Source of the DNA: Collinsella sp. | GTDB taxonomy: Bacteria; Actinomycetota; Coriobacteriia; Coriobacteriales; Coriobacteriaceae | NCBI GenBank assembly: GCA_048302525.1 | Contig: DBFDDV010000107.1 | Span: 1-60,111, forward strand | Direction of reading: 5' to 3' | Length of the DNA: 60,111 nt | Part shown: positions 1 through 60,111 of the stretch, piece after piece | Position numbering within the stretch: the stretch's first letter is position 1 | How the letters are laid out: the number at the start of each line of letters is the position of its first letter | Notes under the pieces: model-generated | What the model saw: the letters and a program-made list of their open reading frames with translations, nothing else | Databases searched by the model: none | Told to the model about the DNA's origin: nothing | Translations under genes and position numbers: made by a program

Positions 1-116
1 TGAACAATCGCAAGTGTCCGGCGAGGGGGCGGCTTTGTAAAGCCGTTTGGCCCCACCCGCATAGCGGGTGGTTTCTGATGCGGCGCGCTGCGCGCCCCGC
101 ACAGGCTAAAGCCTCT

Positions 117-227
117 AACGAAAGGGCGCTGACCTTCTGGTCGCGCCCTTGAAGTTGAACGTCAGATTGTCCAAATGCGGCCCGCGTAGCGTCAAGCGGT
201 TACGCGGGCTGGTAAGCCCGCGTAACC
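117..227. repeat. Hairpin-family B repeat copy (GACC-N4-GGTC apex) plus GGTA-loop hairpin; probably also terminates the LCP gene
   Basis: 117-193 matches 15702-15778 at 75/77 nt; perfect 13-bp hairpin 198-227 abuts the LCP stop. Confidence 0.8.
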
Positions 228-1463
228 CTAGTAGTTGGCTTCGTAGCCGTTACCGTCGCCGGTGGGCTCTTCGTAGTAGTCCGAATCGCTCGAATCGCTT
301 GAGTCATCGGAATCGTCAGAGCTGACCGATGAGGTTGCGGTACCGTTTGCGTAGTCGTCAGACGTGTTGTTGTTCAGGTCGCCGATCGTAGAGCTGGAAC
401 CGTCGGAAAGACCCATAGTGTTGGGACCCTTGGGATCCTTGCCGGCATCGACGCGCTCCATCATTTCCTTGAGCTCGTCCTCGTAGACAAAGACGTAGCT
501 CACACCGTCGATCATGGTGCTGTCGTCGGCGTACGAGGGCAGGTTGGCCGAGTAGATACCGTCGACATCCATACCGCGCATGGCGTTGACCGTAGCCACG
601 ATATCCTGAACGCTCATATCGGTTACAAGCATATCGGACAGCGAATTAACCAGGCCAAAAATCTTCGTGGCATCGAAGTTATTGAGAATCTGGTTGGCAA
701 GGGCGCCAAGCACCTGACGCTGGTGGCGCATGCGCGTGTAATCGCCGTCGGCATAGGTGTAGCGGCAGCGGGCATAGGTAAGGGCGGTGGCACCGTCCAT
801 ATGCTGCTGGCCAGCGGTAATCTTAATATCCAGGTGCTCGGGGTCGTCAACATCATCGGTTGCGTTAATGTCGATACCGCCAACCGAATCAATCAGCGCC
901 TGCATACCGTCGAAGCTGACCTCGGCATAGTGGGAAATCTGAACACCGCACAGCTCGTTGACCGCCTCGACCATGGCCTCGGCGCCGCCAACGGTATGGC
1001 AGGCGTTGATCTTCATGGTCTCGCCCTTGTACTCGACCTTGGTGTCGCGCGGAACGGAAATGAGCGTCGCCTGCTTTTGCGTGGGGTCGATGCGTGCCAG
1101 GATAATCGAGTCGGCACGATACGTATCCTCGCCCGGACGGCCGTCGGTGCCAAGAAGCAGCACGTAGAACGGATCCTTTGCCTCATCGGTGTCAACCAGA
1201 ACCCGACGCAGATTGTCGGTAATGACATTAGAATCGCCGAGCTTGCCCATAATGGTGGCAAACCACAGGCCGGCAGCGGTAGTAGCACTCAGCAGCACGC
1301 CAAGCACGACAATGAGCGCGACGTGACGAATCGTGTGGCTACGACGACGTTGGCGAGCGCGCTCGGAATAGCGAGCCACGTTATCGCGACTGTAGATCTT
1401 GGCCTGTGCACCAGTTGAGGGTCTTCGGGCGGTGGTATCCGCGAGGGGCTTTTTATTAAACAT
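228..1463 (-). CDS. LCP (LytR-CpsA-Psr) family cell-wall glycopolymer ligase
   Basis: N-terminal TM helix; LLLGTD, RADSIILA, SVPRD, KINA, YARCR, D-x-x-R-x-x-HQ motifs; Ser/Asp-rich tail; ATG at 1463 with AGGT SD. Confidence 0.9.
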   Translation of the reverse strand: MFNKKPLADTTARRPSTGAQAKIYSRDNVARYSERARQRRRSHTIRHVALIVVLGVLLSATTAAGLWFATIMGKLGDSNVITDNLRRVLVDTDEAKDPFYVLLLGTDGRPGEDTYRADSIILARIDPTQKQATLISVPRDTKVEYKGETMKINACHTVGGAEAMVEAVNELCGVQISHYAEVSFDGMQALIDSVGGIDINATDDVDDPEHLDIKITAGQQHMDGATALTYARCRYTYADGDYTRMRHQRQVLGALANQILNNFDATKIFGLVNSLSDMLVTDMSVQDIVATVNAMRGMDVDGIYSANLPSYADDSTMIDGVSYVFVYEDELKEMMERVDAGKDPKGPNTMGLSDGSSSTIGDLNNNTSDDYANGTATSSVSSDDSDDSSDSSDSDYYEEPTGDGNGYEANY

Positions 1464-1475
1464 AGGCAACCTGTA

Positions 1476-2759
1476 TTAGTAGATGACGGGATCGGGGACG
1501 GAAGCATGCTCGACATGCGCGCCGAGCGCCTGCAGCTTTTCGACAAACTGCTCGTAGCCGCGCTTGATGTGATGGATGGCCGAAACCTCGGTCGTCCCGT
1601 CGGCGATCAAGCCCGCTACGACGAGGGCCGCTCCGCCACGCAGATCGGGCGAGGTAACCTGTGCGCCCGAGAAGCCCTTGACGCCATGAATCATGGCATG
1701 ATGGCTCTCGATACGAATGTCGGCACCCATGCGCACCAGCTCAGAGGCAAACATAAAGCGATTCTCGAAGATGTTCTCGGTAATAACGGAACTGCCGTCG
1801 GCGAGAGCGGAGAGCACCATAATCTGCGCCTGCATGTCCGTCGGGAAACCGGGGAACGGAAGCGTCTGGATGTCGACCGGCTTGATACGCTCGGCACGGT
1901 TTACATGGACGCCATCCTCGACGCGCTCGCAGTCGATACCCATGAGCTCCATCTTCTTGAGCACCATGCCCAAGTGAATGGGGCAAAAGCCCGTGACATC
2001 GACACCGCGATCGTCGGCCATCAACGCACCGGCAACGATAAAGGTACCGGCCTCGATGCGGTCGCCCACCACGCGATGGGTAACGGGATGGAGCTCTTCC
2101 ACGCCTTCGATAGTCACGACGGGCGTACCCGCGCCGACAATCTTGGCGCCCATCTCGTTGAGCATGTTAGCGAGATCGACGATCTCGGGCTCGCGGGCGG
2201 CATTGTCGATAACCGTGGTACCCTGCGCGCGCACGGATGCCATAATGAGGTTCTCGGTCGCACCGACGCTGGCGAACTCGAGCGTGACGGTGGTACCGCG
2301 CAGACCTTGGGGCGCATTAGCGTTGATGTAACCGTGGGCGGTATCGAACTCAACGCCCAGGGCCTCAAGACCAAGAATGTGCATATCGATCTTGCGAGCA
2401 CCCAGGTTGCAGCCGCCGGGCATGGCTATCTTGGCACGATGGAAACGGCCCAGCAGGGGTCCCATCACGGCTGTGGAAGCACGCATCTTGGCAACGAGCT
2501 CGTAGGGGGCCTCCCAAGAATCGACCTGAGAGGTATCAATCTCGAGCGTATGCTCGTCGAGAACATCGATCGTAGCGCCCATGCCCTTGAGCACCTTGCC
2601 CATCACGTGGACATCGGAAATATCGGGCACGTTCTGCAGCGTCGTCTTGCCCGGCGCCAGAAGCGTTGCCGCCATGAGTTTGAGCGCGGAGTTCTTGGCG
2701 CCCGAAACGGGCACAGAGCCTCCGATGGCGTGGCCACCCTCAACGCGGATAATATCCAA
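1476..2759 (-). CDS. murA: UDP-N-acetylglucosamine 1-carboxyvinyltransferase
   Basis: SGAKNSAL, MRAS, PGGCNLGAR (catalytic Cys), AAREPEI, FPTDMQAQ, DLRGGAAL; TTG start with GAAAGGG SD. Confidence 0.97.
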   Translation of the reverse strand: MDIIRVEGGHAIGGSVPVSGAKNSALKLMAATLLAPGKTTLQNVPDISDVHVMGKVLKGMGATIDVLDEHTLEIDTSQVDSWEAPYELVAKMRASTAVMGPLLGRFHRAKIAMPGGCNLGARKIDMHILGLEALGVEFDTAHGYINANAPQGLRGTTVTLEFASVGATENLIMASVRAQGTTVIDNAAREPEIVDLANMLNEMGAKIVGAGTPVVTIEGVEELHPVTHRVVGDRIEAGTFIVAGALMADDRGVDVTGFCPIHLGMVLKKMELMGIDCERVEDGVHVNRAERIKPVDIQTLPFPGFPTDMQAQIMVLSALADGSSVITENIFENRFMFASELVRMGADIRIESHHAMIHGVKGFSGAQVTSPDLRGGAALVVAGLIADGTTEVSAIHHIKRGYEQFVEKLQALGAHVEHASVPDPVIY

Positions 2760-2772
2760 GGTCTACCCTTTC

Positions 2773-2811
2773 AAAAAGCATGCCCGGGATGGCTGGGCCA
2801 TCCCGGGCATG
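2773..2811 (-). terminator. Intrinsic terminator after atpC
   Basis: Perfect 15-bp stem CATGCCCGGGATGGC/GCCATCCCGGGCATG followed by CTTTTT on the minus strand. Confidence 0.75.
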
Positions 2812-2847
2812 ATGTGTTCGCAAATGGTCGAACGCTAAATCGTTTGA

Positions 2848-3240
2848 CTATTGGGCAAGCTTGAGCTTACACCATGCGATTTCATTATAGAGGTAGGCGC
2901 GGCGTGCATCATCCTCCGACAAATTACCCAGCTTCTCTTCAAAACCTTGAATATCAGCTTTAAGCTTGTCGGCATCGACGGTCGCCAAATCGCAAGCGCG
3001 CTCGGCGAGAACGGTCACGACATCGTCCGCAACCTGGGCATAGCCGCCGGCCACGGCAAACGTGTGGTCGACAGTGCCCATGGCCTTATCGGAAACGCGA
3101 ACGTAACCGCGGTCGATCGTGCAGATCTCGCTGGAGTGAGCAGGCAGAACGCCAAACTCGCCATCCGTGGACGGAATCGACACAAACGCAGCGTCGCCCT
3201 CATAGGCGCAGCTCACGGGGCACACGATGCGGATACGCAT
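2848..3240 (-). CDS. atpC: F1F0 ATP synthase epsilon subunit
   Basis: GEFGVLPAH, FAVAGGYAQV, VTVLAE motifs; last gene of atp operon. Confidence 0.93.
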   Translation of the reverse strand: MRIRIVCPVSCAYEGDAAFVSIPSTDGEFGVLPAHSSEICTIDRGYVRVSDKAMGTVDHTFAVAGGYAQVADDVVTVLAERACDLATVDADKLKADIQGFEEKLGNLSEDDARRAYLYNEIAWCKLKLAQ

Positions 3241-3243
3241 AAC

Positions 3244-5606
<2,363 letters not shown>

Positions 5607-5611
5607 GGGGC

Positions 5612-7210
5612 TTAGTTCTCCTCTGATCCAGAAACATCCGAATGGTGCTTGGCCATGAACTGCTGCTTGAAGTCGCCGATGACGCGCAAGAGCTCAGCCT
5701 TGGTGTCATCATCGATCTTCTTGGCGCGAACCTTGTCGAGCAGCGAGCCAAAGCCATTGTCCATGTACTCGATGAGCTCGGCACGGAAAGGCAGCACGTC
5801 GGCAATCTCCAGGTCATCCAGGAAGCCCTCGTTGCCAGCGAACAGCGTAACGATCTGCTCGCCAACCTCAAACGGCTTGTAGCGCGGCTGCTTAAGGAGC
5901 TCGGTCATGCGGGCACCATGGGTCAGCTGCTTCTGAGTAGCCTCGTCAAGGTCGGAGCCAAACTGCGTAAAGCCAGCGAGCTCCTGATAGGAAGCGAGGT
6001 CCAGACGGAGGTTGCCGGCGACCTGCTTCATGGCCTTGGTCTGCGCATCGCCACCGACGCGGGACACGGAAATGCCCACGTCGACTGCCGGGCGCTGGCC
6101 CTGGAAGAAGAGCTCGGACTGCAGGTAGATCTGACCATCGGTAATGGAAATGACGTTGGTCGGAATGTAGGCCGAGACGTCGCCGTCCTGGGTCTCGATG
6201 ATCGGCAGAGCTGTCATGGAGCCGTAACCGTTCTTCTTGGACATCTTGACAGCACGCTCGAGCAGACGAGAGTGCAGGTAGAAGATGTCACCAGGATAGG
6301 CCTCGCGTCCGGGCGGACGATGCAGCGTCAGCGACATCTGACGGTAGGCCACAGCCTGCTTGGACAGGTCATCGTAGATGACGAGCACGTGACCGCCGGG
6401 GTTGGTCTCGCTGGCGGGCTTGCCGTCCTCGCCGTTGTACATGAAGAACTCGCCGATAGCGGCACCGGCCATAGGCGCGATGTACTGCATAGGGGCGGAA
6501 TCGGCAGCGGTGGCCGAAACGATGATGGTGTAGTCGAGCGCACCGTGCTGAGCGAGGGTCTCGCGGATGTTGGCAACCGTGGAGGCCTTCTGGCCGATGG
6601 CGACATAGATGCAGACCATGCCCTTGCCGCGCTGGTTGAGGATAGCGTCGATGGCAATGGCGGTCTTACCGGTCTTACGGTCGCCGATGATGAGCTCTCG
6701 CTGACCGCGACCAATAGGCACCATGGAGTCGATGGCCAACAGGCCGGTCTGAACCGGCTCGCACACCGGGGTACGGTCGATGACGCCGGGGGCCTTGAAC
6801 TCAATGGGACGACGGTGCGTGGCGACGATGTCGCCCAGGCCGTCGATGGGCTGGCCGAGCGGATTGACGACGCGGCCGAGCATGGCGCGGCTCACAGGGA
6901 TATCCATAATGCGGCCAGTGGTGCGGCACTCGTCGCCTTCCTTGATGGAGTCGACGGCACCAAACAGAACGGCGCCGACCTCGTCACGGTCAAGGTTCTG
7001 GGCAAGGCCGAAGACGGTCTCACCGGTATCGGAGCTCTTAAACTCCAGAAGCTCGCCTGCCATGGCGCTCTTGAGGCCGGAGACGCGCGCGATGCCGTCG
7101 CCTACCTCGTCGACCGTTGAAACCTCATGCGTATCGACCGTCGCGGAGAGGCTCGTGAGCTGCTCCTGCAGTTTCTTGGCGATATCCTGGGCATTGAGGG
7201 TTTCGGACAT
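5612..7210 (-). CDS. atpA: F1F0 ATP synthase alpha subunit
   Basis: [34 protein letters not shown]. Confidence 0.99.
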
Positions 7211-7686
7211 TAGGCTTCACCTCCGTACGAATTAGCAGAGTTTGCGAGGGTCTCCTGCGCGATGCGCAGCTGCGTCTTGACGGTAATGTCACGACGCTCG
7301 CCGCGGGCCTCGAGCACCAGGCCGCCCACGATAGACGGGTCGACCTGCTCGATAAGGAATACTTTGCGGCCGAAGTCCTGCTCGCATTTCTTAGTGATGG
7401 TTTGACGCAGCTCGTCGTCGAGCGGGATCGCCGTGGTGACGGTCACGCCCACTACATCCTCGTCTTCCTCGGCAACATACTTAAAGGCAGCTGCCACCTT
7501 GGGAAGAAGGTCGAGCTGGTCGCGCTTGGACATGGTGTCGAGCACGGCGATGATCTCGGGGTTGGCAGAAGCCAAGCGCTCGATCATCTCGAGGTCCTCG
7601 AACACATGGTTCTCGGCCTTGGCGGCTTCCAGAAGGGAGCGCGCGTAGGTCTCGAGCACTTTGTCCTGATAGCGGCTAGTCGGCAT
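7210..7686 (-). CDS. atpH: F1F0 ATP synthase delta subunit (short form)
   Basis: YARSLLE N-terminus, VTTAIPL...[11 protein letters not shown]-terminal motif; position between atpF and atpA. Confidence 0.88.
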
Positions 7687-8278
7687 TCAGGCTACCTGCT
7701 TCCTGGATGTAGCGCTCGATGAGCTTCTTCTGCTCGGCCTCGTTCTCGAGTGCCTCGCCCACGATCTTGGTGGCGACGGCAACGGACAGGTCGGCGATGG
7801 AGTTCGCGGCACCGGCGTAGATGGACTTGCGCTCGTCCTCGACGGTCGTATGGGCCTTGGCGATGATCTCCTCGGCCTCCTTGTGAGCAGCCTCGATGAT
7901 ACGGGCGCGCTCGGACTCGGCGTCCTTACGGGCCTCGAGAACGATGTCGGCAGCCTGACGACGGGCGTCGGTGACGATCGAGTCGGACTCAGCGCGCTTG
8001 GCGATAGCCTCCTGCTTGGTCTTCTCGGCCTCGTCGAGGCTCTCCTCGATCTTCTTGCCGCGCTCCTCCATGGTTTTCATGATGCCCGGCAGGGCGACCT
8101 TGGCCAGCACGATCCAGATAATCAGGAAGGCGATAAGCGCCGGGATGAACTCCGCCATCTTAGGGATGAGGATGTCCGCACCGGCGGCGCCGTCCTCGGC
8201 GAACGCGGAAACCGGCATGAGCAGCGCGGCCGCGGACGCGGAGAGTGCGATCGCGCTCTTCTGGGATGAAAGATTCAT
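7676..8278 (-). CDS. atpF: F1F0 ATP synthase b subunit
   Basis: TM segment then long charged coiled coil (MEERGKKIEESL...); operon position. Confidence 0.93.
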   Translation of the reverse strand: MNLSSQKSAIALSASAAALLMPVSAFAEDGAAGADILIPKMAEFIPALIAFLIIWIVLAKVALPGIMKTMEERGKKIEESLDEAEKTKQEAIAKRAESDSIVTDARRQAADIVLEARKDAESERARIIEAAHKEAEEIIAKAHTTVEDERKSIYAGAANSIADLSVAVATKIVGEALENEAEQKKLIERYIQEAGSLNAD

Positions 8279-8293
8279 ACTTGACGCTCCGTG

Positions 8294-8488
8294 CTATTTA
8301 ACGATCAGCGCGACAACGAAGCCGATCAGAGCCAGAGCCTCGCCGAAGGCGGAGCCCATGATGAAGACGGTGAACACGCGGCCCTGGACCTCAGGCTGAC
8401 GGGCCATAGCACCCGTAGCACCCAGAGCAGACAGGCCGATAGCAAGACCAGCGCCGATAACACCGAGACCGTAACCGATAACTCCCAC
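8294..8488 (-). CDS. atpE: F1F0 ATP synthase c subunit, H+-type
   Basis: GxGxxxG helix, ARQPE loop, Glu in GEALAL with no Na+-binding ES/ET signature; GTG start with AAGGAGG SD. Confidence 0.95.
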   Translation of the reverse strand: MGVIGYGLGVIGAGLAIGLSALGATGAMARQPEVQGRVFTVFIMGSAFGEALALIGFVVALIVK

Positions 8489-8612
8489 GATTCCTCCTTT
8501 GTCGTGCGTGTCTTATTTCACGCAGGATAACCTTTTTATAACTGCCGGGCTCCATGGGTACGGGCACCGGCGGTTTAACGAATTGCCTTACCTTTAAGGC
8601 GCGAACGGAAGA

Positions 8613-9416
8613 CTACTCCTCCTCCGCGACCTCCTCTGCCTCGGAGACATACACGGCGGTAAGGACCGTGAAGACGTAAGCCTGGATGGCGCCGACCACA
8701 AGCTCGATCGCATAGATCAGGATGAGGATGGCAAGCCAGGCCAGCGAAGGCAGGGCGCCGACGGCGTGGGCCGCGGAAACCTGCTGAAGCAGCGGCTGCA
8801 TGAACATGCTCGCCATGATGGCGAACGAGCCCATGACCACGTGTCCTGCGAACATGTTGCAGAACAGACGGACGGCGAGCGTGATGAGGCGCAGGAAGGT
8901 CGAGAAAAGCTCGACGACCCACACGAGCACGTTCATCGGGAAGCTCACGCCCTGCGGGGCGAGGCTCTTGATGTAGCCGATCACGCCGTGAGCCTTGCAT
9001 CCGTAGTAGATGAAGTACACGAAGGCGAAGATGGCGAGCGCGGCGGTGGAGCCGATTGCACCGGTGCCGGGCTTCATTCCCGGGATCAGGCCGATCATGT
9101 TATTGATCAGGATGAACAGGAAAAGCGAGCACAGGAACGGGAAGTGCTTCTTCCAGTTCTCACCCACGACGCCCTTGCCGATATCGTTCTCGACGTACTC
9201 GATGATGTACTCGAAACCGTTGACGAAGAAGCCCTTGGGAACCAGGGTCTGCTTCTTCTTGAACACGGCCAGGACGATCAGGAGCACGATCGTGGAGACG
9301 ATCAGCCAAAATGAGTACTGCGTGATGCCGCAGCTCAGATCGCCCACGACAGGGGTGGAGCTGAACTCGCTGACCAGATGATTAATCTCATCAGGCAGCT
9401 TTTCAAAAATTTCCAC
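8613..9416 (-). CDS. atpB: F1F0 ATP synthase a subunit
   Basis: NNMIGLIP, LAVRLFCNMFAGH (essential Arg), IQAYVFTVLTAVY. Confidence 0.96.
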   Translation of the reverse strand: MEIFEKLPDEINHLVSEFSSTPVVGDLSCGITQYSFWLIVSTIVLLIVLAVFKKKQTLVPKGFFVNGFEYIIEYVENDIGKGVVGENWKKHFPFLCSLFLFILINNMIGLIPGMKPGTGAIGSTAALAIFAFVYFIYYGCKAHGVIGYIKSLAPQGVSFPMNVLVWVVELFSTFLRLITLAVRLFCNMFAGHVVMGSFAIMASMFMQPLLQQVSAAHAVGALPSLAWLAILILIYAIELVVGAIQAYVFTVLTAVYVSEAEEVAEEE

Positions 9417-9419
9417 GAC

Positions 9420-9731
9420 TTACCTTTCGACCTCATGAGGATCTCGCAGCGCCTTGGCGACGCGAACCGTGCAGGCGGCCATAAAGGCCACGAAGCCGAT
9501 CGCCTCGCCCAGGAGGAACATGCGAAATGCCTCTCCGAACAACGCAAACACAACCAAGGTAAAGACGAGCAGGGCAACTGCCGAGACCGCCAGACTCACC
9601 ATGCCCTTGAACATGTCCGCATTCTGCTTATCGTCAAGAACCGGCTTGAGCGTAAAGACAAAGGGAAGGAAGGCAATTGCGCCCGCGATGGCGCCTGCAA
9701 CGATAGCGAGCAGATCGGCTATCTGAAACAC
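9420..9731 (-). CDS. Small membrane protein at head of atp operon (AtpI-like position)
   Basis: Three hydrophobic segments; GTG at 9731 with GAGGA SD; stop 3 nt before atpB start. Confidence 0.65.
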   Translation of the reverse strand: MFQIADLLAIVAGAIAGAIAFLPFVFTLKPVLDDKQNADMFKGMVSLAVSAVALLVFTLVVFALFGEAFRMFLLGEAIGFVAFMAACTVRVAKALRDPHEVER

Positions 9732-9792
9732 TGGCGTCCTCACTTTCCTTTTTAACGCCTCACAGAACAGTTCCCGCCAAACATTGGTGACT

Positions 9793-9820
9793 ATTGTACG
9801 AGCCAATCGCTAAAGTACAA
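9793..9820 (-). promoter_or_regulatory. Putative sigma-A promoter of atp operon
   Basis: TTGTAC-16 nt-TACAAT on minus strand upstream of the atpI-like gene. Confidence 0.45.
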
Positions 9821-10012
9821 CCGAAAAAGCATCGGTTAATACGCACCTGTTCGTTTTCTTAAGACCTTCTTTATGCCGCAGGTACGGTAATACGTTTTTC
9901 TCGAACCCCTCAGCGCAAAACGTCCGTTAACAGGAGTGCGCGTGGACGTCTTTTGCTCCGCCGCGCGCACCATTTCTTCGTATTTTCGACGTTAGCCGGT
10001 ATGGCCCTGAGA

Positions 10013-10660
10013 TTACAGCGTGCCGTAGATGCGGTCGCCGGCGTCGCCCAGGCCGGGAACGATGTAGGCGGCCTCGTTGAGATGGTCGTCGATGGCGCAC
10101 GTATAAATATGTACGTCGGGGTCCTTTTCGGTCAGTGACTTGAGGCCCTCGGGGGCCGCGACGATGCACAGCATGCGGATGTCCTTGACACCGCGCTCGC
10201 GCAGGTAGCTGATGGCCATCTCGGCCGAACCGCCCGTGGCGAGCATGGGGTCGACGACCAGGCAGATGCGCTGGTCGATATCCTTGGGCATCTTGCAGTA
10301 ATACTCGTGCGGCTCGTGGGTGACCTCGTCGCGCTCCATGCCGATGTGGCCCACGCGAGCGGAGGGCACCAGGTCGAGGATGCCGTCGACCATGCCAAGG
10401 CCCGCACGCAGGATGGGCACGATGGCGAGTTTCTTGCCGGCAAGCTGTTTGAACGTGGCGGTAGTGATGGGGGTCTCGACCTCGACGTCTTCCATGGGCA
10501 GGTCGCGCATGGCCTCGTAGCCGTCAAAAAGCGCGAGTTCGCGCACGAGCTGGCGGAACTGGTTGGTGCCGGTGTTTTTGTCGCGCAGGATCGACAGCTT
10601 GTGTTGGACGAGCGGGTGGTCGACAAGCGTCACACGGGACGCATCGTAGGTGACGGTCAT
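10013..10660 (-). CDS. upp: Uracil phosphoribosyltransferase
   Basis: [46 protein letters not shown] 10660 with GAAAGGGG SD. Confidence 0.97.
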
Positions 10661-10782
10661 GGATTGATTGCCCCTTTCGTTGCGGCCGCAAAACGGCCTT
10701 GCTACAAGGCGTGCAGCAATGTTGCCGCCGCACGCCATGCATTAGTTTAGCGGTTTGTTGTATCGAGCAGCCCATCGCAGCC

Positions 10783-12324
10783 CTACTGTGCTGTGCTGAG
10801 CGAGCGCCTGACTGCATCACGCCAGCCCGCAAGGTTTTGCTCGCGGCGCTCGGCGGACATGTGGGGAAGGAAGGTCCTAACGATCTGGGCATTTTGCTCC
10901 AGCTCCTCCAGGTCTTCCCAATAGCCGACGGCAAGACCCGCCAAGTACGCGGCACCGATTGCCGTGGTCTCCACCGTCTCGCATTGCAGCACGGGGATAT
11001 CCAGCAGGTCGGCCTGGAATTGCATGATGAACTCGTTGCGCGAGGCACCGCCATCGACAGACAGGCGCTCAATCGAAAGCCCCACGTCCTGCTCCATGGC
11101 GCGCAGCACGTCGTAGCTCTGATATGCCATGGATTCGCAGGCGGCACGTACGATGGTCGCACGGCTCGAGGCGCCGGTCAGACCGCACACGATACCGCGA
11201 GCATGCGGGTCCCACCAGGGAGCACCCAAACCCGCAAAGGCGGGAACGAAGTAGCAGCCCTCGTTGTCGCTAATCGAAGCGGCGAGTTGTGCCGACTCGC
11301 TCACGCTCGAGATGATGCCCATGTTGTTGCGAAGCCAGTTCATCGTTGAGCCGGCGGCAAAAATAGAGCCCTCGAGCGCATAGCTGACTTTGCCGTCCGC
11401 AGCGATACCGATGGTGGAGACCAGGCCATTCTTGGATTCGACGATCTCGTCGCCGGTGTTCATGAGCATAAAGCAACCCGTGCCATAGGTGTTTTTGGTC
11501 TGGCCGGGACGGAAACAGCAGTGGCCGAACAGCGACGCCTGTTGGTCACCCGCCACGCCCATGATGGGCGGCATGTTGGTCATGATGTCGCTCGCGACGC
11601 GGCCGTAGTCGCCCGAGCTCCAGCGAACCTCGGGCATCATGGAACGTGGAACGTCAAAGAGTGCCAGCAGGTCGTCGTCCCAATCGAGCGTATGGATATT
11701 AAAGAGTGCCGTGCGGCTGGCATTGGTGTAGTCGGTGGCAAAGACCTGGCCGCCGGTGAGGTTGTAGATGAGCCAGGTGTCGATGGTGCCAAACATGAGG
11801 TCGCCCGCCGCCGCGCTCTCGCGTGCGCCGTCGACGTTGTCGAGAATCCACTGTACCTTGGAGGCCGAGAAATACGGATCGAGCGTGAGTCCCGTGCGGG
11901 AGCGCACCAGCTCCTCGCAACCCTGTTCAACCAACGCGTCGATTGCCGGCGCGGTACGGCGGCACTGCCATACGATGGCGTTATAGATCGGCTGACCGCT
12001 CACGCGATCCCAGACCACCGTGGTCTCGCGCTGGTTGGAGATGCCGATGGCGGCAATGCGGTCGGAGTGGATACCGCTCTTAAACTGGACTTCCATCATG
12101 ACGGCGATCTGGCTAGCAAGGACCGCCATGGGGTCTTGCTCTACCCAACCGGGACGCGGGAAGCTGGTTTTGACGCTGCGACGTGCCTGCGCGACGATGC
12201 AGCCGTACTCGTCGACGATGGTCGCAAGTACCGAGGTGGTGCCGCAGTCGAGCGCCATGATGTAGGAACCGCCAAAGTCAAACGAGGCATCTTCCATGCC
12301 CAGGCTGCCCAGATTCAACGACAT
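10783..12324 (-). CDS. glpK: Glycerol kinase (FGGY family)
   Basis: ALDCGTTS, GWVEQDP, NQRETT, AIVWQCRRT, TDYTNASRT, GDQQASLFG, KNTYGTGCF. Confidence 0.9.
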   Translation of the reverse strand: MSLNLGSLGMEDASFDFGGSYIMALDCGTTSVLATIVDEYGCIVAQARRSVKTSFPRPGWVEQDPMAVLASQIAVMMEVQFKSGIHSDRIAAIGISNQRETTVVWDRVSGQPIYNAIVWQCRRTAPAIDALVEQGCEELVRSRTGLTLDPYFSASKVQWILDNVDGARESAAAGDLMFGTIDTWLIYNLTGGQVFATDYTNASRTALFNIHTLDWDDDLLALFDVPRSMMPEVRWSSGDYGRVASDIMTNMPPIMGVAGDQQASLFGHCCFRPGQTKNTYGTGCFMLMNTGDEIVESKNGLVSTIGIAADGKVSYALEGSIFAAGSTMNWLRNNMGIISSVSESAQLAASISDNEGCYFVPAFAGLGAPWWDPHARGIVCGLTGASSRATIVRAACESMAYQSYDVLRAMEQDVGLSIERLSVDGGASRNEFIMQFQADLLDIPVLQCETVETTAIGAAYLAGLAVGYWEDLEELEQNAQIVRTFLPHMSAERREQNLAGWRDAVRRSLSTAQ

Positions 12325-12337
12325 CGCTTAAACCTTT

Positions 12338-13081
12338 CTATTGCATCGGGTCGGACAGGACCCGTTCGATCTCTGATGCGGGAAGTGCGCCTTGGCGCAG
12401 GATCTGGAGCTCGCCGTGCTGAAACGACACGATGGTCGAGGCGTCGCGACACGGGGTCTCACCGGCGTCGACGGCAACATCGACCCCCTCCAGGATGCGA
12501 CCCTCGACGGCGGCAAAGCCTGCCGGCGAGGGCGCGCCGTGCGTGTTGGCGCTCGTGCAGGCAAGGGGACTGCCGCAGGCGCGAATGAGCGCTTGGACCA
12601 CGGGAGAGGCCGAAGCGCGCAGGGCCACGGTGTCGTCGGCGGCGCGCATAAAGGTCGGAACGCAGGGGGCCGCCTTGACCACGATAGTCAGGGCGCCCGG
12701 CCAGCATCGTCGGGCGAGCACGCGGGCCTCGTTAGGGATATCCACGCCATAGCGGTCGAGTGCTTCAACGCCATCGACCAGCCAAGCAACGGTTTGCGTG
12801 AGTTCACGTTGCTTGAGAGTGAAGATACGTCGATAGCCGGTGCCAAGCGCAGGGACTGCGGCACCGTTGACGGCAGCCTGCGGATCGCGCGGCCACGATG
12901 GGAATTCGCTTGTATCTTGGGGCACGGCGTCCGAGAAGGCGTTGACTGCCACGGCGACACCGTAGACGGTCTCGGTCGGGATCAAAGCCAGGCCGCCGCG
13001 GCCGAGCACCTCGGCCGTGCGCTCGACGGCAAGCCGATGCGGCTCGCGCGTTCCCTCGTATACCCGATAGACCGTCTGCAT
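12338..13081 (-). CDS. tsaC: L-threonylcarbamoyladenylate synthase (TsaC/YrdC/Sua5 family)
   Basis: IPTETVYGV, K-x-R, WPGALT, TSANTHG, ASTIV, ILRQGAL; usual position downstream of prmC. Confidence 0.88.
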   Translation of the reverse strand: MQTVYRVYEGTREPHRLAVERTAEVLGRGGLALIPTETVYGVAVAVNAFSDAVPQDTSEFPSWPRDPQAAVNGAAVPALGTGYRRIFTLKQRELTQTVAWLVDGVEALDRYGVDIPNEARVLARRCWPGALTIVVKAAPCVPTFMRAADDTVALRASASPVVQALIRACGSPLACTSANTHGAPSPAGFAAVEGRILEGVDVAVDAGETPCRDASTIVSFQHGELQILRQGALPASEIERVLSDPMQ

Positions 13082-13215
13082 GTGTATGCCAGCCCCTTAC
13101 GCTCTGGTGCAAGTTTGTTTACTGTGGGGCATTCTCGCACGAAACGTTCAACCTATTTGCCCAGAGCGCATGTTGGTTTGGTGAGCGGCTCTAGTAGTCG
13201 GTGAAAGTGAGGGGG

Positions 13216-13662
13216 TTATTGGACTGCGACGAACTTCTTTGGCCTGCCGGCGTGGCGTTCTTGGGCGGCGTAGCGCTCGATGCTGTCTATCGTTATCATC
13301 CGACGGCCGTCGACAAGTTCAACATCGAGCTTTCCGGCTTTGACCAGCGCGGTAATCCGCGGAGCGGAGACTTTGAGGTCCAGCGCTGCGTCTTTAAATG
13401 TTCGGCACGCCGCTTCCCGAGCGTCCTCGTGGTCGATTTCGACTGAAAGGGCCACGACCTCGGCCGAGCGTTCGTACCCTGCCGGAGTCAAACCGTTGTT
13501 GAGGTCGTCGGCCAAAAACGCCATCAGTGCCTCGGTGGCATGGGCAATCGCTTCTTCGCGCGTATCGCCATCGGCAAAGGCGCCGGGAATCTGCGGGAAA
13601 CTGGCGCAGTAACCGTCGTCTTCTTTTATGAGAACGCAGTCATAGGTAAATCGCTGCCTCAT
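13216..13662 (-). CDS. hicB: HicB-family antitoxin with C-terminal excisionase-like HTH
   Basis: DDGYCASFPQIPGAFADGDTREEAIAHATEAL HicB signature; ATG 13662 with GGAGG SD. Confidence 0.85.
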   Translation of the reverse strand: MRQRFTYDCVLIKEDDGYCASFPQIPGAFADGDTREEAIAHATEALMAFLADDLNNGLTPAGYERSAEVVALSVEIDHEDAREAACRTFKDAALDLKVSAPRITALVKAGKLDVELVDGRRMITIDSIERYAAQERHAGRPKKFVAVQ

Positions 13663-13673
13663 TTTGCCTCCAA

Positions 13674-13859
13674 CTACCATTCAGCTTGGCGACGAATACT
13701 TGCCCACGTGCCCTTCTTTGGTCGATCACCACCAGAGCCGTTCACGGTGACAACACGGTCACCAGAAACATACTTAGCATGACTACCGACTTGCGCGACC
13801 TTCACGAATCCATCGTGCTTGAGTAGGGCAATGATTTCCCGAAAGGTAGGAGGTTGCAT
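13674..13859 (-). CDS. hicA: HicA-family mRNA interferase toxin
   Basis: 61 aa; REIIALLKHDGF...GSH (catalytic His)...KGTWASIRRQAEW; directly upstream of hicB. Confidence 0.85.
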   Translation of the reverse strand: MQPPTFREIIALLKHDGFVKVAQVGSHAKYVSGDRVVTVNGSGGDRPKKGTWASIRRQAEW

Positions 13860-13883
13860 GGGCCGACCTCTTTCAGCCGTCCT

Positions 13884-13905
13884 AATTATAAACTACTTTA
13901 TAATT
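13884..13905 (-). promoter_or_regulatory. hicAB operator palindrome overlapping TATAAT -10
   Basis: Perfect inverted repeat AATTATAAA-CTAC-TTTATAATT about 25 nt upstream of hicA. Confidence 0.65.
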
Positions 13906-13927
13906 TTTGCTAACCAGTTAATAAATA

Positions 13928-15178
13928 TTACTGGCGCTGTTTGGGCTCGGTGACGATGGCTCGGACGATGCGGGGGCGATCGGTGAGGTCATGGACGATA
14001 CGCACGTCCGAAAGGCCTGCCTGGCGACAGAGCTCGGCCGCGGCATCGAGGGCACCCTCGTAGAGCTCGCAGGCAAACAGGCCGCCGGCGCGCAGCATGT
14101 AAGGCGCCGCATTGAGCAGGCGGCGGAAGATATCGAGGCCGTCGGCGCCGCCCTCGAGCGCCAGGTCGGGCTCAAAATCCTTGACCTCGTGCGGCAGCGA
14201 GCGCATGACGCCGGTCGGGATGTAAGGTGGGTTGGAGACAAGCACGTCGAAGGTGCCCCACTCTTCGCGGGGAATAGAACTCACCAGGTTGGTGAGACTA
14301 AAGGCGACCTCGTCGGACGTGAGGCCAAGCGCATCGCGGTTTTTGGTGGCCAAATCGATAGCGCGCGGCTCGATATCGGTGGCGGTGCAGGTAATGTGGC
14401 CGCGGCGCTCCCAGGCAAGGGAGAGCGAAATGCAGCCCGTGCCGCAGCCGACCTCGAGAACGCGGGCGATGCGGGGCTCGGCTGGGGCAGGCGAAGCGGC
14501 ATCCTGAGCTGAAGCCGTCTCCTGGTCGGCACCCTCGATGGCGATGCCGTATTCGTCGAGCTCGGGCTCGGCGGCTTCCGCGGCTTCGGCTTCTGCTGCC
14601 TGCGCGGCGGCTTCCTCGGCCTCGCGGTCGGCCAGCTCCTCGGCATAGGCACGGCTGCCCAGCACATCGCCGCCCAGCGCCGCCTCGTCGGCGGCCGTCA
14701 GGTTAGCGGCACGGCGCTCGGCGGTCGCGCGTTCGTCTGCCAGCGCGGCCTCGGCCTTGCGTGCCTCCTCAACCTCATCGTTCCAGGGCAGCTCAACGCG
14801 CTGACGGGCGGCAGCCTCGGGGCTCAGCACCTCGGCATCCAGATAATTGAGGACTTCCTCGACGAGCATCTCGGTCTCGGGACGCGGAATGAGCACGCCG
14901 GGGGCGCACGCGACGTCGATCATGCGAAACTGCGTGCTGCCGGTGATGTACTGCAGCGGTTCACCTTTAGCGCGACGAACAACGGCCGCGTGCATGGTCT
15001 CGAGCTGAGCCGCGTTAAGCGTCTCGTCCATGCGCATATATAGGTCAATGCGCGCCAGGCCCGTGGCGGCGCACAGCAGCCACTCGGCAGAAAGACGGGG
15101 GTGCTCCTCGCCGCGCTCGGCCAGGTACTCCTTGGTCCACTCGAGACAACGCTTGATGGTCCAAATCTCGTTTGCCAT
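13928..15178 (-). CDS. prmC: Release factor glutamine N5-methyltransferase with large acidic insertion
   Basis: RRAKGEPLQYITG, VLIPRPETE, LEVGCGTG, VSNPPYI, EPDLALEGGADGL; next to prfA; ATG 15178 with GAGGGG SD. Confidence 0.93.
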   Translation of the reverse strand: MANEIWTIKRCLEWTKEYLAERGEEHPRLSAEWLLCAATGLARIDLYMRMDETLNAAQLETMHAAVVRRAKGEPLQYITGSTQFRMIDVACAPGVLIPRPETEMLVEEVLNYLDAEVLSPEAAARQRVELPWNDEVEEARKAEAALADERATAERRAANLTAADEAALGGDVLGSRAYAEELADREAEEAAAQAAEAEAAEAAEPELDEYGIAIEGADQETASAQDAASPAPAEPRIARVLEVGCGTGCISLSLAWERRGHITCTATDIEPRAIDLATKNRDALGLTSDEVAFSLTNLVSSIPREEWGTFDVLVSNPPYIPTGVMRSLPHEVKDFEPDLALEGGADGLDIFRRLLNAAPYMLRAGGLFACELYEGALDAAAELCRQAGLSDVRIVHDLTDRPRIVRAIVTEPKQRQ

Positions 15179-15567
15179 GGGGCCCTCCCCTCTTAAGCGC
15201 CGGACGGCGCGCGAATGTCGGAGCAGATTGTACGCGAGGCCAGCGCTTGGCAAGGGACGATTGAAGGCGATTATCGAGAATCAGCCCAGATTTTTGCACC
15301 GAGCTCGCTCAAAGTGTTCATTCGCCGACGTCTAGATTTGCATTCGTCAAGCTTTTGGCAAGGTTGCCCCAAAACTAACCAATATCTAACCAAGAACTTG
15401 CCAAATCACTTGACGCGCGACGCATCAAAAATCGCCCCGCGACTTCTTGAACGATTTTTCGAGCATTATTTTCAATAGCAGATGAATGCCGCTAATTTCT
15501 TTGAGCAGGTAGCCGACTTCATGGCCATCAAAGCCGATTGAATAACATCTCAAAGCAATGTGCCCAA

Positions 15568-15600
15568 CCTAGTCATTTAAGAACGTCCCCAATGACTACC
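15568..15600. repeat. REP-like palindrome, GGGGACG-loop type
   Basis: TAGTCATT-13 nt-AATGACTA; 15583-15600 is the exact reverse complement of 34285-34302. Confidence 0.65.
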
Positions 15601-15671
15601 TCTAAGGCGCCGCAGGTTGAGCATACCGCATCCGGAGCAAGGCAGCGCCGCAGGTAGAGGACGGACAGCGA

Positions 15672-15808
15672 GCGGGTCGCATTTGAGACAAGGTGACGTG
15701 AAACGAAAGGGCGCTGACCTTCTGGTCGCGCCCTTGAAGTTGAACGCCAGATTGTCCAAATGCGGCCCGCGCAGCGTCGGCTGGTCCGCCGTTCGGTAGA
15801 ACGGCGGA
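15672..15808. repeat. Hairpin-family B long palindrome plus GGTA-loop hairpin downstream of prfA
   Basis: 15672-15685 pairs with 15757-15770; apex AAGGGCGC-T-GACC-TTCT-GGTC-GCGCCCTT; 10-bp GGTA-loop hairpin 15785-15808. Confidence 0.8.
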
Positions 15809-15810
15809 AC

Positions 15811-16878
15811 CTACACGGCCTGTGCCAGCTTCTCGGCTCGCTCGGCGGCGGCGAGGGCCTCGATGACGGTGCCGAGCTGGTCGCCCAGAAGCACGCCGTT
15901 GTAGGTGGAGTTGAAGCCGATGCGGTGATCGGTCACACGGTCCTGGGGCTGGTTGTAGGTACGGATCTTCTCGGAACGGTTGCCGTGGCCGATCTGGCTC
16001 TGACGCTCGGCACCGAGCTCGGCCTGCTGCTTCTCGAGCTCCATCTCGTACAGACGGGCGCGCAGCATCTGCATGCAGACCTCGCGGTTCTGAATCTGGG
16101 AGCGCTGCTCCTGCGACTGCACCACGGTATTGGTGGGCAGGTGGGTGATGCGCACGGCAGAGTAGGTGGTGTTAACGCACTGACCGCCAGGGCCGGAAGC
16201 GCAGTAGGTGTCGATGCGCAGATCGGACTGGTTAATCTGGACGTCGATCTCCTCGGCCTCGGGAAGCACGGCGACGGTAGCCGTGGAAGTCTGGATACGG
16301 CCCTGGGACTCGGTCTTGGGAACGCGCTGGACGCGGTGCACGCCCGACTCGTACTTCATGACGGAGTAGACGCGGTCGCCCTCGACCTTGAACTCGATGG
16401 ACTTAAAGCCGCCAGCCTCGCTGGGGCTGGAATCGAGCACCGTGGTCTTCCAACCGCGCGACTCGCAGAAGCGCTGGTACATCTTGTACAGATCGCCGGC
16501 AAAGATGGCAGCCTCGTCGCCACCGGCGGCGGAGCGGATCTCGACGATGGTGTTCTTGTCGTCGTTGGGATCGCTCGGGATGAGCATGTACTTGATGTCT
16601 TCCTCGAGCTGCGGGAGCTTTTCCTCGTTCTCGGAGATGTCCATCTGGAGCATCTCCTTCTCGTCCGCATCGCTGGTGTCGCGGAGCATCTCCTTGGCGG
16701 CCTCGATGTCATCGAGCGCGCCGATGTACTCACGCGAGGCAGCGATGAGGTCGGACTGGTGTGCGTACTCCTTGTTGAGACGCGTGAACTCCTTGATGTC
16801 GGAGGCGACGGCCGGGTCGGAAAGCTTCTTCTCGAGCTCCTCGTAGGCCTTGATGATCTTTTCGAGCTTGTCGCGCAT
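15811..16878 (-). CDS. prfA: Peptide chain release factor 1
   Basis: GGDEAAIFA, ESGVHRVQRVPKTE (PxT motif), SGPGGQ, RSEKIRTYN. Confidence 0.98.
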   Translation of the reverse strand: MRDKLEKIIKAYEELEKKLSDPAVASDIKEFTRLNKEYAHQSDLIAASREYIGALDDIEAAKEMLRDTSDADEKEMLQMDISENEEKLPQLEEDIKYMLIPSDPNDDKNTIVEIRSAAGGDEAAIFAGDLYKMYQRFCESRGWKTTVLDSSPSEAGGFKSIEFKVEGDRVYSVMKYESGVHRVQRVPKTESQGRIQTSTATVAVLPEAEEIDVQINQSDLRIDTYCASGPGGQCVNTTYSAVRITHLPTNTVVQSQEQRSQIQNREVCMQMLRARLYEMELEKQQAELGAERQSQIGHGNRSEKIRTYNQPQDRVTDHRIGFNSTYNGVLLGDQLGTVIEALAAAERAEKLAQAV

Positions 16879-17074
16879 GGCGGGACTCCTTTATGTGCGT
16901 GAAGGTGAAAATCGGCAGAGTTGATGGGGCGCGCGGCGCCACTGCGGGGGTAAGCCCAGCTAGAACATGTCGATCTTCAGATACATGCGCATCCCTTCGC
17001 GTATGGGGTACATAGTTGCGGTCTAACCCATACATGATAGCGTGCGCAGGCATACCTGCATATAACCCGCACGG

Positions 17075-17095
17075 AATGTGACACAGGGTCAGTCC
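17075..17095. repeat. Left half of split family-A palindrome (island left junction)
   Basis: AATGTGACACAGGG-TCAGTCC; matches left arm of 41345-41375. Confidence 0.65.
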
Positions 17096-17109
17096 GCCAA
17101 CGTAAGGCT

Positions 17110-18435
17110 CTACTTTAAGAACATGGCCATATATAACGGAAGCGTCACCTTTTTGCCGTCTCGGCCGACGTTGCCGTCTATCAGCTTGTACCCAAGGTTC
17201 ACGTCCTGCCGCTCGAGCATGTCGTTGAGCGATACCGTAGATCCGCGCGAGGCCTTCACCTCAATGGGCACAACGCTCGCGTCGGGCGAGTCGACGAGAA
17301 ACTCTATTTCCCTATCGCCCTTCTGCGACCGCCAATAGCGCAGAGCCACACCCCGCGCCGAAAGCATGCAGGCGACCAGGTTCTCGTAGAGGCCGCCTTT
17401 CATGGGACCCGCGAGCTTGTTGTTCACCACCGCTTCCAGCATTTCAAAGCCGTACATGGCCATGAGCACGCCCGTATCGGCGGCATAGAGGCGAAACTTC
17501 GTCCCATCTTCATAGGCGGCAAGAGGGAATTGGGCGGCGCTCACCGACTGGCACCGTCGCACCATACCTGCTCCCACGAGCCAATCCACGGACGAGCCAA
17601 ATTTGCGCGCCGTTCCCCTGTTCTCGACCACGGAATACTGGAACTTCGTATTCTCCTTTGCGAGCTGGCGCGGCAACGATTCAAAGCACGCCCGCGCACG
17701 CCCGCGCTCGGGGGCTTGCGCGTATCGAGCCACGTCGTCGAGATACGAGGCGAGCAGCCTGCTTTGCTCGTCGAAAGCAACGGCGAAGTTGTCCGTCCGC
17801 GCAAAGGCGTCCACCACCGCAGGCATACCGCCGACCGCGAGGTACTCGCGCAGCATCTGCATCATCTTCTGATTCACCGCAACGGGCACGGGCATCAACG
17901 ACTCATAGTATTCCCGCAAATTGGCGATATCGTCCTCCCCATACCCGCGCGCCCAAAGGTACTCCTCAAAATCGAGGGGGCCCATTTCGACCTCTCGCTC
18001 GTACCCAACGGGAATGGAGGCGAGCGCAGCCTCCTCTTTGAACCGAATGCCCAAGAGCGAGCCCGACGCAACGACATCGCACCTGCCGTCGAGAGCGAGA
18101 TACTTGAGCGCAGCGCGAGCACGTGGGCACTCCTGAATCTCGTCGAGGAAAAGAAGCGTTCGTCCTGGAACAAAGCGCACGCCGGGCACGACGAGCGATA
18201 TCTGCCGGTAGATCGAGTCGGCATCGATTGGGCCATCGAACACCCGCTTAAGGTCCGGGGACCCAATGAAGTCTATGGAGATGAAGCTTTCGTAGTCCTG
18301 CCGCCCGAACTCGGCGACGATGTACGACTTGCCAACCTGTCGCGCGCCCTTGATGAGAAGGCATTCGGCGCCCTTTTCCGCCCGCCACGAACGGAGGTTG
18401 TCGAGCATCTTTCGCTTCAGCACACTACGCACCAT
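17110..18435 (-). CDS. AAA_14 ATPase with C-terminal DUF4143 (PD-(D/E)XK-like) domain, paralog 1
   Basis: GARQVGKS Walker A, LFLDEIQ Walker B, GGMP, DTG, ENLVA, EIEF...PIEVKAS; start could be GTG at 18423. Confidence 0.9.
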   Translation of the reverse strand: MVRSVLKRKMLDNLRSWRAEKGAECLLIKGARQVGKSYIVAEFGRQDYESFISIDFIGSPDLKRVFDGPIDADSIYRQISLVVPGVRFVPGRTLLFLDEIQECPRARAALKYLALDGRCDVVASGSLLGIRFKEEAALASIPVGYEREVEMGPLDFEEYLWARGYGEDDIANLREYYESLMPVPVAVNQKMMQMLREYLAVGGMPAVVDAFARTDNFAVAFDEQSRLLASYLDDVARYAQAPERGRARACFESLPRQLAKENTKFQYSVVENRGTARKFGSSVDWLVGAGMVRRCQSVSAAQFPLAAYEDGTKFRLYAADTGVLMAMYGFEMLEAVVNNKLAGPMKGGLYENLVACMLSARGVALRYWRSQKGDREIEFLVDSPDASVVPIEVKASRGSTVSLNDMLERQDVNLGYKLIDGNVGRDGKKVTLPLYMAMFLK

Positions 18436-18448
18436 CCTTCACCTGCTG

Positions 18449-18560
18449 TTTGCAGCTTTTCAGGATGGATTTTACCAACTTTTGCAGCTTTTCCGGGTGT
18501 ATTTGGCCTAGATTTGCAGCTTTTCCGGGTCCAGATAGCCGCTTCGTGCAGCTTTTCCGG
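18449..18560. repeat. Four-unit direct repeat array, 32-bp period
   Basis: TGCAGCTTTTC(C/A)GG starts at 18451, 18483, 18515, 18547 with non-identical intervening sequence. Confidence 0.9.
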
Positions 18561-18640
18561 ACTTCTAGAGGGCGCGGCGCGCTTAGGAGCTGCAGAATCA
18601 TAATCGCGTGCAAACGGCGGGCTAACATAGCCTTTCACCG

Positions 18641-18678
18641 AAAAGGGCGGGCGGCCGCGCCCTGCGACCACCCGCCCT
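18641..18678 (-). terminator. Intrinsic terminator after adhesin gene
   Basis: AGGGCGGG...CCCGCCCT stem followed by TTTT on the minus strand. Confidence 0.6.
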
Positions 18679-18706
18679 CAATCAAATCCCTTCTCGGCAG
18701 CCGCAG

Positions 18707-21700
18707 CTACCGGTTCCGGCGCCGCAGGATCACACCTGTGGCGATCAGCACCACTGCGCCGCCCGCGATGCCACCCAGGGCCATCGGCGACAAGCTGGTA
18801 TCGCCCATGTTCGGCAGACCCGGCTTCTCCTCCTTCGACACCGGTGGGTTGGTGGGCGGCTCCGTCGGCGGGTTGACCGGCGGGGTGGTCGGCGGCGTGT
18901 ACGTGTTCTTGAACACCGGCGCCACGTCACCGTCATAGGTTACCGTCGCCACCAGATGGCCCGCGCCGTCGTCCGTCACCGTCACCGTTACCTGGTGCTC
19001 GGCCGCGTCGTACGTCACGTTCTTCTGAGCGTCGTTCACCTCGGAGATGCTGTAGCCGTACGTTCCGGGCTTGTCGTACGAGATCGCCTTGAAGCCCACC
19101 GTGCCGTCCGCCGCGTTCTTGGCGGTCTGCAGCACCTTGCCGTCGGCATCCTTCAGCTGGAAGGAGAACTGCCCTTCCTTCAGGTCCTTGCCGCTCAGCA
19201 CCTTGGAGGCCCCCAGCTTCACCTCAGTCGCGGCCGGCGCGTAGCTGTTGCTGAACGCCACCGCATCCGCAGCCTTGCCGCCCGTGCTGTAGGCAACCTG
19301 CGCCTCCAGCGCGTGCGTCTCCGCATTCTCCGTCACCGTCACCGTCGCGGTAAAGACCGTCGTGTCGTAGGTGACGCCGTTCGTCGCCGCGCCGACCTGC
19401 TCGGAGACGGTATAGACATACGTCCCCGCCTTGTCCAGCTGCAGCGGCGCAAAGTTAAACGTGCCGTCGACGCCGTTCTGCACCGTCTGGACCACGTTGC
19501 CGGCGGCGTCCTTCAGGTCGAAGGAAAACTCGCCCTCGGCCAGGTCGCGGCCGGTCAGGGCCTTCGTTCCGGTAATCGTCGCCGTCGTTGCCGTCGGCGT
19601 GTAGGTGTTGGTGAAGGTCAGATCCGCGGCCGTCTTGTTCGCCGTCGCGGTCAGCTGGCCGCTGCCGTCGTCGGTCACGCTCACCGTCACATCCAACACC
19701 GCATCGCTGTAAGTGATGGTGCCATCTTGGCCCGCAACCTCCTTCACCTGGTACGTATGCGAACCAGTCGCAGTGTACGAGATGGCCTTGAAGGTAAACG
19801 CGATACCCGCGTTCGTGGTCCGGTCAATCTCCTGCCCGGTGGCCGCGTCAATCAGCGCGAACGTGAACTCGCCATCGGCGGGCGTCCGCATGGTGGCCGA
19901 ATCGGTATTCTCAAGCACCTTGATGCCGGAGATCTGGTAGGAGGTCGCGCCCGGCTGGTAGCTGTTCGCAAACGTCATGGTGTTGGGGGTGACGCCGTTC
20001 TCGGTGCCCTTGCTCGGCTTCGCCGTGGAGCTCTCTACCGCCAGCTTGCCGTCGTTGTTGTCCTTCACCACGTAGGTCAGGGTGTACGTCTTGCCGGTGT
20101 AGGTCACGCCCGGCACGCCCGGCGCGTCCCCCGTCGGCTGCACCTCGCGGACCGTGTAGGTAAAGGTGCCCGCATGGTCGAAGGTCAGCTTGTCGAAGGC
20201 AACCTTGCCGTGCGCATCGTTCTTCTGGGTCTGGATCACCGAGCCGTCAGACCCCACCAGCTCGAAGGCGAAGTCTCCCGCCTTTAGCTGATAGCTGCCG
20301 TCGTGCACGTCAACGCTCTTGGTGAGGGCGATCGCGCCGGAGTCCGTCGCCTGTGCCTCGTAGGTGTTGGTGAAGCTGGGCTTCGTGACATTCGTGCCGT
20401 CGTAGGCGACGCTCGCCTGCAGCGTGCCGGCATTGTCCGCAACCGTCACCACGGCATGGTGCACCGCGGCGTCGTAGGTCACGTAGGCCAGATCACCCTT
20501 CCGCTCCACGATGGTGTACTCGTGCGTGCCCGGCTTCGCGTAGGAGAAGGCGTCGAAGTTAACACTTCCGTCCGCGCCGTTGGTCGCGGTCCGGACGGGC
20601 TTGGCCCCGGCAAGCTGCTCAGCCGTCAGGTTGCCCTCGTACACATCGAAGGTGAACTCGCCGCACTTGGGGACGATCGGCGTGTTGTCGTCCTTCTTCA
20701 CATAGCTCTTCTGCGCACCGAGGGCCAGGCCGGTCGCGGCCGGCTGGTAGGTGTTGGTGAAGGTATCCGAGCCGGATGCGCTCGTCACGATCGCCTTCGC
20801 ATTCAGTGCTCCGTTCCCGCCGTCCGTGACCGTCACCGTATAGGTGAGGGGATGGCTGTCATAGACCATGCCCGGCTCCGTGCCCGACTGTTCCACGATG
20901 GTGTAGGTGAAGTCCTTGCTCGCGGCGCCGTCCAAGTCGGAGAGCTGGAACTCGCGCGTGAAGCTGACCTTGCCGTTTGCATCGTTCTTCGCGGTGTCGA
21001 GCACGTTGCCGGCAGCGTCCTTCAGGTCGAAGGTGAACTCGCCGTCCGCGGGCTTCGTCGTGTGGTCGAAGCCGTCCGCAACCTTGATGGTCTTGGTCGC
21101 CGTCAGGATTACGGAACCCTTTGCGTCGTAGGTGTTGTTGAAGGTGGGAGCCGTAGCGGCACCGTCATAGGTGACGGTCACCTTCGTCTTGTTGTTGTCG
21201 CCCTGGTTCTGCTCTACCTTGACGTGGACCTTGACTTCCTTGACGTCGTAGTCCACGCCGTCGACGGTCTGGCCCGCCTTCTCCTCCTTGAGCGTGTAGT
21301 CGTACTCGCCCAGGTTCAGGCCCTTGACGGCCAGCTTGACCTTGCCGCCCTGGTCGTTGGTGCCCTTGGCAACCTCGTTGCCGGCCTGGTCGTACAGGCC
21401 GAAGGTGAACGCGTCGGCCGTCAGGTCCTTGCCCGCGAGAACTTTCGTGGCCTCAACGACGACATTCGCCGTCGGCTTCGTGTTGGTGAAGGTCGGCACG
21501 GCCTTCTCTCCGTCGTATGTGACGGTCGCCTTCAGCTCGCCCTTCTCGTCGGTGACCTTGACGTGGACCCTTACGTCCTTCGCGTCGTAGACGACGGTCG
21601 AGTCGTTGCCGGCAACCTCCCTGATGGCGTAGTCGTGCTCGCCCGGCGTAGCGTAGTCGATGGCCGCAAAGGCGACCTTGCCGTCCTTGTCGTTTTGGGC

Positions 21701-24700
21701 AGTCTGGAGCTCTTTGCCGTCGTTGTCGAGCAACTGGAACGTGAAGTCGCCCCCTGCGAGCTCGCCACCCGTGAAGCGCTTCGTCGCCTTGAGCGTTACC
21801 GAGGTCTCCTTCGGGTGGTACGTGTTCGTGAAGGTCTTGTCTCCACTCGTTACCTGCGGTGTGGCCGTCAGCGAGCCGGTGCCATCGTCCGCGACCGTCA
21901 CCTTGTAGATGAGCGCATGGGTGTCGTAGGCCATGCCCGGCTCCGTGCCCGGCTTCTCCGCGATGGTGTAGGTGAAGTCCTTGCTCGCAGCGCCGCCCAG
22001 GTTGGAGAGCGTGAACTTGCGCGTGAACTTCACCGTGCCATCGGCCTTGTTCGTCGTGGTGCCGAGCACCTTGCCGTCGGCGTCCTTCAGCTCGAACGTG
22101 TATTCGCCGCCCTTCAGCTTGGTGTCGTGCGTGAAGCCCGGCGCGACCGCAACGATCTTGGTCGCCGTCAGCTCCACGGATCCCTTTGCGGTGTAGGTGT
22201 TCGTGAAGGTGGGGGCATTGGCCTTGTCACCATCGTAGGTAACAGCGGCGTCCAGCTTGCCGGCATTGTCCATGACCTTCACCACGGCATGGTGCACCGT
22301 AGCGTCGTAGGTCACGTGGGACAGGTCGCCCTCCTGTTCCGCGACGGTGTATTTGTACTCGCCGGCCTTGGTGTAGTCGATGGCCGGGAAGGTGACGGTG
22401 CCGTCCTCGCTGTTCTTGGCGCTCCGGATGGGTTGCTTGCCCTTCAGCTGCTCAGCCGTCAGGTCGCCCTCGTACAGGTCGAAGGTGAACTCGCCGCCCT
22501 TGAGCGTGGCCTGCGTGTTGTCGGACTTCACATAGGCCTTCTTCGCCGTGAGCGCCACCGAGGTCTCGGCGGGCTGGTACTTGTTAGTGAAGGTCGGGGC
22601 ATCGTTCTTGCCGTCATAGGTGACGGTCGCCTTCGCCTTGTCGCCCTCCGCCTTCACCGAGACGTGAACCTTCACCGCCTTGGTGTCGTAGGTGATAGTC
22701 GGATCGGCACCGACGTTCTCCTCCTTGAGTTTGTAGTCGTACTCGCCGATGGTCAGACCGGTGAGGGCAAGATTGATCTTGCCCTCCTTGTCGTTCTGGA
22801 CGATCTTGACGGGATTACCCGTGGACGTGTCGCCTTGGTACAGGCCGAAGGCGAACGCGCCGTCCGTCAGCTCCTTGCCCGTGAGGGTCTTCTTTGCCTC
22901 GATGGTTGCATCGGCCGTCGGCTTCGCGTTGGTGAAGGTCGGCACGGCCTTATCGCCGCCGTAGGTGACGGTTGCGTCCAGCGTGCCGTTCTTTTTATCG
23001 GTGACGCTGACCTTGACCTTCACTTTCTGACCGTCGTAGACGACGGTCGGGTCGGCGCCCTTCACCTCCTTGATGGTGTACTCGTAGTCACCGGCCTCGG
23101 TGTAGTTGATGGGCTGGAAGGTAATGTTGCCGTTCTCGTCGTTCGTGACGGTCTCAAGGGGCGTGCCTTCCGCCTTGTCACCCTTGTACAGAGCAAACGA
23201 GAAATCGTTCCCCGCGAGCGCACCGCCCGTAAAGTACTTCTTCGCCGCCAGGGTCACGGAACCCTTCGCAGCATAGCTGTTGGTAAAGGTGGCGAGGTTC
23301 ACCTTGCCGTTCTTGACCTCAAGCGTCTCGCTCTTGTCATCGCCGTCCTTCTTCACCGCCACGCCTGTGACAGTCAGCTTGGCATTCTTGTCCTCAACCC
23401 TTACCGTGACGGTATAGGTGGAATCGTCCATCGTCCAACCAGCGTTCTGCACACCAGTCGTATTAGGATCGTCATCTTCCCCGTGGGCCTCGGTGAGAGC
23501 AAACGTGTAGTCGCCTGCCTTGTTGAATTTCATGCCGGAGAAGTTGAGGGTCTGACCGTCCTTGCCGGTGATCTCCCCCTTCGTGGTCTTGGACTCCGAG
23601 GATGTGTCACCCTTCAGGCCGTCAGCCTTCAGATCGCCGGCGGCAATCTTATCCTTCGTCTCCGACGTGGCAGCCAGCGTGAACGAGAACTCCTTGTCCG
23701 TGCTCTCGGTGCCGGAGACCTTCTTCGTTACCTGCGGGGTCAGTTTGTCGCTGGCAGTCGTCTTGTAGCTGTTCTCGAACGGAATGGTTAGCGTGGAGTC
23801 TTCCGGTGTTGAGGCCGCATTGATCGCCTTAGAAGCGACGACTTTCTCCTCGCCCGGTTTACTCGGATCAGGTGCGTACAGCGTCGACACCACACCGATC
23901 GTGCCATTATGATTGTCGAGCACCTCGATCTTCACTGTGTACTCGGTCTTGTCATAGGTGTAGCCGGCGGGAATGGCCGACGGCACGTCCTCAACAACCT
24001 TGTACCGATAGACATTGCCGCCGTGCGCGTTGTTGACATCATCTTGCGTGAACTTCAGGGCATCCGTGGGCAGCAGGCTCACGGTCTTGGTATCCCCGGG
24101 CTTCATCTCGGGAGTTTCGAAAGTCTTCGAGTTGCCGTCAATACCGAGCTTCGCGGCGGCCTGCGCGGCCGTCGTCATCGTGAACTCCGTACCATCCTGC
24201 GCGAACGCCGTTGCGTCAAGCGGAGTCACCGTAAAGCTGAATCTACTGCTGGCGCCAGCCGTGCCGTTGAATGTCTTCTTGATCTGCAAGCCGGCTTTCG
24301 CGCTGTAATTAACCGGATCAACCTTGTACTTGTTCTTAAACGGAACCGTGGGCTTGCCGTCATCGGACTTCAGGCTCGAGACCGTCTGCACGTAGTTGGT
24401 CGTGGTATCGAGACCCTTAATCGCCTCGGCCGTCAGCTTATCAACGTCGCCGTTCTCGCCGACAAGCGCCGTCACGCCCGGGCCCTTCACAACCGTCGTC
24501 TCGGTGTAAAGCTGACCCTTGTTATCCAGGTTCGGTTTCACCGCGATGAGCACGTAGGCGTCACCGGAGTACTTGGTGTCATACGTGTACCCATCAGCAT
24601 CGGCGCCACGCGCCTCAGACACCTTGTACACGTACATCTTGTTGTAGCTCAGCTGCGTGAAGTTCATCTTCAGCTTGCCGGACATCGTGGCGGTCTGCGT

Positions 24701-27700
24701 ATCGTCACCGTCATCCTTGCCCACGGTGTTCTTGAACGACTTATCGGTATCAGCCGGCTCCGGGGCCGTCGTACCGTTATACGTCATCGCCTCGATGGTG
24801 AACGGGAACATGCCATTCTTCAGCGGGGTACCAACCAGAGTCTTGGTCACATCGATGCCCGCGTAGGTACCAGAGGCCGCATAGATGTTGGTGAACGCGG
24901 CGGCGTCCGTCACCTGCCGGTCGGCATCCGTCGTCGCCTGCTTGTTGTCGTACGCAACCGACGCGGTCAGCTTACCGGTGTGCTTGCCGTTCTCGATATC
25001 GATCACTGTGTACGTCACCGTGGACGTATGGCCGTCATACGCAATACCAGTCTTATCCGCGTCGGTCGGCTTCGTCTCGTTCACATTGAACGTATACGTG
25101 CCCGACTTGGTGAACACCAGGTCGCCCGCACCGAAGGTTGCAGAACGCGTCGCGTCACCGGCGCCTGCGATCTCAACCTTAGTCGTCAGATCGCCGGTCT
25201 CATCGGAGTCGGTAGCCTTCCTCTGGGTAACGACCTTGTTTTTAACCGCATCCCTCGTCGCATCATCCGCCGGCGTCAGGGTGAAGTCGAACGCATCGCT
25301 CGTCTCCCACGCGCGCCCGGTGAACGTCTTTTGCACGTTAACCGGCGCCGACGTCGCCTGGGTCACCGTGTAGGTGTTCTTGAACGGGATGTATCCGTTG
25401 GCGTCCGTCAGCTGCGTGCCGTCGGCCTTCCAATACGTGACCGTGGAGGACAGGCACTTACCCGTCCCAGACTCGTTATCAACCTGCTGGTTCTTCACCA
25501 GCACGTAGTACACCGTATCGTCGTAGCCCATGCCACTGGACGTCGATGTATCGGAATCCTTGACCTCGGTCACCTTGTACACGTAAGTGAGGTTCTCGCT
25601 GCCCATCGTATAGGTGATCTGCGGGAACGCGGCGATACCGCCGTCATCGTTCTTCGCCGTGGTCGTGGTGGACGTGCACCCCTTAGGCATGGGGACCTTG
25701 CTGGCACCGACGCTGTAGGAGGTGGCGAGCTTGCCGAAATCGATGGCTCCACTCGGCACGGCATCATTCTTCATCCCGCCGAGTGCCTCGAGCTGGAACG
25801 TGAACTTATCCTTCACAAGCGGATTTGCACCGGACTGGTCGGCATACGTCTTCTGCACGTTGAAGGAGATGGTCTTCTCATCGGTGTTATAGGTGTTCGT
25901 GATCTTGGCGATTTTGTCAGCGACCTCGATCGGGTTGTCCTTTTGGCTCATACCGTCGTCGGTGTAGGTCTGCTCCATCTTGACTGCCGGCTGCGACAGC
26001 GTGCCGTCGCCGTTATCCCTCACCGTCACCGTGACACGGTAGGTAGCGCTCGAATACCCGAACCCGGGCAACCAGTCAGCGTCGTTTTGAGACGGCGTGG
26101 CCTCGGCAATGAGATAGGTGTAGGTGCCGGGCTTGGCGTACTCAATATTGCCGAAGTCGAACGTGTCCCCGTTCTTGACGGTCTTCACAACCTGCTTCAT
26201 ACCACTCACGGGCGCATCCTTGGCACCGGCGGGCATCGGCGTGCCCTTGTCCGCGCGCAGGTAAATCTTGAAGCTATCGCCATCCTTCCAGTCACGGCCC
26301 CGGAGCACCTTCTGCGCCCAGAACGCATTGGTGAGCGTCACCGGCGGCTTTACGCTGTAGGTGTTCGTGAATACCAGCTTGTTGGCTTCGGCCAACGTGC
26401 CGTTGGCGTTCTGCTTCGCAATCGTGCCGGAGATGCTGGCGCCCTCGCCGCTCAGGGCGTTGCCGCCCTGCTCGCGCTTGGTCAGCGTGAAGCCGGCCGG
26501 CATCTTGTCCGTACCGGTCAGTTCCTGCACCGTGTAGGTGTCGTGCTCGGCGAGACCGTACACGCGGATCGTCTGGCCGTCCGTGATGGTCTGCTCGCGG
26601 CCGTTCTCGAGGTCGAATATTTTGCCGACCTGCTTCTCGCTTGCGGTCCCCGCGTTCTCAAACACCGCGGCCTTGTACGTCTTCCCCGCCGTCGTGGGCA
26701 CGGTGAACTTGAAGGTGAACCCCGCGTCCGGTTTTCCCGTCAGGCCCGCTGGCACCACGACCTTCTTCGTCACCTCGAGGCTCGCCTCGCGCTTGTTCGC
26801 TACGCGCACACAGGTGGCGCCCGTAAACAGGGCATTCAGGTTCATGTCGTCCAGATCGGCGCGGGCGCCCTTCGCATTAGTGTCACCAGACACGTCCTGG
26901 GTGATACCCATACGTATCCAGCCCGTCTCGGTCTCCAGGCGGTAGGGTTTGCCCTCCTCGGTGGGCCCATACTGGTACATGCGTCCGTTAGCGCCGTACT
27001 TGAGGTGCACTGTGTCGTCTGCACCCACGGGTTCGACATCGGTCCACGTCAGGTTGCCTTTAACATTGGTCTCGCCATTCGAGGTCTGCCGCGTACCCTT
27101 GATCCACGTGAGCGTGTTGTCGATGTCGCCCTCTGCGCCAAACTGGCCCAGACTCTTCATGAGCGCGCCCGGGCCCACGAACGTCGAAACGCCGTCATCG
27201 TCCGTACCAGCATCGGCATGGACGCCGCAATCGTCCACAATCACCTTGGTGAGCGTGTCGTTAAGCAGGAAGCCCTTGGGAGCCGAGACCTCCTTTAGGA
27301 AGTAAGTTCCATTCACGAGCGGCCTGTTACCGTCGCTTGTATTCGGGAATATGCCCGCACCTTCGAGCGGGACCGGGTTGCCGACCGACCCCGTCCTCAG
27401 GGTGTCGTAGGGGTCCTGGCCGTCCTTGAGCACGACCTTGCCGTTCGCATCCGTAGTCACCTGGGTGGACTTGTACAGGCCGAACTTCGCGCCGTCTACG
27501 GGGTTGCCCTCGGTATCGGTCTTCTGCACGAACAGGCGGTTCTGGATGTTCGTGACGAGCAGGCGCGTGGCGAACTGTCGCTGGAAATTCTTCTCGCCGC
27601 TGGGGAGGTCATCGCTGAACACGTGGACCGTGTTGTCCGTATTCGCGTTGGCGATGGAACTCGCCGTTGTGTGGTAGATGGTCACCGTGTACTCGGCATC

Positions 27701-29620
27701 CTTGCGGGCATCACCGCTCAGCATGTAGTAGTAGCTGGAGATGTCACCGGGCAGATACGGAATCTCTACCTGGTACTGGCCGCTCGTGTTGAGCGTGAAG
27801 GCGTGCAGGTCCTTCTTCGCCGCCTCGATAGCGCCGGCCATGCTCGGCTTCTTGGCGAGGGTGTATCCCGCTCCCGTCGATGGGTCGCCCGACACGGCGT
27901 ACCAACTGTTCGGATCGTTGATATCTGTGCTTGCGCTTTTATCGCGCTTGAGCACCACAGCGAACAGTATGCCGGAGTCCAGGCTGACGGTCTTGTCGGA
28001 CTTCGTCTGGTCATCGCTCGCCTTGTACACGATCGACGGCGCGGTGATGGTCTCCTTCGCGCCGGCGAACGCACCCGTCTGCCACACGGCGCTGTCCGCG
28101 TCCATACCGCCGCGGTTAATGATGACGCCGCCCGCGCCGTTCTCAGCGCTCGCGGGCACGTACTCGAGCTGCATGCTACCACCCGTCGCCGCGAGACTCG
28201 AGCGGTATCCCTCGGGTACGCGCGTCTCCTTCAGGAGGTAGTACTTGTTGTTGTCGTGATCCTTGTTGTAGAGATCGTCGAAGTTGATGACGCCGTTGTC
28301 CACGTCGTTCGTGAGCGTTAGGTGGCCGGCCTCGTCCGTGGTACCGGAGCCGATGAGCTCGCCCACGGTCTTGAAGTCCTTGTCGGTCTTATAGAGCTTG
28401 AACTCGGCACCCTGTACGAACTTGCCGTCCTGGTCGAACTTGATGATGTCGGACTCGGGAACCGTCACGAGGTTGAACTTGAGCCTCATGTTGGAGTCGG
28501 TGGCGCCACGCTCCAAGTAGAAGAACTTGAGCGTGTGGTTGGTGCCGCCAGCGAAGGTGTTGCCGTTGAAGCCCGAAATATCCCGCCCCGCATCCTTGAA
28601 CTTGCTTTTCAGCGTGCCATTTGCGGAATTGTTAACGCTGATGTCGCCCGTTTGGAAGTTAATGGTCAGATCAGCACTGGTGTGGATACCGCCAATGTCG
28701 CCCACGAGGACATCGTCAATGAACACCCAGACGTCGTCGTCTCCGGCGAACTCAAAGGTCATGGGCTTGTCAGCGTTCGTTTTGCCATCCTTCGGCTGCA
28801 CGAAGCGCGACGACATGGAGAGGCCGAAATAATGGTTGAGGGGTCCGTTGTTCTGCGACGTAATGCCGTTCGGGACGAGTTTGCCGTCCTCTTCCTTGAA
28901 TACCTCATCGGCCGCATCGAAGGGGAAGAACTGGCCTACTGAATGAGGCTCAGCCCCCGCTTGCATAACGCCGGCAGCATTGTAGACATCAAATGCATTC
29001 TTATTGGCGTTGTATGCCGCGTAGTTCCGCGAGCTGTCATACTCGTAGTAGCCACCCTTGGCCTGCAACAGACCCGTCACACCCATATGGGATATCTTGC
29101 CCGTCTGGACGGAGGAATCAAACAGGTAGCCGAGGGATTCTCCCTCCCAGCGGTCGGTGAGTTTCGGGTAACCACCGGCAAGAACATTGTTCACGATGCC
29201 GGTGCGGACCCGGGAGTCACCCGTATACTGGTTAAGTTCCTCGCTGGCTCCTTGATCCTTGAACTGGAAGCGGTGGTTCTTGTTGATGCCGCCGTTGCCG
29301 GAAACCGACAGATGGTTATCGGGATTCACCCAGTAATCAAACAGGTTGATTGTTGTCCCCGAAGGCGAAATCGTCGGAACCGTGTGGTCCGAAATTGCCG
29401 CCTCGGCACGAAGCGGCAGGAAGAAACTCGCCGTCAGCGCGATGGCGAGGGCCAGAACAATCGCATATGGTGAGACCGAGCGCAGCCCGCGACGACGGCC
29501 ACAAAACATGACGGACCACCGCTCGCGCGGCCGGTGTTCACCAGGAAGTTCCCTGCTTAGACACCCCCCCCCGGTAGCAATATTCACGAGTCGAGACGTC
29601 GTCTCTCTGAGCTCCTGCAT
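18707..29620 (-). CDS. Giant sortase-anchored adhesin (~3,637 aa): PA14/fibro-slime domain, SpaA/Cna-B-like domains, many Spy0128/FctA-type repeats, LPNMG anchor
   Basis: Signal-like hydrophobic segment ending AEA; FEFAGDDDVWVFID fibro-slime motif; repeated K...F-x-F-x-L...Y-x-Y-x-x-x-E...YD...FTNTY units; Pro-rich linker, LPNMG, TM, RRRNR; ATG 29620 with GGAGG SD. Confidence 0.9.
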   Translation of the reverse strand: MQELRETTSRLVNIATGGGCLSRELPGEHRPRERWSVMFCGRRRGLRSVSPYAIVLALAIALTASFFLPLRAEAAISDHTVPTISPSGTTINLFDYWVNPDNHLSVSGNGGINKNHRFQFKDQGASEELNQYTGDSRVRTGIVNNVLAGGYPKLTDRWEGESLGYLFDSSVQTGKISHMGVTGLLQAKGGYYEYDSSRNYAAYNANKNAFDVYNAAGVMQAGAEPHSVGQFFPFDAADEVFKEEDGKLVPNGITSQNNGPLNHYFGLSMSSRFVQPKDGKTNADKPMTFEFAGDDDVWVFIDDVLVGDIGGIHTSADLTINFQTGDISVNNSANGTLKSKFKDAGRDISGFNGNTFAGGTNHTLKFFYLERGATDSNMRLKFNLVTVPESDIIKFDQDGKFVQGAEFKLYKTDKDFKTVGELIGSGTTDEAGHLTLTNDVDNGVINFDDLYNKDHDNNKYYLLKETRVPEGYRSSLAATGGSMQLEYVPASAENGAGGVIINRGGMDADSAVWQTGAFAGAKETITAPSIVYKASDDQTKSDKTVSLDSGILFAVVLKRDKSASTDINDPNSWYAVSGDPSTGAGYTLAKKPSMAGAIEAAKKDLHAFTLNTSGQYQVEIPYLPGDISSYYYMLSGDARKDAEYTVTIYHTTASSIANANTDNTVHVFSDDLPSGEKNFQRQFATRLLVTNIQNRLFVQKTDTEGNPVDGAKFGLYKSTQVTTDANGKVVLKDGQDPYDTLRTGSVGNPVPLEGAGIFPNTSDGNRPLVNGTYFLKEVSAPKGFLLNDTLTKVIVDDCGVHADAGTDDDGVSTFVGPGALMKSLGQFGAEGDIDNTLTWIKGTRQTSNGETNVKGNLTWTDVEPVGADDTVHLKYGANGRMYQYGPTEEGKPYRLETETGWIRMGITQDVSGDTNAKGARADLDDMNLNALFTGATCVRVANKREASLEVTKKVVVPAGLTGKPDAGFTFKFTVPTTAGKTYKAAVFENAGTASEKQVGKIFDLENGREQTITDGQTIRVYGLAEHDTYTVQELTGTDKMPAGFTLTKREQGGNALSGEGASISGTIAKQNANGTLAEANKLVFTNTYSVKPPVTLTNAFWAQKVLRGRDWKDGDSFKIYLRADKGTPMPAGAKDAPVSGMKQVVKTVKNGDTFDFGNIEYAKPGTYTYLIAEATPSQNDADWLPGFGYSSATYRVTVTVRDNGDGTLSQPAVKMEQTYTDDGMSQKDNPIEVADKIAKITNTYNTDEKTISFNVQKTYADQSGANPLVKDKFTFQLEALGGMKNDAVPSGAIDFGKLATSYSVGASKVPMPKGCTSTTTTAKNDDGGIAAFPQITYTMGSENLTYVYKVTEVKDSDTSTSSGMGYDDTVYYVLVKNQQVDNESGTGKCLSSTVTYWKADGTQLTDANGYIPFKNTYTVTQATSAPVNVQKTFTGRAWETSDAFDFTLTPADDATRDAVKNKVVTQRKATDSDETGDLTTKVEIAGAGDATRSATFGAGDLVFTKSGTYTFNVNETKPTDADKTGIAYDGHTSTVTYTVIDIENGKHTGKLTASVAYDNKQATTDADRQVTDAAAFTNIYAASGTYAGIDVTKTLVGTPLKNGMFPFTIEAMTYNGTTAPEPADTDKSFKNTVGKDDGDDTQTATMSGKLKMNFTQLSYNKMYVYKVSEARGADADGYTYDTKYSGDAYVLIAVKPNLDNKGQLYTETTVVKGPGVTALVGENGDVDKLTAEAIKGLDTTTNYVQTVSSLKSDDGKPTVPFKNKYKVDPVNYSAKAGLQIKKTFNGTAGASSRFSFTVTPLDATAFAQDGTEFTMTTAAQAAAKLGIDGNSKTFETPEMKPGDTKTVSLLPTDALKFTQDDVNNAHGGNVYRYKVVEDVPSAIPAGYTYDKTEYTVKIEVLDNHNGTIGVVSTLYAPDPSKPGEEKVVASKAINAASTPEDSTLTIPFENSYKTTASDKLTPQVTKKVSGTESTDKEFSFTLAATSETKDKIAAGDLKADGLKGDTSSESKTTKGEITGKDGQTLNFSGMKFNKAGDYTFALTEAHGEDDDPNTTGVQNAGWTMDDSTYTVTVRVEDKNAKLTVTGVAVKKDGDDKSETLEVKNGKVNLATFTNSYAAKGSVTLAAKKYFTGGALAGNDFSFALYKGDKAEGTPLETVTNDENGNITFQPINYTEAGDYEYTIKEVKGADPTVVYDGQKVKVKVSVTDKKNGTLDATVTYGGDKAVPTFTNAKPTADATIEAKKTLTGKELTDGAFAFGLYQGDTSTGNPVKIVQNDKEGKINLALTGLTIGEYDYKLKEENVGADPTITYDTKAVKVHVSVKAEGDKAKATVTYDGKNDAPTFTNKYQPAETSVALTAKKAYVKSDNTQATLKGGEFTFDLYEGDLTAEQLKGKQPIRSAKNSEDGTVTFPAIDYTKAGEYKYTVAEQEGDLSHVTYDATVHHAVVKVMDNAGKLDAAVTYDGDKANAPTFTNTYTAKGSVELTATKIVAVAPGFTHDTKLKGGEYTFELKDADGKVLGTTTNKADGTVKFTRKFTLSNLGGAASKDFTYTIAEKPGTEPGMAYDTHALIYKVTVADDGTGSLTATPQVTSGDKTFTNTYHPKETSVTLKATKRFTGGELAGGDFTFQLLDNDGKELQTAQNDKDGKVAFAAIDYATPGEHDYAIREVAGNDSTVVYDAKDVRVHVKVTDEKGELKATVTYDGEKAVPTFTNTKPTANVVVEATKVLAGKDLTADAFTFGLYDQAGNEVAKGTNDQGGKVKLAVKGLNLGEYDYTLKEEKAGQTVDGVDYDVKEVKVHVKVEQNQGDNNKTKVTVTYDGAATAPTFNNTYDAKGSVILTATKTIKVADGFDHTTKPADGEFTFDLKDAAGNVLDTAKNDANGKVSFTREFQLSDLDGAASKDFTYTIVEQSGTEPGMVYDSHPLTYTVTVTDGGNGALNAKAIVTSASGSDTFTNTYQPAATGLALGAQKSYVKKDDNTPIVPKCGEFTFDVYEGNLTAEQLAGAKPVRTATNGADGSVNFDAFSYAKPGTHEYTIVERKGDLAYVTYDAAVHHAVVTVADNAGTLQASVAYDGTNVTKPSFTNTYEAQATDSGAIALTKSVDVHDGSYQLKAGDFAFELVGSDGSVIQTQKNDAHGKVAFDKLTFDHAGTFTYTVREVQPTGDAPGVPGVTYTGKTYTLTYVVKDNNDGKLAVESSTAKPSKGTENGVTPNTMTFANSYQPGATSYQISGIKVLENTDSATMRTPADGEFTFALIDAATGQEIDRTTNAGIAFTFKAISYTATGSHTYQVKEVAGQDGTITYSDAVLDVTVSVTDDGSGQLTATANKTAADLTFTNTYTPTATTATITGTKALTGRDLAEGEFSFDLKDAAGNVVQTVQNGVDGTFNFAPLQLDKAGTYVYTVSEQVGAATNGVTYDTTVFTATVTVTENAETHALEAQVAYSTGGKAADAVAFSNSYAPAATEVKLGASKVLSGKDLKEGQFSFQLKDADGKVLQTAKNAADGTVGFKAISYDKPGTYGYSISEVNDAQKNVTYDAAEHQVTVTVTDDGAGHLVATVTYDGDVAPVFKNTYTPPTTPPVNPPTEPPTNPPVSKEEKPGLPNMGDTSLSPMALGGIAGGAVVLIATGVILRRRNR
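29564..29572 (-). repeat. G9 homopolymer in adhesin 5' coding region
   Basis: C9 on plus strand, reading ACC GGG GGG GGG TGT in frame. Confidence 0.8.
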
Positions 29621-29787
29621 AATTTCCTCCCCAGTCGCACGGCGACCTGCCCGGGCGCTCCCCGGGGGCCGAGGCAGTCTGGCACATGCCCGCAGTCGTT
29701 CAAGGAATACCAACCCCAGCATATGTCTCTTAAGATATCTTAGCCTTTTTCTATTACAGTTTTTGTCTCATTACCGATGAAATCGGC

Positions 29788-29806
29788 TCAGTCCCTTTGT
29801 CACATT
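29788..29806. repeat. Right half of split family-A palindrome (island right junction)
   Basis: TCAGTCC-CTTTGTCACATT, immediately beyond the M20 peptidase stop. Confidence 0.7.
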
Positions 29807-31222
29807 CTAGAGCGTGCGGAGCAGGGCGATGAGGAAGCGGGTGCCTTGGAGGTAGGCGCGGCGGGTAATGCGCTCGTTGGTGCCGTGGACGCCGCGATCG
29901 CACTCGTCATCGTCGACCACAAAGGCCGAGAAGCGAATGCACTCGGAGCAAATGCGCTGGTAGTTGGCAGCGTCGGTCGCGCCGATCACGGTCGAGGGGA
30001 CAATCGCCAACGGCTCGGATGATCCGTTTTCCTCCGTCCCCTTTGGATCACGGAAATAGCGGGCGGCGATGGAGCGAACCGCCTCGAGTCCCGGTCCGCC
30101 GATGCGCGGAGACGGCGAGGGTTCGGAGCTGCCGGGGCCGAGCTCGACCTCGACACGGTCGGCGAGCCCCGCCTCGGCAACGGCGACGCGGCAGCGGGCC
30201 ACGACATCGGCCACGCTCGTGCCCTCGAGCATACGGAAATTGATATCGGCCCACATATCCTGCGGCATTACGTTGGCGCCGGTGCTGCCACCCTCGACCT
30301 GCGTGGGCGCGCAGGTGGTGGTCACGAGCGGATAGAGCTTCTTGCTGGCGAGGCAATCGCGGACAATGGCGCCCCCGTTGGCGGCAATTTCATCGGCCGT
30401 GTAAAGCCCCAGCTCGACGAGCTGTGCGGCAAGCAGGTCCGTGACGCGCGTCGGCCACTCGATATCGCAGATTGCGGTGATGGCACGGCTAAGCACCTCG
30501 AGCGACGTGCCGCCGTAGGGGTTGGAAGAATGTCCACCCGCGCTCTTTGTCTTGAGCACAATGTCGGCATAGCCCTTCTCCGCGAGGTCGGCGTGCATGA
30601 GCCAACCCTCGCCCGCGCTGTACTCGGCATCCGAAACGATGCGGTAGTCGCCCTCGTCGATCAGGAACTCGAGCTCAACACCGCGCTCCTCGAGCGCGCG
30701 GCCGATGGCGCCTGCGCCGCACTGCGTCGTCTCCTCGTCCTGGCCAAAGGCCAGGAGCAGCGTCCGCTCGTGCTGCCAACCGTGCGCCAGCGCATACTCG
30801 ACAGCCTCGAGAATGCCTGCGACCTGGTCCTTCATGTCGATCGCTCCACGGCCCCAGATGTAGGTGTCGTCCACGTGCCCGCTAAAGGGGTCGTGCGTCC
30901 AGTCGGCCTCGGTACCCGGCACCACGGGAACCACGTCCATGTGGCCCATGAGCATAATGGGCTTGAGGTCAGGGTCGGAACCGCTAAGCGTCACCAATAG
31001 CGAATGGTCGATAAGGTCGACCTCGCCCGCCGCGAACACGCGCGGCCACGCCTGCTGCATATAGGCGCGCAGGTCGTCGAACGGCTGCCAGTCCACCGCC
31101 TCGGCATCCATACTCGAGATGGTCGGAAATGACAGCACGCGGCCCAAGCGCTCGCACGCGCCAGTTTCGTCCAAATCGGCAAAATCGTCCTCATGCGCAA
31201 AGAAGCGCCAAACCTCGGCCAT
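29807..31222 (-). CDS. M20/M25/M40 metallo-hydrolase (carboxypeptidase S/PM20D1-like)
   Basis: GHMDVVP, IWGRGAIDMK, GQDEE, IDEG, GGHSS, GATD, HGTNERI. Confidence 0.88.
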   Translation of the reverse strand: MAEVWRFFAHEDDFADLDETGACERLGRVLSFPTISSMDAEAVDWQPFDDLRAYMQQAWPRVFAAGEVDLIDHSLLVTLSGSDPDLKPIMLMGHMDVVPVVPGTEADWTHDPFSGHVDDTYIWGRGAIDMKDQVAGILEAVEYALAHGWQHERTLLLAFGQDEETTQCGAGAIGRALEERGVELEFLIDEGDYRIVSDAEYSAGEGWLMHADLAEKGYADIVLKTKSAGGHSSNPYGGTSLEVLSRAITAICDIEWPTRVTDLLAAQLVELGLYTADEIAANGGAIVRDCLASKKLYPLVTTTCAPTQVEGGSTGANVMPQDMWADINFRMLEGTSVADVVARCRVAVAEAGLADRVEVELGPGSSEPSPSPRIGGPGLEAVRSIAARYFRDPKGTEENGSSEPLAIVPSTVIGATDAANYQRICSECIRFSAFVVDDDECDRGVHGTNERITRRAYLQGTRFLIALLRTL

Positions 31223-31294
31223 GACATCCTTTCGATTGTGATGACGAGGGCCGCCCCACCGGAGCGGCCCTGCCACGCAAACATTTGCGGTTGG

Positions 31295-32080
31295 TTATTT
31301 GTCCTCGAGATAACGCGAGAGAAACTCGCGGGTGCGCTGGTGCTTGGGGTTGCCGAAGAGCTCGGCCGGCGCGGCGTCCTCGAGGACCACGCCCTTGTCC
31401 ATAAAGACCACGCGATCGGACACGGTGCGGGCAAAGGCCATCTCGTGCGTGACGACGACCATGGTCATGCCGTCGGCAGCGAGCTTGCGCATGACCTCGA
31501 GCACCTCTCCCACGATCTCGGGGTCGAGCGCGGAGGTCGGCTCGTCGAACAGCATAATCTGCGGATTCATGCACAGGGCACGAGCGATGGCCACGCGCTG
31601 TTTTTGACCACCGGACAGGCGGCCCACGGCGGCGTGCGCGAACTTTTCGAGTCCCACGCTCGTCAGATGCTCCATCGCAATTTTTTCAGCCTCGGCCTTG
31701 CTCATCTTTTTGAGCGTGACGGGCGCAAGCGTGCAGTTGTCGAGCACATCCATGTTGTTGAACAGGTTAAAGCCCTGGAACACCATACCGATGTCCTCAC
31801 GCAGTTTGTTAATGTTGCAGCGCTCGGCCGTGAGATCCTGGCCGTGGAACCAGATGTGGCCCGCGTCCGGGGTCTCGAGCAGGTTGAGGCAGCGCAGGAA
31901 GGTCGACTTGCCCGAGCCCGAGGCGCCGATAATGGTGACGACCTCGCCTGATTTAACGGACAGGTCGATGCCCTTGAGCACCTCGAGCGAGCCGAAGCTT
32001 TTGCGCAGGCCCTCGACGCGGATGAGCGGCTCATTGGTCTGTGCGGCGGCCGCAACGCCGGTAGTGGCGGTATCTGCCAT
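31295..32080 (-). CDS. Polar amino-acid ABC transporter ATP-binding protein (GlnQ-like)
   Basis: [42 protein letters not shown]. Confidence 0.93.
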
Positions 32081-32102
32081 GATGATTCTCCTCGTCTTGA
32101 GC

Positions 32103-33251
32103 CTAGTTGGAGCTGGGCAACGTGGCCGGAGCCTCGGCACCAAGTTTTTTGCCAAAGGCTTCGAGCAGGCGGCTCGCCACGAGCGTCAGGATCAGGTAGA
32201 CCACGAGCGCCACGCAGTAGACCTCCATCTGGCGGTAGTACACGCCGGCGACGGTGGTGGTGGCGTACATGAGGTCGAACACGCCGATGACCGAGAGCAC
32301 CGACGAGTCCTTGATGTTGATGATGAGCTCGTTGGTGAGCGCCGGAATCGCGTTTTTAATGCCCTGGGGGAACACGACTTTGCGCATGGCTTGCCACTGC
32401 GAAAGACCCAGCGAGCGCGCTGCCTCGGCCTGGCCGGGGTCGATGGACTCGATGCCGCCGCGCAGGACCTCCATCATGTAGGCGGTGGAGTTGAGCGAGA
32501 TGGTGACGAGGCCGGCGGTGAAGGTACTCCAGATCTGGTTGGCCTGGGCGGTCTCGAAGCCCATGCCGCGCAAAACGGTGAAACCCGCGTAATAGATGAG
32601 CAGACCCTGGACCATCATGGGCGTGCCGCGCACGATGGTGGAGTAGATGGTCGCCAAGCCGCGGCCAATGCTCTTAAAGAAGCGCACCAGGTCGTTGTCC
32701 ACGCGATCGAAGGTCTGAATACGCAGGAACACAAAGAGCAACGCCAGGAAGAATGCGATGACGGTGCCGAAGGTGGCAAGCGCGATGGTGATCTCGATAC
32801 CGCGGATAAAGAAGTCCCCGCTCTTGTAGGTCATGTAGACCAGGCTCGACAAAAAGTCGCTGGGGTTGGAGTCCGAGACGATGCTCACCTGTACCAGGTC
32901 GATAAACGACATGACGCAGCGGTCCACGAAAAAGATCGCCGCGATGGCAACCACGACATAGCTGCCCAAGCGTGCGCCACGACGGAAGCGCTCGGATGCG
33001 AACGGCGACGTTTCGCGATAGTCATTCCAGTGCATGAGTTTGGTGACGAGCGCCGCCGCCGACACGACGAGCCAGGCCCAAAGGATTGCCCAAAGGCAAT
33101 CCTGGAAGATACCGGTGGGCGCCAAGAAGCTCAGCGGCGTGGGGTTGCGCTGGCTAAACGCCAGGCCAAGCGCCGCGATGACACTCGTGCCCAGGTACAC
33201 ATAACGGTGGTCGGCCTTGATAAAGGAGGCCAGACGATTGATGGTTTTCAT
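32103..33251 (-). CDS. Polar amino-acid ABC transporter permease with N-terminal membrane extension
   Basis: [39 protein letters not shown] (EAA loop), IKDSS. Confidence 0.92.
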
Positions 33252-33260
33252 GCTGCCTCC

Positions 33261-34187
33261 CTATGCCGGCTGGCGGTCGAGGCACGCGTCCCACATTTGG
33301 TCGCGTTCCTCTTGGCTAATGCCCTTGAGTGTCTTGTCGATGAGTTTAAGCAGTTTGTCCGAGCCCTTGCGACAGCCGACGTTTGCCGCGACCTCCTGCT
33401 TAAAGCCCTCGCCCTCGGCAAAATGAATAGGGACGATACCCGGGTTTTGGGCCATATAGCCCTTCTCGTTCTCGGTGTTGTAAGTCACGGCGTCGCACGT
33501 GCCCTGCAGCAGATTCGAGAACACCGTGGGGACGGAGTCGACCGGGTTCTTGTGCACAACGCCCGGAATCTCGTCGATGACGGTGTCGAGCATGGTGTCC
33601 TTTTGGCCGAGTACCGTGGCACCGCTAAAGTCGCTGAGTTTGGTGGCGTTTTGGTAGGGGGAACCCTCTTTTACGAACAGGCCAAAGTAGCCAATAAAGT
33701 ACGGGTCGGAGAAGCCGACCGACTCCTCGCGCTCGGGCGTGGCGCTCATGCCGGCGATGATGAGGTCGATCTGGCCGTTGTTGAGCGAATCGATAAGGCC
33801 CGAGAAGCTCTGCTTGACGGCAACGGGCTCGCCACCGAGGGCCTTGCAGACGATCTTGGCGATCTGCACGTCGTAGCCATCGGCATAGGCGCCCTGCACG
33901 TTATCGATGGGGATAGTGTACTCACTGGCTTCGGAAACCTGCCAGTTGTACGGGGCGTAGGCCGCCTCCATGCCAATGCGGATCTTGTCCTTGCCGATCA
34001 CGGAATCGGACAGGTCGTCGCGACCGCCGCCCGTCGTGGGCTGAACCACCTTGAGCGTGGACGGACGCTGACAGCCGGCGAGCGCGCCGGCGACGACGGA
34101 AGCGCTCGCAGCGAGAGCGCTACCCAAGAAGATGCGACGGCTGCACACCGGCTGTGAATGCGCGTCGCGCTGATGGGGAGAATGCAT
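33261..34187 (-). CDS. Amino-acid ABC substrate-binding lipoprotein (family 3) with twin-arginine-like signal
   Basis: SRRIFLG, LAGC lipobox, IGMEAAYAPYNW, GYDVQIA, IIAGMSATPERE. Confidence 0.9.
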   Translation of the reverse strand: MHSPHQRDAHSQPVCSRRIFLGSALAASASVVAGALAGCQRPSTLKVVQPTTGGGRDDLSDSVIGKDKIRIGMEAAYAPYNWQVSEASEYTIPIDNVQGAYADGYDVQIAKIVCKALGGEPVAVKQSFSGLIDSLNNGQIDLIIAGMSATPEREESVGFSDPYFIGYFGLFVKEGSPYQNATKLSDFSGATVLGQKDTMLDTVIDEIPGVVHKNPVDSVPTVFSNLLQGTCDAVTYNTENEKGYMAQNPGIVPIHFAEGEGFKQEVAANVGCRKGSDKLLKLIDKTLKGISQEERDQMWDACLDRQPA

Positions 34188-34284
34188 AATCTGCCTTCCC
34201 TGTTGAATCGTATGCTGACGACTTAACAGGATATACGCCAGCGACCAGCAGTGCAGCACAAGCTCGAAAAATTAATAGACACAT

Positions 34285-34302
34285 GGTAGTCATTGGGGAC
34301 GT
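34285..34302. repeat. Half copy of GGGGACG-loop palindrome
   Basis: GGTAGTCATTGGGGACGT, 18/18 to reverse complement of 15583-15600. Confidence 0.6.
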
Positions 34303-34329
34303 CGATGTTTTGGCAATGCCGGCGAGCGA

Positions 34330-34420
34330 CGTCCAGAGCGAACAAGTGGCATGAAAAAGACAAGGCATGACCAGAAGGTCTATGCCTTGCCTTTTGAATG
34401 ACAAATTATCGCTCTGGACG
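34330..34420. repeat. Hairpin-family B long palindrome
   Basis: CGTCCAGAGCGA/TCGCTCTGGACG outer stem; apex CAAGGCAT-GACC-AGAA-GGTC-T-ATGCCTTG. Confidence 0.75.
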
Positions 34421-34450
34421 GCACGCAGCATCGACCGAGCGGCGGAACCT

Positions 34451-35344
34451 CTAGAGCAAGGTGACGCTAAAGCTGCGTTTATCGGTAGCGCCGGGGGCCA
34501 AGGTGATGGTGTTGACCTTGTGCTCAAAGACGTCGTCCTCGGTGGACATGGTGGTGTGACCGGTCCAGGGCTCGAGCGCCACAAACGGGGCGTCGTTGGC
34601 GGCAGACCACACGCCGATGTACTTAAAGCCCTCAAAGTCGATCTTGACGCCGTGGCCCGACTTGCGGCCGCGCAGCGTGAGCGTGGAGCCCGGGGTATCG
34701 GTGAACATGATGGCGTCGTTATCGAAGCTGCGGTGCGTGATGGGCAGCACGTCCGAGTTATCGGGAGCCTTGTAGCTACCCTCGAACGTCATGAGGCCAT
34801 CGGGCGTGATGATGGGGGCCTCGTTGGTCCAAGCCTCGGTAAATGCCAGCTCGTAATCCTCGAACGCCTCGTCCTCGGCACCGGGAGCAGGTACGTTAAA
34901 TGCGGGGTGGCCGCCCACCGAGAACGGCAGGTCCACGTCGCCGGTATTGGTGACGGCAAAGGTCTGGGTAAGTGTGGCGTCACCAGTCAGGGCATAGGTC
35001 ATGTTGAGCTTAAAGTGGAACGGAAAGGCCTTGAGCGACTCGAGCGTGTCGGTGATCTCGTACGTTACCGAGGAGCCGTCCTCCGAAACCTCGACCAGCT
35101 TGTGCTCGACGATGCGCGCGAGGCCGTGGCGCGGCATCTCGCAGGTGCCAGCCGCAGACGTCGCCGTGTTGTTGCGCAGCGAGCCCACAATGGGGAACAG
35201 GATGGGCGCATGCTTGCCCCAAAAGGCGGGGTCGCCCTGCCACAGATACTCGTTGCCGTTGAGGGCAAGGCTCGTGAGCTGGGCGCCCATGGAATCGATG
35301 GCCGCGGTGAGGCTGCCGCGCTTGATGGTAGTGACGGTAGACAT
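34451..35344 (-). CDS. Aldose 1-epimerase family protein (LacX-like)
   Basis: EYLWQGDPAFW, PILFPIVG, PRHGLAR, GGHPAF, FVALEPW. Confidence 0.88.
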   Translation of the reverse strand: MSTVTTIKRGSLTAAIDSMGAQLTSLALNGNEYLWQGDPAFWGKHAPILFPIVGSLRNNTATSAAGTCEMPRHGLARIVEHKLVEVSEDGSSVTYEITDTLESLKAFPFHFKLNMTYALTGDATLTQTFAVTNTGDVDLPFSVGGHPAFNVPAPGAEDEAFEDYELAFTEAWTNEAPIITPDGLMTFEGSYKAPDNSDVLPITHRSFDNDAIMFTDTPGSTLTLRGRKSGHGVKIDFEGFKYIGVWSAANDAPFVALEPWTGHTTMSTEDDVFEHKVNTITLAPGATDKRSFSVTLL

Positions 35345-35421
35345 GCTACTTCCTCCAAAAGTAAACAATAGTGTCGAGGGCTATTGTCCCACTCTTGGCG
35401 GCGGGAAGGGGCGGCACGCAA

Positions 35422-36291
35422 TTATTGAGCATCCACGTAAAGGTCGAACCCGCCCTGCGGTGTGGTGTCGACCGTATCGGGCGCCTGTGAGTTAAAGCTC
35501 ACGGGGACCATGCGCTTTGAGGCACGGAAGCGCGTGCCGTCGGTGGCGACGGGCGGTTCATCGACGGTGAGCTCGTAGTCGCCGGGCTTAAGCTCGATGC
35601 CGTCACCAGCGGAATTGACATATTGATACTCGTCAATCGTCTGCCCTTTGAGCGTGCGCCCCACGATGTGGATGAGCATTTGGCTGTCGCCGCGCGCGGT
35701 GTCCCACGTCGCGCCGTCCTTGACCTCGACCGACACATGTACCGAGCGCGTGCGGCCGAGCGATTGCTCGACAGACATCTCGACCTTGGCGGCATCTTTG
35801 CGCTGTTGTTCCACATGGCTCCAGACGTTTCCAATTACCGAGCATGCGATAACGCCGGCCATAAAGGCGATGAGGATGGGACCGAGTGGTGAGCGGCGGC
35901 CCGCGTCTTCCTCGCGAGCTAGGTTGGGGCGATGCGTGGGCGCGGGTGCCTGGGCACCTTGCGCGGGCACGTCGAGGATGCTGAAGGATGCCGTGCTGCC
36001 AGGGTCGATGTTGTGGCGCGGCTGTGGGGTCTTGGCCGGCGAGATGGACATGTCGGCCGGCTCACCCAGCGTGGCCGTGGCATCGGCCTTAGCCTCGTCG
36101 GCCTCGGCCTGGGCCCAGGCCTGTTCAAAGGTTAGGGGCTCGGCGGGGTCGAGGGCGGCGTCCGAGTCGGCGGCGACGTCGTTGCCGGTCTCGTCCTCGT
36201 CGCTCGACACGTCACGCGACGCGGGCTCGTCCCACTCCTCGTCCGGAGCCTCGCCCTCGCTATACCACCATTCAAAGTTATCGATATCCAT
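35422..36291 (-). CDS. Hypothetical single-pass membrane protein
   Basis: Acidic disordered N-terminus, one TM (PILIAFMAGVIACSVIG), beta-rich C-terminus; AAGGGG SD. Confidence 0.65.
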   Translation of the reverse strand: MDIDNFEWWYSEGEAPDEEWDEPASRDVSSDEDETGNDVAADSDAALDPAEPLTFEQAWAQAEADEAKADATATLGEPADMSISPAKTPQPRHNIDPGSTASFSILDVPAQGAQAPAPTHRPNLAREEDAGRRSPLGPILIAFMAGVIACSVIGNVWSHVEQQRKDAAKVEMSVEQSLGRTRSVHVSVEVKDGATWDTARGDSQMLIHIVGRTLKGQTIDEYQYVNSAGDGIELKPGDYELTVDEPPVATDGTRFRASKRMVPVSFNSQAPDTVDTTPQGGFDLYVDAQ

Positions 36292-36367
36292 ACGGGGCGC
36301 CCCTTAGGCCTCGCAAATAAACACTTGTTAGCCTTATACCCGCAGATGGCGCTGGAGCTCGCACGGA

Positions 36368-36398
36368 ATGCGATAAAGGGACTGCTCCTTTGTCGCAT
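36368..36398. repeat. Family-A REP-like palindrome
   Basis: ATGCGATAAAGGG-ACTGC-TCCTTTGTCGCAT (two G-T pairs). Confidence 0.8.
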
Positions 36399-36467
36399 CG
36401 AAGTTGCGGTGGAATAGTTCCTGTTTGCACGCCCACTCGAGCTATTTAGGGACTATTTCACCGCAAG

Positions 36468-37334
36468 TTATTTGAGGGCGACGGGGATTTGGATACAGCA
36501 GAAGTCCTCTTGGTGAGACTCGTCGTAGCTCGTGGTGTCCAGGTAGCAAAAATCGAAAGCATTGCCGATGGGCTGGAGCGCGTGCCTGTCCATGCAGGCC
36601 ACGATGGCGCGGATACCCTCGGGCTCGTACGGCATGCCCCAGCGACTCATGCACAGGTACGTGCCCTCGGGCAGCACCTCGACGCCAATCTCCGCCAGCT
36701 CGGCAGGATCGCTCGGCAGTATTTCCTCGGCACCACGCGGCAACACGGCAAAGGAACCGGCACCGGCGATGGGGTCGTCGGAATGCAGCGCCTCGCAACG
36801 CAGCATGGCGCCCCAACCGCGCATGGGGCGTGTGCCCGTGAGCGCACGCATGCGCAGAATCGCCCGCATGAGCGTGGGGTGCAGCATCGAGCGGCCACGC
36901 TCGATATCGCTCGGGAACTCCTCAAAGACCACGTAGCGGCGCTCGAATTGCTTGAGCTCCGGTTTGCCCTCGCGCTCGCGCCAATAGACCGCCTCGTCGT
37001 AAAAACTCAGCCGCTCCTGCACGCTCGCGCGCTCGGCTTTGAGCCCGGCAATCTGCTCGTCGAGCGCCTGCACCCGCGAGCGCAGGTGATCGGTCATCTC
37101 TCCAATGTCGAACGTCGAGGTCAGGCGATCGATCTCATCGAGTTCCAGTCCCAAGTCGCGCAGCATGCAGATCAGACGCATGAGCGGGATCTGCATGGGC
37201 GAATAGAAACGGTAGCCTTTTTCGTTAACCACGGCGGGTTTAAACAGACCGATCTTGTCGTAGTAGATGAGCGTTTGGCGCGAAACGTTAAACAAGCTCG
37301 CCATCTCGCTAATCGCATACATACCCGTCTGCAT
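36468..37334 (-). CDS. MerR-family regulator with C-terminal GyrI-like effector domain (BmrR/BltR type)
   Basis: YAISEMASLFNVSRQTLIYYDKIGLFKP...GYRFYS; LPEGTYLC in C-domain; ATG 37334 with GGAGG SD. Confidence 0.9.
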   Translation of the reverse strand: MQTGMYAISEMASLFNVSRQTLIYYDKIGLFKPAVVNEKGYRFYSPMQIPLMRLICMLRDLGLELDEIDRLTSTFDIGEMTDHLRSRVQALDEQIAGLKAERASVQERLSFYDEAVYWREREGKPELKQFERRYVVFEEFPSDIERGRSMLHPTLMRAILRMRALTGTRPMRGWGAMLRCEALHSDDPIAGAGSFAVLPRGAEEILPSDPAELAEIGVEVLPEGTYLCMSRWGMPYEPEGIRAIVACMDRHALQPIGNAFDFCYLDTTSYDESHQEDFCCIQIPVALK

Positions 37335-37362
37335 AGGTCCTCCCGACACACCCTTTGACACG

Positions 37363-37393
37363 AAAAGCCCGCCGCCCACAGGGGCAGCGGGCT
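37363..37393 (-). terminator. Intrinsic terminator after ubiX
   Basis: AGCCCGCTGCCC...GGGCGGCGGGCT followed by TTT on the minus strand. Confidence 0.65.
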
Positions 37394-37425
37394 CAAACAC
37401 TACTCGTATCCTACCCTAAAGATGC

Positions 37426-38004
37426 CTATGACCAGCGCTTATAGTTGGCGCACGACACGCCGACGGCCTCGAGTGCCTTGGCGGCGATGTGATGCACCGC
37501 CTCATCGAGCGTGGCGGGGCCGTTGTAAAACGTGAGCATGGGCGGCATGAGCATGACACCCGGCACGCGCGCCAGGCGTGCCATGTTGTCGACATGGATC
37601 GCACTGAAGGGCGTCTCGCGCACCATAAGCACCAGGCGGCGCTGCTCTTTCATCTGCACATCGGCCGCACGCAGCAACAGGTTTTCGCTGTAGCCGCTCG
37701 CGATGCCGGCGAGCGTCTTCATGGAGCAGGGAGCCACGATCATGCCGTCGACCGGATAGGTGCCGCTTGCGATGGCAGCGCCAATGTTCTTGTTGTCGTA
37801 GACCACATCGGCATAGCACGCAAACTCGTCGAGCGTCATGCCGAGCTCCTGCTCGATGGTGATCTCTCCCCCGCGCGTGACGACAAGCGCCGACTCAGCG
37901 CCGGCCTGGCGCAGGCATTTGAGGCATTCAAGGCCCAGTGCCGCACCGCTGGCGCCAGACACGCCAACGACAATGCGACGGGGACGAACAGAAGACTCAG
38001 GCAT
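37426..38004 (-). CDS. ubiX: Flavin prenyltransferase (UbiX/LpdB family)
   Basis: VVGVSGASG, IASG, APCSMKTLAGIASG, RAADVQMKEQR, RETP. Confidence 0.95.
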   Translation of the reverse strand: MPESSVRPRRIVVGVSGASGAALGLECLKCLRQAGAESALVVTRGGEITIEQELGMTLDEFACYADVVYDNKNIGAAIASGTYPVDGMIVAPCSMKTLAGIASGYSENLLLRAADVQMKEQRRLVLMVRETPFSAIHVDNMARLARVPGVMLMPPMLTFYNGPATLDEAVHHIAAKALEAVGVSCANYKRWS

Positions 38005-38037
38005 GACAACTCCTTAACTACTTGGTAGGGCTACTTA

Positions 38038-39525
38038 CTAGAAGGCGAGCTCGGCGGCCCACTTGTCCTTGTCGATCTCCATGAACTGCGAGCGGATGAA
38101 GTTCTTCTTGAGGTTAAACGGAACCGTGCAGTCGAAGATGGCCTTGCAGGCGATACCGTGCTCGCGGATCGAAGGATCGAACGCGGGGTCGTTGGACGGA
38201 TCGAGCACGTGGCAGTGGCAACCGGGGATGGTGATGAGGTCCACGTCGGCCTGGAAGCGCGTGGTCATGGCCCACATCACGTCGCTCATATCGAAGATGT
38301 CGACATCCTCGTCGACAAGGATGACGTGCTTGAGCTCGGAGAACGCCGAGAAGGCGAGCATGGCGGCGTTGCGCTGACGGCCCTCGTCATTTTTGCTCGA
38401 CTTCTTGAACTGCATGATGGCAACGAACTTGCCGCCACCGCAGGGAGCGGCGTGAACGTTGAGCAGGCGGCCCGGGATAGCGGTCTCGACCATCTTGTAG
38501 ATGGAGGCCTCGGTGGGGATACCGGCCATGGACACGTGCTCGTGCGAAGGGCCGATGCAGCTCTCCATAATGGGGTTGACGCGCGTGGTGACGGCGGTGA
38601 TCTTGATCACCGGGCAGACCTTGGCGCCACCGGTGTAGCCGGGGAACTCGGGCATGGCGTAGCCGTGGCCGTTGACATCCTCGTTGATGGTCTCGTCGTG
38701 CATGAGGTAGCCCTCGAGCACGTACTCGGCATTGGCAATGCACTTCTGCGGAACGGTGACGCAGTCGGCAAGCTCGACGGCGCGGCCGCGCAGGGCGCCG
38801 GCGATCTGCAGCTCGTTGAAGCCGAGCGGCGTGGTGGGAGCCTCGAAGCCGCAGCACATGTACACGGCGGGGTCCAGGCCGATGGAGATGGAGATGGGCA
38901 TATCCTCGCCGCGCTGGCAGTACTCGTCAAAGAACGCACCCAGGTGACGGCTGCCCGGGGTGATCCACATGGCGAGCTTGTCCTTGTCGACGCAGGAGAA
39001 GCGGTGGATGGTTACGTCGGACTGGGTGCCATCGGGGCTCGTGCCATAGGCGAGGCCCATGGTGATGTAGGGGCCGCCGTCAACGGGCGTGTTGGTGGGA
39101 GCGGGAACGATCTTGCGCAGGTCAAAGCCCTCGTCGGTCGCCTTGTACACGACCTCCTGGCAGTCGACGTGCTTGCCCTCGGCGATCTGCTCGGGGGCGA
39201 TCAGGTTCTCGAAGCGCTTGCCGATCTCGAGGCCCAGGTGCTCCTCGTCCAGGTCGAGCAGGGCGGCAACGCGCTTGCGGCTGGCAAGCATACCGATGCA
39301 GACCTTGGCGTCGTCAAAGCCCTTGACGTTGTTGAAGACCATCGCCGGACCCTCTTTGGTCGGGCGCATGACGGTGCCGCCAGCACCGACGTGACGGTAG
39401 ACGCCCGAGACCTCGGCATCGGGATCGACCTGGGTGTCGGTCTCGAGCAGCTGGCCCGGCATCTCACGCAAAAAGTCGAGCGCGGAACGCAGGTCGTGGA
39501 TCTGGGAAGCATCGGTAGTGGACAT
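38038..39525 (-). CDS. prFMN-dependent UbiD-family decarboxylase, gallate/protocatechuate (LpdC/AroY) clade
   Basis: VDPDAEVSGVYRHVGAGGTVMRPTKEGPAMVFNNVKG, DVTIHR, AMPEFPGY, DEGRQR, LDPS; closely resembles LpdC/AroY as recalled. Confidence 0.88.
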   Translation of the reverse strand: MSTTDASQIHDLRSALDFLREMPGQLLETDTQVDPDAEVSGVYRHVGAGGTVMRPTKEGPAMVFNNVKGFDDAKVCIGMLASRKRVAALLDLDEEHLGLEIGKRFENLIAPEQIAEGKHVDCQEVVYKATDEGFDLRKIVPAPTNTPVDGGPYITMGLAYGTSPDGTQSDVTIHRFSCVDKDKLAMWITPGSRHLGAFFDEYCQRGEDMPISISIGLDPAVYMCCGFEAPTTPLGFNELQIAGALRGRAVELADCVTVPQKCIANAEYVLEGYLMHDETINEDVNGHGYAMPEFPGYTGGAKVCPVIKITAVTTRVNPIMESCIGPSHEHVSMAGIPTEASIYKMVETAIPGRLLNVHAAPCGGGKFVAIMQFKKSSKNDEGRQRNAAMLAFSAFSELKHVILVDEDVDIFDMSDVMWAMTTRFQADVDLITIPGCHCHVLDPSNDPAFDPSIREHGIACKAIFDCTVPFNLKKNFIRSQFMEIDKDKWAAELAF

Positions 39526-39667
39526 GGCGTACTCCTTTCGGGAGAGTGTCCGGCGACGGGGTGCCGCCGGACGGGGTAACGTAATGGGGCCGCGGCGCTC
39601 ACAAATGGAGCGCTCGACCACTCGAAGTTCAAGCGCTTGGCTGCTTACAGCCGGGGCGCTCGACCGC

Positions 39668-41125
39668 TTACATCAGGCCAAAGAGGTGGAACCAGGCGGC
39701 CTCGACCAGCACGACGACAAAGACGACCGCGGTGAGGGGGATGCCCATGCGCATAGCCTCTTTGGGGGTGTAGCCGCCGGCGTCCTTGCCTTCGCCGATA
39801 AGGATCGGCAGGTTATGGAACGGCAGGATGTAGTGGATGTTGATGGACGTGAAGACGATGAGCGCCACGGCGAGTGGGCTCACGCTGGAGCCGGCGGCAA
39901 AGCTGATAAATGCCGGCACGCACACGCCGAGCACGGCCATGACCGAGCCCATGAACATGTGGATGATCATGGAAAGCGCGGCGACGAGCAGGGCGAACAG
40001 GAAGATGTTCTCAGGCACGGAGCTGGGGAGCACGACGTCGGCGATCCAGGCGTTCATGCCGGTGGCACCGCCCACGGAGCCCACGGCCATGGCGGCCGTC
40101 AGGAACATGAGGGACTTGATGTCGACAGCGTTCCAGCTGGCGGGAGTGAGGACTTCGCCGATGATGGGCATGGCGAGAGCAACGCCAATGGCCAGGGTGA
40201 CCCAGCCGATATAGTCGCCCGAGACGGTGAGCCACAGCGCGATGGCGATGACAAGCCACACGATGGTGCGGATCTCCTTGACGGAGAGCTTGCCGAGCGC
40301 GGCCTGCTTGGCCACGATCTGCTCGCGATCGTAGACGAGCTCCTTGCTGGGCTTAAAGAGGAAAAGGCCCAGGAACAGGGTGCACAGCAGCGCAACCAGC
40401 ATAGGCACGCTCATGTACAGGAACCAGTCGACGAAGGACGGGCTCATGCCGCCGGCCTCGGCACTGTACTGCGCAACGAGCGGGTTAAGCGTGGAGTCGC
40501 CCGTCAGGAAGAACATGGAACCCGGGGCGGCAGCGGCAAACACGAGGAAGCCGAGCTTGCCCTTGTCGTCGTCACCGTAGCCGGCGGACTCGGCGATGAC
40601 CGAGACGACGGCGAGGATGAGGAAGGCGCGGGGGAACGGATGCGGGATCAGCAGCGACAGCACAAAGGTGAGCGCGAAGATCGAGATGATGAGCGACTTG
40701 GCGTCGCGCACGAACTTGAGCATGAACGCGTAGGCGATGCGCTCGCCCAGGCCCGACTCCTTGACCGCGCTGGCGATGAGGTAGGCGCCGATGACGAGCC
40801 ACATGGTGGCCTTGGTCCACGAGCTAAACGTGGAGGCGACCGTCGCCGAGATGCTCGCGGCGCCCGTGTCGTCCACGCACACCTTGAACAGGACGAGCAG
40901 TGCGCAGTAGAGCAGGCCCACAAAGCCCGGCTGTGCCACGCCGCATGCCCAGAACACCACCGTGGCGAGCGTCAGTGCCAGACAGGTCTGACCGCCGACC
41001 GTGAGCTCGACCGTCGAGCTCAGCTCCGCCAAAGGAAGAAACTTCACCAGCAAAAAGACAACGATACCCAGCACAAAGCCAATTTCGCGCTTGGTGATCT
41101 TAAACGCCTTCTTTTCCGCTTCCAT
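39668..41125 (-). CDS. SLC13/DASS family anion transporter
   Basis: Many TM segments; WLVIGAYLIASAVKESGLGERIA, LIPHPFPRA, LTGDSTLNP. Confidence 0.85.
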   Translation of the reverse strand: MEAEKKAFKITKREIGFVLGIVVFLLVKFLPLAELSSTVELTVGGQTCLALTLATVVFWACGVAQPGFVGLLYCALLVLFKVCVDDTGAASISATVASTFSSWTKATMWLVIGAYLIASAVKESGLGERIAYAFMLKFVRDAKSLIISIFALTFVLSLLIPHPFPRAFLILAVVSVIAESAGYGDDDKGKLGFLVFAAAAPGSMFFLTGDSTLNPLVAQYSAEAGGMSPSFVDWFLYMSVPMLVALLCTLFLGLFLFKPSKELVYDREQIVAKQAALGKLSVKEIRTIVWLVIAIALWLTVSGDYIGWVTLAIGVALAMPIIGEVLTPASWNAVDIKSLMFLTAAMAVGSVGGATGMNAWIADVVLPSSVPENIFLFALLVAALSMIIHMFMGSVMAVLGVCVPAFISFAAGSSVSPLAVALIVFTSINIHYILPFHNLPILIGEGKDAGGYTPKEAMRMGIPLTAVVFVVVLVEAAWFHLFGLM

Positions 41126-41209
41126 CTCCCCACCTTTCTTGTTGGGGGCGCTCCGGATTCGCAGCCACGTTGCCGCTTAAAAAGGGGCGCCCGTTATCGG
41201 ACACCCCTT

Positions 41210-41240
41210 ACGTTGCGCTGTGTTGCGGCAATACAGTCAA
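41210..41240 (-). promoter_or_regulatory. MerR-type promoter/operator for DASS-ubiD-ubiX
   Basis: TTGACT-19 nt-CAACGT with dyad CTGTATTG-CCG-CAACACAG. Confidence 0.7.
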
Positions 41241-41277
41241 GCGGATTTTTTTGGATGAGAAGCGCCCCTCTGGACAA

Positions 41278-41342
41278 AAACCGTCACAACATTCGACACT
41301 TTTCCTCATTTTCGAGATTTTCGCCGAATGTTGTGACGGTTT
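41278..41342. repeat. Perfect 18-bp inverted repeat with 29-nt spacer
   Basis: AAACCGTCACAACATTCG ... CGAATGTTGTGACGGTTT. Confidence 0.8.
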
Positions 41343-41344
41343 GG

Positions 41345-41375
41345 ATGTGACAAAGGGACTGTCCCTTTGTCACAT
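41345..41375. repeat. Family-A REP-like palindrome (perfect)
   Basis: ATGTGACAAAGGGAC-T-GTCCCTTTGTCACAT; contains the TGA stop of the LpdD-Nudix gene. Confidence 0.9.
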
Positions 41376-42317
41376 AGCGAGGGCCGTACGGATGGATGGG
41401 TCGCTGAGAGCCTCGCGGAGCCAGGGGGCCAGCTGCTCGGGATGACCCTGCAGGTAGCCGTCGAGCTCGGACGGGGCCACGCGGCGCACCTCCGAGATCT
41501 CCTCTTGGTTGATATGCAGCTCGCCCGGCTCAACATGGGCAAGGTAGACCTCGCACCACTCGCACTCGCAGCGGCCGTCGCCGTGATCCTCGCGGTACAC
41601 CACGTGTCCGAGGTGCTTGAGTTGATCGGGCTCGCGCGTAATGCCGAGTTCTTCGTTGATGCGGCGCGCCGTGGCGGCCGCGACGTCTTCCCCGGGGAGC
41701 GGATGGCCGGCGCAGCTATCGGCCAGCACCCCGCCCCACAGGCGCTTGAGCGGACTGCGGCGACAGAGCAGCAGGCGCGCGTCTTCGCCCCGGCCCTCGA
41801 CCAAAAGCGTCAGAAATGCCTGATGCAGGATGCCCTCACCAGCATGGGCCTCGATGCGGTCGACGGGGCCAAGCGCCTCGCCGGTCGCAGCATCGACCGC
41901 CACGACCTCGGCGCCCGCACCGCCCTCATCCCAGCCGGCGCGCAGAATGCGGGCTGCGGCTTCCTCGAGCGCGGCGATGAGCTCCTTGGTGGTGTCGAGC
42001 ACGCGCTGCAGGTCGTCACCGCTCGCTTGTTCAACATGAAAACCCGTGCTTGCAACTACCGGCACGCCAAAGCGCGTGGCCAGCGCCGCCGCGATATCGT
42101 GCGCCGGGATCTCGTCTCGATGGCACGGAACGGCCAGGATGCTCACCGTTGCCGTACGGCCGGGCTCGGGGCGCGGAATGGCCTGCGCCGTGGCGCCCAG
42201 GTGCGCAAACTCCGGCGAGCAGGCGTACACCGCCATGCCTCGCGGCGTCACCGTCAGCTGGGCCTCGAGCGCAAACTTGCCCTCGCCCACTGCAACCTTT
42301 GTCGTGTGCATACCCAT
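41370..42317 (-). CDS. Fusion: LpdD-like prFMN chaperone domain + type-1 IDI-like Nudix domain
   Basis: N-domain AHLGA...HRDE...GFHV pattern; C-domain EAH...LHQAF, RRSPLK, DSCAGHP, RRINEELG, YRE, ECEWC, PW; ATG 42317 with AGGAG SD. Confidence 0.8.
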   Translation of the reverse strand: MGMHTTKVAVGEGKFALEAQLTVTPRGMAVYACSPEFAHLGATAQAIPRPEPGRTATVSILAVPCHRDEIPAHDIAAALATRFGVPVVASTGFHVEQASGDDLQRVLDTTKELIAALEEAAARILRAGWDEGGAGAEVVAVDAATGEALGPVDRIEAHAGEGILHQAFLTLLVEGRGEDARLLLCRRSPLKRLWGGVLADSCAGHPLPGEDVAAATARRINEELGITREPDQLKHLGHVVYREDHGDGRCECEWCEVYLAHVEPGELHINQEEISEVRRVAPSELDGYLQGHPEQLAPWLREALSDPSIRTALAM

Positions 42318-42351
42318 GGGATCTCCTGCCGCCCGCGATGTACCTGAGACC

Positions 42352-42382
42352 ATCTTCGCCTGTATTGCGACTATACAGGCAA
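42352..42382 (-). promoter_or_regulatory. MerR-type promoter/operator for the LpdD-Nudix gene
   Basis: TTGCCT-19 nt-GAAGAT with dyad GCCTGTAT-N7-ATACAGGC. Confidence 0.7.
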
Positions 42383-42389
42383 GCCCTCC

Positions 42390-42420
42390 ATGTGACAAAG
42401 GGACTGCCCCTTTGTCACAT
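42390..42420. repeat. Family-A REP-like palindrome
   Basis: ATGTGACAAAGGG-ACTGC-CCCTTTGTCACAT. Confidence 0.9.
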
Positions 42421-42478
42421 TCTGTTAGAGTTGCAGGGATTGAATCCCGCTTATTCATGCGACATTGGAGTGACAACC

Positions 42479-43732
42479 TTGACCGCCGCAACCACGCCTA
42501 AAAGTAAGCCAACCGCCGCCGCGCTCTCCCCCGCGCGCACCAAGCTCTGCCTGGCGCTGCTCGTGCTGTTGGGATTCTCGCTCGGCTGCTCCGAGTTCGT
42601 GGTCATCGGCATCGAAAGCGACTTGGCAACGGAACTCGGCATATCACTTGCCACTGCGGGCCAGCTCATCAGCGTGTTTGCGCTCGTCTACGCTATCGCC
42701 ACGCCGGTGCTTGCGCTCAGCACGGGGCGTTTTCGCCGCTACCAGCTGCTCGTGTGCTATAGCGTCGTCTTTGTGCTCGGCAACCTGGTCATGGCGTTGG
42801 CTCCCAACTTCCAGGTGCTGTTTATCTCACGCATTGTCCTGGGCTCTGTCTCGGGTGCGCTGCTCGCCGTGGGCGTGACGTACATCCCTGAGCTGCTATC
42901 CCCGCAGCAAACCTCACTTGCCATCTCGGTCGTGTACGGCGCGTTTTCCGTGGCGATGGTCTTTGTGACCTCGATTGGCAAGTTTGTGGCCGACACACTC
43001 GATTGGCACGTGGCCATGTACGGCACGCTGACCTTTGCCGTTTTGATCTGTAGCGCGCTCGTGGCGTTTATGCCTCGCGCCGGGCAGACCGATGAGCCCG
43101 CCACCTTCCGCGAGCAGGCGGGGCTACTACGCGAGCCGAGTATCATCACCGGCATGCTCATCTTCTTGTTTGGCGTGGGCTCGGTCTACGTATTCTACGG
43201 CTACGTGACGCCTTATCTGGAGCAGATGCTGGGCATGGATACCGTTCAGGCGAGCACCACACTTATGGCCTATGGCGTGTTCTGCCTGATCTCGAACATC
43301 CTGGGCGGATGGATCGATGCGCGTTTTGGCATGAAGGCGCTGCTGGTTACGTTTGTGCTGCAGGCGGCGGCACTGCTCGGGCTGTTTGCCGTGGGCGCCG
43401 CCATGCCGCTCGCGCTGGTCTTTGTCTTTAGCCTGGCGATGCTCATGTACCTGTTCTCGGTCTCATGCATCACGCACTTTATGGACGTGGCACGCAGCCG
43501 CCATCCCAAGTCGATGGTACTCGCAAGTTCGGTTGAGCCCATGGCGTTTAACGTCGGCATCTCGTTTGGCACCGCAGTGGGCGGCGCCGTGGTAAGCAGC
43601 GTTGGCATTGCGTACGTGGGCGCAGTGGGCGCCGCGTTCTCGCTTGTGGCCTGGGCCCTCACGCTGGTGACGATTAAGCTGGCTCGCTGGGAGCGCCGTC
43701 GTCAATCAGCACGGCCCTCAATACGGGCATAG
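42479..43732 (+). CDS. MFS transporter (DHA1, AraJ/NepI-like efflux)
   Basis: GCSEFVVIGI...GQLISVFALVYA, hydrophobic 12-TM-like pattern, FNVGISFGTAVGG; TTG start with GGAG SD (start uncertain). Confidence 0.87.
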   Translation: MTAATTPKSKPTAAALSPARTKLCLALLVLLGFSLGCSEFVVIGIESDLATELGISLATAGQLISVFALVYAIATPVLALSTGRFRRYQLLVCYSVVFVLGNLVMALAPNFQVLFISRIVLGSVSGALLAVGVTYIPELLSPQQTSLAISVVYGAFSVAMVFVTSIGKFVADTLDWHVAMYGTLTFAVLICSALVAFMPRAGQTDEPATFREQAGLLREPSIITGMLIFLFGVGSVYVFYGYVTPYLEQMLGMDTVQASTTLMAYGVFCLISNILGGWIDARFGMKALLVTFVLQAAALLGLFAVGAAMPLALVFVFSLAMLMYLFSVSCITHFMDVARSRHPKSMVLASSVEPMAFNVGISFGTAVGGAVVSSVGIAYVGAVGAAFSLVAWALTLVTIKLARWERRRQSARPSIRA

Positions 43733-43818
43733 GGGCAAACATAGCCCAAGGTGGCGAGTAACCGGTGAAAACCGCCCAATATGAGTATGTTTATCCGCCT
43801 GGAAGCTTCAGCAGTGCA

Positions 43819-43912
43819 ATTTCGTGTATTTGAGATACACGCTTTTCTATTATTTCGTGTATTTCAAGTACATGAAATCGTACTAAACTATGTATCTGAA
43901 GTACACGAAATT
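43819..43912. repeat. Three palindromic units, 33-bp period
   Basis: Consensus ATTTCGTGTAT-N5-RTACACGAAAT; TGTAT starts at 43825, 43858, 43891. Confidence 0.85.
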
Positions 43913-43926
43913 GGAAAGGCGGCCCC

Positions 43927-45297
43927 ATGCGCAGATCAATCGAGTCCGTTATCGAATCATGGGCGACAAAGGACGCCTCACGCCCCCTCCTCATCCGTGG
44001 TGCGCGACGCGTAGGCAAAACGTACGCTGCCGAGGAAATCGGCAGGCGAATCGCCGGCGATGCGTTTGTCAAACTCGACTTTCAGACCGATCTTGAGCTG
44101 ATCGCTCCGCTGTTCGATTGTCCCACCGACGACGTTGACACCATCGTGGCGCGGATTTCAGACTATAAACGCGCCCCCATTCGCAAAGAAACCACCTTCA
44201 TCCTGTTTGACGAGGTGCAGCTCTGCGAACGGGCGCTCAACTCGCTTCGCTTTTTTTCGGGTTCGGGCTGGCGCATATGCGCGACCGGCAGTCAGCTCGG
44301 CGTCGCCACGCGCAAACGTAAGCTGCCTTTTCCCAGCGGCGTTCGTCAAGAGACCATGCATCCTATGTCGTTCGAGGAGTTTCTCTGGGCGCTCGATGAG
44401 GAGCAGATGGCCGATGCCATTCGTACCCACGCCGGCACGCTCGAGACCTACGCCGCGCACCAAGCCGCGCTCAGCCTGTTTCATCGATACCAGATCGTGG
44501 GCGGCATGCCCGCCGCCGTCAACGCATATCGCAAGACGTTATCCATCGAGGATGCGCGCGTCGAGCAGCGCGAAATCAACGAGACCTATACCGCCGATAT
44601 GACCGACCCCGAAAACGGGATCAGCGGCGTGGCGGCACGCAAGGTCTGGCGCTCCATTCCGTCCCAGCTGCTGAGATCGTCCACAAAAAAATTCAAGTAC
44701 TCCGAGGTCGAACGTGGAGGCCGTCGCGCCAAGCTTATCGAGCCGCTCGACTGGCTCGAAGGCGCCGGTATCATATCGGTCAACAACCTGACCGAAGGCA
44801 TCGAGCCTCCCCTCGTTCCCTTCGACGACGAAGATGGAAGTTTCTTTAAGGTCTATCTTCTCGATACCGGCCTCATGTTCTACAAACTCGGCATCAACCC
44901 GAGGCTCTGGCTCGACCTCAAAGAAGATTCCGCCATAGCGCTATCTTCCGACTTCCGAGGCGCCCTGGCGGAAAACTCGGTCATGCAAGCATTTTCGGGT
45001 AACAGCTTGCAGACGTATTACTGGGTGCCGCCGTCGTCTTGGAAGACGACCGGCGAGCTCGATTTTCTACTTCAGACCGACCGTATGGAAATCGTGCCCG
45101 TCGAGGTAAAGTCCGCACGCAACGTGCGCGCGAGAACCCTCGGGTCGTTCATGGACAAAGCCCGATCGCCATATGCCTACATTTTGTCCGAGAACAATTT
45201 TTTCCGCAGCGAAACCGATGACGGGCGCGAGCTACGCCACCTCCCCTTGTACGCAGCGGGCTTTATTGGAGCAAACTGCCTCAAGAGCAGTCTGTAA
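43927..45297 (+). CDS. AAA_14 ATPase with DUF4143 domain, paralog 2
   Basis: GARRVGKT, ILFDEVQ, GGMP, LDTG, AENSV, ELDF...PVEVKSA. Confidence 0.9.
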   Translation: MRRSIESVIESWATKDASRPLLIRGARRVGKTYAAEEIGRRIAGDAFVKLDFQTDLELIAPLFDCPTDDVDTIVARISDYKRAPIRKETTFILFDEVQLCERALNSLRFFSGSGWRICATGSQLGVATRKRKLPFPSGVRQETMHPMSFEEFLWALDEEQMADAIRTHAGTLETYAAHQAALSLFHRYQIVGGMPAAVNAYRKTLSIEDARVEQREINETYTADMTDPENGISGVAARKVWRSIPSQLLRSSTKKFKYSEVERGGRRAKLIEPLDWLEGAGIISVNNLTEGIEPPLVPFDDEDGSFFKVYLLDTGLMFYKLGINPRLWLDLKEDSAIALSSDFRGALAENSVMQAFSGNSLQTYYWVPPSSWKTTGELDFLLQTDRMEIVPVEVKSARNVRARTLGSFMDKARSPYAYILSENNFFRSETDDGRELRHLPLYAAGFIGANCLKSSL

Positions 45298-45330
45298 GCC
45301 CTGCACGACCGCCTAGAAAGGAAACCGCTC

Positions 45331-45777
45331 ATGCAACGCGTACTGTTTATCTGCCATGGCAACATCTGTCGCTCGACGATGGCTGAGTCGGTGTTTACCG
45401 AGCTGGTGCGGCGCGCCGGGCGCGCGGGCGAGTTTGTCATTCACTCCGCTGCGACCTCGACCGAGGAGATCGGCAACCCGCCACACCACGGCACCGTTGC
45501 CAAGCTGCGCGAGGTCGGGATTCCCGTCGTCGCACATCGTGCACGTCAGGTGCGTCGCGCGGAGTATGGCGACTGGGACCACATTGTCTATATGGACGAC
45601 GAGAACGCGCGTGGCCTGCGTCGCATCTTTGGCGACGACCCCGACGGCAAGATTACGCGCATGCTCGATTGGACCGAGCGCCCCGGCGACGTGGCCGACC
45701 CCTGGTACACCGGCAATTTCGATGCCACCTACCGCGACGTACTCGACGGCTGCACCGCTATGCTCGAGCAGCTGTAG
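45331..45777 (+). CDS. Low-molecular-weight protein-tyrosine phosphatase
   Basis: FICHGNICRS (CX5R), VADPWYTG. Confidence 0.93.
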   Translation: MQRVLFICHGNICRSTMAESVFTELVRRAGRAGEFVIHSAATSTEEIGNPPHHGTVAKLREVGIPVVAHRARQVRRAEYGDWDHIVYMDDENARGLRRIFGDDPDGKITRMLDWTERPGDVADPWYTGNFDATYRDVLDGCTAMLEQL

Positions 45778-45799
45778 GCAATCGAGGTCGCGGGCCACG

Positions 45800-45813
45800 C
45801 CTTTGTCACATCC
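45800..45813. repeat. Orphan right arm of family-A palindrome
   Basis: CCTTTGTCACATCC between converging PTP and AAA genes. Confidence 0.5.
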
Positions 45814-45823
45814 GGGACTAGCC

Positions 45824-47185
45824 CTAGACCGGCTTGACCTCCAGCTTTATCCCCTCGGCGCAGGAGTCGCCCAAAACATCCGAAAGGGCCCAGGTCGCAT
45901 ATAGCGGCAAATAGAGAACCGCTCCGTTGCGCTCAACGTTGCCTCTCGAGAAAACAATCCCGAGCCTTACGCCATATTCAGCCGTATCAAGCACATGACC
46001 GAGCGCAGCGTGCGCGTGGTAATAGGAGCCCGATTTAACCTCGATCGGAACAGCCGTCCCATCCGGTCCATCGACCACAAAGTCCACTTCACCGCGCTTT
46101 TTTGTCTGATAGTAGTAAAGCTGGCGATTTTGGGCAGCCAGCTGCTGGGCCACCACGTTTTCGTAAATGCCGCCCAGATTGGGCTCCTTGCTATCAAGAT
46201 ACGCCGCTTGGGCGACTCCGACGGGGTAGCGCGCCATCAACATGCCCGTATCCGATTGATATAGCTTGAACTGCGATGGCCGTGCCGTCTTGAGCAAGGG
46301 CGATTTTGGCTCGGTTACGATATCGGCTTTGAGAGCAACGCCGGCATCGACAAGCCATACAAAATCTCGCTGATACTTCTCGTAGTGAGCCTTGGGGTCA
46401 ATGGAATTGAGCACGAAGCGCTTGTTTTCGCCCTCGAGCATAATAGGGAGCTGATCGTAGATGCTCTGCACCTGAAGGGCTCGCCCGCTTGCATACTTGG
46501 AGATATCCCGCCGGTACTGTTCGTTGAGCTCTGACTGTAGCTGACGAACAGAGGCAAGGTCGCCCTGCGTGTCAAGGAAACGCTGCACGACCTCCGGCAT
46601 TCCGCCGACAACGGTATAGGTCCTGAAGTTTGCCATCATCGCGTCATGAATATAATCAGGAACGGGCCTCTCGCTGATACACGCGTCATGTATCGTTTGG
46701 CGAGCCCCCTCGCTCACCCCGATTGCCCAGCAAAACTCCTCAAAATCGAGCGGGAACATCCTAAGCTCGTGAACATACCCCACGGGATAGGACCTGACGC
46801 CCTTGAACTGAGTCCCGAGCATTGACCCCGAAAACGCCCAACGGCACCTCCCGTCCTCAACAAGGAACTTTGCCATTGTCATGATGTCGGGGGCCTCTTG
46901 GACCTCATCGATAAACACGAGCGTTTTGCCTGGCGCAATCGACTTTCCCGAAAGAAGCGTCACCCTGCTGATGAAATCATCGGCATCCCGCGCCTCGAGA
47001 AGAGCATCTTTTGCCTGGCGGTTTTCCATGAGGTTAAGCTCGATGTAGGTTGCATGGTTGGCTTTGCCAAATGCGCGAATCGAATAGCTTTTGCCAATCT
47101 GGCGAGAACCCGTAATGAACAAGGCCTTTTGCTCGGAAGACTTCAGCCAACGCTCCAGCTCTGCCGCTATTTTCCTGCGCAGCAT
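45824..47185 (-). CDS. AAA_14 ATPase with DUF4143 domain, paralog 3
   Basis: GSRQIGKS, VFIDEVQ, GGMPE, SDTG, YENVVA, EVDF...PIEVKSG; ATG 47185 with GAGGGGAG SD. Confidence 0.9.
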   Translation of the reverse strand: MLRRKIAAELERWLKSSEQKALFITGSRQIGKSYSIRAFGKANHATYIELNLMENRQAKDALLEARDADDFISRVTLLSGKSIAPGKTLVFIDEVQEAPDIMTMAKFLVEDGRCRWAFSGSMLGTQFKGVRSYPVGYVHELRMFPLDFEEFCWAIGVSEGARQTIHDACISERPVPDYIHDAMMANFRTYTVVGGMPEVVQRFLDTQGDLASVRQLQSELNEQYRRDISKYASGRALQVQSIYDQLPIMLEGENKRFVLNSIDPKAHYEKYQRDFVWLVDAGVALKADIVTEPKSPLLKTARPSQFKLYQSDTGMLMARYPVGVAQAAYLDSKEPNLGGIYENVVAQQLAAQNRQLYYYQTKKRGEVDFVVDGPDGTAVPIEVKSGSYYHAHAALGHVLDTAEYGVRLGIVFSRGNVERNGAVLYLPLYATWALSDVLGDSCAEGIKLEVKPV

Positions 47186-47204
47186 AGGCTCTCCCCTCGG
47201 TGTC

Positions 47205-47292
47205 ATCGAATGAAATGCAAAGTTTTATATGCTTGATTATCGATGAAATGCAGGATTTTTAGAACCTAAAATCGGATGAAATGCAGAGATTT
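47205..47292. repeat. Three-unit direct repeat array, 33-bp period
   Basis: ATCG(N0-1)ATGAAATGCA...TTT; TGAAATGCA starts at 47211, 47244, 47277. Confidence 0.85.
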
Positions 47293-47326
47293 GAGATTAT
47301 AAGCAAAAGAAGGGGCACCACCGGCG

Positions 47327-47359
47327 AATGTGTCAAAGGGGCTGTCCCTTTGACACATT
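47327..47359. repeat. Family-A REP-like palindrome
   Basis: AATGTGTCAAAGGG-GCTGT-CCCTTTGACACATT (compensatory A:T to T:A). Confidence 0.9.
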
Positions 47360-47367
47360 GCGCTCGA

Positions 47368-47700
47368 CTACTCGTCAACGATCTCGGCAAGCCAGACATT
47401 GAGGGTATCGACCTCGGGGCAGCAGAACTTTGCCGTGCCGGGCTCGTTGCCGGGCACGGTGCCGCCGTAACGCAGGATGTCGATATAGGGAAAGCCCACG
47501 TGGCAGGCCATGGCGCACATCTTGCCGCGATCGCGGTCGAAGTCGAAGACGTCGCCCGGCTTGTGGCCATGATGGCAGCGGCACGTCCCCAGCTGGTCTA
47601 CGCAGCTAATGCGGATACGCGGACGCTTGCCGCGCGGAGCGCCGAGCGGCTTGTTCTCGCCCGAAGGCTCGGCGGAGCCGCTCTCGGCCGCGCTACTCAT
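47368..47700 (-). CDS. TIGR04076-like Cys/His-rich small protein
   Basis: C-x-x-GHKPGDVF...MCAMA...CCP pattern; start overlaps pdxK stop. Confidence 0.7.
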   Translation of the reverse strand: MSSAAESGSAEPSGENKPLGAPRGKRPRIRISCVDQLGTCRCHHGHKPGDVFDFDRDRGKMCAMACHVGFPYIDILRYGGTVPGNEPGTAKFCCPEVDTLNVWLAEIVDE

Positions 47701-48517
47701 GGTCAATCACGTCCAGGCACGCCTCGATGGGAAGTCCGGCCGACTTGTCCTCCTGGTCGGCATTGCGCTCGATAAGCTCGGCCACCACGCGCATGGCGTC
47801 GGCCGTCGCACGCTGCAGGCTCCAACCGGCCATAACGCGGCCGACGAGCACCGCCGAGAACGTGTCACCCGTGCCCGGGAAGTAGACCGGGATCAGGTCG
47901 AAGGGAATCGTGAAGTACTTCCCCGCCACATGGTCGTAACCGATGACAACATTCGCACCGTCGACCACAGCGCTCGTAATGACCACCGACTTGGCACCCA
48001 GGACACGCACGGCATCCACAAGAGCGCGGCCCTCATCGGGCGTAATTTGCTCGGCAATAGGCCTATCGGCAAGCAGGCACGCCTCGGTATAGTTGGGCAC
48101 CGCGTAGTCTGCACACTCCAGCAGATGCCGCATAAGGCCAATCGTGGACTCAGGCACGCCCGCATAGAGTTTGCCGTTGTCGCCCATGATGGGGTCGACG
48201 AACACCTTGGTGCCCTTTTGCGCACGGCGGTGGCAAAAGTCCGAGATGATGCGCGTCTCTTCCTCGGTCACGATAAAGCCGGTCGAGATGGCATCGAACT
48301 CAAAGCCGAGCTCCTCCCAGATGGCGAGGCTCTGGCGGACATACTCCGTGGTGTCGTGGATGTAGAACTTGGGGTAGTTGAGCGTATCGGAAACGAGGGC
48401 CGTCGGCAGGTTGTGAATGCGATAGCCCATGTGCGACAGCACCGGCAGCATGGCGGAAAGCGCGACCTTGCCGTAACCGCACATATCGTTGATCAGCAGC
48501 AGCTGAGTATTCTTCAT
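47693..48517 (-). CDS. pdxK: Pyridoxal/pyridoxamine kinase (ribokinase family)
   Basis: INDMCGYGKVAL, FDAISTGF, VDPIMGDNG, PNYTEA, PGTGDTF. Confidence 0.85.
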   Translation of the reverse strand: MKNTQLLLINDMCGYGKVALSAMLPVLSHMGYRIHNLPTALVSDTLNYPKFYIHDTTEYVRQSLAIWEELGFEFDAISTGFIVTEEETRIISDFCHRRAQKGTKVFVDPIMGDNGKLYAGVPESTIGLMRHLLECADYAVPNYTEACLLADRPIAEQITPDEGRALVDAVRVLGAKSVVITSAVVDGANVVIGYDHVAGKYFTIPFDLIPVYFPGTGDTFSAVLVGRVMAGWSLQRATADAMRVVAELIERNADQEDKSAGLPIEACLDVIDHE

Positions 48518-48642
48518 GAGTGTCCCCCTTGGTTCGGGCGCGGCGCAGCAGCGCCACAGTGCGACTAAGTGTAGCGCAGGGAGCACGGCAGGCGGGCGCT
48601 GGCGCCGTGGAGGGCAAATTGTTGCGGAAAGGTTTCAGAAAA

Positions 48643-48673
48643 TGATCCCTTTTCCTCCGTCCCCAAGGGATCA
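48643..48673. repeat. REP-like palindrome, GGGGACG-loop type
   Basis: Minus strand TGATCCCTT-GGGGACGGAGGAA-AAGGGATCA. Confidence 0.65.
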
Positions 48674-48784
48674 CATGCACCGAAGCGGACCGTGGCGGAA
48701 TCACAGATTGCTGCTTAGGAACGCTTGCAGCGTCGAGCGGTTACGGCGTTTGGCAAAACTCCGTAACTTAATAAGTTTGGTACC

Positions 48785-48847
48785 TTGACATTGATTTCTT
48801 ATGCTCCTAGATTAGTTAGGCACAAAACAATTCCACTACCTAACTAA
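48785..48847 (+). promoter_or_regulatory. Sigma-A promoter with overlapping inverted repeat (probable MarR operator)
   Basis: TTGACA-17 nt-TAGATT; TTAGTTAGG (48812-48820)/CCTAACTAA (48839-48847). Confidence 0.7.
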
Positions 48848-48868
48848 AGAAAGGAGCGAAGCTTAGAT

Positions 48869-49372
48869 ATGTGTGTTGAACCACTCGTCCTTCCACATGA
48901 GCCCGGCGGTGACCCGTCGCAACCGGTAGACATACCCGAAGCGGTCAGCGCCGAAGACAAACTCGCCAAGCGCATCCTGAGCGGTCTGGGCTTTTGCGGC
49001 CATTACATGCACTTTCATGGCGGAGGCGTATCCGGCAAGGCGCCCATCATCTGCCTGCTGGCCAAGCAGCCCGGCAGCGAGATGTCGCAGCAGGAACTCG
49101 GCATGCACTTTGACCTCAAGCCGGGGTCGCTTTCCGAGATCCTGTCCAAGCTCGAGGTCAACGGCCTCATTGAGCGCAGCCGTAACCCCAAGGATCGACG
49201 GCAACTCACCATTCGCCTGACCGAAACCGGCCGGGAAAACGCCCGCATCGACCAGGCCGCCCGCATTCGCTTTAGAGAGCAGGCCTTTAGCGCCCTCACC
49301 CACGTCGAGCGTGAGCAGCTCGCCGAAATGCTCGAGAAAATCCGCAAAACTTGGGAGGAACTGGATGATTAA
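48869..49372 (+). CDS. MarR-family transcriptional regulator
   Basis: MSQQELG...SLSEILSKLEVNGLIER...DRRQLTIRLTETG; AAGGAG SD. Confidence 0.9.
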   Translation: MCVEPLVLPHEPGGDPSQPVDIPEAVSAEDKLAKRILSGLGFCGHYMHFHGGGVSGKAPIICLLAKQPGSEMSQQELGMHFDLKPGSLSEILSKLEVNGLIERSRNPKDRRQLTIRLTETGRENARIDQAARIRFREQAFSALTHVEREQLAEMLEKIRKTWEELDD

Positions 49373-51179
49373 AACCCTCATGGGCAGCATCCGCGACTAT
49401 ATGAAAGTCACCGTTGCCACGCCGTTGCTCGTACTTGGCGAGGTGCTCTGCGAGATGCTGATTCCATTTATCACCGCCAACCTGATCGACGCCATCAAAG
49501 ACGGCGCCACCGTAGCCGAGATGCTTCCCACCGCAGGCTTTTTGGTGCTCATCGCGCTGACGTCGCTTGCTTTCGGTGCCGCTGCCGGCGTCACCTGCAG
49601 CAATGCGAGTTGCGGCTTCGCCAAGAACCTGCGTCACGACCTGTTCTACAAGATCCAGACGTTCAGCTTTGCCAACATCGATGAGTTCTCGAGCTCCTCG
49701 CTCGTCACGCGCCTGACCACCGACATCAACAACGTGCAGCAGGCCTTTATGATGATCATCCGCATCGCCGTGCGCGCGCCGCTGGTATTGATCTTCGCCT
49801 TTACCATGGCATTTATCATGGGCGGCAGCGTTGCCATGGTCTACCTGGTCATCATTCCGCTGCTGGGCTTTGGACTGTTCTTTATCATCTTTAAGGTGCG
49901 CCCCATCTTCTCGCGCGTGTTCCACAAGTACGATGCCCTTAACGAGTCCGTCGAGGAAAACGTCACCGGCATGCGCGTGGTTAAGAGCTACGTGCGCGAA
50001 GACTTTGAGAAGGAGAAGTTCGCGACCGCTGCGCGCGACGTCCAGATGGACTTCACCCGCGCCGAGAAGCTGCTCGCCTTTAACAACCCCATGATGAATA
50101 TCTGCGTCAACGGCGCGTTTGTCGTCATCATCTACCTGGGCTCCAAGCTCATCATCACGAGCCAGGGCACGCTGTTCGACGTGGGCCAGCTCTCCTCGAT
50201 CTTTACCTATGGCTTCCAGATCCTCATGAGCCTGATGCAGCTGTCGATGATCTTTGTCATGGTGACCATGGCCGACGAATCGGCGCACCGCATTACCGAG
50301 GTGCTGGCCGCCGAGCCCACGATCGCCGATCCCGCTGAGCCCGTGCTCGAGGTTGCCGACGGCTCCATCGACTTTGACCACGTGAGCTTTAAGTATTCCG
50401 CGCATGCAAAGCGCCAGGCGCTCGACGATATCGACCTGCACATTAAGAGCGGCGAGACCATCGGCATCATCGGCGGCACCGGCTCGGCCAAGTCCACGCT
50501 TGTAAACCTCATCGCCCGTCTGTACGACACCACCGAGGGTACCGTGCGCGTGGGCGGCGTGGATGTGCGCGACTACGACTTGGACGCCCTGCGCCACCAG
50601 GTGGCCATGGTGCTGCAGAAAAACGTGCTGTTTAGCGGCACGATTGCCGAGAACCTGCGTTGGGGCGACCCGAACGCCACCGACGAGGAAGTCCGCGAGG
50701 CGGCACATCTGGCCTGCGCCGACGAGTTTGTCGACGGCTTCCCCAAGGGCTATGACACCTGGATCGAACAGGGCGGCTCCAATGTCTCCGGCGGTCAGAA
50801 GCAGCGTCTGTGCATTGCGCGTGCCCTGCTGCGTCGCCCCAAGATCTTGATCCTGGACGACTCCACCAGCGCCGTCGACACCAAGACCGACGCCAAGATC
50901 CGCGCGGGGCTGGCAAGCTATCTGCCCAACACGACCAAGCTCATCATCGCCCAGCGCATCAGCTCCGTGCAGGACGCCGATCGCATCATCGTCATGGAGG
51001 GTGGCCGCATCGCGCAGATCGGCAACCACGATGAGCTGCTTAAGACGAGTGAGATCTACCGCGAGACCTTTACCTCGCAAAGCAAGATGTCTGCCGAGGG
51101 CGAAGGGGCCGTCGAGACCGACACCGAGGCATCTGCAACGCAAGCTCAGACCCAGGAAGGAGGCGAGGCACATGAGTAA
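49365..51179 (+). CDS. Heterodimeric ABC exporter subunit 1 (non-canonical D/Q catalytic residues)
   Basis: TMD+NBD; GGTGSAKS, VSGGQKQRL, ILDDSTSAVD, IIAQR. Confidence 0.93.
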   Translation: MIKTLMGSIRDYMKVTVATPLLVLGEVLCEMLIPFITANLIDAIKDGATVAEMLPTAGFLVLIALTSLAFGAAAGVTCSNASCGFAKNLRHDLFYKIQTFSFANIDEFSSSSLVTRLTTDINNVQQAFMMIIRIAVRAPLVLIFAFTMAFIMGGSVAMVYLVIIPLLGFGLFFIIFKVRPIFSRVFHKYDALNESVEENVTGMRVVKSYVREDFEKEKFATAARDVQMDFTRAEKLLAFNNPMMNICVNGAFVVIIYLGSKLIITSQGTLFDVGQLSSIFTYGFQILMSLMQLSMIFVMVTMADESAHRITEVLAAEPTIADPAEPVLEVADGSIDFDHVSFKYSAHAKRQALDDIDLHIKSGETIGIIGGTGSAKSTLVNLIARLYDTTEGTVRVGGVDVRDYDLDALRHQVAMVLQKNVLFSGTIAENLRWGDPNATDEEVREAAHLACADEFVDGFPKGYDTWIEQGGSNVSGGQKQRLCIARALLRRPKILILDDSTSAVDTKTDAKIRAGLASYLPNTTKLIIAQRISSVQDADRIIVMEGGRIAQIGNHDELLKTSEIYRETFTSQSKMSAEGEGAVETDTEASATQAQTQEGGEAHE

Positions 51180-53091
51180 GGCAACGACCGCCGAGCGCGC
51201 GCTCAACCGCAAGGGCGGCACCATGTCGCGCCTCATCAAGACGCTCTTTGGCTTCTACCCCGTGCTTTTGCCCCTCGTCGTCGTCGGCGTGGTGCTCTGC
51301 GCCATCATCAACTCCATCGGCGCGACCTTCCTTCAGAGCGCCCTGCAGATTATTAGCGAGTCGTGGCAGTCGGGCGATTGGACGACCGCGCAGCCCAAAA
51401 TTCTGAAGCTTGTGACCACCCTCGCCTGCATCTACGGCGTCGGCATCCTGTCCTCACTCTTCTGGAACCGCGCCATGGCCATCGTTACGCAGGGCTCGCT
51501 CGAGAAGCTGCGCGAGAAGATGTTCAACCGCATGCAGGACCTGCCGATTCGCTACTTCGACACGCACCAGCGCGGCGACATCATGAGCCACTACACCAAC
51601 GACATCGACACGCTGCGCCAGATGATCAGCCAGTCGCTGCCCAACCTGCTCATGACGACCATCGTCATCGTCACGGTGTTCTTTATCATGCTGTACTACA
51701 GCGTGTGGATGTGCCTGGTCATTGTGGCCGGCGTCGCCTTTATGACCTTTATGACCAAGCTGCTCGGCTCCAACTCCGCGCGCTTCTTCATTGCGCAGCA
51801 GACCGAACTCGGCGTGGTCGAGGGCCATATCGAGGAAGTCATGAACGGCCAGAAGGTCGTCAAGGCATTCTGCCACGAGTCTGCCGCCGAAGCCGATTTT
51901 GACGAGCGCAACGAAAAGCTCTTCGAGGTCTCGCAGAAGGCCAACATGTACGCCAACATCCTCATGCCTATCCTTATGAACCTGGGCAACCTGCTCTACG
52001 TGCTGGTCGCACTGGCGGGCGGCATTTTCCTGGCGCTGGGCGTGCCTAACCTGAGCATCTCGGGCATGACGCTGTCCATCGCCGTCGTAGTGCCGTTCCT
52101 CAACATGACCAAGCAGTTCTGCGGGCAGATCGGCCAAATCTCGCAGCAGATCAACGCCGTGGTCATGGGCCTCGCCGGCGCCGACCGCATCTTTGAACTC
52201 ATCGACGAGAAGCCCGAAGCCGACGAAGGCTATGTGACGCTCGTCAACGCGCAGGTGAACCCCGATACCTGGCAGCTCGAGGAGGCCGACCACCACACCG
52301 GCATGTGGGCATGGAAGCATCCGCACCGCGCGACCGGCGAGATCGAGTACGTGCCGCTGCGCGGCGACCTGGTCATGGACAACGTGGACTTTGGCTACAC
52401 GCCCGACCACGAGGTGCTGCACGGCGTGTCCGTGTTTGCCAAGCCGGGCCAGAAGGTCGCGTTTGTCGGCGCCACCGGTGCCGGTAAGACGACCATCACC
52501 AACCTCATCAACCGCTTCTACGACATCGCCGACGGCAAGATCCGCTACGACGGCATCAACGTCAACAAGATCCGCAAGGCCGATCTGCGCCGCTCGCTGG
52601 GCGTGGTGCTGCAGGACGTGAACCTGTTCACCGGCACCGTGATGGACAACATCCGCTACGGCAACTTGGACGCCACCGACGAGGAGTGCATCGCGGCGGC
52701 CAAGCTCGCGGGCGCGGACGACTTTATCACCCGCCTGCCCGACGGCTACGACACCATGCTCACCGGCAACGGCGCGCAGCTGTCGCAGGGCCAGCGCCAG
52801 CTGATTTCGATCGCACGCGCCGCCGTCGCCGATCCGCCGGCAATGATTCTGGACGAGGCCACGAGCTCCATCGACACCCGCACCGAGGCCATCGTGCAGG
52901 CCGGCATGGATAAGCTCATGGAGGGCCGCACGACGTTTGTCATCGCGCACCGCCTCTCCACCGTGCGCAACTCCGACGCGATTATCTGCCTGGACCACGG
53001 CCGCATCATCGAGCGCGGCAACCACGACGAGCTTATCGCCAAGCGCGGGTATTACTACCAGCTCTATACCGGAGCGTTTGAGCTGGAGTAG
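51172..53091 (+). CDS. Heterodimeric ABC exporter subunit 2 (consensus E/H)
   Basis: TMD+NBD; GATGAGKT, LSQGQRQL, ILDEATSS, IAHRLST; TM287/288-like pairing. Confidence 0.93.
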   Translation: MSKATTAERALNRKGGTMSRLIKTLFGFYPVLLPLVVVGVVLCAIINSIGATFLQSALQIISESWQSGDWTTAQPKILKLVTTLACIYGVGILSSLFWNRAMAIVTQGSLEKLREKMFNRMQDLPIRYFDTHQRGDIMSHYTNDIDTLRQMISQSLPNLLMTTIVIVTVFFIMLYYSVWMCLVIVAGVAFMTFMTKLLGSNSARFFIAQQTELGVVEGHIEEVMNGQKVVKAFCHESAAEADFDERNEKLFEVSQKANMYANILMPILMNLGNLLYVLVALAGGIFLALGVPNLSISGMTLSIAVVVPFLNMTKQFCGQIGQISQQINAVVMGLAGADRIFELIDEKPEADEGYVTLVNAQVNPDTWQLEEADHHTGMWAWKHPHRATGEIEYVPLRGDLVMDNVDFGYTPDHEVLHGVSVFAKPGQKVAFVGATGAGKTTITNLINRFYDIADGKIRYDGINVNKIRKADLRRSLGVVLQDVNLFTGTVMDNIRYGNLDATDEECIAAAKLAGADDFITRLPDGYDTMLTGNGAQLSQGQRQLISIARAAVADPPAMILDEATSSIDTRTEAIVQAGMDKLMEGRTTFVIAHRLSTVRNSDAIICLDHGRIIERGNHDELIAKRGYYYQLYTGAFELE

Positions 53092-53097
53092 TTCGGC

Positions 53098-53189
53098 TCG
53101 CCGAGATGGCCGATTTGCCGCTCATTCGTCGGGCATGACCCTAAGGTCAATGCCCTCCTCTTTCGGGGCAAATCGACTCATCTCAGCGA
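53098..53189. repeat. Hairpin-family B long palindrome
   Basis: TCGCCGAGATG/CATCTCAGCGA and CGATTTGCC/GGCAAATCG stems; apex GGGCAT-GACC-CTAA-GGTC-A-ATGCCC. Confidence 0.75.
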
Positions 53190-53215
53190 CCCAAACACAA
53201 TGCGCCGCAACGAAT

Positions 53216-53252
53216 AAAGCCTCCGCAGCCACACGAGCTGCGGAGGCTTTTT
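53216..53252 (+). terminator. Intrinsic terminator of MarR-ABC operon
   Basis: AAAGCCTCCGCAGC-N7-GCTGCGGAGGCTTTTT. Confidence 0.85.
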
Positions 53253-53261
53253 CATGCCGGC

Positions 53262-53433
53262 CGGAAACCGTATCCCACTTTTCGGGCCCAAAATGGGATG
53301 CCGTTTCCCGCTGGACCCCCTCCGGGAAACGGCATCCCATTTCAAGGGGGTAAACCGGGATGTGATTTCCCCTAACGGCACCTTTGGGAAGCCGCATCCC
53401 ACTCTAGACGCACAAAACGGGATGAGCTTTCCC
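53262..53433. repeat. Array of six alternating 16-bp inverted units, exact 62-bp period
   Basis: Forward units at 53262, 53324, 53386; reverse units at 53294, 53356, 53418; consensus GGGAAACNGCATCCCA. Confidence 0.9.
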
Positions 53434-53623
53434 ATGGTGATCCAAGACCAGAAGCATGTCCGATAGCGCGGCCAGGTCAAGAACAACAAGGCAAGCGTCA
53501 CGCCAATTTGGACGAGCGTCTGCTGCAGTTTGAGGCTGCTGGCCCATATGGTAGAGTTAACCACCCATGAATTTCAGCACACTGCGTGCTACCTGTTCTT
53601 TTGTCATTTAGGGGAGTGAACTT

Positions 53624-54715
53624 GTGAATACTTCTGTCGCCAAGAAGGCCGGCCAGGCGGTGCGCCTGCTCATGATGGTGCTCACGGCAGTTCTCATCTT
53701 CTTCTTCATCAATGTTATGCTGCTCGTCTCCGATATCCAGGGCACGGCGCGTGTGGTCAACTACGCCGGTCTGGTGCGCGGTACCACGCAGCGAATCGTT
53801 AAGCTCGAGGATGCGGGCCAGCCTCAAGATGACCTGCTCAAAGCCGTGGATTCATACATCAACGGTTTGCGTTACGGAAGTGACGACCTCAACCTCGTCC
53901 GTCTCGACGACGATGAGTATCAGGCAAAAATGACCGAGCTTGCAAATTATTTTGATGAGCTTTGCACCGAGATCATCCGCGTGCGCGAAGTCGGCTATGA
54001 GAACACCGACATCATCTCCATGAGCGAGGAGTTCTTTGGCATTTGCGACGATGCTACGCGACTCGCAGAGGACTACTCTCAGGAGAAGGCGTCGGCGCTC
54101 AACTATCTCGAGGGCTTGGTGATCATCGACATCGTGGGCTTGGTGGCGACCTTTGCGGTCGAACTCGTTCGCGCGGTGCGCACCGCCGCGCTCAATCGCG
54201 AACTGCAGAGCAAAGTCTATCTCGACGAAGCCACGGGGCTGCCCAACAAGAACAAGTGCGAGGAGATCTTGGGGCAGGAGCAGCCTGTCTCCGCGGAGGA
54301 GCCCGTTGCGGTGTGCGTCTTCGACCTTAACAATCTGCATATGGTCAATAACAACTTCGGCCATGAGAAGGGCGATGAATACATTCGCTCTTTTGCCCAA
54401 CAACTGGGAAGTGTGGCGTCGGAGACGTGCTTTGTGGGTCGCGACGGCGGCGATGAGTTTATCGCGGTGCTGCGGGATGCCGACCGAGCCGCTGTGGAAT
54501 CTTGTCTCGCTCGGATTCGCGCGAACGTGAACGAGTATTCCGAAGTCCACCCCGATATGCCCATCAGCTACGCGGTGGGCTATGCGCTTTCCAGCGATTT
54601 TGACGAGCCGCCTACCATGCGCGAACTCTTTTCCCAGGCCGACAAGAACATGTACGTCGATAAGAACCGCGTAAAGACAGCCGAGGCAGCCGGGCCGCAA
54701 CGCGAGGACCGCTAA
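53624..54715 (+). CDS. Membrane-anchored GGDEF protein with NarX/PilJ-like sensor
   Basis: TM-ARVVNYAGLVRGTTQR-TM; DEATGLPN, FDLNNL, FGHEKGD, GRDGGDEF, ADKNMY. Confidence 0.88.
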   Translation: MNTSVAKKAGQAVRLLMMVLTAVLIFFFINVMLLVSDIQGTARVVNYAGLVRGTTQRIVKLEDAGQPQDDLLKAVDSYINGLRYGSDDLNLVRLDDDEYQAKMTELANYFDELCTEIIRVREVGYENTDIISMSEEFFGICDDATRLAEDYSQEKASALNYLEGLVIIDIVGLVATFAVELVRAVRTAALNRELQSKVYLDEATGLPNKNKCEEILGQEQPVSAEEPVAVCVFDLNNLHMVNNNFGHEKGDEYIRSFAQQLGSVASETCFVGRDGGDEFIAVLRDADRAAVESCLARIRANVNEYSEVHPDMPISYAVGYALSSDFDEPPTMRELFSQADKNMYVDKNRVKTAEAAGPQREDR

Positions 54716-54728
54716 ACCCGTAGCAAAG

Positions 54729-54763
54729 GGTAGCTAATTTGGGACGGGACTCTTTTGGCTACT
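54729..54763. repeat. REP-like palindrome, GGGACG-loop type, containing LysR stop
   Basis: GGTAGCTAA-TT-TGGGACGGGACTC-TT-TTGGCTACT. Confidence 0.55.
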
Positions 54764-55637
54764 TGAGGAGTTGGGCCATGGCGTTGACGAATTTTTGTAC
54801 TTGGAGGGTTGGCTCGAGCGGATAGTGCAAAAAGACCGGCACCTCTCGCCCGCACAGGAACGGCACGCCCACAAAGGCCGGGTGCACCCCTGACCATGCG
54901 CCACAGGTGAGTACCGCATCGCCCTTTTCCTCCGCCTCGTTAAAGAGCGCAAAGTCAAAGCTATCCACATCGATCACGTCCACGCCGCCGTCGGCCAAAA
55001 GGTCGATGCGTAGGCTGTCCATCGCATCGTTGCCGTGACGGAGCACGCGCAGGCGCATGCCCTCTAGGTCGGCAACCGTAATGCGATTCTTGCGCGCCAG
55101 CGGGCTCGCGCGCGGCAGGTCGATATAAAACGGTACGTTAACGATGTGGAGCTTTTGGCAAGCGTCGCCCCAGCGTGGGGTAGAAAAACTCGACTGCACC
55201 ACATCGACCTCGCGGCCCAAGCTGCGCATGACGGTCTCGCGCTCGTCGTAGAGGTCACTTACCGGCACGATCTCAAATCGTAGCGACGGTTCCAGATCGT
55301 GGATGCCCGACCACATCGACAGCGTCTGGCGTCCTGGGCACATCATTGACACGCCCAGGCGCACGGCACCACCATCGCCCGCCGCGCGTCGGGCACGGCG
55401 CAGCGCGTCCTCGGACTGCCGCATGATCGAGCGCGCGTCGTCCACCAGCAGTGCGCCGGCCGGCGTCACCTTGACGCCCGAGTGCGAGCGCTCGAACAAC
55501 GTGATGCCGAACTCGGCCTCGAAGCCCGACACCTGCTTGACGAGCGCCGGGGTCGACACGCGCAATTTTGCCGCCGCACGCGAGAAGCTTCCCAGCTCCG
55601 CGGCGGCCGATATGGCCTCGAGTCGTCGATCGTACAC
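54759..55637 (-). CDS. LysR-family transcriptional regulator
   Basis: GSFSRAAAKLRVSTPALVKQVSGFEAEFGITLFERSHSGVKVTPAG; GTG 55637 with GGGAG SD; divergent from SDR operon. Confidence 0.9.
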   Translation of the reverse strand: MYDRRLEAISAAAELGSFSRAAAKLRVSTPALVKQVSGFEAEFGITLFERSHSGVKVTPAGALLVDDARSIMRQSEDALRRARRAAGDGGAVRLGVSMMCPGRQTLSMWSGIHDLEPSLRFEIVPVSDLYDERETVMRSLGREVDVVQSSFSTPRWGDACQKLHIVNVPFYIDLPRASPLARKNRITVADLEGMRLRVLRHGNDAMDSLRIDLLADGGVDVIDVDSFDFALFNEAEEKGDAVLTCGAWSGVHPAFVGVPFLCGREVPVFLHYPLEPTLQVQKFVNAMAQLLK

Positions 55638-55869
55638 GTCAATCTCCCGTTTCCAGACGCATGGCAATGAACTGCCGAAGGGGTCGTTTTGGCAGGTCAC
55701 GCGCTCAATTGAGAAAAAACTGCATCGCACAGTATAAACCTACGGTTAACGCCATTCTAACAAATATGCAATTCACCTGCGCAAATGCAAAGCATACGAT
55801 AACCAGCGAAAACCACGTGGGTCGGTTAATGGGAGCGACCCACCGGGAGGCACAAGAAGGGAAGTTCCT

Positions 55870-56751
55870 ATGAGCAATTGGCTTAAGCTCGAGGGCGATG
55901 TCTGCGCCGTAACCGGCGCACTCGGCGGTATGGGCGTCGAGATTTGCCGCGAGTTCGCCCGCAATGGCGCCAACGTCGTTCTGCTCGACCTGGACGAAGA
56001 GAAGGTCAAGGCCGCAGCCGCCGACCTCGCCGCCGAGTTTGGCATCCACGCCGAGGGCTACAAGATGAACGCCACCGACGAGGCCGAGGTTCAGGCCGCC
56101 GTCGATGCCACCATCGCCGACTTCGGCCGCGTCGACGTCCTTGTCAACACCGCCGGCATCCTGCGCTTTGCCGCTATGGAAGACCTGCCGCTGAGCGACT
56201 GGGAGCAGGTGCTCAACGTCAACCTCACCGGCTACTTCATCACCTCGCAGCGCTTTGGTCGCGAAATGATCAAGGCCGGCCAGGGTCGCCTGGTGCACAT
56301 CTCGACCGTTGCCAGCCACTCCCCCGAGACGTTCTCGGGCGTGTACAGCTCCACCAAGGCGGGCGTCAACATGATGTCCAAGATGCTCGCCGCCGAATGG
56401 GGTCCCTACGGCGTGCGCTCCAACTGCGTCGAGCCCTGCTTCGTTAAGACCCCGATGTCGGCCAACTTCTACGCCGACCCCGAGGTCGAAAAGAGCCGCA
56501 GCCGTCTGATCGCCACGCGCCGCATCGGCGAGGTCAGCGATATCGCCAACGCCGTCATGTTCCTGGCGTCCAAGCGCTCGGACTTTACCACCGGCGACGC
56601 CATCAAGGTCGACGGCGGCTTCTCCAACATGATGGGCGACCTCACCGCCAAGCCCGGCGGCCGTCGCGCCTATGCCGACAACTACCTTAAGAACAAGGGT
56701 GTCGAGCTTTGGTCCGATGAGTCCGGCGTCGCCAAGCCGACTGACCAGTAA
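55870..56751 (+). CDS. Short-chain dehydrogenase/reductase, probably NAD(H)-dependent
   Basis: TGALGGMG, LLD acidic residue after second strand, VNTAG, YSSTK, VDGG. Confidence 0.92.
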   Translation: MSNWLKLEGDVCAVTGALGGMGVEICREFARNGANVVLLDLDEEKVKAAAADLAAEFGIHAEGYKMNATDEAEVQAAVDATIADFGRVDVLVNTAGILRFAAMEDLPLSDWEQVLNVNLTGYFITSQRFGREMIKAGQGRLVHISTVASHSPETFSGVYSSTKAGVNMMSKMLAAEWGPYGVRSNCVEPCFVKTPMSANFYADPEVEKSRSRLIATRRIGEVSDIANAVMFLASKRSDFTTGDAIKVDGGFSNMMGDLTAKPGGRRAYADNYLKNKGVELWSDESGVAKPTDQ

Positions 56752-56816
56752 ACCAACCTAACAGGGAGGCCCGCGGACACGCCCGCTCCTCCCCCGCATC
56801 GATTAGAAAGAGTCCA

Positions 56817-58073
56817 ATGGCTTCCACCAACTCCAACAAGGGTCGCGCCGTCGTGCTTTCCGCCGCGTGCGTCACCATGTTCTTCATCAGCTCCATCGCG
56901 CTGTATTCCGTCGTGAGCAAGAACCTGCTCGCCGTCTACCCCGAGTGGTCCAGCGCTCTTACCTGGGCCTTCCCGGTCTTTCAGACCATCATGGCTGTGA
57001 CGGGCATCTTCGCCGGCCGCATCTCCGATAAGATCGGCCCGCGCAACGTCGTGATCGCCGCCGCCGTGTGCTACGGCGTGGGCTGGTTCATGTCCGGCAC
57101 CGTCACCGAGCCGTGGCAGTTCTACCTGTGGTTCTCGCTCGTCGCCGCCATCGGCAACGGCCTGGGCTACAACCCGGCGCTCACCACCGGCCAAAAGTGG
57201 TTCATCGACAAGAAGGGCCTCGCCTCCGGCATCACCCTGGCCGCTTCGACCGCCGGCCCCGCCGTGCTGTCCCCAGTGCTCGCCTCGCTGCTCATCCCGA
57301 GCCTGGGCATCTTTGGCGCCCTTAAGGCGCTCGGCGTCATCTTCTTTGTGATGATCGCCGCCTCCGCCCTGTTCCTGAAGGCCCCCGAGGCCGGTTGGCT
57401 GCCCGAGGGCTTCGAGGCCCCCAAGGGCGGCGCGCATGCCGGCACCTTCGGCGACCTCACCCCGGGCGAGATGGTCAAGACCCCGCGCTTCTGGGTCCTC
57501 ATCGTCACCTTCGCCTTTGCCGCCACCGCGGGCACCCTGCTCGTGGGCAAGGTTGCCTCCATCGCCGCCGTCCAGCTCTTCGCCGACCCCACGAGCGCCG
57601 CGGCCGTCGCCCTCGGCGGTGTGGTGGTCTCCGTCAACACCTGCGCCAACCTGGTTGGCCGTCTGTCCTTTGGCCAGATCATCGACAAGCTCGGCGCCTA
57701 TAAGTCGCTGCTCATCAGCCTTGTCGTCACCATCGTCGCACTCGTCATCATGTCGATGAGCTTTACGCAGGGCATGTTCTTTGTGGCGCTCGCCCTGCTC
57801 GGCTTTAGCTTTGGCGCCCTGCTCGTCATCTACCCGCCGCTCACCGGTGGCGCCTTCGGCACCAGCAACATCGGCGTCAACTACGGCATCATGTTTTTGG
57901 GCTATGCCGCTTCCACCTGGATCAGCCAGCCCATCACCGCCGTGCTGTATCACGCCGAGGCCGGCAGCGCCGCCTACCAGCAGTCCTTCTACGGCGCTAT
58001 TGTGATCGCCGCCATCGCCGTCGTGCTCACCGTCTACATGATGGTCTCCGACAGCAAGAAGAAGTCCGCCTAG
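56817..58073 (+). CDS. MFS transporter, OFA (oxalate/formate antiporter-like) family
   Basis: GRISDKIGPR, KWFIDKKGLASG, GRLSFGQIIDKLG, FGTSNIGVNYG. Confidence 0.88.
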   Translation: MASTNSNKGRAVVLSAACVTMFFISSIALYSVVSKNLLAVYPEWSSALTWAFPVFQTIMAVTGIFAGRISDKIGPRNVVIAAAVCYGVGWFMSGTVTEPWQFYLWFSLVAAIGNGLGYNPALTTGQKWFIDKKGLASGITLAASTAGPAVLSPVLASLLIPSLGIFGALKALGVIFFVMIAASALFLKAPEAGWLPEGFEAPKGGAHAGTFGDLTPGEMVKTPRFWVLIVTFAFAATAGTLLVGKVASIAAVQLFADPTSAAAVALGGVVVSVNTCANLVGRLSFGQIIDKLGAYKSLLISLVVTIVALVIMSMSFTQGMFFVALALLGFSFGALLVIYPPLTGGAFGTSNIGVNYGIMFLGYAASTWISQPITAVLYHAEAGSAAYQQSFYGAIVIAAIAVVLTVYMMVSDSKKKSA

Positions 58074-58081
58074 TTTTACCG

Positions 58082-58112
58082 ATGCGACAAAGGGACAGCC
58101 CCTTTGTCGCAT
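58082..58112. repeat. Family-A REP-like palindrome
   Basis: ATGCGACAAAGGG-ACAGC-CCCTTTGTCGCAT (compensatory T:A to C:G). Confidence 0.9.
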
Positions 58113-58142
58113 TCCACTGGTCACCAGTATTAAGGAGTCGAA

Positions 58143-59183
58143 ATGCCTGAGCTCAACCCCGTCCGCATTGCCGTTATCGGTGCCGGCGCCATGGGCCGCA
58201 ACCACATCCGCTTTGTCACCGAGGAGCCCGAGGCCGAGCTCGTCGCCATCGCTGACGCCTTTGAGGGCGCCCGCGCCACGGCCGAGGCCGCCGGCGTGCC
58301 GTTTTATACCGATCCCGCCCAGATGATGGACGAGGTCAAGCCCGAGGCCGTCATCATCGCCACGCCCAACGACCTACACCTGGGCGTTGCCCGCGAGGCC
58401 ATCAAGCGCAACATCGTGCCGCTGGTCGAAAAGCCGATCTCCAACGACCTCGAGGATGCTCAGGCCTTCGCCGCCGAGGCCGAGACCGCCGGCGTGCCCG
58501 TGCTCGTGGGTCAGCACCGTCGCCACAATCCCTTCGTCAACAAGGCCAAGGAGATCATCGAGGCCGGCGAGCTGGGCAAGCTCACCGTGTCGAGCTTCCA
58601 CTACATGATCTATAAGAATGACGAGTACTTTGACGTCGAGTGGCGCCGCAAGAAAGGTGCCGGCCCAATCCTGGTCAACCTGGTGCACGACGTCGACCTG
58701 CTCCGCTACCTGCTGGGAGAGCCCGTTGCCGTCCAGGGCATGCAGTCCAGCGCCGCCCGCGGTTTTGAGACCGAGGACTCCGCCGTGGTCAACGTCCGCT
58801 TCGCCGATGGCGCGCTCGCGAGCATGACCATCTCCGACGCCACCGCCAGCCCCTGGAACTGGGAGGCAACCGCTCGCGAGGACCCGCAGTACCGCCCCTT
58901 CGACGCCGACGCCTACTTTATCGGCGGCACTAAGGGCGCCCTGTCGCTGCCCCGCCTGCACCAGTTCTCCTACGACGGCGCCTCCAACTGGCACAAGCCG
59001 CTGCAGATGGAGATTCCGGCCGTCGACCCGGCACTGCCGCACAAGATGCAGCTCAAGCACTTTGTGAAGGTTGTCCGCCGCGAGGTCGAGCCCGTCGTGA
59101 CCCCCGCCGACAACGTTAAGACGCTCACGCTTCTCAACGCCATCAAAGAGGCCGCCGAAACCGGCCAGCTCGTCGAGCTGTAA
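58143..59183 (+). CDS. Gfo/Idh/MocA family oxidoreductase
   Basis: IGAGAMG, IATPNDLH, VEKP, GQHRRHNP, INLVHDVD-like NLVHDVD. Confidence 0.92.
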   Translation: MPELNPVRIAVIGAGAMGRNHIRFVTEEPEAELVAIADAFEGARATAEAAGVPFYTDPAQMMDEVKPEAVIIATPNDLHLGVAREAIKRNIVPLVEKPISNDLEDAQAFAAEAETAGVPVLVGQHRRHNPFVNKAKEIIEAGELGKLTVSSFHYMIYKNDEYFDVEWRRKKGAGPILVNLVHDVDLLRYLLGEPVAVQGMQSSAARGFETEDSAVVNVRFADGALASMTISDATASPWNWEATAREDPQYRPFDADAYFIGGTKGALSLPRLHQFSYDGASNWHKPLQMEIPAVDPALPHKMQLKHFVKVVRREVEPVVTPADNVKTLTLLNAIKEAAETGQLVEL

Positions 59184-59426
59184 CGCCTTAGGGCAGACCG
59201 CGGCAGAAGCCCCATGCCGAACCCTTCGGTCCGCCACCAATAAGCCCCTCTTCTTTGCCCCGCGAGCAGCCTCCTGCCCGCGGGGCATTTTGCTACCTTT
59301 CCGACGATTTTTCTGGGCCGAGGGGCCATTTTGCACCTCGGCCTGATTCGTTCGCCACGAAATGGGCCTATCTACTACGTTTAACTGATCATCCTTAGCC
59401 ATGCCGAATTTCGAGAAATAAAAACC

Positions 59427-60111
59427 GACGCTCCTATAAGTTGTCAATAGGCAGTTTGCGGGAGCGCTCCCTTCAATTCGCACAGGAGCTCGTAATACCT
59501 CCTCTCCAGTTTCGTCGACCGCCGTCTCCCATGTTCCAGGTGACCGAGTGAGGCCGCGGACATGCCGAGCCCCGCGGCGGCCTGCTTCTGGGTCACCCGC
59601 ATCGCCTTGCGCATCTTCGCGAGCTCGGGGCCTTCCGGCGCGGCGCCGTCGGGATTCGGGTCCATGAGCACGCGGTACACCTCCCGCGCTATGTAGCGCT
59701 TCAGGCAGCGGATCGCCTCCCTCCGGGACTTCCCCTCGGAGGTTCGCTTCGCCACGTACCTCTTCGTCCTCTCGTCGTATGCCATGCGCTTGATCGCGAT
59801 CTCGTAGAGCGCCCAGTTCGCCTGCCGGTTGCCGCCGCGGTTGAGCCTGTGCCGCTCCGTCTTCCCGCTCGACGCGGGGATCGGGGAGACGCCGCACAGC
59901 ATCGAGAACGCCGCCTCGCCCTTCAGCCTGCCGGGGTTGTCGCCGGCGGCCACGACCAGGGCGGCGGCGGTCGTCGTGCCGCAGCCCTCGATGCCGAGCA
60001 GCGCGGGCGCGTTCGCCTCCAGCAGCGCGCGGATGCGCTCGTCGAGGGACTCGACCTGGCTGCGGGCCTCCTTCCAGACCGCCGCGACGGACCGCAGCGA
60101 GGCCAGCACGC
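59427..60111 (-). mobile_element. IS110-family element, right part (truncated by window)
   Basis: Transposase C-terminus followed by TTGACAACTTATAGGAGCGTC, the probable right end. Confidence 0.8.
59444..60109 (-). CDS. IS110 transposase/recombinase, 5'-truncated, with C-terminal XRE-like HTH
   Basis: IEGCG...AA, FSMLCGVSPIPASSGK, HRLNRGGNRQANWAL, RCLKRYIAREVY; then LAKMRKAMRVTQKQAAAGLGMSAASLGHLEHG. Confidence 0.9.
   Translation of the reverse strand: MLASLRSVAAVWKEARSQVESLDERIRALLEANAPALLGIEGCGTTTAAALVVAAGDNPGRLKGEAAFSMLCGVSPIPASSGKTERHRLNRGGNRQANWALYEIAIKRMAYDERTKRYVAKRTSEGKSRREAIRCLKRYIAREVYRVLMDPNPDGAAPEGPELAKMRKAMRVTQKQAAAGLGMSAASLGHLEHGRRRSTKLERRYYELLCELKGALPQTAY

Follow-up and report, generated by a model that had tools for sequence, protein, structure and literature searches.

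An adhesin island that splits a REP-like palindrome in Collinsella looks like an old, later reshuffled insertion

An island built around a giant adhesin gene occupies a REP-like palindrome between prfA and an M20-family peptidase gene in the window, the whole stretch of 60,111 nucleotides analyzed here from a Collinsella genome. Roughly one-fifth of the Collinsella species sampled carry the island allele, which is a mosaic of successive alterations. The locus does not look like an active gene-capture system; it looks like an old insertion that was later reshuffled. We consider it reasonably probable that a staggered cut at a REP-like hot spot led to one old insertion, which was then remodeled and spread through flank homology. 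The features of the locus are as follows.

15811..16878, minus strand: prfA (peptide chain release factor 1), the left flanking core gene (Pfam PCRF 242.6 bits, RF-1 139.8 bits)
17075..17088, plus strand: AATGTGACACAGGG, left arm of the family-A palindrome that is split here; in empty-site relatives it runs on into the right arm
17089..17095, plus strand: left direct-repeat copy TCAGTCC (the centre of the palindrome and 2 right-arm nucleotides)
17110..18435, minus strand: AAA_14/DUF4143 gene, an AAA+ ATPase fused to a PD-(D/E)XK-type domain (Pfam AAA_14 74.1 bits, DUF4143 96.5 bits)
18452..18560, plus strand: four direct repeats GCAGCTTTTC(A/C)GG with a 32-nt period (18452, 18484, 18516, 18548), upstream of AAA_14
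18563..18570, plus strand: TTCTAGAG, remnant of a duplicated M20 stop region, with a fuller 61-nt copy at this point in island forms II and III
18607..18632, plus strand: tail end of a relic of an IS1595-family transposase, including the IRR-like end GGGCTAACATAGCC at 18619-18632
18707..29722, minus strand: giant cell-wall adhesin open reading frame, 3671 aa (Pfam FctA 920.9 bits in 18 stretches, SpaA, DUF7601)
29744..29787, plus strand: right-terminal 37-44 nt of the island, outside the adhesin module
29788..29794, plus strand: right direct-repeat copy TCAGTCC
29795..29806, plus strand: rest of the right arm of the split palindrome, CTTTGTCACATT, identified from the window sequence and empty-site relatives
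29807..31276, minus strand: M20-family peptidase gene, the right flanking core gene (Pfam Peptidase_M20 89.2 bits, M20_dimer)

The junctions were read directly from the window. A half-palindrome, AATGTGACACAGGG, is followed by TCAGTCC at 17075-17095, and TCAGTCC is followed by the other half, CTTTGTCACATT, at 29788-29806, as the first-pass annotation had described. The M20 stop codon (CTA on the plus strand) begins at 29807 and abuts the right arm. The insert is flanked by a direct target duplication, which is TCAGTCC twice in the window and TCAGTC(T/C)CTTT in an older form of the island; the older form carries TCAGTCTCTTT at the position equivalent to the left repeat copy. The length of the duplication reads as 6, 7, 8, or 11 with one mismatch, and it therefore names no enzyme family. 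The duplicated stretch is asymmetric relative to the palindrome axis.

Relatives were searched for an empty site with an intact palindrome, and the search was positive at the prfA-M20 locus. Seven of 24 relatives in the same genus (L003, L005, L008, L010, L013, L016, and L019) have an intact palindrome there with nothing inserted. The palindrome pattern was matched in 47 genomes of a genus sample (n = 201), with 41 matches at this locus. In all 41, the 33-nt palindrome is unbroken, with the prfA upstream region directly on one side and the M20 stop codon directly on the other. The seven relatives show the layout prfA-upstream...GGAAT(CC/CT)GACAAAGGG-(ACAGT/GCAGT/AGAGT)-CCCTTTGTC(GG/AG)ATT-CTA(M20 stop). 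These sites bear out the earlier claim that the intervening DNA is a true insertion into one palindrome. It had also been claimed that rejoining the halves gives a near-perfect family-A palindrome (one mismatch) with the usual 5-nt centre. The palindrome is indeed restored, but its TCAGT centre deviates from the family centre, R-C-W-G-Y, and is found in none of the 41 empty sites, where the centres are ACAGT, AGAGT, GCAGT, ACAAT, or ACAGC. The first centre position is T in both repeat copies, versus A or G in all 41 empty sites. The same palindrome has two further replacement or insertion alleles, both breaking after AATG.

Public sequencing runs were examined as assembled contigs, which cannot show rare circles. 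One metagenome contig (run X6) joins 17078 to 29791 through an A-centred palindrome at a depth of 6, versus ~33 for the island. This low-depth, A-centred empty allele probably comes from another strain. Uncovered stretches in the adhesin repeats on the public-run contigs are uninformative.

The split palindrome belongs to a REP-like family, referred to here as family A. The 14-nt arm has 9 matches in the window at no more than 2 mismatches, versus 0.38 expected, and 9 matches were reached in 0 of 100 shuffles. Intact copies are found near 36367, 41344, 42389, 47327, and 58081, and the window copies sit between genes. The intact copies fold as DNA hairpins at -13.9 to -15.1 kcal/mol (z -7.0 to -8.7), a stability reached by 0 of 200 shuffles, and the orthologous intact palindrome in L005 folds at -16.8 kcal/mol. 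No folding was detected for the two half-sites of the split copy (z -0.25 and -1.86). Compensatory arm variants occur at the orthologous site across the genus sample (CCGACA/TGTCGG, CTGACA/TGTCAG, and GTGACA/TGTCAC). The source genome (2.0 Mb, 91% complete) has ~16-17 copies of family A on many contigs, far fewer than the >100 copies usual for classical REPs (PMC2817692). Its fragmented assembly contains three PF01797 (Y1 transposase) matches, and no clean family-A copy was found within 2 kb of these genes. One divergent GC-rich palindrome near the PF01797 gene on C79 was caught by the same loose pattern.

The first-pass annotation had proposed looking for other split palindromes around accessory genes. 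Among the ~17 family-A copies checked in the source genome, there was no second split palindrome and no other clean half-site. Two decayed copies were identified: window positions 45800-45812 retain the right arm only, at a place where G019 has an intact palindrome, and the copy at C93:17083 agrees at 9 of 14 arm positions. The AAA_14 paralogue at 45890-47185 was considered as a second palindrome insertion and rejected. The half-site beside it is a decayed copy, so there is no clean empty site there, and the locus is pieced together from other palindromic elements.

Island alleles from the genus sample were compared at both ends. The right junction, GATGAAATCGGC-TCAG(T/C)CC-CTTTGTC..., is present in 37 of 201 genomes. 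Nineteen older-form loci retain the left flank; 18 of them read AATGCGACAAAGGG-TCAGTC-TCTTTCC at the left junction, and the 19th (G152) reads TCACTC. Junctions are identical across all island alleles. Repeated integration was tested by looking for co-variation of the separated arms, which was not seen: the left arm has GCGACA in 19 of 19 older-form loci with the left junction, and the right arm has TGTCGC or TGTCAC. Shared junctions with independently varying arms are what one ancestral event predicts, rather than repeated integration, and they point to a single insertion. They also run counter to the proposal that these palindromes serve as cassette-capture sites, as does the absence of TCAGT from the empty sites. 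The cassette and the right end of the island are confined to one locus in the 201-genome samples. The M20 gene beside the island shows 85-90% identity in the other genomes with the island that were compared.

Most genomes with the right junction (23 of 37) have the older form, which consists of the adhesin with an IS1595-family relic at its left end and contains no AAA_14 sequence. Twenty of these 23 genomes were fetched, and all have about 450 nt of the IS relic in the position that AAA_14 takes elsewhere. Forms II and III keep only the last ~100 nt of the relic, of which the older form has a longer version, and on this basis the older form precedes them. Directly after the array, forms II and III also have a 61-nt copy of window positions 29805-29865 (93-95% identical). 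Besides the AAA_14 gene, array, and adhesin, which the annotation had listed as the only cargo, the locus holds relics of an IS1595-family element and of the M20 3' end. No transposase or integrase gene was identified in the island, where the open reading frames are AAA_14/DUF4143 and the adhesin only. Terminal inverted repeats were not detected at the island ends (best local alignment 19, versus 15.7 +/- 2.2 and a maximum of 23 for shuffled sequences), and the ends do not match the inverted repeat of the G112 insertion sequence.

The AAA_14/DUF4143 cassette is a later passenger, nested inside the older left end. This follows from its absence in 23 of the 37 right-junction genomes and from G107, where CTTCC of the older left end survives between TCAGTCC and the AAA_14 stop region, placing the cassette joint a few bases within that end. 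The AAA_14 gene is present in 11 of 201 genomes, each time at the prfA-M20 locus. Seventeen genomes have the cassette or array, as a full gene (8), an internally deleted gene (3), or an array only (6), and the cassette is 97-99% identical among eight species representatives. Among the 201 genomes there was neither an allele with the AAA_14 cassette alone between the left half and the M20 stop, the donor that the 61-nt M20 piece implies, nor an intact copy of the IS from which the relic derives. The repeat array upstream of the gene may act as an operator; the two other AAA_14 paralogues in the window each have their own upstream repeat set.

Homology to the older island form and to a second adhesin locus (locus B) begins at 18607, at the start of the IS relic. 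The relic is represented by ~70 in-frame residues in the older form, of which ~26 nt are kept in the window. In L093, it matches the C-terminus of a 387-aa protein from the genus (39% over 64 aa, E 4e-10) that itself scores 28.4 bits on PF12762 (cut-off 27). The relic fragment and the small open reading frames of the older left end have no Pfam or NCBIfam match, and the source genome has no PF12762 match. An IS30-like N-terminus, considered for the older left end, was unsupported; the tblastx match to L132 is antisense to another gene. The IRR-like end agrees at 11 of 14 positions with the right end of an intact IS relative in G112, which generates 8-bp duplications. Members of the IS1595 family make duplications of this length, usually at A/T-rich targets (PMC12561309). 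In the island, the IRR-like end adjoins the T-rich tail of the adhesin terminator, and TCAGTCC is not A/T-rich. No left IS end (the inverse of the IRR-like end) was found in L093 or L132. The absence of a left end and the position at an A/T-rich terminator tail make the relic look like a secondary insertion, and it is probably a bystander rather than the vehicle of the island.

The translated C-terminal region of the adhesin has a sorting signal that reads LPNMG. A likely signal peptide would start at the methionine near 29509. The adhesin module also occurs ~4.4 kb away at locus B in two genomes (G185 and G268), with microhomology joints. The locus-B junction formed at the microhomology CGTCGGGGAC, and homology between the island and the locus-B copy ends at 29749/29750. 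G337 retains only 29744-29787 beside the right arm. In G185, a DUF4143 relic lies beside the locus-B adhesin and scores 27.7 bits, just below the 28.1 cut-off; it was considered as kin of the window AAA_14 protein and is unrelated in sequence (E 0.70).

We propose the following history. The ancestral site would have been a REP-like hairpin directly 3' of the M20 peptidase gene and upstream of prfA. One insertion in an ancestor within the genus would have cut the strands 6-8 bp apart at the palindrome centre, and repair would have doubled TCAGTC(C), possibly up to 11 bp (TCAGTCCCTTT). A staggered cut of this kind suggests a transposase-type enzyme, which would not be encoded in the present island; the element's own ends would since have been overwritten, and what survives of it may be no more than ~150-350 nt on the left side and 37-44 nt on the right. 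The site would then have been occupied by the adhesin module with the IS1595-family relic abutting its terminator, giving the older form. The AAA_14/DUF4143 cassette, its array, and the 61-nt M20 3'-end piece would subsequently have replaced the left ~350 nt, through illegitimate recombination at the short homology CGCG-N-CGGG. In the lineage of the window, deletion would finally have removed most of the IS relic together with the M20 piece. The allele probably moves between species by homologous recombination through its conserved flanks, and such movement needs no integrase. The sequences themselves show the insertion, its duplication, the empty site, the mosaic forms, and the arrival of AAA_14 after the adhesin; the type of enzyme, the uniqueness of the event, and the spread through the flanks are inferences.

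Other origins of the split palindrome were weighed against this history. The palindrome could have been extruded as a hairpin or cruciform and broken, for example by a hairpin-processing nuclease, with foreign DNA captured by end joining and stagger fill-in producing the short duplication, so that no mobile-element enzyme took part. A break at the loop of a very stable hairpin is consistent with this, as are the lack of inverted repeats and a recombinase in the island, the microhomology joints elsewhere (between the M20 piece and the IS relic, and at locus B), and the two other alleles of the palindrome that break after AATG. A clean 6-7-bp repeat with no target bases lost is, however, more typical of transposition than of end joining, and the duplication lies off the palindrome axis, whereas cuts at both loop borders would give 5 bp. 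We regard breakage of this kind as unlikely, although it is the strongest of the alternatives. The AAA_14/DUF4143 ATPase-nuclease might instead have cut the palindrome and driven the insertion of its own cassette and neighbors, a role that the annotation had entertained. DUF4143 has been placed in the PD-(D/E)XK nuclease superfamily (PMC3424549), the cassette is compact (it extends from 14 nt beyond its stop codon to its own repeat array), the window has three paralogues, some of them close to palindromes, and there is the DUF4143 relic by the locus-B adhesin in G185. The 23 genomes that have the identical right junction and no AAA_14 sequence at the locus make such a role very improbable. The cassette is moreover nested within the older left end and limited to one locus in 201 genomes, its right border is the M20 piece rather than a palindrome half, and the G185 relic is not related to the window protein. 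The idea that the two halves are remnants of two separate palindromes, each of which lost one arm, can be set aside with near certainty. Half-sites do arise by decay, as at 45800-45812 and C93:17083, but relatives have exactly one intact palindrome that joins the same flanks base for base.

A host tyrosine recombinase (XerC/XerD-like) was considered in connection with the earlier suggestion of such an enzyme acting in trans. Here, the palindrome would be a two-arm, short-centre site, and integrase-less circles would integrate through a TCAGTCC core. The 14-5-14 architecture and the identical 7-bp core at both ends fit such a site, and the source genome has nine PF00589 (Phage_integrase-family) matches at about seven places, all on other contigs outside the window. 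The older left end and the AAA_14 block begin at positions only a few bases apart, and dif modules provide a known integrase-less precedent (PMC6449649). Element-side sequences are also weakly arm-like (7/14 and 6/14, versus ~3.5 expected), but the weak similarity on the left would be explained by a duplication of 11 bp. The excision-type T-centred core is missing from all 41 empty sites, no second split palindrome exists among the ~17 family copies of the source genome, all 37 right junctions are the same with arms that do not co-vary, and the locus-B adhesin module is bounded by microhomology joints rather than palindrome halves. These results leave integration by a host recombinase improbable. 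Slightly less probable again is a broader conjecture, in which family-A palindromes are recombination sites of a host enzyme (Xer-like or Y1/HUH) that repeatedly loads promoter-to-terminator modules at the centre. If it were true, the modules would be the adhesin block, AAA_14/DUF4143 cassettes with operator arrays, and small palindromic inserts; the prfA-M20 locus would be a landing pad with cargo turnover, and the T of the core would be the footprint of a donor site.

A single old insertion with later remodeling can be compared with known systems. REP and BIME sequences are documented targets of insertion sequences, including IS1397, ISKpn1, IS621, ISPpu9/10, ISPa11, and ISRm22 (Tobes and Pareja 2006, PMC1525189). 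The same source describes a 6-bp direct repeat produced by ISRm22 at the palindrome axis and an association of E. coli strain-specific loops with BIMEs. As in those cases, a short extragenic hairpin is split by an insert, and its halves rejoin in silico to the consensus. Unlike them, the insert is no IS but 10-12.7 kb of cargo that has neither terminal inverted repeats nor a functional transposase, and a single palindrome in a family of ~17 copies per genome was hit in what appears to be one event. Sites of dif modules and Xer-dependent integrative elements have two arms and a short centre, are complete at both sides of the module, and occur in many places and combinations. The island resembles these integrase-less gene modules bounded by two-arm, short-centre sites, but it has half a site at each end and a single occurrence, and no restored T-centred sites were found.

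The locus resembles the IS1595 family in its relic, which matches the C-terminus of PF12762 transposases of the genus and has a similar right end, and in the 8-bp duplications of the family, which overlap the 6-8 bp seen at the island. Unlike complete IS1595 elements, the relic has no left end and no Pfam match, and it is the A/T-rich terminator tail, where it sits, that corresponds to the usual family target. In ISEcp1-type transposition units, one IS end and a surrogate distal end mobilize adjacent cargo. By analogy, the island may be likened to such a unit, with an IS at one end, long cargo, a flanking direct repeat, and no recognizable second inverted repeat. To our knowledge, one-ended mobilization of this type has not been described for the IS1595 family.

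No new mechanism is revealed by this locus. What it offers is a clean example, backed by comparison across genomes, of a REP-like hairpin that harbors an accessory surface-adhesin island in a genus of gut actinobacteria. It also serves as a warning that a split palindrome with a short direct repeat is not evidence for an active capture system. The intermediate alleles show how such an islet is rebuilt, through an IS relic, cassette replacement, microhomology joints, and relocation over ~4.4 kb. The islet, which has no recombinase of its own, persists in roughly one in five of the species sampled. The locus lends support to the idea that small extragenic palindromes act as hot spots of genome plasticity outside the Proteobacteria as well.

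The junctions in the window read exactly as the first-pass annotation reported, AATGTGACACAGGG-TCAGTCC at 17075–17095 and TCAGTCC-CTTTGTCACATT at 29788–29806, and no recombinase ORF was found between the palindrome halves among the ORFs and domains of the window. Features of the locus and its repeats are as follows.

15811–16878, minus strand, prfA
17110–18435, minus strand, AAA_14/DUF4143 gene
18452–18560, upstream repeat set, GCAGCTTTTCCGG, 32-nt period
18707–29722, minus strand, FctA/SpaA adhesin, 3671 aa
29807, start of the M20 stop codon
29807–31276, minus strand, M20 peptidase
43810–43912, upstream repeat set, TTCGTGTATTT with inverted partner
47203–47292, upstream repeat set, GATGAAATGCA x3
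near 36367, 41344, 42389, 47327 and 58081, intact family-A palindromes

The palindrome arm is a member of a real repeat family, with nine matches in the window at ≤2 mismatches (0.38 expected) and about 16–17 family-A copies in the whole 2.0-Mb genome. Hairpin folding energies of the intact copies are -13.9 to -16.8 kcal/mol (z -7 to -8.7), and folding of the two separated halves gave no hairpin. Arm variants among unoccupied sites are compensatory (CC..GG, CT..AG, GT..AC), so the hairpin at the prfA-M20 site is under selection. Besides family A, the genome contains two or more other palindromic families, CCTGCCAAAAAGGGACAGGTTTATTTTGGCAGG with about 27 copies and GTTGCGGTGAAATAGGGA with about 52.

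The end of M20 was used as query against 40 relatives and the genome itself, and both flanks were aligned. An intact 33-nt palindrome joins the prfA-upstream sequence to the M20 stop in seven of 24 same-genus relatives. Among 201 genomes of the genus, counting the own genome, 47 were matched by a degenerate pattern for the intact palindrome, with 41 matches at the prfA-M20 locus; the other seven have different flanks, and one of them is a second match in genome G095. The predicted intact palindrome at an empty site was thus recovered, and since a single one joins the same flanks in relatives, derivation of the two halves from independently decayed REPs is refuted. The island itself is present in three of the 24 (G004, with both junctions on one contig, G007 and G015). 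Five have another hairpin there, about 50 nt long, and four an insert of about 70 nt that is itself palindromic (TAGCCGTTGGGGACG...), both of which break the palindrome after AATG (loci L002, L004, L006, L007 and others); the remaining relatives offered a single flank only. A contig from metagenome run X6 joins 17078 to 29791 through an A-centred palindrome, at a depth of 6 versus about 33. Genome G107 (87% complete, 2% contamination) has both an unoccupied and an island-bearing site, on contigs C38 and C104, and is probably a mixed assembly.

Comparison of the occupied loci revealed a mosaic island. Its right junction, GATGAAATCGGC-TCAG(T/C)CC-CTTTGTC..., occurs in 37 of the 201 genomes, and AAA_14 cassette or array DNA in only 17, always at the prfA-M20 locus (full gene in eight, internally deleted gene in three, array only in six). 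Fourteen of these 17 belong to the 37, leaving 23 right-junction genomes without any AAA_14. Loci were fetched for 20 of the 23, and all 20 contain the adhesin. In the 19 whose sequence extends over the left flank, about 450 nt stand where AAA_14 would be, and the left junction of this older form is AATGCGACAAAGGG-TCAGTC-TCTTTCC (TCACTC in G152), so its direct repeat reads TCAGTC(T/C)CTTT, matching at 10 of 11 positions. In four loci (L148–L151, from G134, G333, G331 and G261) the right copy of the direct repeat comes directly after 14 inserted nucleotides (TTGCCAGTTGCCGG, nearly a tandem repeat).

The 450-nt segment ends in a 70-residue in-frame fragment that had no match in Pfam or NCBIfam but aligns to the C-terminus of a 387-aa protein of the genus (39% over 64 aa, E 4e-10) in which an IS1595 transposase domain scores 28.4 bits (cut-off 27). 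A related intact IS in G112 (L129–L131) is 1.43 kb long, has at least six copies and is apparently active. Three aligned copies have 25-nt inverted repeats (GGCTCTGTTAGACC...) and 8-bp T-rich duplications, in agreement with what has been published on the IS1595 family (PMC12561309); one duplication sits directly behind a terminator hairpin. The IRR-like end of the relic (GGGCTAACATAGCC, window 18619–18632) adjoins the T-rich tail of the adhesin terminator, and no left end of the relic was found.

In forms II and III of the island just the final ~100 nt of the relic remain, and in front of them stands a 61-nt copy of the M20 3' end, with a CGCG-N-CGGG microhomology at the joint. The window keeps only TTCTAGAG (18563–18570) of this copy and the relic tail from 18607, and in G107 the CTTCC of the older left end still separates TCAGTCC from the AAA_14 stop region. 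Because a truncated relic cannot yield a longer one, the older form came first and AAA_14 later. The AAA_14 protein, once proposed as a possible enzyme of capture, is excluded as agent of the original insertion. The AAA_14 cassette is 97–99% identical across eight species representatives, versus 85–90% for the neighboring M20 in other island-bearing genomes examined, which suggests recent exchange through flank homology.

Immediately upstream, all three AAA_14/DUF4143 genes of the window are accompanied by a separate set of three to four short direct repeats, and arrays partly outlast the gene in island form III and, at the second paralogue, in G003 and G005. These patterns suggest that the repeats are self-operators and that the gene is recurrently lost. 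The interval from a low-molecular-weight phosphatase gene to the next gene (45778–47360) is highly polymorphic among relatives, with MITE-like GAGCGTGGATTTTCTCCC inverted repeats, palindromes that are whole or halved and, in some cases, the AAA_14 paralogue; the palindrome is intact in G019 where the window has a right arm only (45800–45812).

The adhesin also occupies a second location. G185 and G268 have an unoccupied prfA-M20 site (with the palindrome intact in G268) and carry the same adhesin module, corresponding to window 18607 to 29749/50 and 82–92% identical, at a point that falls between 34203 and 34442 in window coordinates. On the left this copy is joined to another palindromic element by a CGTCGGGGAC microhomology, and 548 nt of unrelated DNA lie on its right. 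G337 retains just the last 44 nt of the island beside the right arm. The module borders are thus 18607 and about 29750 rather than the direct repeats. The outermost pieces, about 150–350 nt on the left in the older form and 37–44 nt on the right, may be remains of the element by which the palindrome was originally split. On G185 contig C24 (L187), 2.8 kb from the equivalent of 34203 to the adhesin encode a HigB-like toxin, an XRE-type HTH protein and a DUF4143 relic (27.7 bits) that is unrelated in sequence to the window AAA_14. The C-terminal sorting motif of the adhesin varies (LPNMG in the window, 18707–18830; LPYTG in G108; LPEMG in G185), and its canonical threonine is not conserved. Within the M20 ORF, a 32-nt stretch (30019–30050) has dozens of genus-wide matches at 87–97% identity, often paired in inverted orientation with about 50 nt between the partners, and its borders are exact break points of many metagenome contigs; the coding region here seems to have sequence in common with a dispersed repeat.

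The first-pass annotation had read the palindromes as cassette-capture sites. Its observation of a split palindrome holds, and this interpretation is largely unsupported. Junctions are common to all island alleles. The older-form left arm is GCGACA in 19 of 19 loci and the right arm TGTCGC in some and TGTCAC in others, so the arms do not match as repeated integration into intact palindromes would require. Centers of the 41 unoccupied sites are ACAGT, AGAGT, GCAGT, ACAAT or ACAGC; none has T at the first position, and thus no sampled site resembles an excision product. The genome has no second clean half-site, and the right end of the island is genus-restricted (38 of 171 genus genomes, and none of 29 from five further genera in the family). 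These comparisons argue for one event rather than a capture system. That 6–8 bp are duplicated while all target bases are kept indicates a staggered cut such as transposases or integrases make. The IS relic lies where the IS1595 family usually lands; TCAGTCC is not A/T-rich, and no inverted repeats were found at the island ends. Repair of a break at the hairpin is a fair alternative in view of the microhomology joints at other points of the locus, and a host tyrosine recombinase is a less likely candidate, suggested only by the shape of the site.

REPs are documented hot spots at which IS elements from several families insert, among them ISRm22 with a 6-bp repeat at the palindrome axis (PMC1525189), and DUF4143 is listed among PD-(D/E)XK families (PMC3424549). 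The nearest integrase-less precedent is dif modules (PMC6449649), but the island lacks their defining features. As an accessory islet situated at a REP hot spot, the island is of a kind already known.

Follow-up and report, generated by a model that had tools for sequence, protein, structure and literature searches.

Activating UbiD decarboxylases, whose cofactor is prFMN, is often difficult in foreign hosts, and where UbiX obtains its prenyl donor is only partly understood. The profile NF041653 ('Nud_hyd_Meth') represents what we take to be a methanogen Nudix hydrolase that is specific for IPP/DMAPP and proposed to serve prFMN synthesis; a literature search on the enzyme behind this profile found no paper. 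In E. coli, four members of the Nudix superfamily (NudB, NudF, NudI and NudJ) make DMAP from DMAPP for prFMN synthesis, according to PMC12359138, which cites Wang et al. 2018 for this. LpdD of Lactiplantibacillus plantarum (lp_0272; PDB 8PO5, 8PZH, 8PZO, 8P4W) is a prFMNH2-binding chaperone with a metal triad defined as His35, His61 and Asp63 (PMC10865409), and it accompanies an AroY/LpdC-type UbiD and a UbiX. Type-1 IPP:DMAPP isomerases (IDI; EC 5.3.3.2), such as E. coli Idi (PDB 1NFS, 1HX3), have a catalytic cysteine, Cys67 in E. coli, that removes the C2 proton (PMC3509576).

In the window, by which we mean the whole stretch of 60,111 nucleotides of Collinsella DNA that was analyzed, one gene joins a relative of LpdD to a relative of type-1 IDI, and a UbiX and a UbiD are encoded nearby:

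41370..42317, minus strand: fused gene, LpdD-family domain plus Cys-less type-1-IDI-like Nudix-fold domain (315 aa plus stop)
41934..42317, minus strand: LpdD-family domain, about residues 1–128, with metal triad H39/H66/D68 and G92-x-H94 (PF21758, profile and fold match)
41373..41912, minus strand: type-1-IDI-like Nudix-fold domain, about residues 136–315 (PF00293, NF002995, 1nfs fold match)
41700..41720, minus strand: motif D200-S-C202-A203-G-H205-P, aligned to E. coli N64-S-V66-C67-G-H69-P (alignment to E. coli idi)
39668..41125, minus strand: DASS-family anion:sodium symporter (HMM matches)
38038..39528, minus strand: UbiD-family decarboxylase of AroY/LpdC (protocatechuate/gallate) type (Pfam UbiD_N/UbiD/UbiD_C; AroY PDB chains)
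37426..38004, minus strand: UbiX flavin prenyltransferase of VdcB/EcdB type (NF004685; best PDB match 1sbz)
36468..37400, minus strand: MerR-family regulator (HMM matches)

The fused open reading frame is real at exactly 41370–42317 on the minus strand: it starts with ATG at 42317, with AGGAG 5 nt upstream, and ends with TGA at 41370–41372 after 315 codons. All motifs named in the original prediction were present, namely AH39LG, CH66RD68 and GFH94V in the N-terminal half, and H158, H165, R186-R187-x3-K191, Y241, E251-C-E253 and P298-W299 in the C-terminal half. Databases annotate the protein as an IDI. No description of an LpdD-IDI fusion was found in the literature searched, in agreement with the original prediction, which knew of none. 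An AF2 model of the full-length protein had a pLDDT of 95.4 and a pTM of 0.86, and a fold search with this model returned IDI or Nudix chains, and no LpdD, among the matches listed.

For the N-domain, PF21758 (PAC_bac) matched residues 12–119 with 65.7 bits against a cut-off of 27. A family profile of 72 members, including the window's domain, matched the L. plantarum LpdD chains 8po5, 8pzh and 8p4w (8po5 at E 1.1e-16); a single-sequence phmmer search with the N-domain alone gave no PDB match. Folded alone, the N-domain was modeled by AF2 with a pLDDT of 96.1. The top PDB match of this model was 8po5_A (TM 0.79/0.82, rmsd 1.9), and Pba3/4 (2z5b) ranked seventh in the same fold search; the Pba3/4-like alpha/beta fold is present. 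Residues H39, H66 and D68 aligned with His35, His61 and Asp63 of LpdD, respectively. The LpdD identity proposed for this half was borne out by the Pfam match, the family profile and the fold match, and, judged by sequence and model, the N-domain is a true LpdD-family domain and carries the metal triad used by LpdD when binding reduced prenyl-FMN. The two proteins share the Pfam family, the fold (TM about 0.8) and the company of an AroY/LpdC-type UbiD and a UbiX, but pairwise sequence identity is low, the window's LpdD is the N-terminal half of a 315-aa protein with a C-terminal IDI-like domain, and it is a predicted prFMNH2 binder.

The C-domain scored 59.7 bits with PF00293 (Pfam NUDIX; cut-off 21.1), 128.2 bits with NF002995, narrowly above its cut-off of 127, and 74.3 bits with TIGR02150, below its cut-off of 105.8. 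The best Foldseek match of the model was E. coli IDI 1nfs (TMt 0.84). E. coli K-12 idi, taken from its RefSeq record, served as the reference, and its residue numbering is used for the positions given below. The window reads LADSCAGHP where E. coli reads WTNSVCGHP. Because there is no indel between K55 and H69, Ala203 stands at the position of the catalytic Cys67 and Cys202 at that of Val66, and HMMER alignments to PDB IDI chains gave the same register. The C-domain keeps the Zn/Mn ligands H25, H32, H69, E114 and E116, so that the His3Glu2 metal site of the IDI fold is complete, the diphosphate and Mg residues R51, K55, R83 and E87, as well as Y104, C118 and W161. It differs from E. coli Idi in Cys67 to Ala, Val66 to Cys, Lys21 to Arg and Asn64 to Asp, in the fusion to LpdD and in falling below the TIGR02150 cut-off. 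An IDI-like domain lacking the isomerase cysteine, as had been predicted, was thus recovered by the alignments to PDB IDI chains and to E. coli idi and by the 1nfs fold match. On this evidence the C-domain is descended from a type-1 IPP:DMAPP isomerase, and we do not think that it would work as a conventional one. The Nudix box signature is GX5EX7REUXEEXGU, and the window has G204-x5-E210-x7-R218-R-I-N-E-E-L-G-I, in which only the Glu after the Arg is replaced. The E-E pair in this box was considered as a hydrolase signature and rejected, since many canonical IDIs carry it too.

A motif search over 304 collected proteins returned 117 CAGH, 3 CSGH, 1 CVGH and 2 CCSH; 8 further matches in the same set were false positives in LpdD-only proteins. 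Given this recurrence of CAGH, the Ala-for-Cys substitution is no sequencing oddity, and it is no chance event. The 16 Cys-less sequences compared all have R at position 21 and C at position 66; at position 67, 14 of them have A and 2 have S, and 15 have D at position 64. The changes specific to this set are K21R, N64D and C67A, together with the Cys at 66, and the other catalytic and binding residues are kept, with single exceptions at H25, R83 and E87. The Cys-less set formed one cluster (support 95/95) in a tree that took in 44 of 104 sequences. The window, G023, G038 and G383 carry the domain as a fusion with LpdD, and in G001, G004, G006, G024, G027, G045, G127, G171, G173, G279 and G301 it is encoded separately from LpdD, adjacent to it or at most about 3 kb away, a Rosetta-stone pattern of fused and split forms within one class, Coriobacteriia. 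UbiX, UbiD and/or LpdD lie in the same stretch at 12 of the 13 Cys-less loci inspected (the window and 12 others). G053 has a stand-alone Cys-less IDI-like gene, no UbiD, and a UbiX-family match that stays below threshold. As far as sequence comparison can tell, the Cys-less domain is a well-supported clade, fused or adjacent to LpdD, in UbiD/UbiX clusters across Coriobacteriia.

Canonical, Cys-bearing IDIs were found in similar surroundings. A Peptococcaceae MAG (P0188, locus L056) has one joined to LpdD, with the domains in the same LpdD-then-IDI order and in the same neighborhood of UbiD, DASS, UbiX and fusion; it differs from the window's protein in retaining the catalytic Cys (NACCSHP), in passing both NCBIfam IDI cut-offs and in belonging to the other IDI lineage of the tree. 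In G335, G296 and a Scatomonas MAG a canonical IDI lies next to LpdD, and in a Chloroflexia MAG one lies next to UbiX. Among 80 IDI loci retrieved with P0188, 3 have UbiX, UbiD or LpdD nearby, one of which is the query's own locus. Overall, the linkage to ubiD/ubiX recurs in several families and phyla, in two IDI lineages and in fused and split forms. Other precursor enzymes also occur in such clusters: in 4 clusters RibBA is encoded between UbiD and the IDI-like gene, and 2 cluster representatives have a CTP-dependent riboflavin kinase fused to LpdD; apart from its own 3.4-kb contig, a metagenome scan for the latter fusion recovered just one weak locus. Such clusters do not need the IDI-like part, since LpdD-UbiD-UbiX clusters that lack any IDI exist in G064, of the same genus, and in the neighboring family.

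At the window locus, the UbiD had AroY as its best PDB chains (5o3m at 8.8e-167, and 5ny5), and the UbiX matched NF004685 with 214.5 bits against a cut-off of 188. An AroY/LpdC-type UbiD, a UbiX and LpdD thus stand together, as in the LpdB/LpdC/LpdD system, and UbiD, UbiX and the LpdD domain are each present as a single copy in the window's genome. The reading that we favor, with about even confidence, is that the product of the fused gene would be an accessory protein with two domains that assists a prFMN-dependent AroY/LpdC-type decarboxylase system and acts as its prenyl-donor module, because such clusters repeatedly recruit precursor-supply enzymes (canonical IDI, RibBA, riboflavin kinase). 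The C-domain would still bind IPP/DMAPP and serve the prenyl branch of prFMN synthesis, and the LpdD domain would take up the UbiX product. In the window's genome IspH is present, HMG-CoA reductase was not found at 90.8% completeness, and no IDI other than the fusion was found, so that IDI activity is dispensable there.

The placement beside ubiD/ubiX that had been predicted was confirmed in most carriers. Among the 65 same-genus genomes that have the AroY-like UbiD, 64 carry the fusion on the same contig, at a distance of 1.65–3.35 kb. Of 144 same-genus genomes searched, 71 gave no match to the fused gene. In 8 genomes of the genus the fusion is present and the AroY-like UbiD absent, and none of the 8 has a UbiX or UbiD family match. 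Seven of these 8 orphan copies are intact. Pairwise dN/dS among orphan copies was 0.108–0.164, apart from a single pair of low dS that reached 0.357, and divergence within one all-orphan clade extends to a dS of 0.27; the median dN/dS of 30 operon-linked copies was 0.111. The seven intact orphan copies persist under purifying selection, and because they do so without UbiX/UbiD, the fused protein is not strictly tied to these two enzymes.

The flanks of the fused gene contain the following candidate transcription signals:

42370..42398, minus strand: sigma-70-like promoter match TTGTCA, 17 nt, TATAGT, upstream of the fused gene (10/12 matches)
42392..42418, no strand assigned: 27-bp palindrome GTGACAAAGGGAC-N3-CCCTTTGTCAC, overlapping the -35 box
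41347..41373, no strand assigned: second copy of the palindrome, from the stop codon of the fused gene
41273..41375, minus strand: double hairpin followed by a U-run, directly 3' of the stop codon, terminator-like (folding against shuffles)

The promoter match was the only site in the 6.5 kb scanned, and is weak by itself because shuffled sequences average 1.2 sites. The double hairpin has a folding energy of -67.8 kcal/mol (z -9.6), and 0 of 200 shuffles were as stable. The fused gene looks like a transcription unit of its own, and with its own promoter-like site and a strong terminator-like structure, the word 'operon' would overstate its link to ubiX/ubiD.

The original prediction took the protein to be a dedicated DMAPP-to-DMAP hydrolase, an interpretation that is weakened by the present comparison. 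Extended to IPP-to-IP diphosphohydrolysis, it holds that an IDI scaffold went back to Nudix-type hydrolysis and supplies UbiX with DMAP, D200 (N64D) serving as a new base or metal ligand beside the Mg-diphosphate site; we regard this as possible but doubtful. Loss of the isomerase Cys with retention of the diphosphate and metal residues, the gain of a carboxylate at position 64 in 15 of the 16 sequences, the Nudix fold and the Pfam NUDIX match are in line with hydrolysis. In 3 of 6 loci with a closely related stand-alone LpdD, a HAD_2 hydrolase is found immediately upstream of it, which also fits. The DMAP-producing NudB, NudF, NudI and NudJ may be functional analogs as a DMAP source for UbiX, but they do not resemble IDI, have no LpdD fused to them and do not cluster with ubiX. 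Likewise, the methanogen enzyme resembles the proposal in the idea of a prenyl-diphosphate-specific Nudix enzyme serving UbiX, but NF041653 scores the fused protein at only 16.8 bits against a cut-off of 300, and the protein is not a member of that family. The partner UbiX also speaks against hydrolysis. The window's UbiX has a His at the position of O157-UbiX H164, and its His-His aligns with H163-H164 of 1sbz, its best PDB match; H164 has been linked to DMAPP use, although the residue at this position does not by itself determine donor specificity (PMC6541611). Given this DMAPP-linked His, DMAP may not be needed. In the clusters inspected, the beta-phosphate position of UbiX is His in 16 of 17 and Gln in 1 of 17, and across these 17 sequences the residue did not differ between partners of Cys-less and of canonical IDIs. 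These sequences give no sign of a pairing of the Cys-less type with a DMAP-specific UbiX, as His or Gln occurs regardless of the accompanying IDI type. Moreover, Y104, W161 and all five Zn-site ligands are conserved though a hydrolase has no obvious need of them, orphan copies are maintained in genomes where DMAP would have no known consumer, the same place, fused or adjacent, is taken by canonical IDIs in other clusters, and the fused gene has its own promoter-like and terminator-like signals.

We tentatively suggest, as a reading that we would not yet back, that the Cys-less clade may be a neofunctionalised IDI and the first dedicated bacterial enzyme preparing the dimethylallyl donor for flavin prenylation, physically coupled to the prFMNH2 chaperone. 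It would convert DMAPP to DMAP, or catalyze some other reaction of the bound prenyl diphosphate, and the role of LpdD would then include the UbiX step in addition to UbiD loading. A bolder variant, in which reduced flavin bound by LpdD stands in for the missing Cys as acid/base, like FMNH2 in type-2 IDI, is a very long shot.

It is rather unlikely that the protein is still an IPP:DMAPP isomerase with a replacement base (Cys202 after local re-registration, or Asp200), and that it is the organism's only IDI, coincidentally encoded with prFMN genes. The fusion is indeed the only IDI-family match in the window's own genome, where no type-2 IDI reaches its cut-off; E116, Y104 and W161, which serve protonation and carbocation chemistry, and the Cys at 66 are invariant in the 16 Cys-less sequences; retention without UbiX/UbiD fits a general isoprenoid role, and canonical IDIs hold the same cluster position elsewhere. 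However, the catalytic-Cys position is Ala or Ser, with no indel to shift the register, and yeast IDI has the same Cys-Cys pair and is inactivated by mutation of the second Cys despite the first. The TIGR02150 score lies under its cut-off, and a gene unmatched in 71 of 144 same-genus genomes does not serve a core function.

That the C-domain is a non-catalytic prenyl-diphosphate-binding module, which hands DMAPP to UbiX while the LpdD domain collects prFMNH2, seems improbable to us: binding residues kept with the catalytic Cys lost, and a full-length model that is confident as a single rigid unit, would suit it, but the full metal site with E116 and Y104 is under strong purifying selection beyond the needs of binding, and the domain is a separate protein in many genomes. 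A function unrelated to prFMN, with the ubiD/ubiX linkage a historical accident of one locus, is very improbable, for although orphan copies and separate transcription signals exist, and a 4.9-kb merR-ubiX-ubiD-DASS block, which has a single junction sequence, behaves as one unit of insertion/deletion, the linkage recurs across families, phyla and both IDI lineages, fused and split, and the N-domain is of the LpdD family and has an intact ligand site.

The fusions and neighborhoods connect the prFMNH2 chaperone LpdD with an IDI-family protein, riboflavin kinase and RibBA, which suggests that in some bacteria UbiX is surrounded by a complete module for cofactor supply. LpdD fusions and clusters are ready parts to test for better holo-UbiD production, and the Cys-less clade is a clean natural experiment on a type-1 IDI scaffold without the catalytic thiol. 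The host, Collinsella, is a common human gut genus, and with a protocatechuate/gallate-type decarboxylase as its neighbor, the fused gene, unmatched in roughly half of the Collinsella genomes searched, may be relevant to how strains differ in polyphenol metabolism.

Downstream of the fused gene, after a 244-bp gap, the minus strand carried genes for a DASS symporter, UbiD, UbiX and a MerR regulator:

41370-42317, minus strand: fused gene, 315 aa (LpdD-family and IDI-like domains)
39668-41125, minus strand: DASS symporter
38038-39528, minus strand: UbiD
37426-38004, minus strand: UbiX
36468-37400, minus strand: MerR regulator

The fused ORF begins with an ATG preceded by AGGAG 5 nt upstream; a longer frame with a TTG start is also present, and full-length homologues measure ~315 aa. 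The best solved relatives of the UbiD were the protocatechuate decarboxylases 5o3m, 5o3n and 5ny5 (E 1e-164 to 1e-167), and this AroY-like character makes the system a counterpart of the LpdB/C/D gallate/protocatechuate decarboxylase.

The N-terminal domain scored 65.7 bits against PF21758 (cut-off 27), and a profile of 72 family members matched Lactiplantibacillus plantarum LpdD at E 1.1e-16, with HiG, HkD and GiH aligned. Its AF2 model (pLDDT 96.1) found its best fold match in 8po5_A (TM 0.79/0.82, rmsd 1.9 Å), followed by the proteasome chaperones Pba3/4 and PAC3. L. plantarum LpdD is described as a Pba3/4-like dimer with a metal site formed by H35/H61/D63, and binds prFMNH2 specifically (PMC10865409). 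Family, profile and fold evidence thus bore out the LpdD assignment of the original prediction, and every LpdD and IDI motif that it had listed was found in the translated fusion.

The C-terminal domain matched Pfam NUDIX, barely passed the NCBIfam IDI equivalog NF002995 (128.2, cut-off 127) and stayed below the cut-off of TIGR02150 (74.3 vs 105.8). In the full-length AF2 model (pLDDT 95.4, pTM 0.86) this half superposed on E. coli IDI (TMt 0.84). With the RefSeq record of E. coli K-12 idi as the ruler for numbering, LADSCAGHP in the fusion aligned with WTNSVCGHP in E. coli IDI; because the K55-to-H69 spacing is identical in both, Ala203 occupies the Cys67 position and Cys202 that of Val66. 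HMMER alignments to IDI chains of known structure gave the same register, so that the predicted Ala-for-Cys67 replacement held against both references. The alignment of 104 IDI-family sequences placed this domain among 16 Cys-less sequences; 80 of its 88 canonical (Cys-bearing) members came from a scan with WSNACCSH among its patterns, so the scan design itself partly selected for their Cys motif. Independent of that scan were E. coli IDI and six IDIs of Coriobacteriia (L045-L050).

Residues of Cys-less and canonical IDI-family sequences (E. coli numbering)
Position 21: R in 16/16 Cys-less, K in 88/88 canonical
Position 64: D in 15/16 Cys-less, N in 88/88 canonical
Position 66: C in 16/16 Cys-less
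Position 67: A in 14 and S in 2 of 16 Cys-less
Position 118: C in 16/16 Cys-less
H32, R51, K55, H69, Y104, E114, E116, W161: retained in 16/16 Cys-less
H25, R83, E87: each retained in 15/16 Cys-less

A tree of 44 of these sequences (15 Cys-less, 10 others of interest and 19 canonical ones from the scan; the Cys-less L036, a near copy of L037, was left out) grouped the Cys-less domains in one cluster (support 95/95), apart from the canonical ones (99/93), with an arbitrary root and E. coli on a long branch. LpdD-linked canonical IDIs fell in at least two separate places.

The fusion served as query against 401 genomes of the class. Full-length fusions turned up in the window's genus, in both genomes of the sister genus (60–62% identity) and in G383 (35%). 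The nearest named proteins belonged to Collinsella species, and the Coriobacterium glomerans fusion was 54% identical. In 11 genomes of other families (G001, G004, G006, G024, G027, G045, G127, G171, G173, G279, G301) the two halves were separate genes, adjacent or at most about 3 kb apart. Among twenty loci fetched for neighbourhood comparison, the recurrent order was UbiD paralog, DASS, UbiX, LpdD, AroY-like UbiD and IDI-like gene. UbiX, UbiD and/or LpdD lay in the same stretch in 12 of 13 Cys-less loci (the window and 12 fetched), the exception being L039, with none of the three in its fetched stretch.

An exhaustive N-domain search gave 258 cluster representatives, mostly of 115–140 aa, and among ten longer ones examined, three were LpdD+Nudix fusions (P0136, P0188, P0206). 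P0188, from a Peptococcaceae MAG with the gene order UbiD, DASS, UbiX, fusion, retained the catalytic Cys (NACCSHP) and passed both IDI cut-offs. The IDI loci retrieved with P0188 served as the linkage control: of these 80, just three had ubiX, ubiD or lpdD near the IDI, namely P0188's own locus, one in a Scatomonas MAG, where LpdD precedes the IDI, and one in a Chloroflexia MAG, where UbiX is directly followed by a canonical IDI (L092:9108-10540).

Genes for flavin supply also occurred in these settings. In four Coriobacteriia clusters, a gene for RibBA (DHBP synthase + GTP cyclohydrolase II; L038:9945-11339, also in L040, L041 and L043) separated the IDI-like gene from the AroY-like UbiD and had no further rib gene as a neighbour. 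Beyond the IDI-like gene, the two clusters checked had a gene on the opposite strand or housekeeping genes of unrelated function. Two of the ten longer representatives (P0184, P0218) joined a CTP-dependent riboflavin kinase to LpdD. One metagenome contig, whose length does not extend to any ubiX or ubiD, carried such a fusion (PF01982) and after it an ECF-transporter S component (PF12822), at L136:233-1090 and 1173-1715.

Given the domain identities, residue pattern, recurrent linkage and exceptions observed here, we propose that the IDI-derived domain would bind IPP/DMAPP and serve the prenyl branch of prFMN synthesis, that RibBA and riboflavin kinase would likewise serve its flavin branch, and that LpdD would in that case have its role at the UbiX step. 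Hydrolysis of DMAPP to DMAP, as originally predicted, is by a narrow margin the likeliest single chemistry of the putative enzyme, if a tentative one. Against it stand the carbocation-handling residues conserved in the Cys-less domain and a window UbiX compatible with DMAPP. According to PMC6541611, PaUbiX (F181) is DMAP-specific, AnUbiX (Q203) is DMAPP-specific and O157 UbiX (H164) uses both, this residue not being the sole determinant of donor specificity. The window UbiX was closest to O157 UbiX (1sbz) and has His at the H164 position, as did 16 of 17 UbiX from these clusters, whichever IDI type accompanied them; the remaining one (Chloroflexia, L092) has Gln at the beta-phosphate position, like the fungal DMAPP-specific enzyme. 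A putative isomerase with D200 or C202 as replacement base ranks next, and is only slightly less probable. Ordinary isomerase activity is doubtful, since, according to a review (PMC3509576), removal of the C2 proton in the type-1 mechanism depends on the conserved Cys.

The window genome (2.0 Mb, 90.8% complete) gave a single match each for PF21758 and UbiD, and its sole IDI-family match was the fusion; no type-2 IDI scored above cut-off in this 90.8% complete assembly. As IspH was found and HMG-CoA reductase was not, the MEP route supplies the isoprenoid precursors there, and the organism can do without an isomerase.

Within the genus (144 genomes, G000 excluded), 73 genomes had a fusion match, including LpdD alone in G064 and a broken copy in G331. 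AroY-like UbiD occurred in 65 genomes, every one of which also matched the fusion; 64 of them had both genes on one contig, 1.65–3.35 kb apart, and the 65th had them on different contigs, the fusion being cut by a contig end. The other eight fusion-matching genomes (8/8 checked) had no UbiX or UbiD family match genome-wide, which also counts against the hydrolase, as DMAP would there be without known use. Five intact orphan loci (L139-L143) had syntenic flanks, a single common junction sequence, and lacked exactly one segment, present or absent as a unit:

36367-41276: 4.9-kb merR-ubiX-ubiD-DASS block

Orphan-pair dN/dS was 0.108–0.164 (0.357 for one pair at low dS), values that also cover time before any block loss, and the median for linked copies was 0.111 (329 pairs, 30 copies). 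Orphan motifs were unaltered except in L141, where residue 201 is G instead of S. In the nucleotide tree, L139, L142 and L143 formed an all-orphan clade (dS up to 0.27), which, despite the limit on dN/dS, argues that the fused gene is retained without UbiX and UbiD; the two other orphans were nested among linked copies. L140 was 98% similar to L139 beyond the junction and 86–87% on the gene side, and looks like a recombinant with a breakpoint near the junction. An insertion of the block into the other lineages would explain its absence here equally well; the UbiD of the block was 81% identical to that of G296, from another family, and just 62% to that of the sister genus. G053, also of another family, kept a stand-alone Cys-less gene, with no UbiD and a UbiX-family match of 27.9 bits, under that family's cut-off.

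Candidate transcription signals surrounded the fused gene:

42398-42370: promoter-like site upstream of the fused gene, 10/12 matches
41347-41373, 42392-42418, 47330-47356, 58084-58110: 27-bp perfect palindrome GTGACAAAGGGAC-N3-CCCTTTGTCAC

The promoter-like site is weak evidence alone, because shuffles yielded 1.2 sites. With up to 3 mismatches allowed, the palindrome occurred four times in the window and never in 100 shuffles. Two of these copies flank the fused gene precisely, one lying across the -35 box and the other at the stop codon; the element may be REP-like or an operator. Beyond the stop, the RNA is predicted to form a pair of long hairpins with a U-run after them (-67.8 kcal/mol, z -9.6). 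From these signals, the fused gene is probably transcribed as a separate unit, in the same direction as the decarboxylase genes. A degenerate palindrome copy lay near 36369-36397.

Database labels for fusion homologues read 'isopentenyl-diphosphate Delta-isomerase' or 'NUDIX hydrolase'. By term search, neither PMC10865409 (LpdD) nor PMC13040415 (PhdC) mentioned Nudix, isomerase or fused forms, and we found no mention of an LpdD-IDI or LpdD-Nudix fusion or of a Cys-less IDI clade in a search mostly outside subscription journals and supplements; absence of the LpdD-IDI fusion from print is not proven.

A second UbiD paralog, ~27% identical to the AroY-like UbiD, headed a conserved UbiD2-DASS-UbiX-LpdD block (L035, L037, L038, L040, L042, L043, L051, L052, L056), also seen in the Peptococcaceae MAG; judging from the DASS symporter in the block, its substrate may be an anion, possibly a dicarboxylate. 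In G064, of the window's genus, the order was LpdD, UbiD, DUF554, UbiX, MerR (L145), with neither IDI-like domain nor DASS. P0124 (335 aa, predicted) joined a phosphomethylpyrimidine-kinase-family domain (PF08543) to LpdD-domain residues 33–130 (95% identity) and may be a deletion, chimera or assembly artefact in a close relative. Finally, a HAD_2-family hydrolase lay directly upstream of stand-alone LpdD in three of six such loci checked (L053:8660-9358, L054:9446-10159, L146:5033-5734), the LpdD genes being 65–72% identical to the window N-domain and far from ubiD and ubiX.
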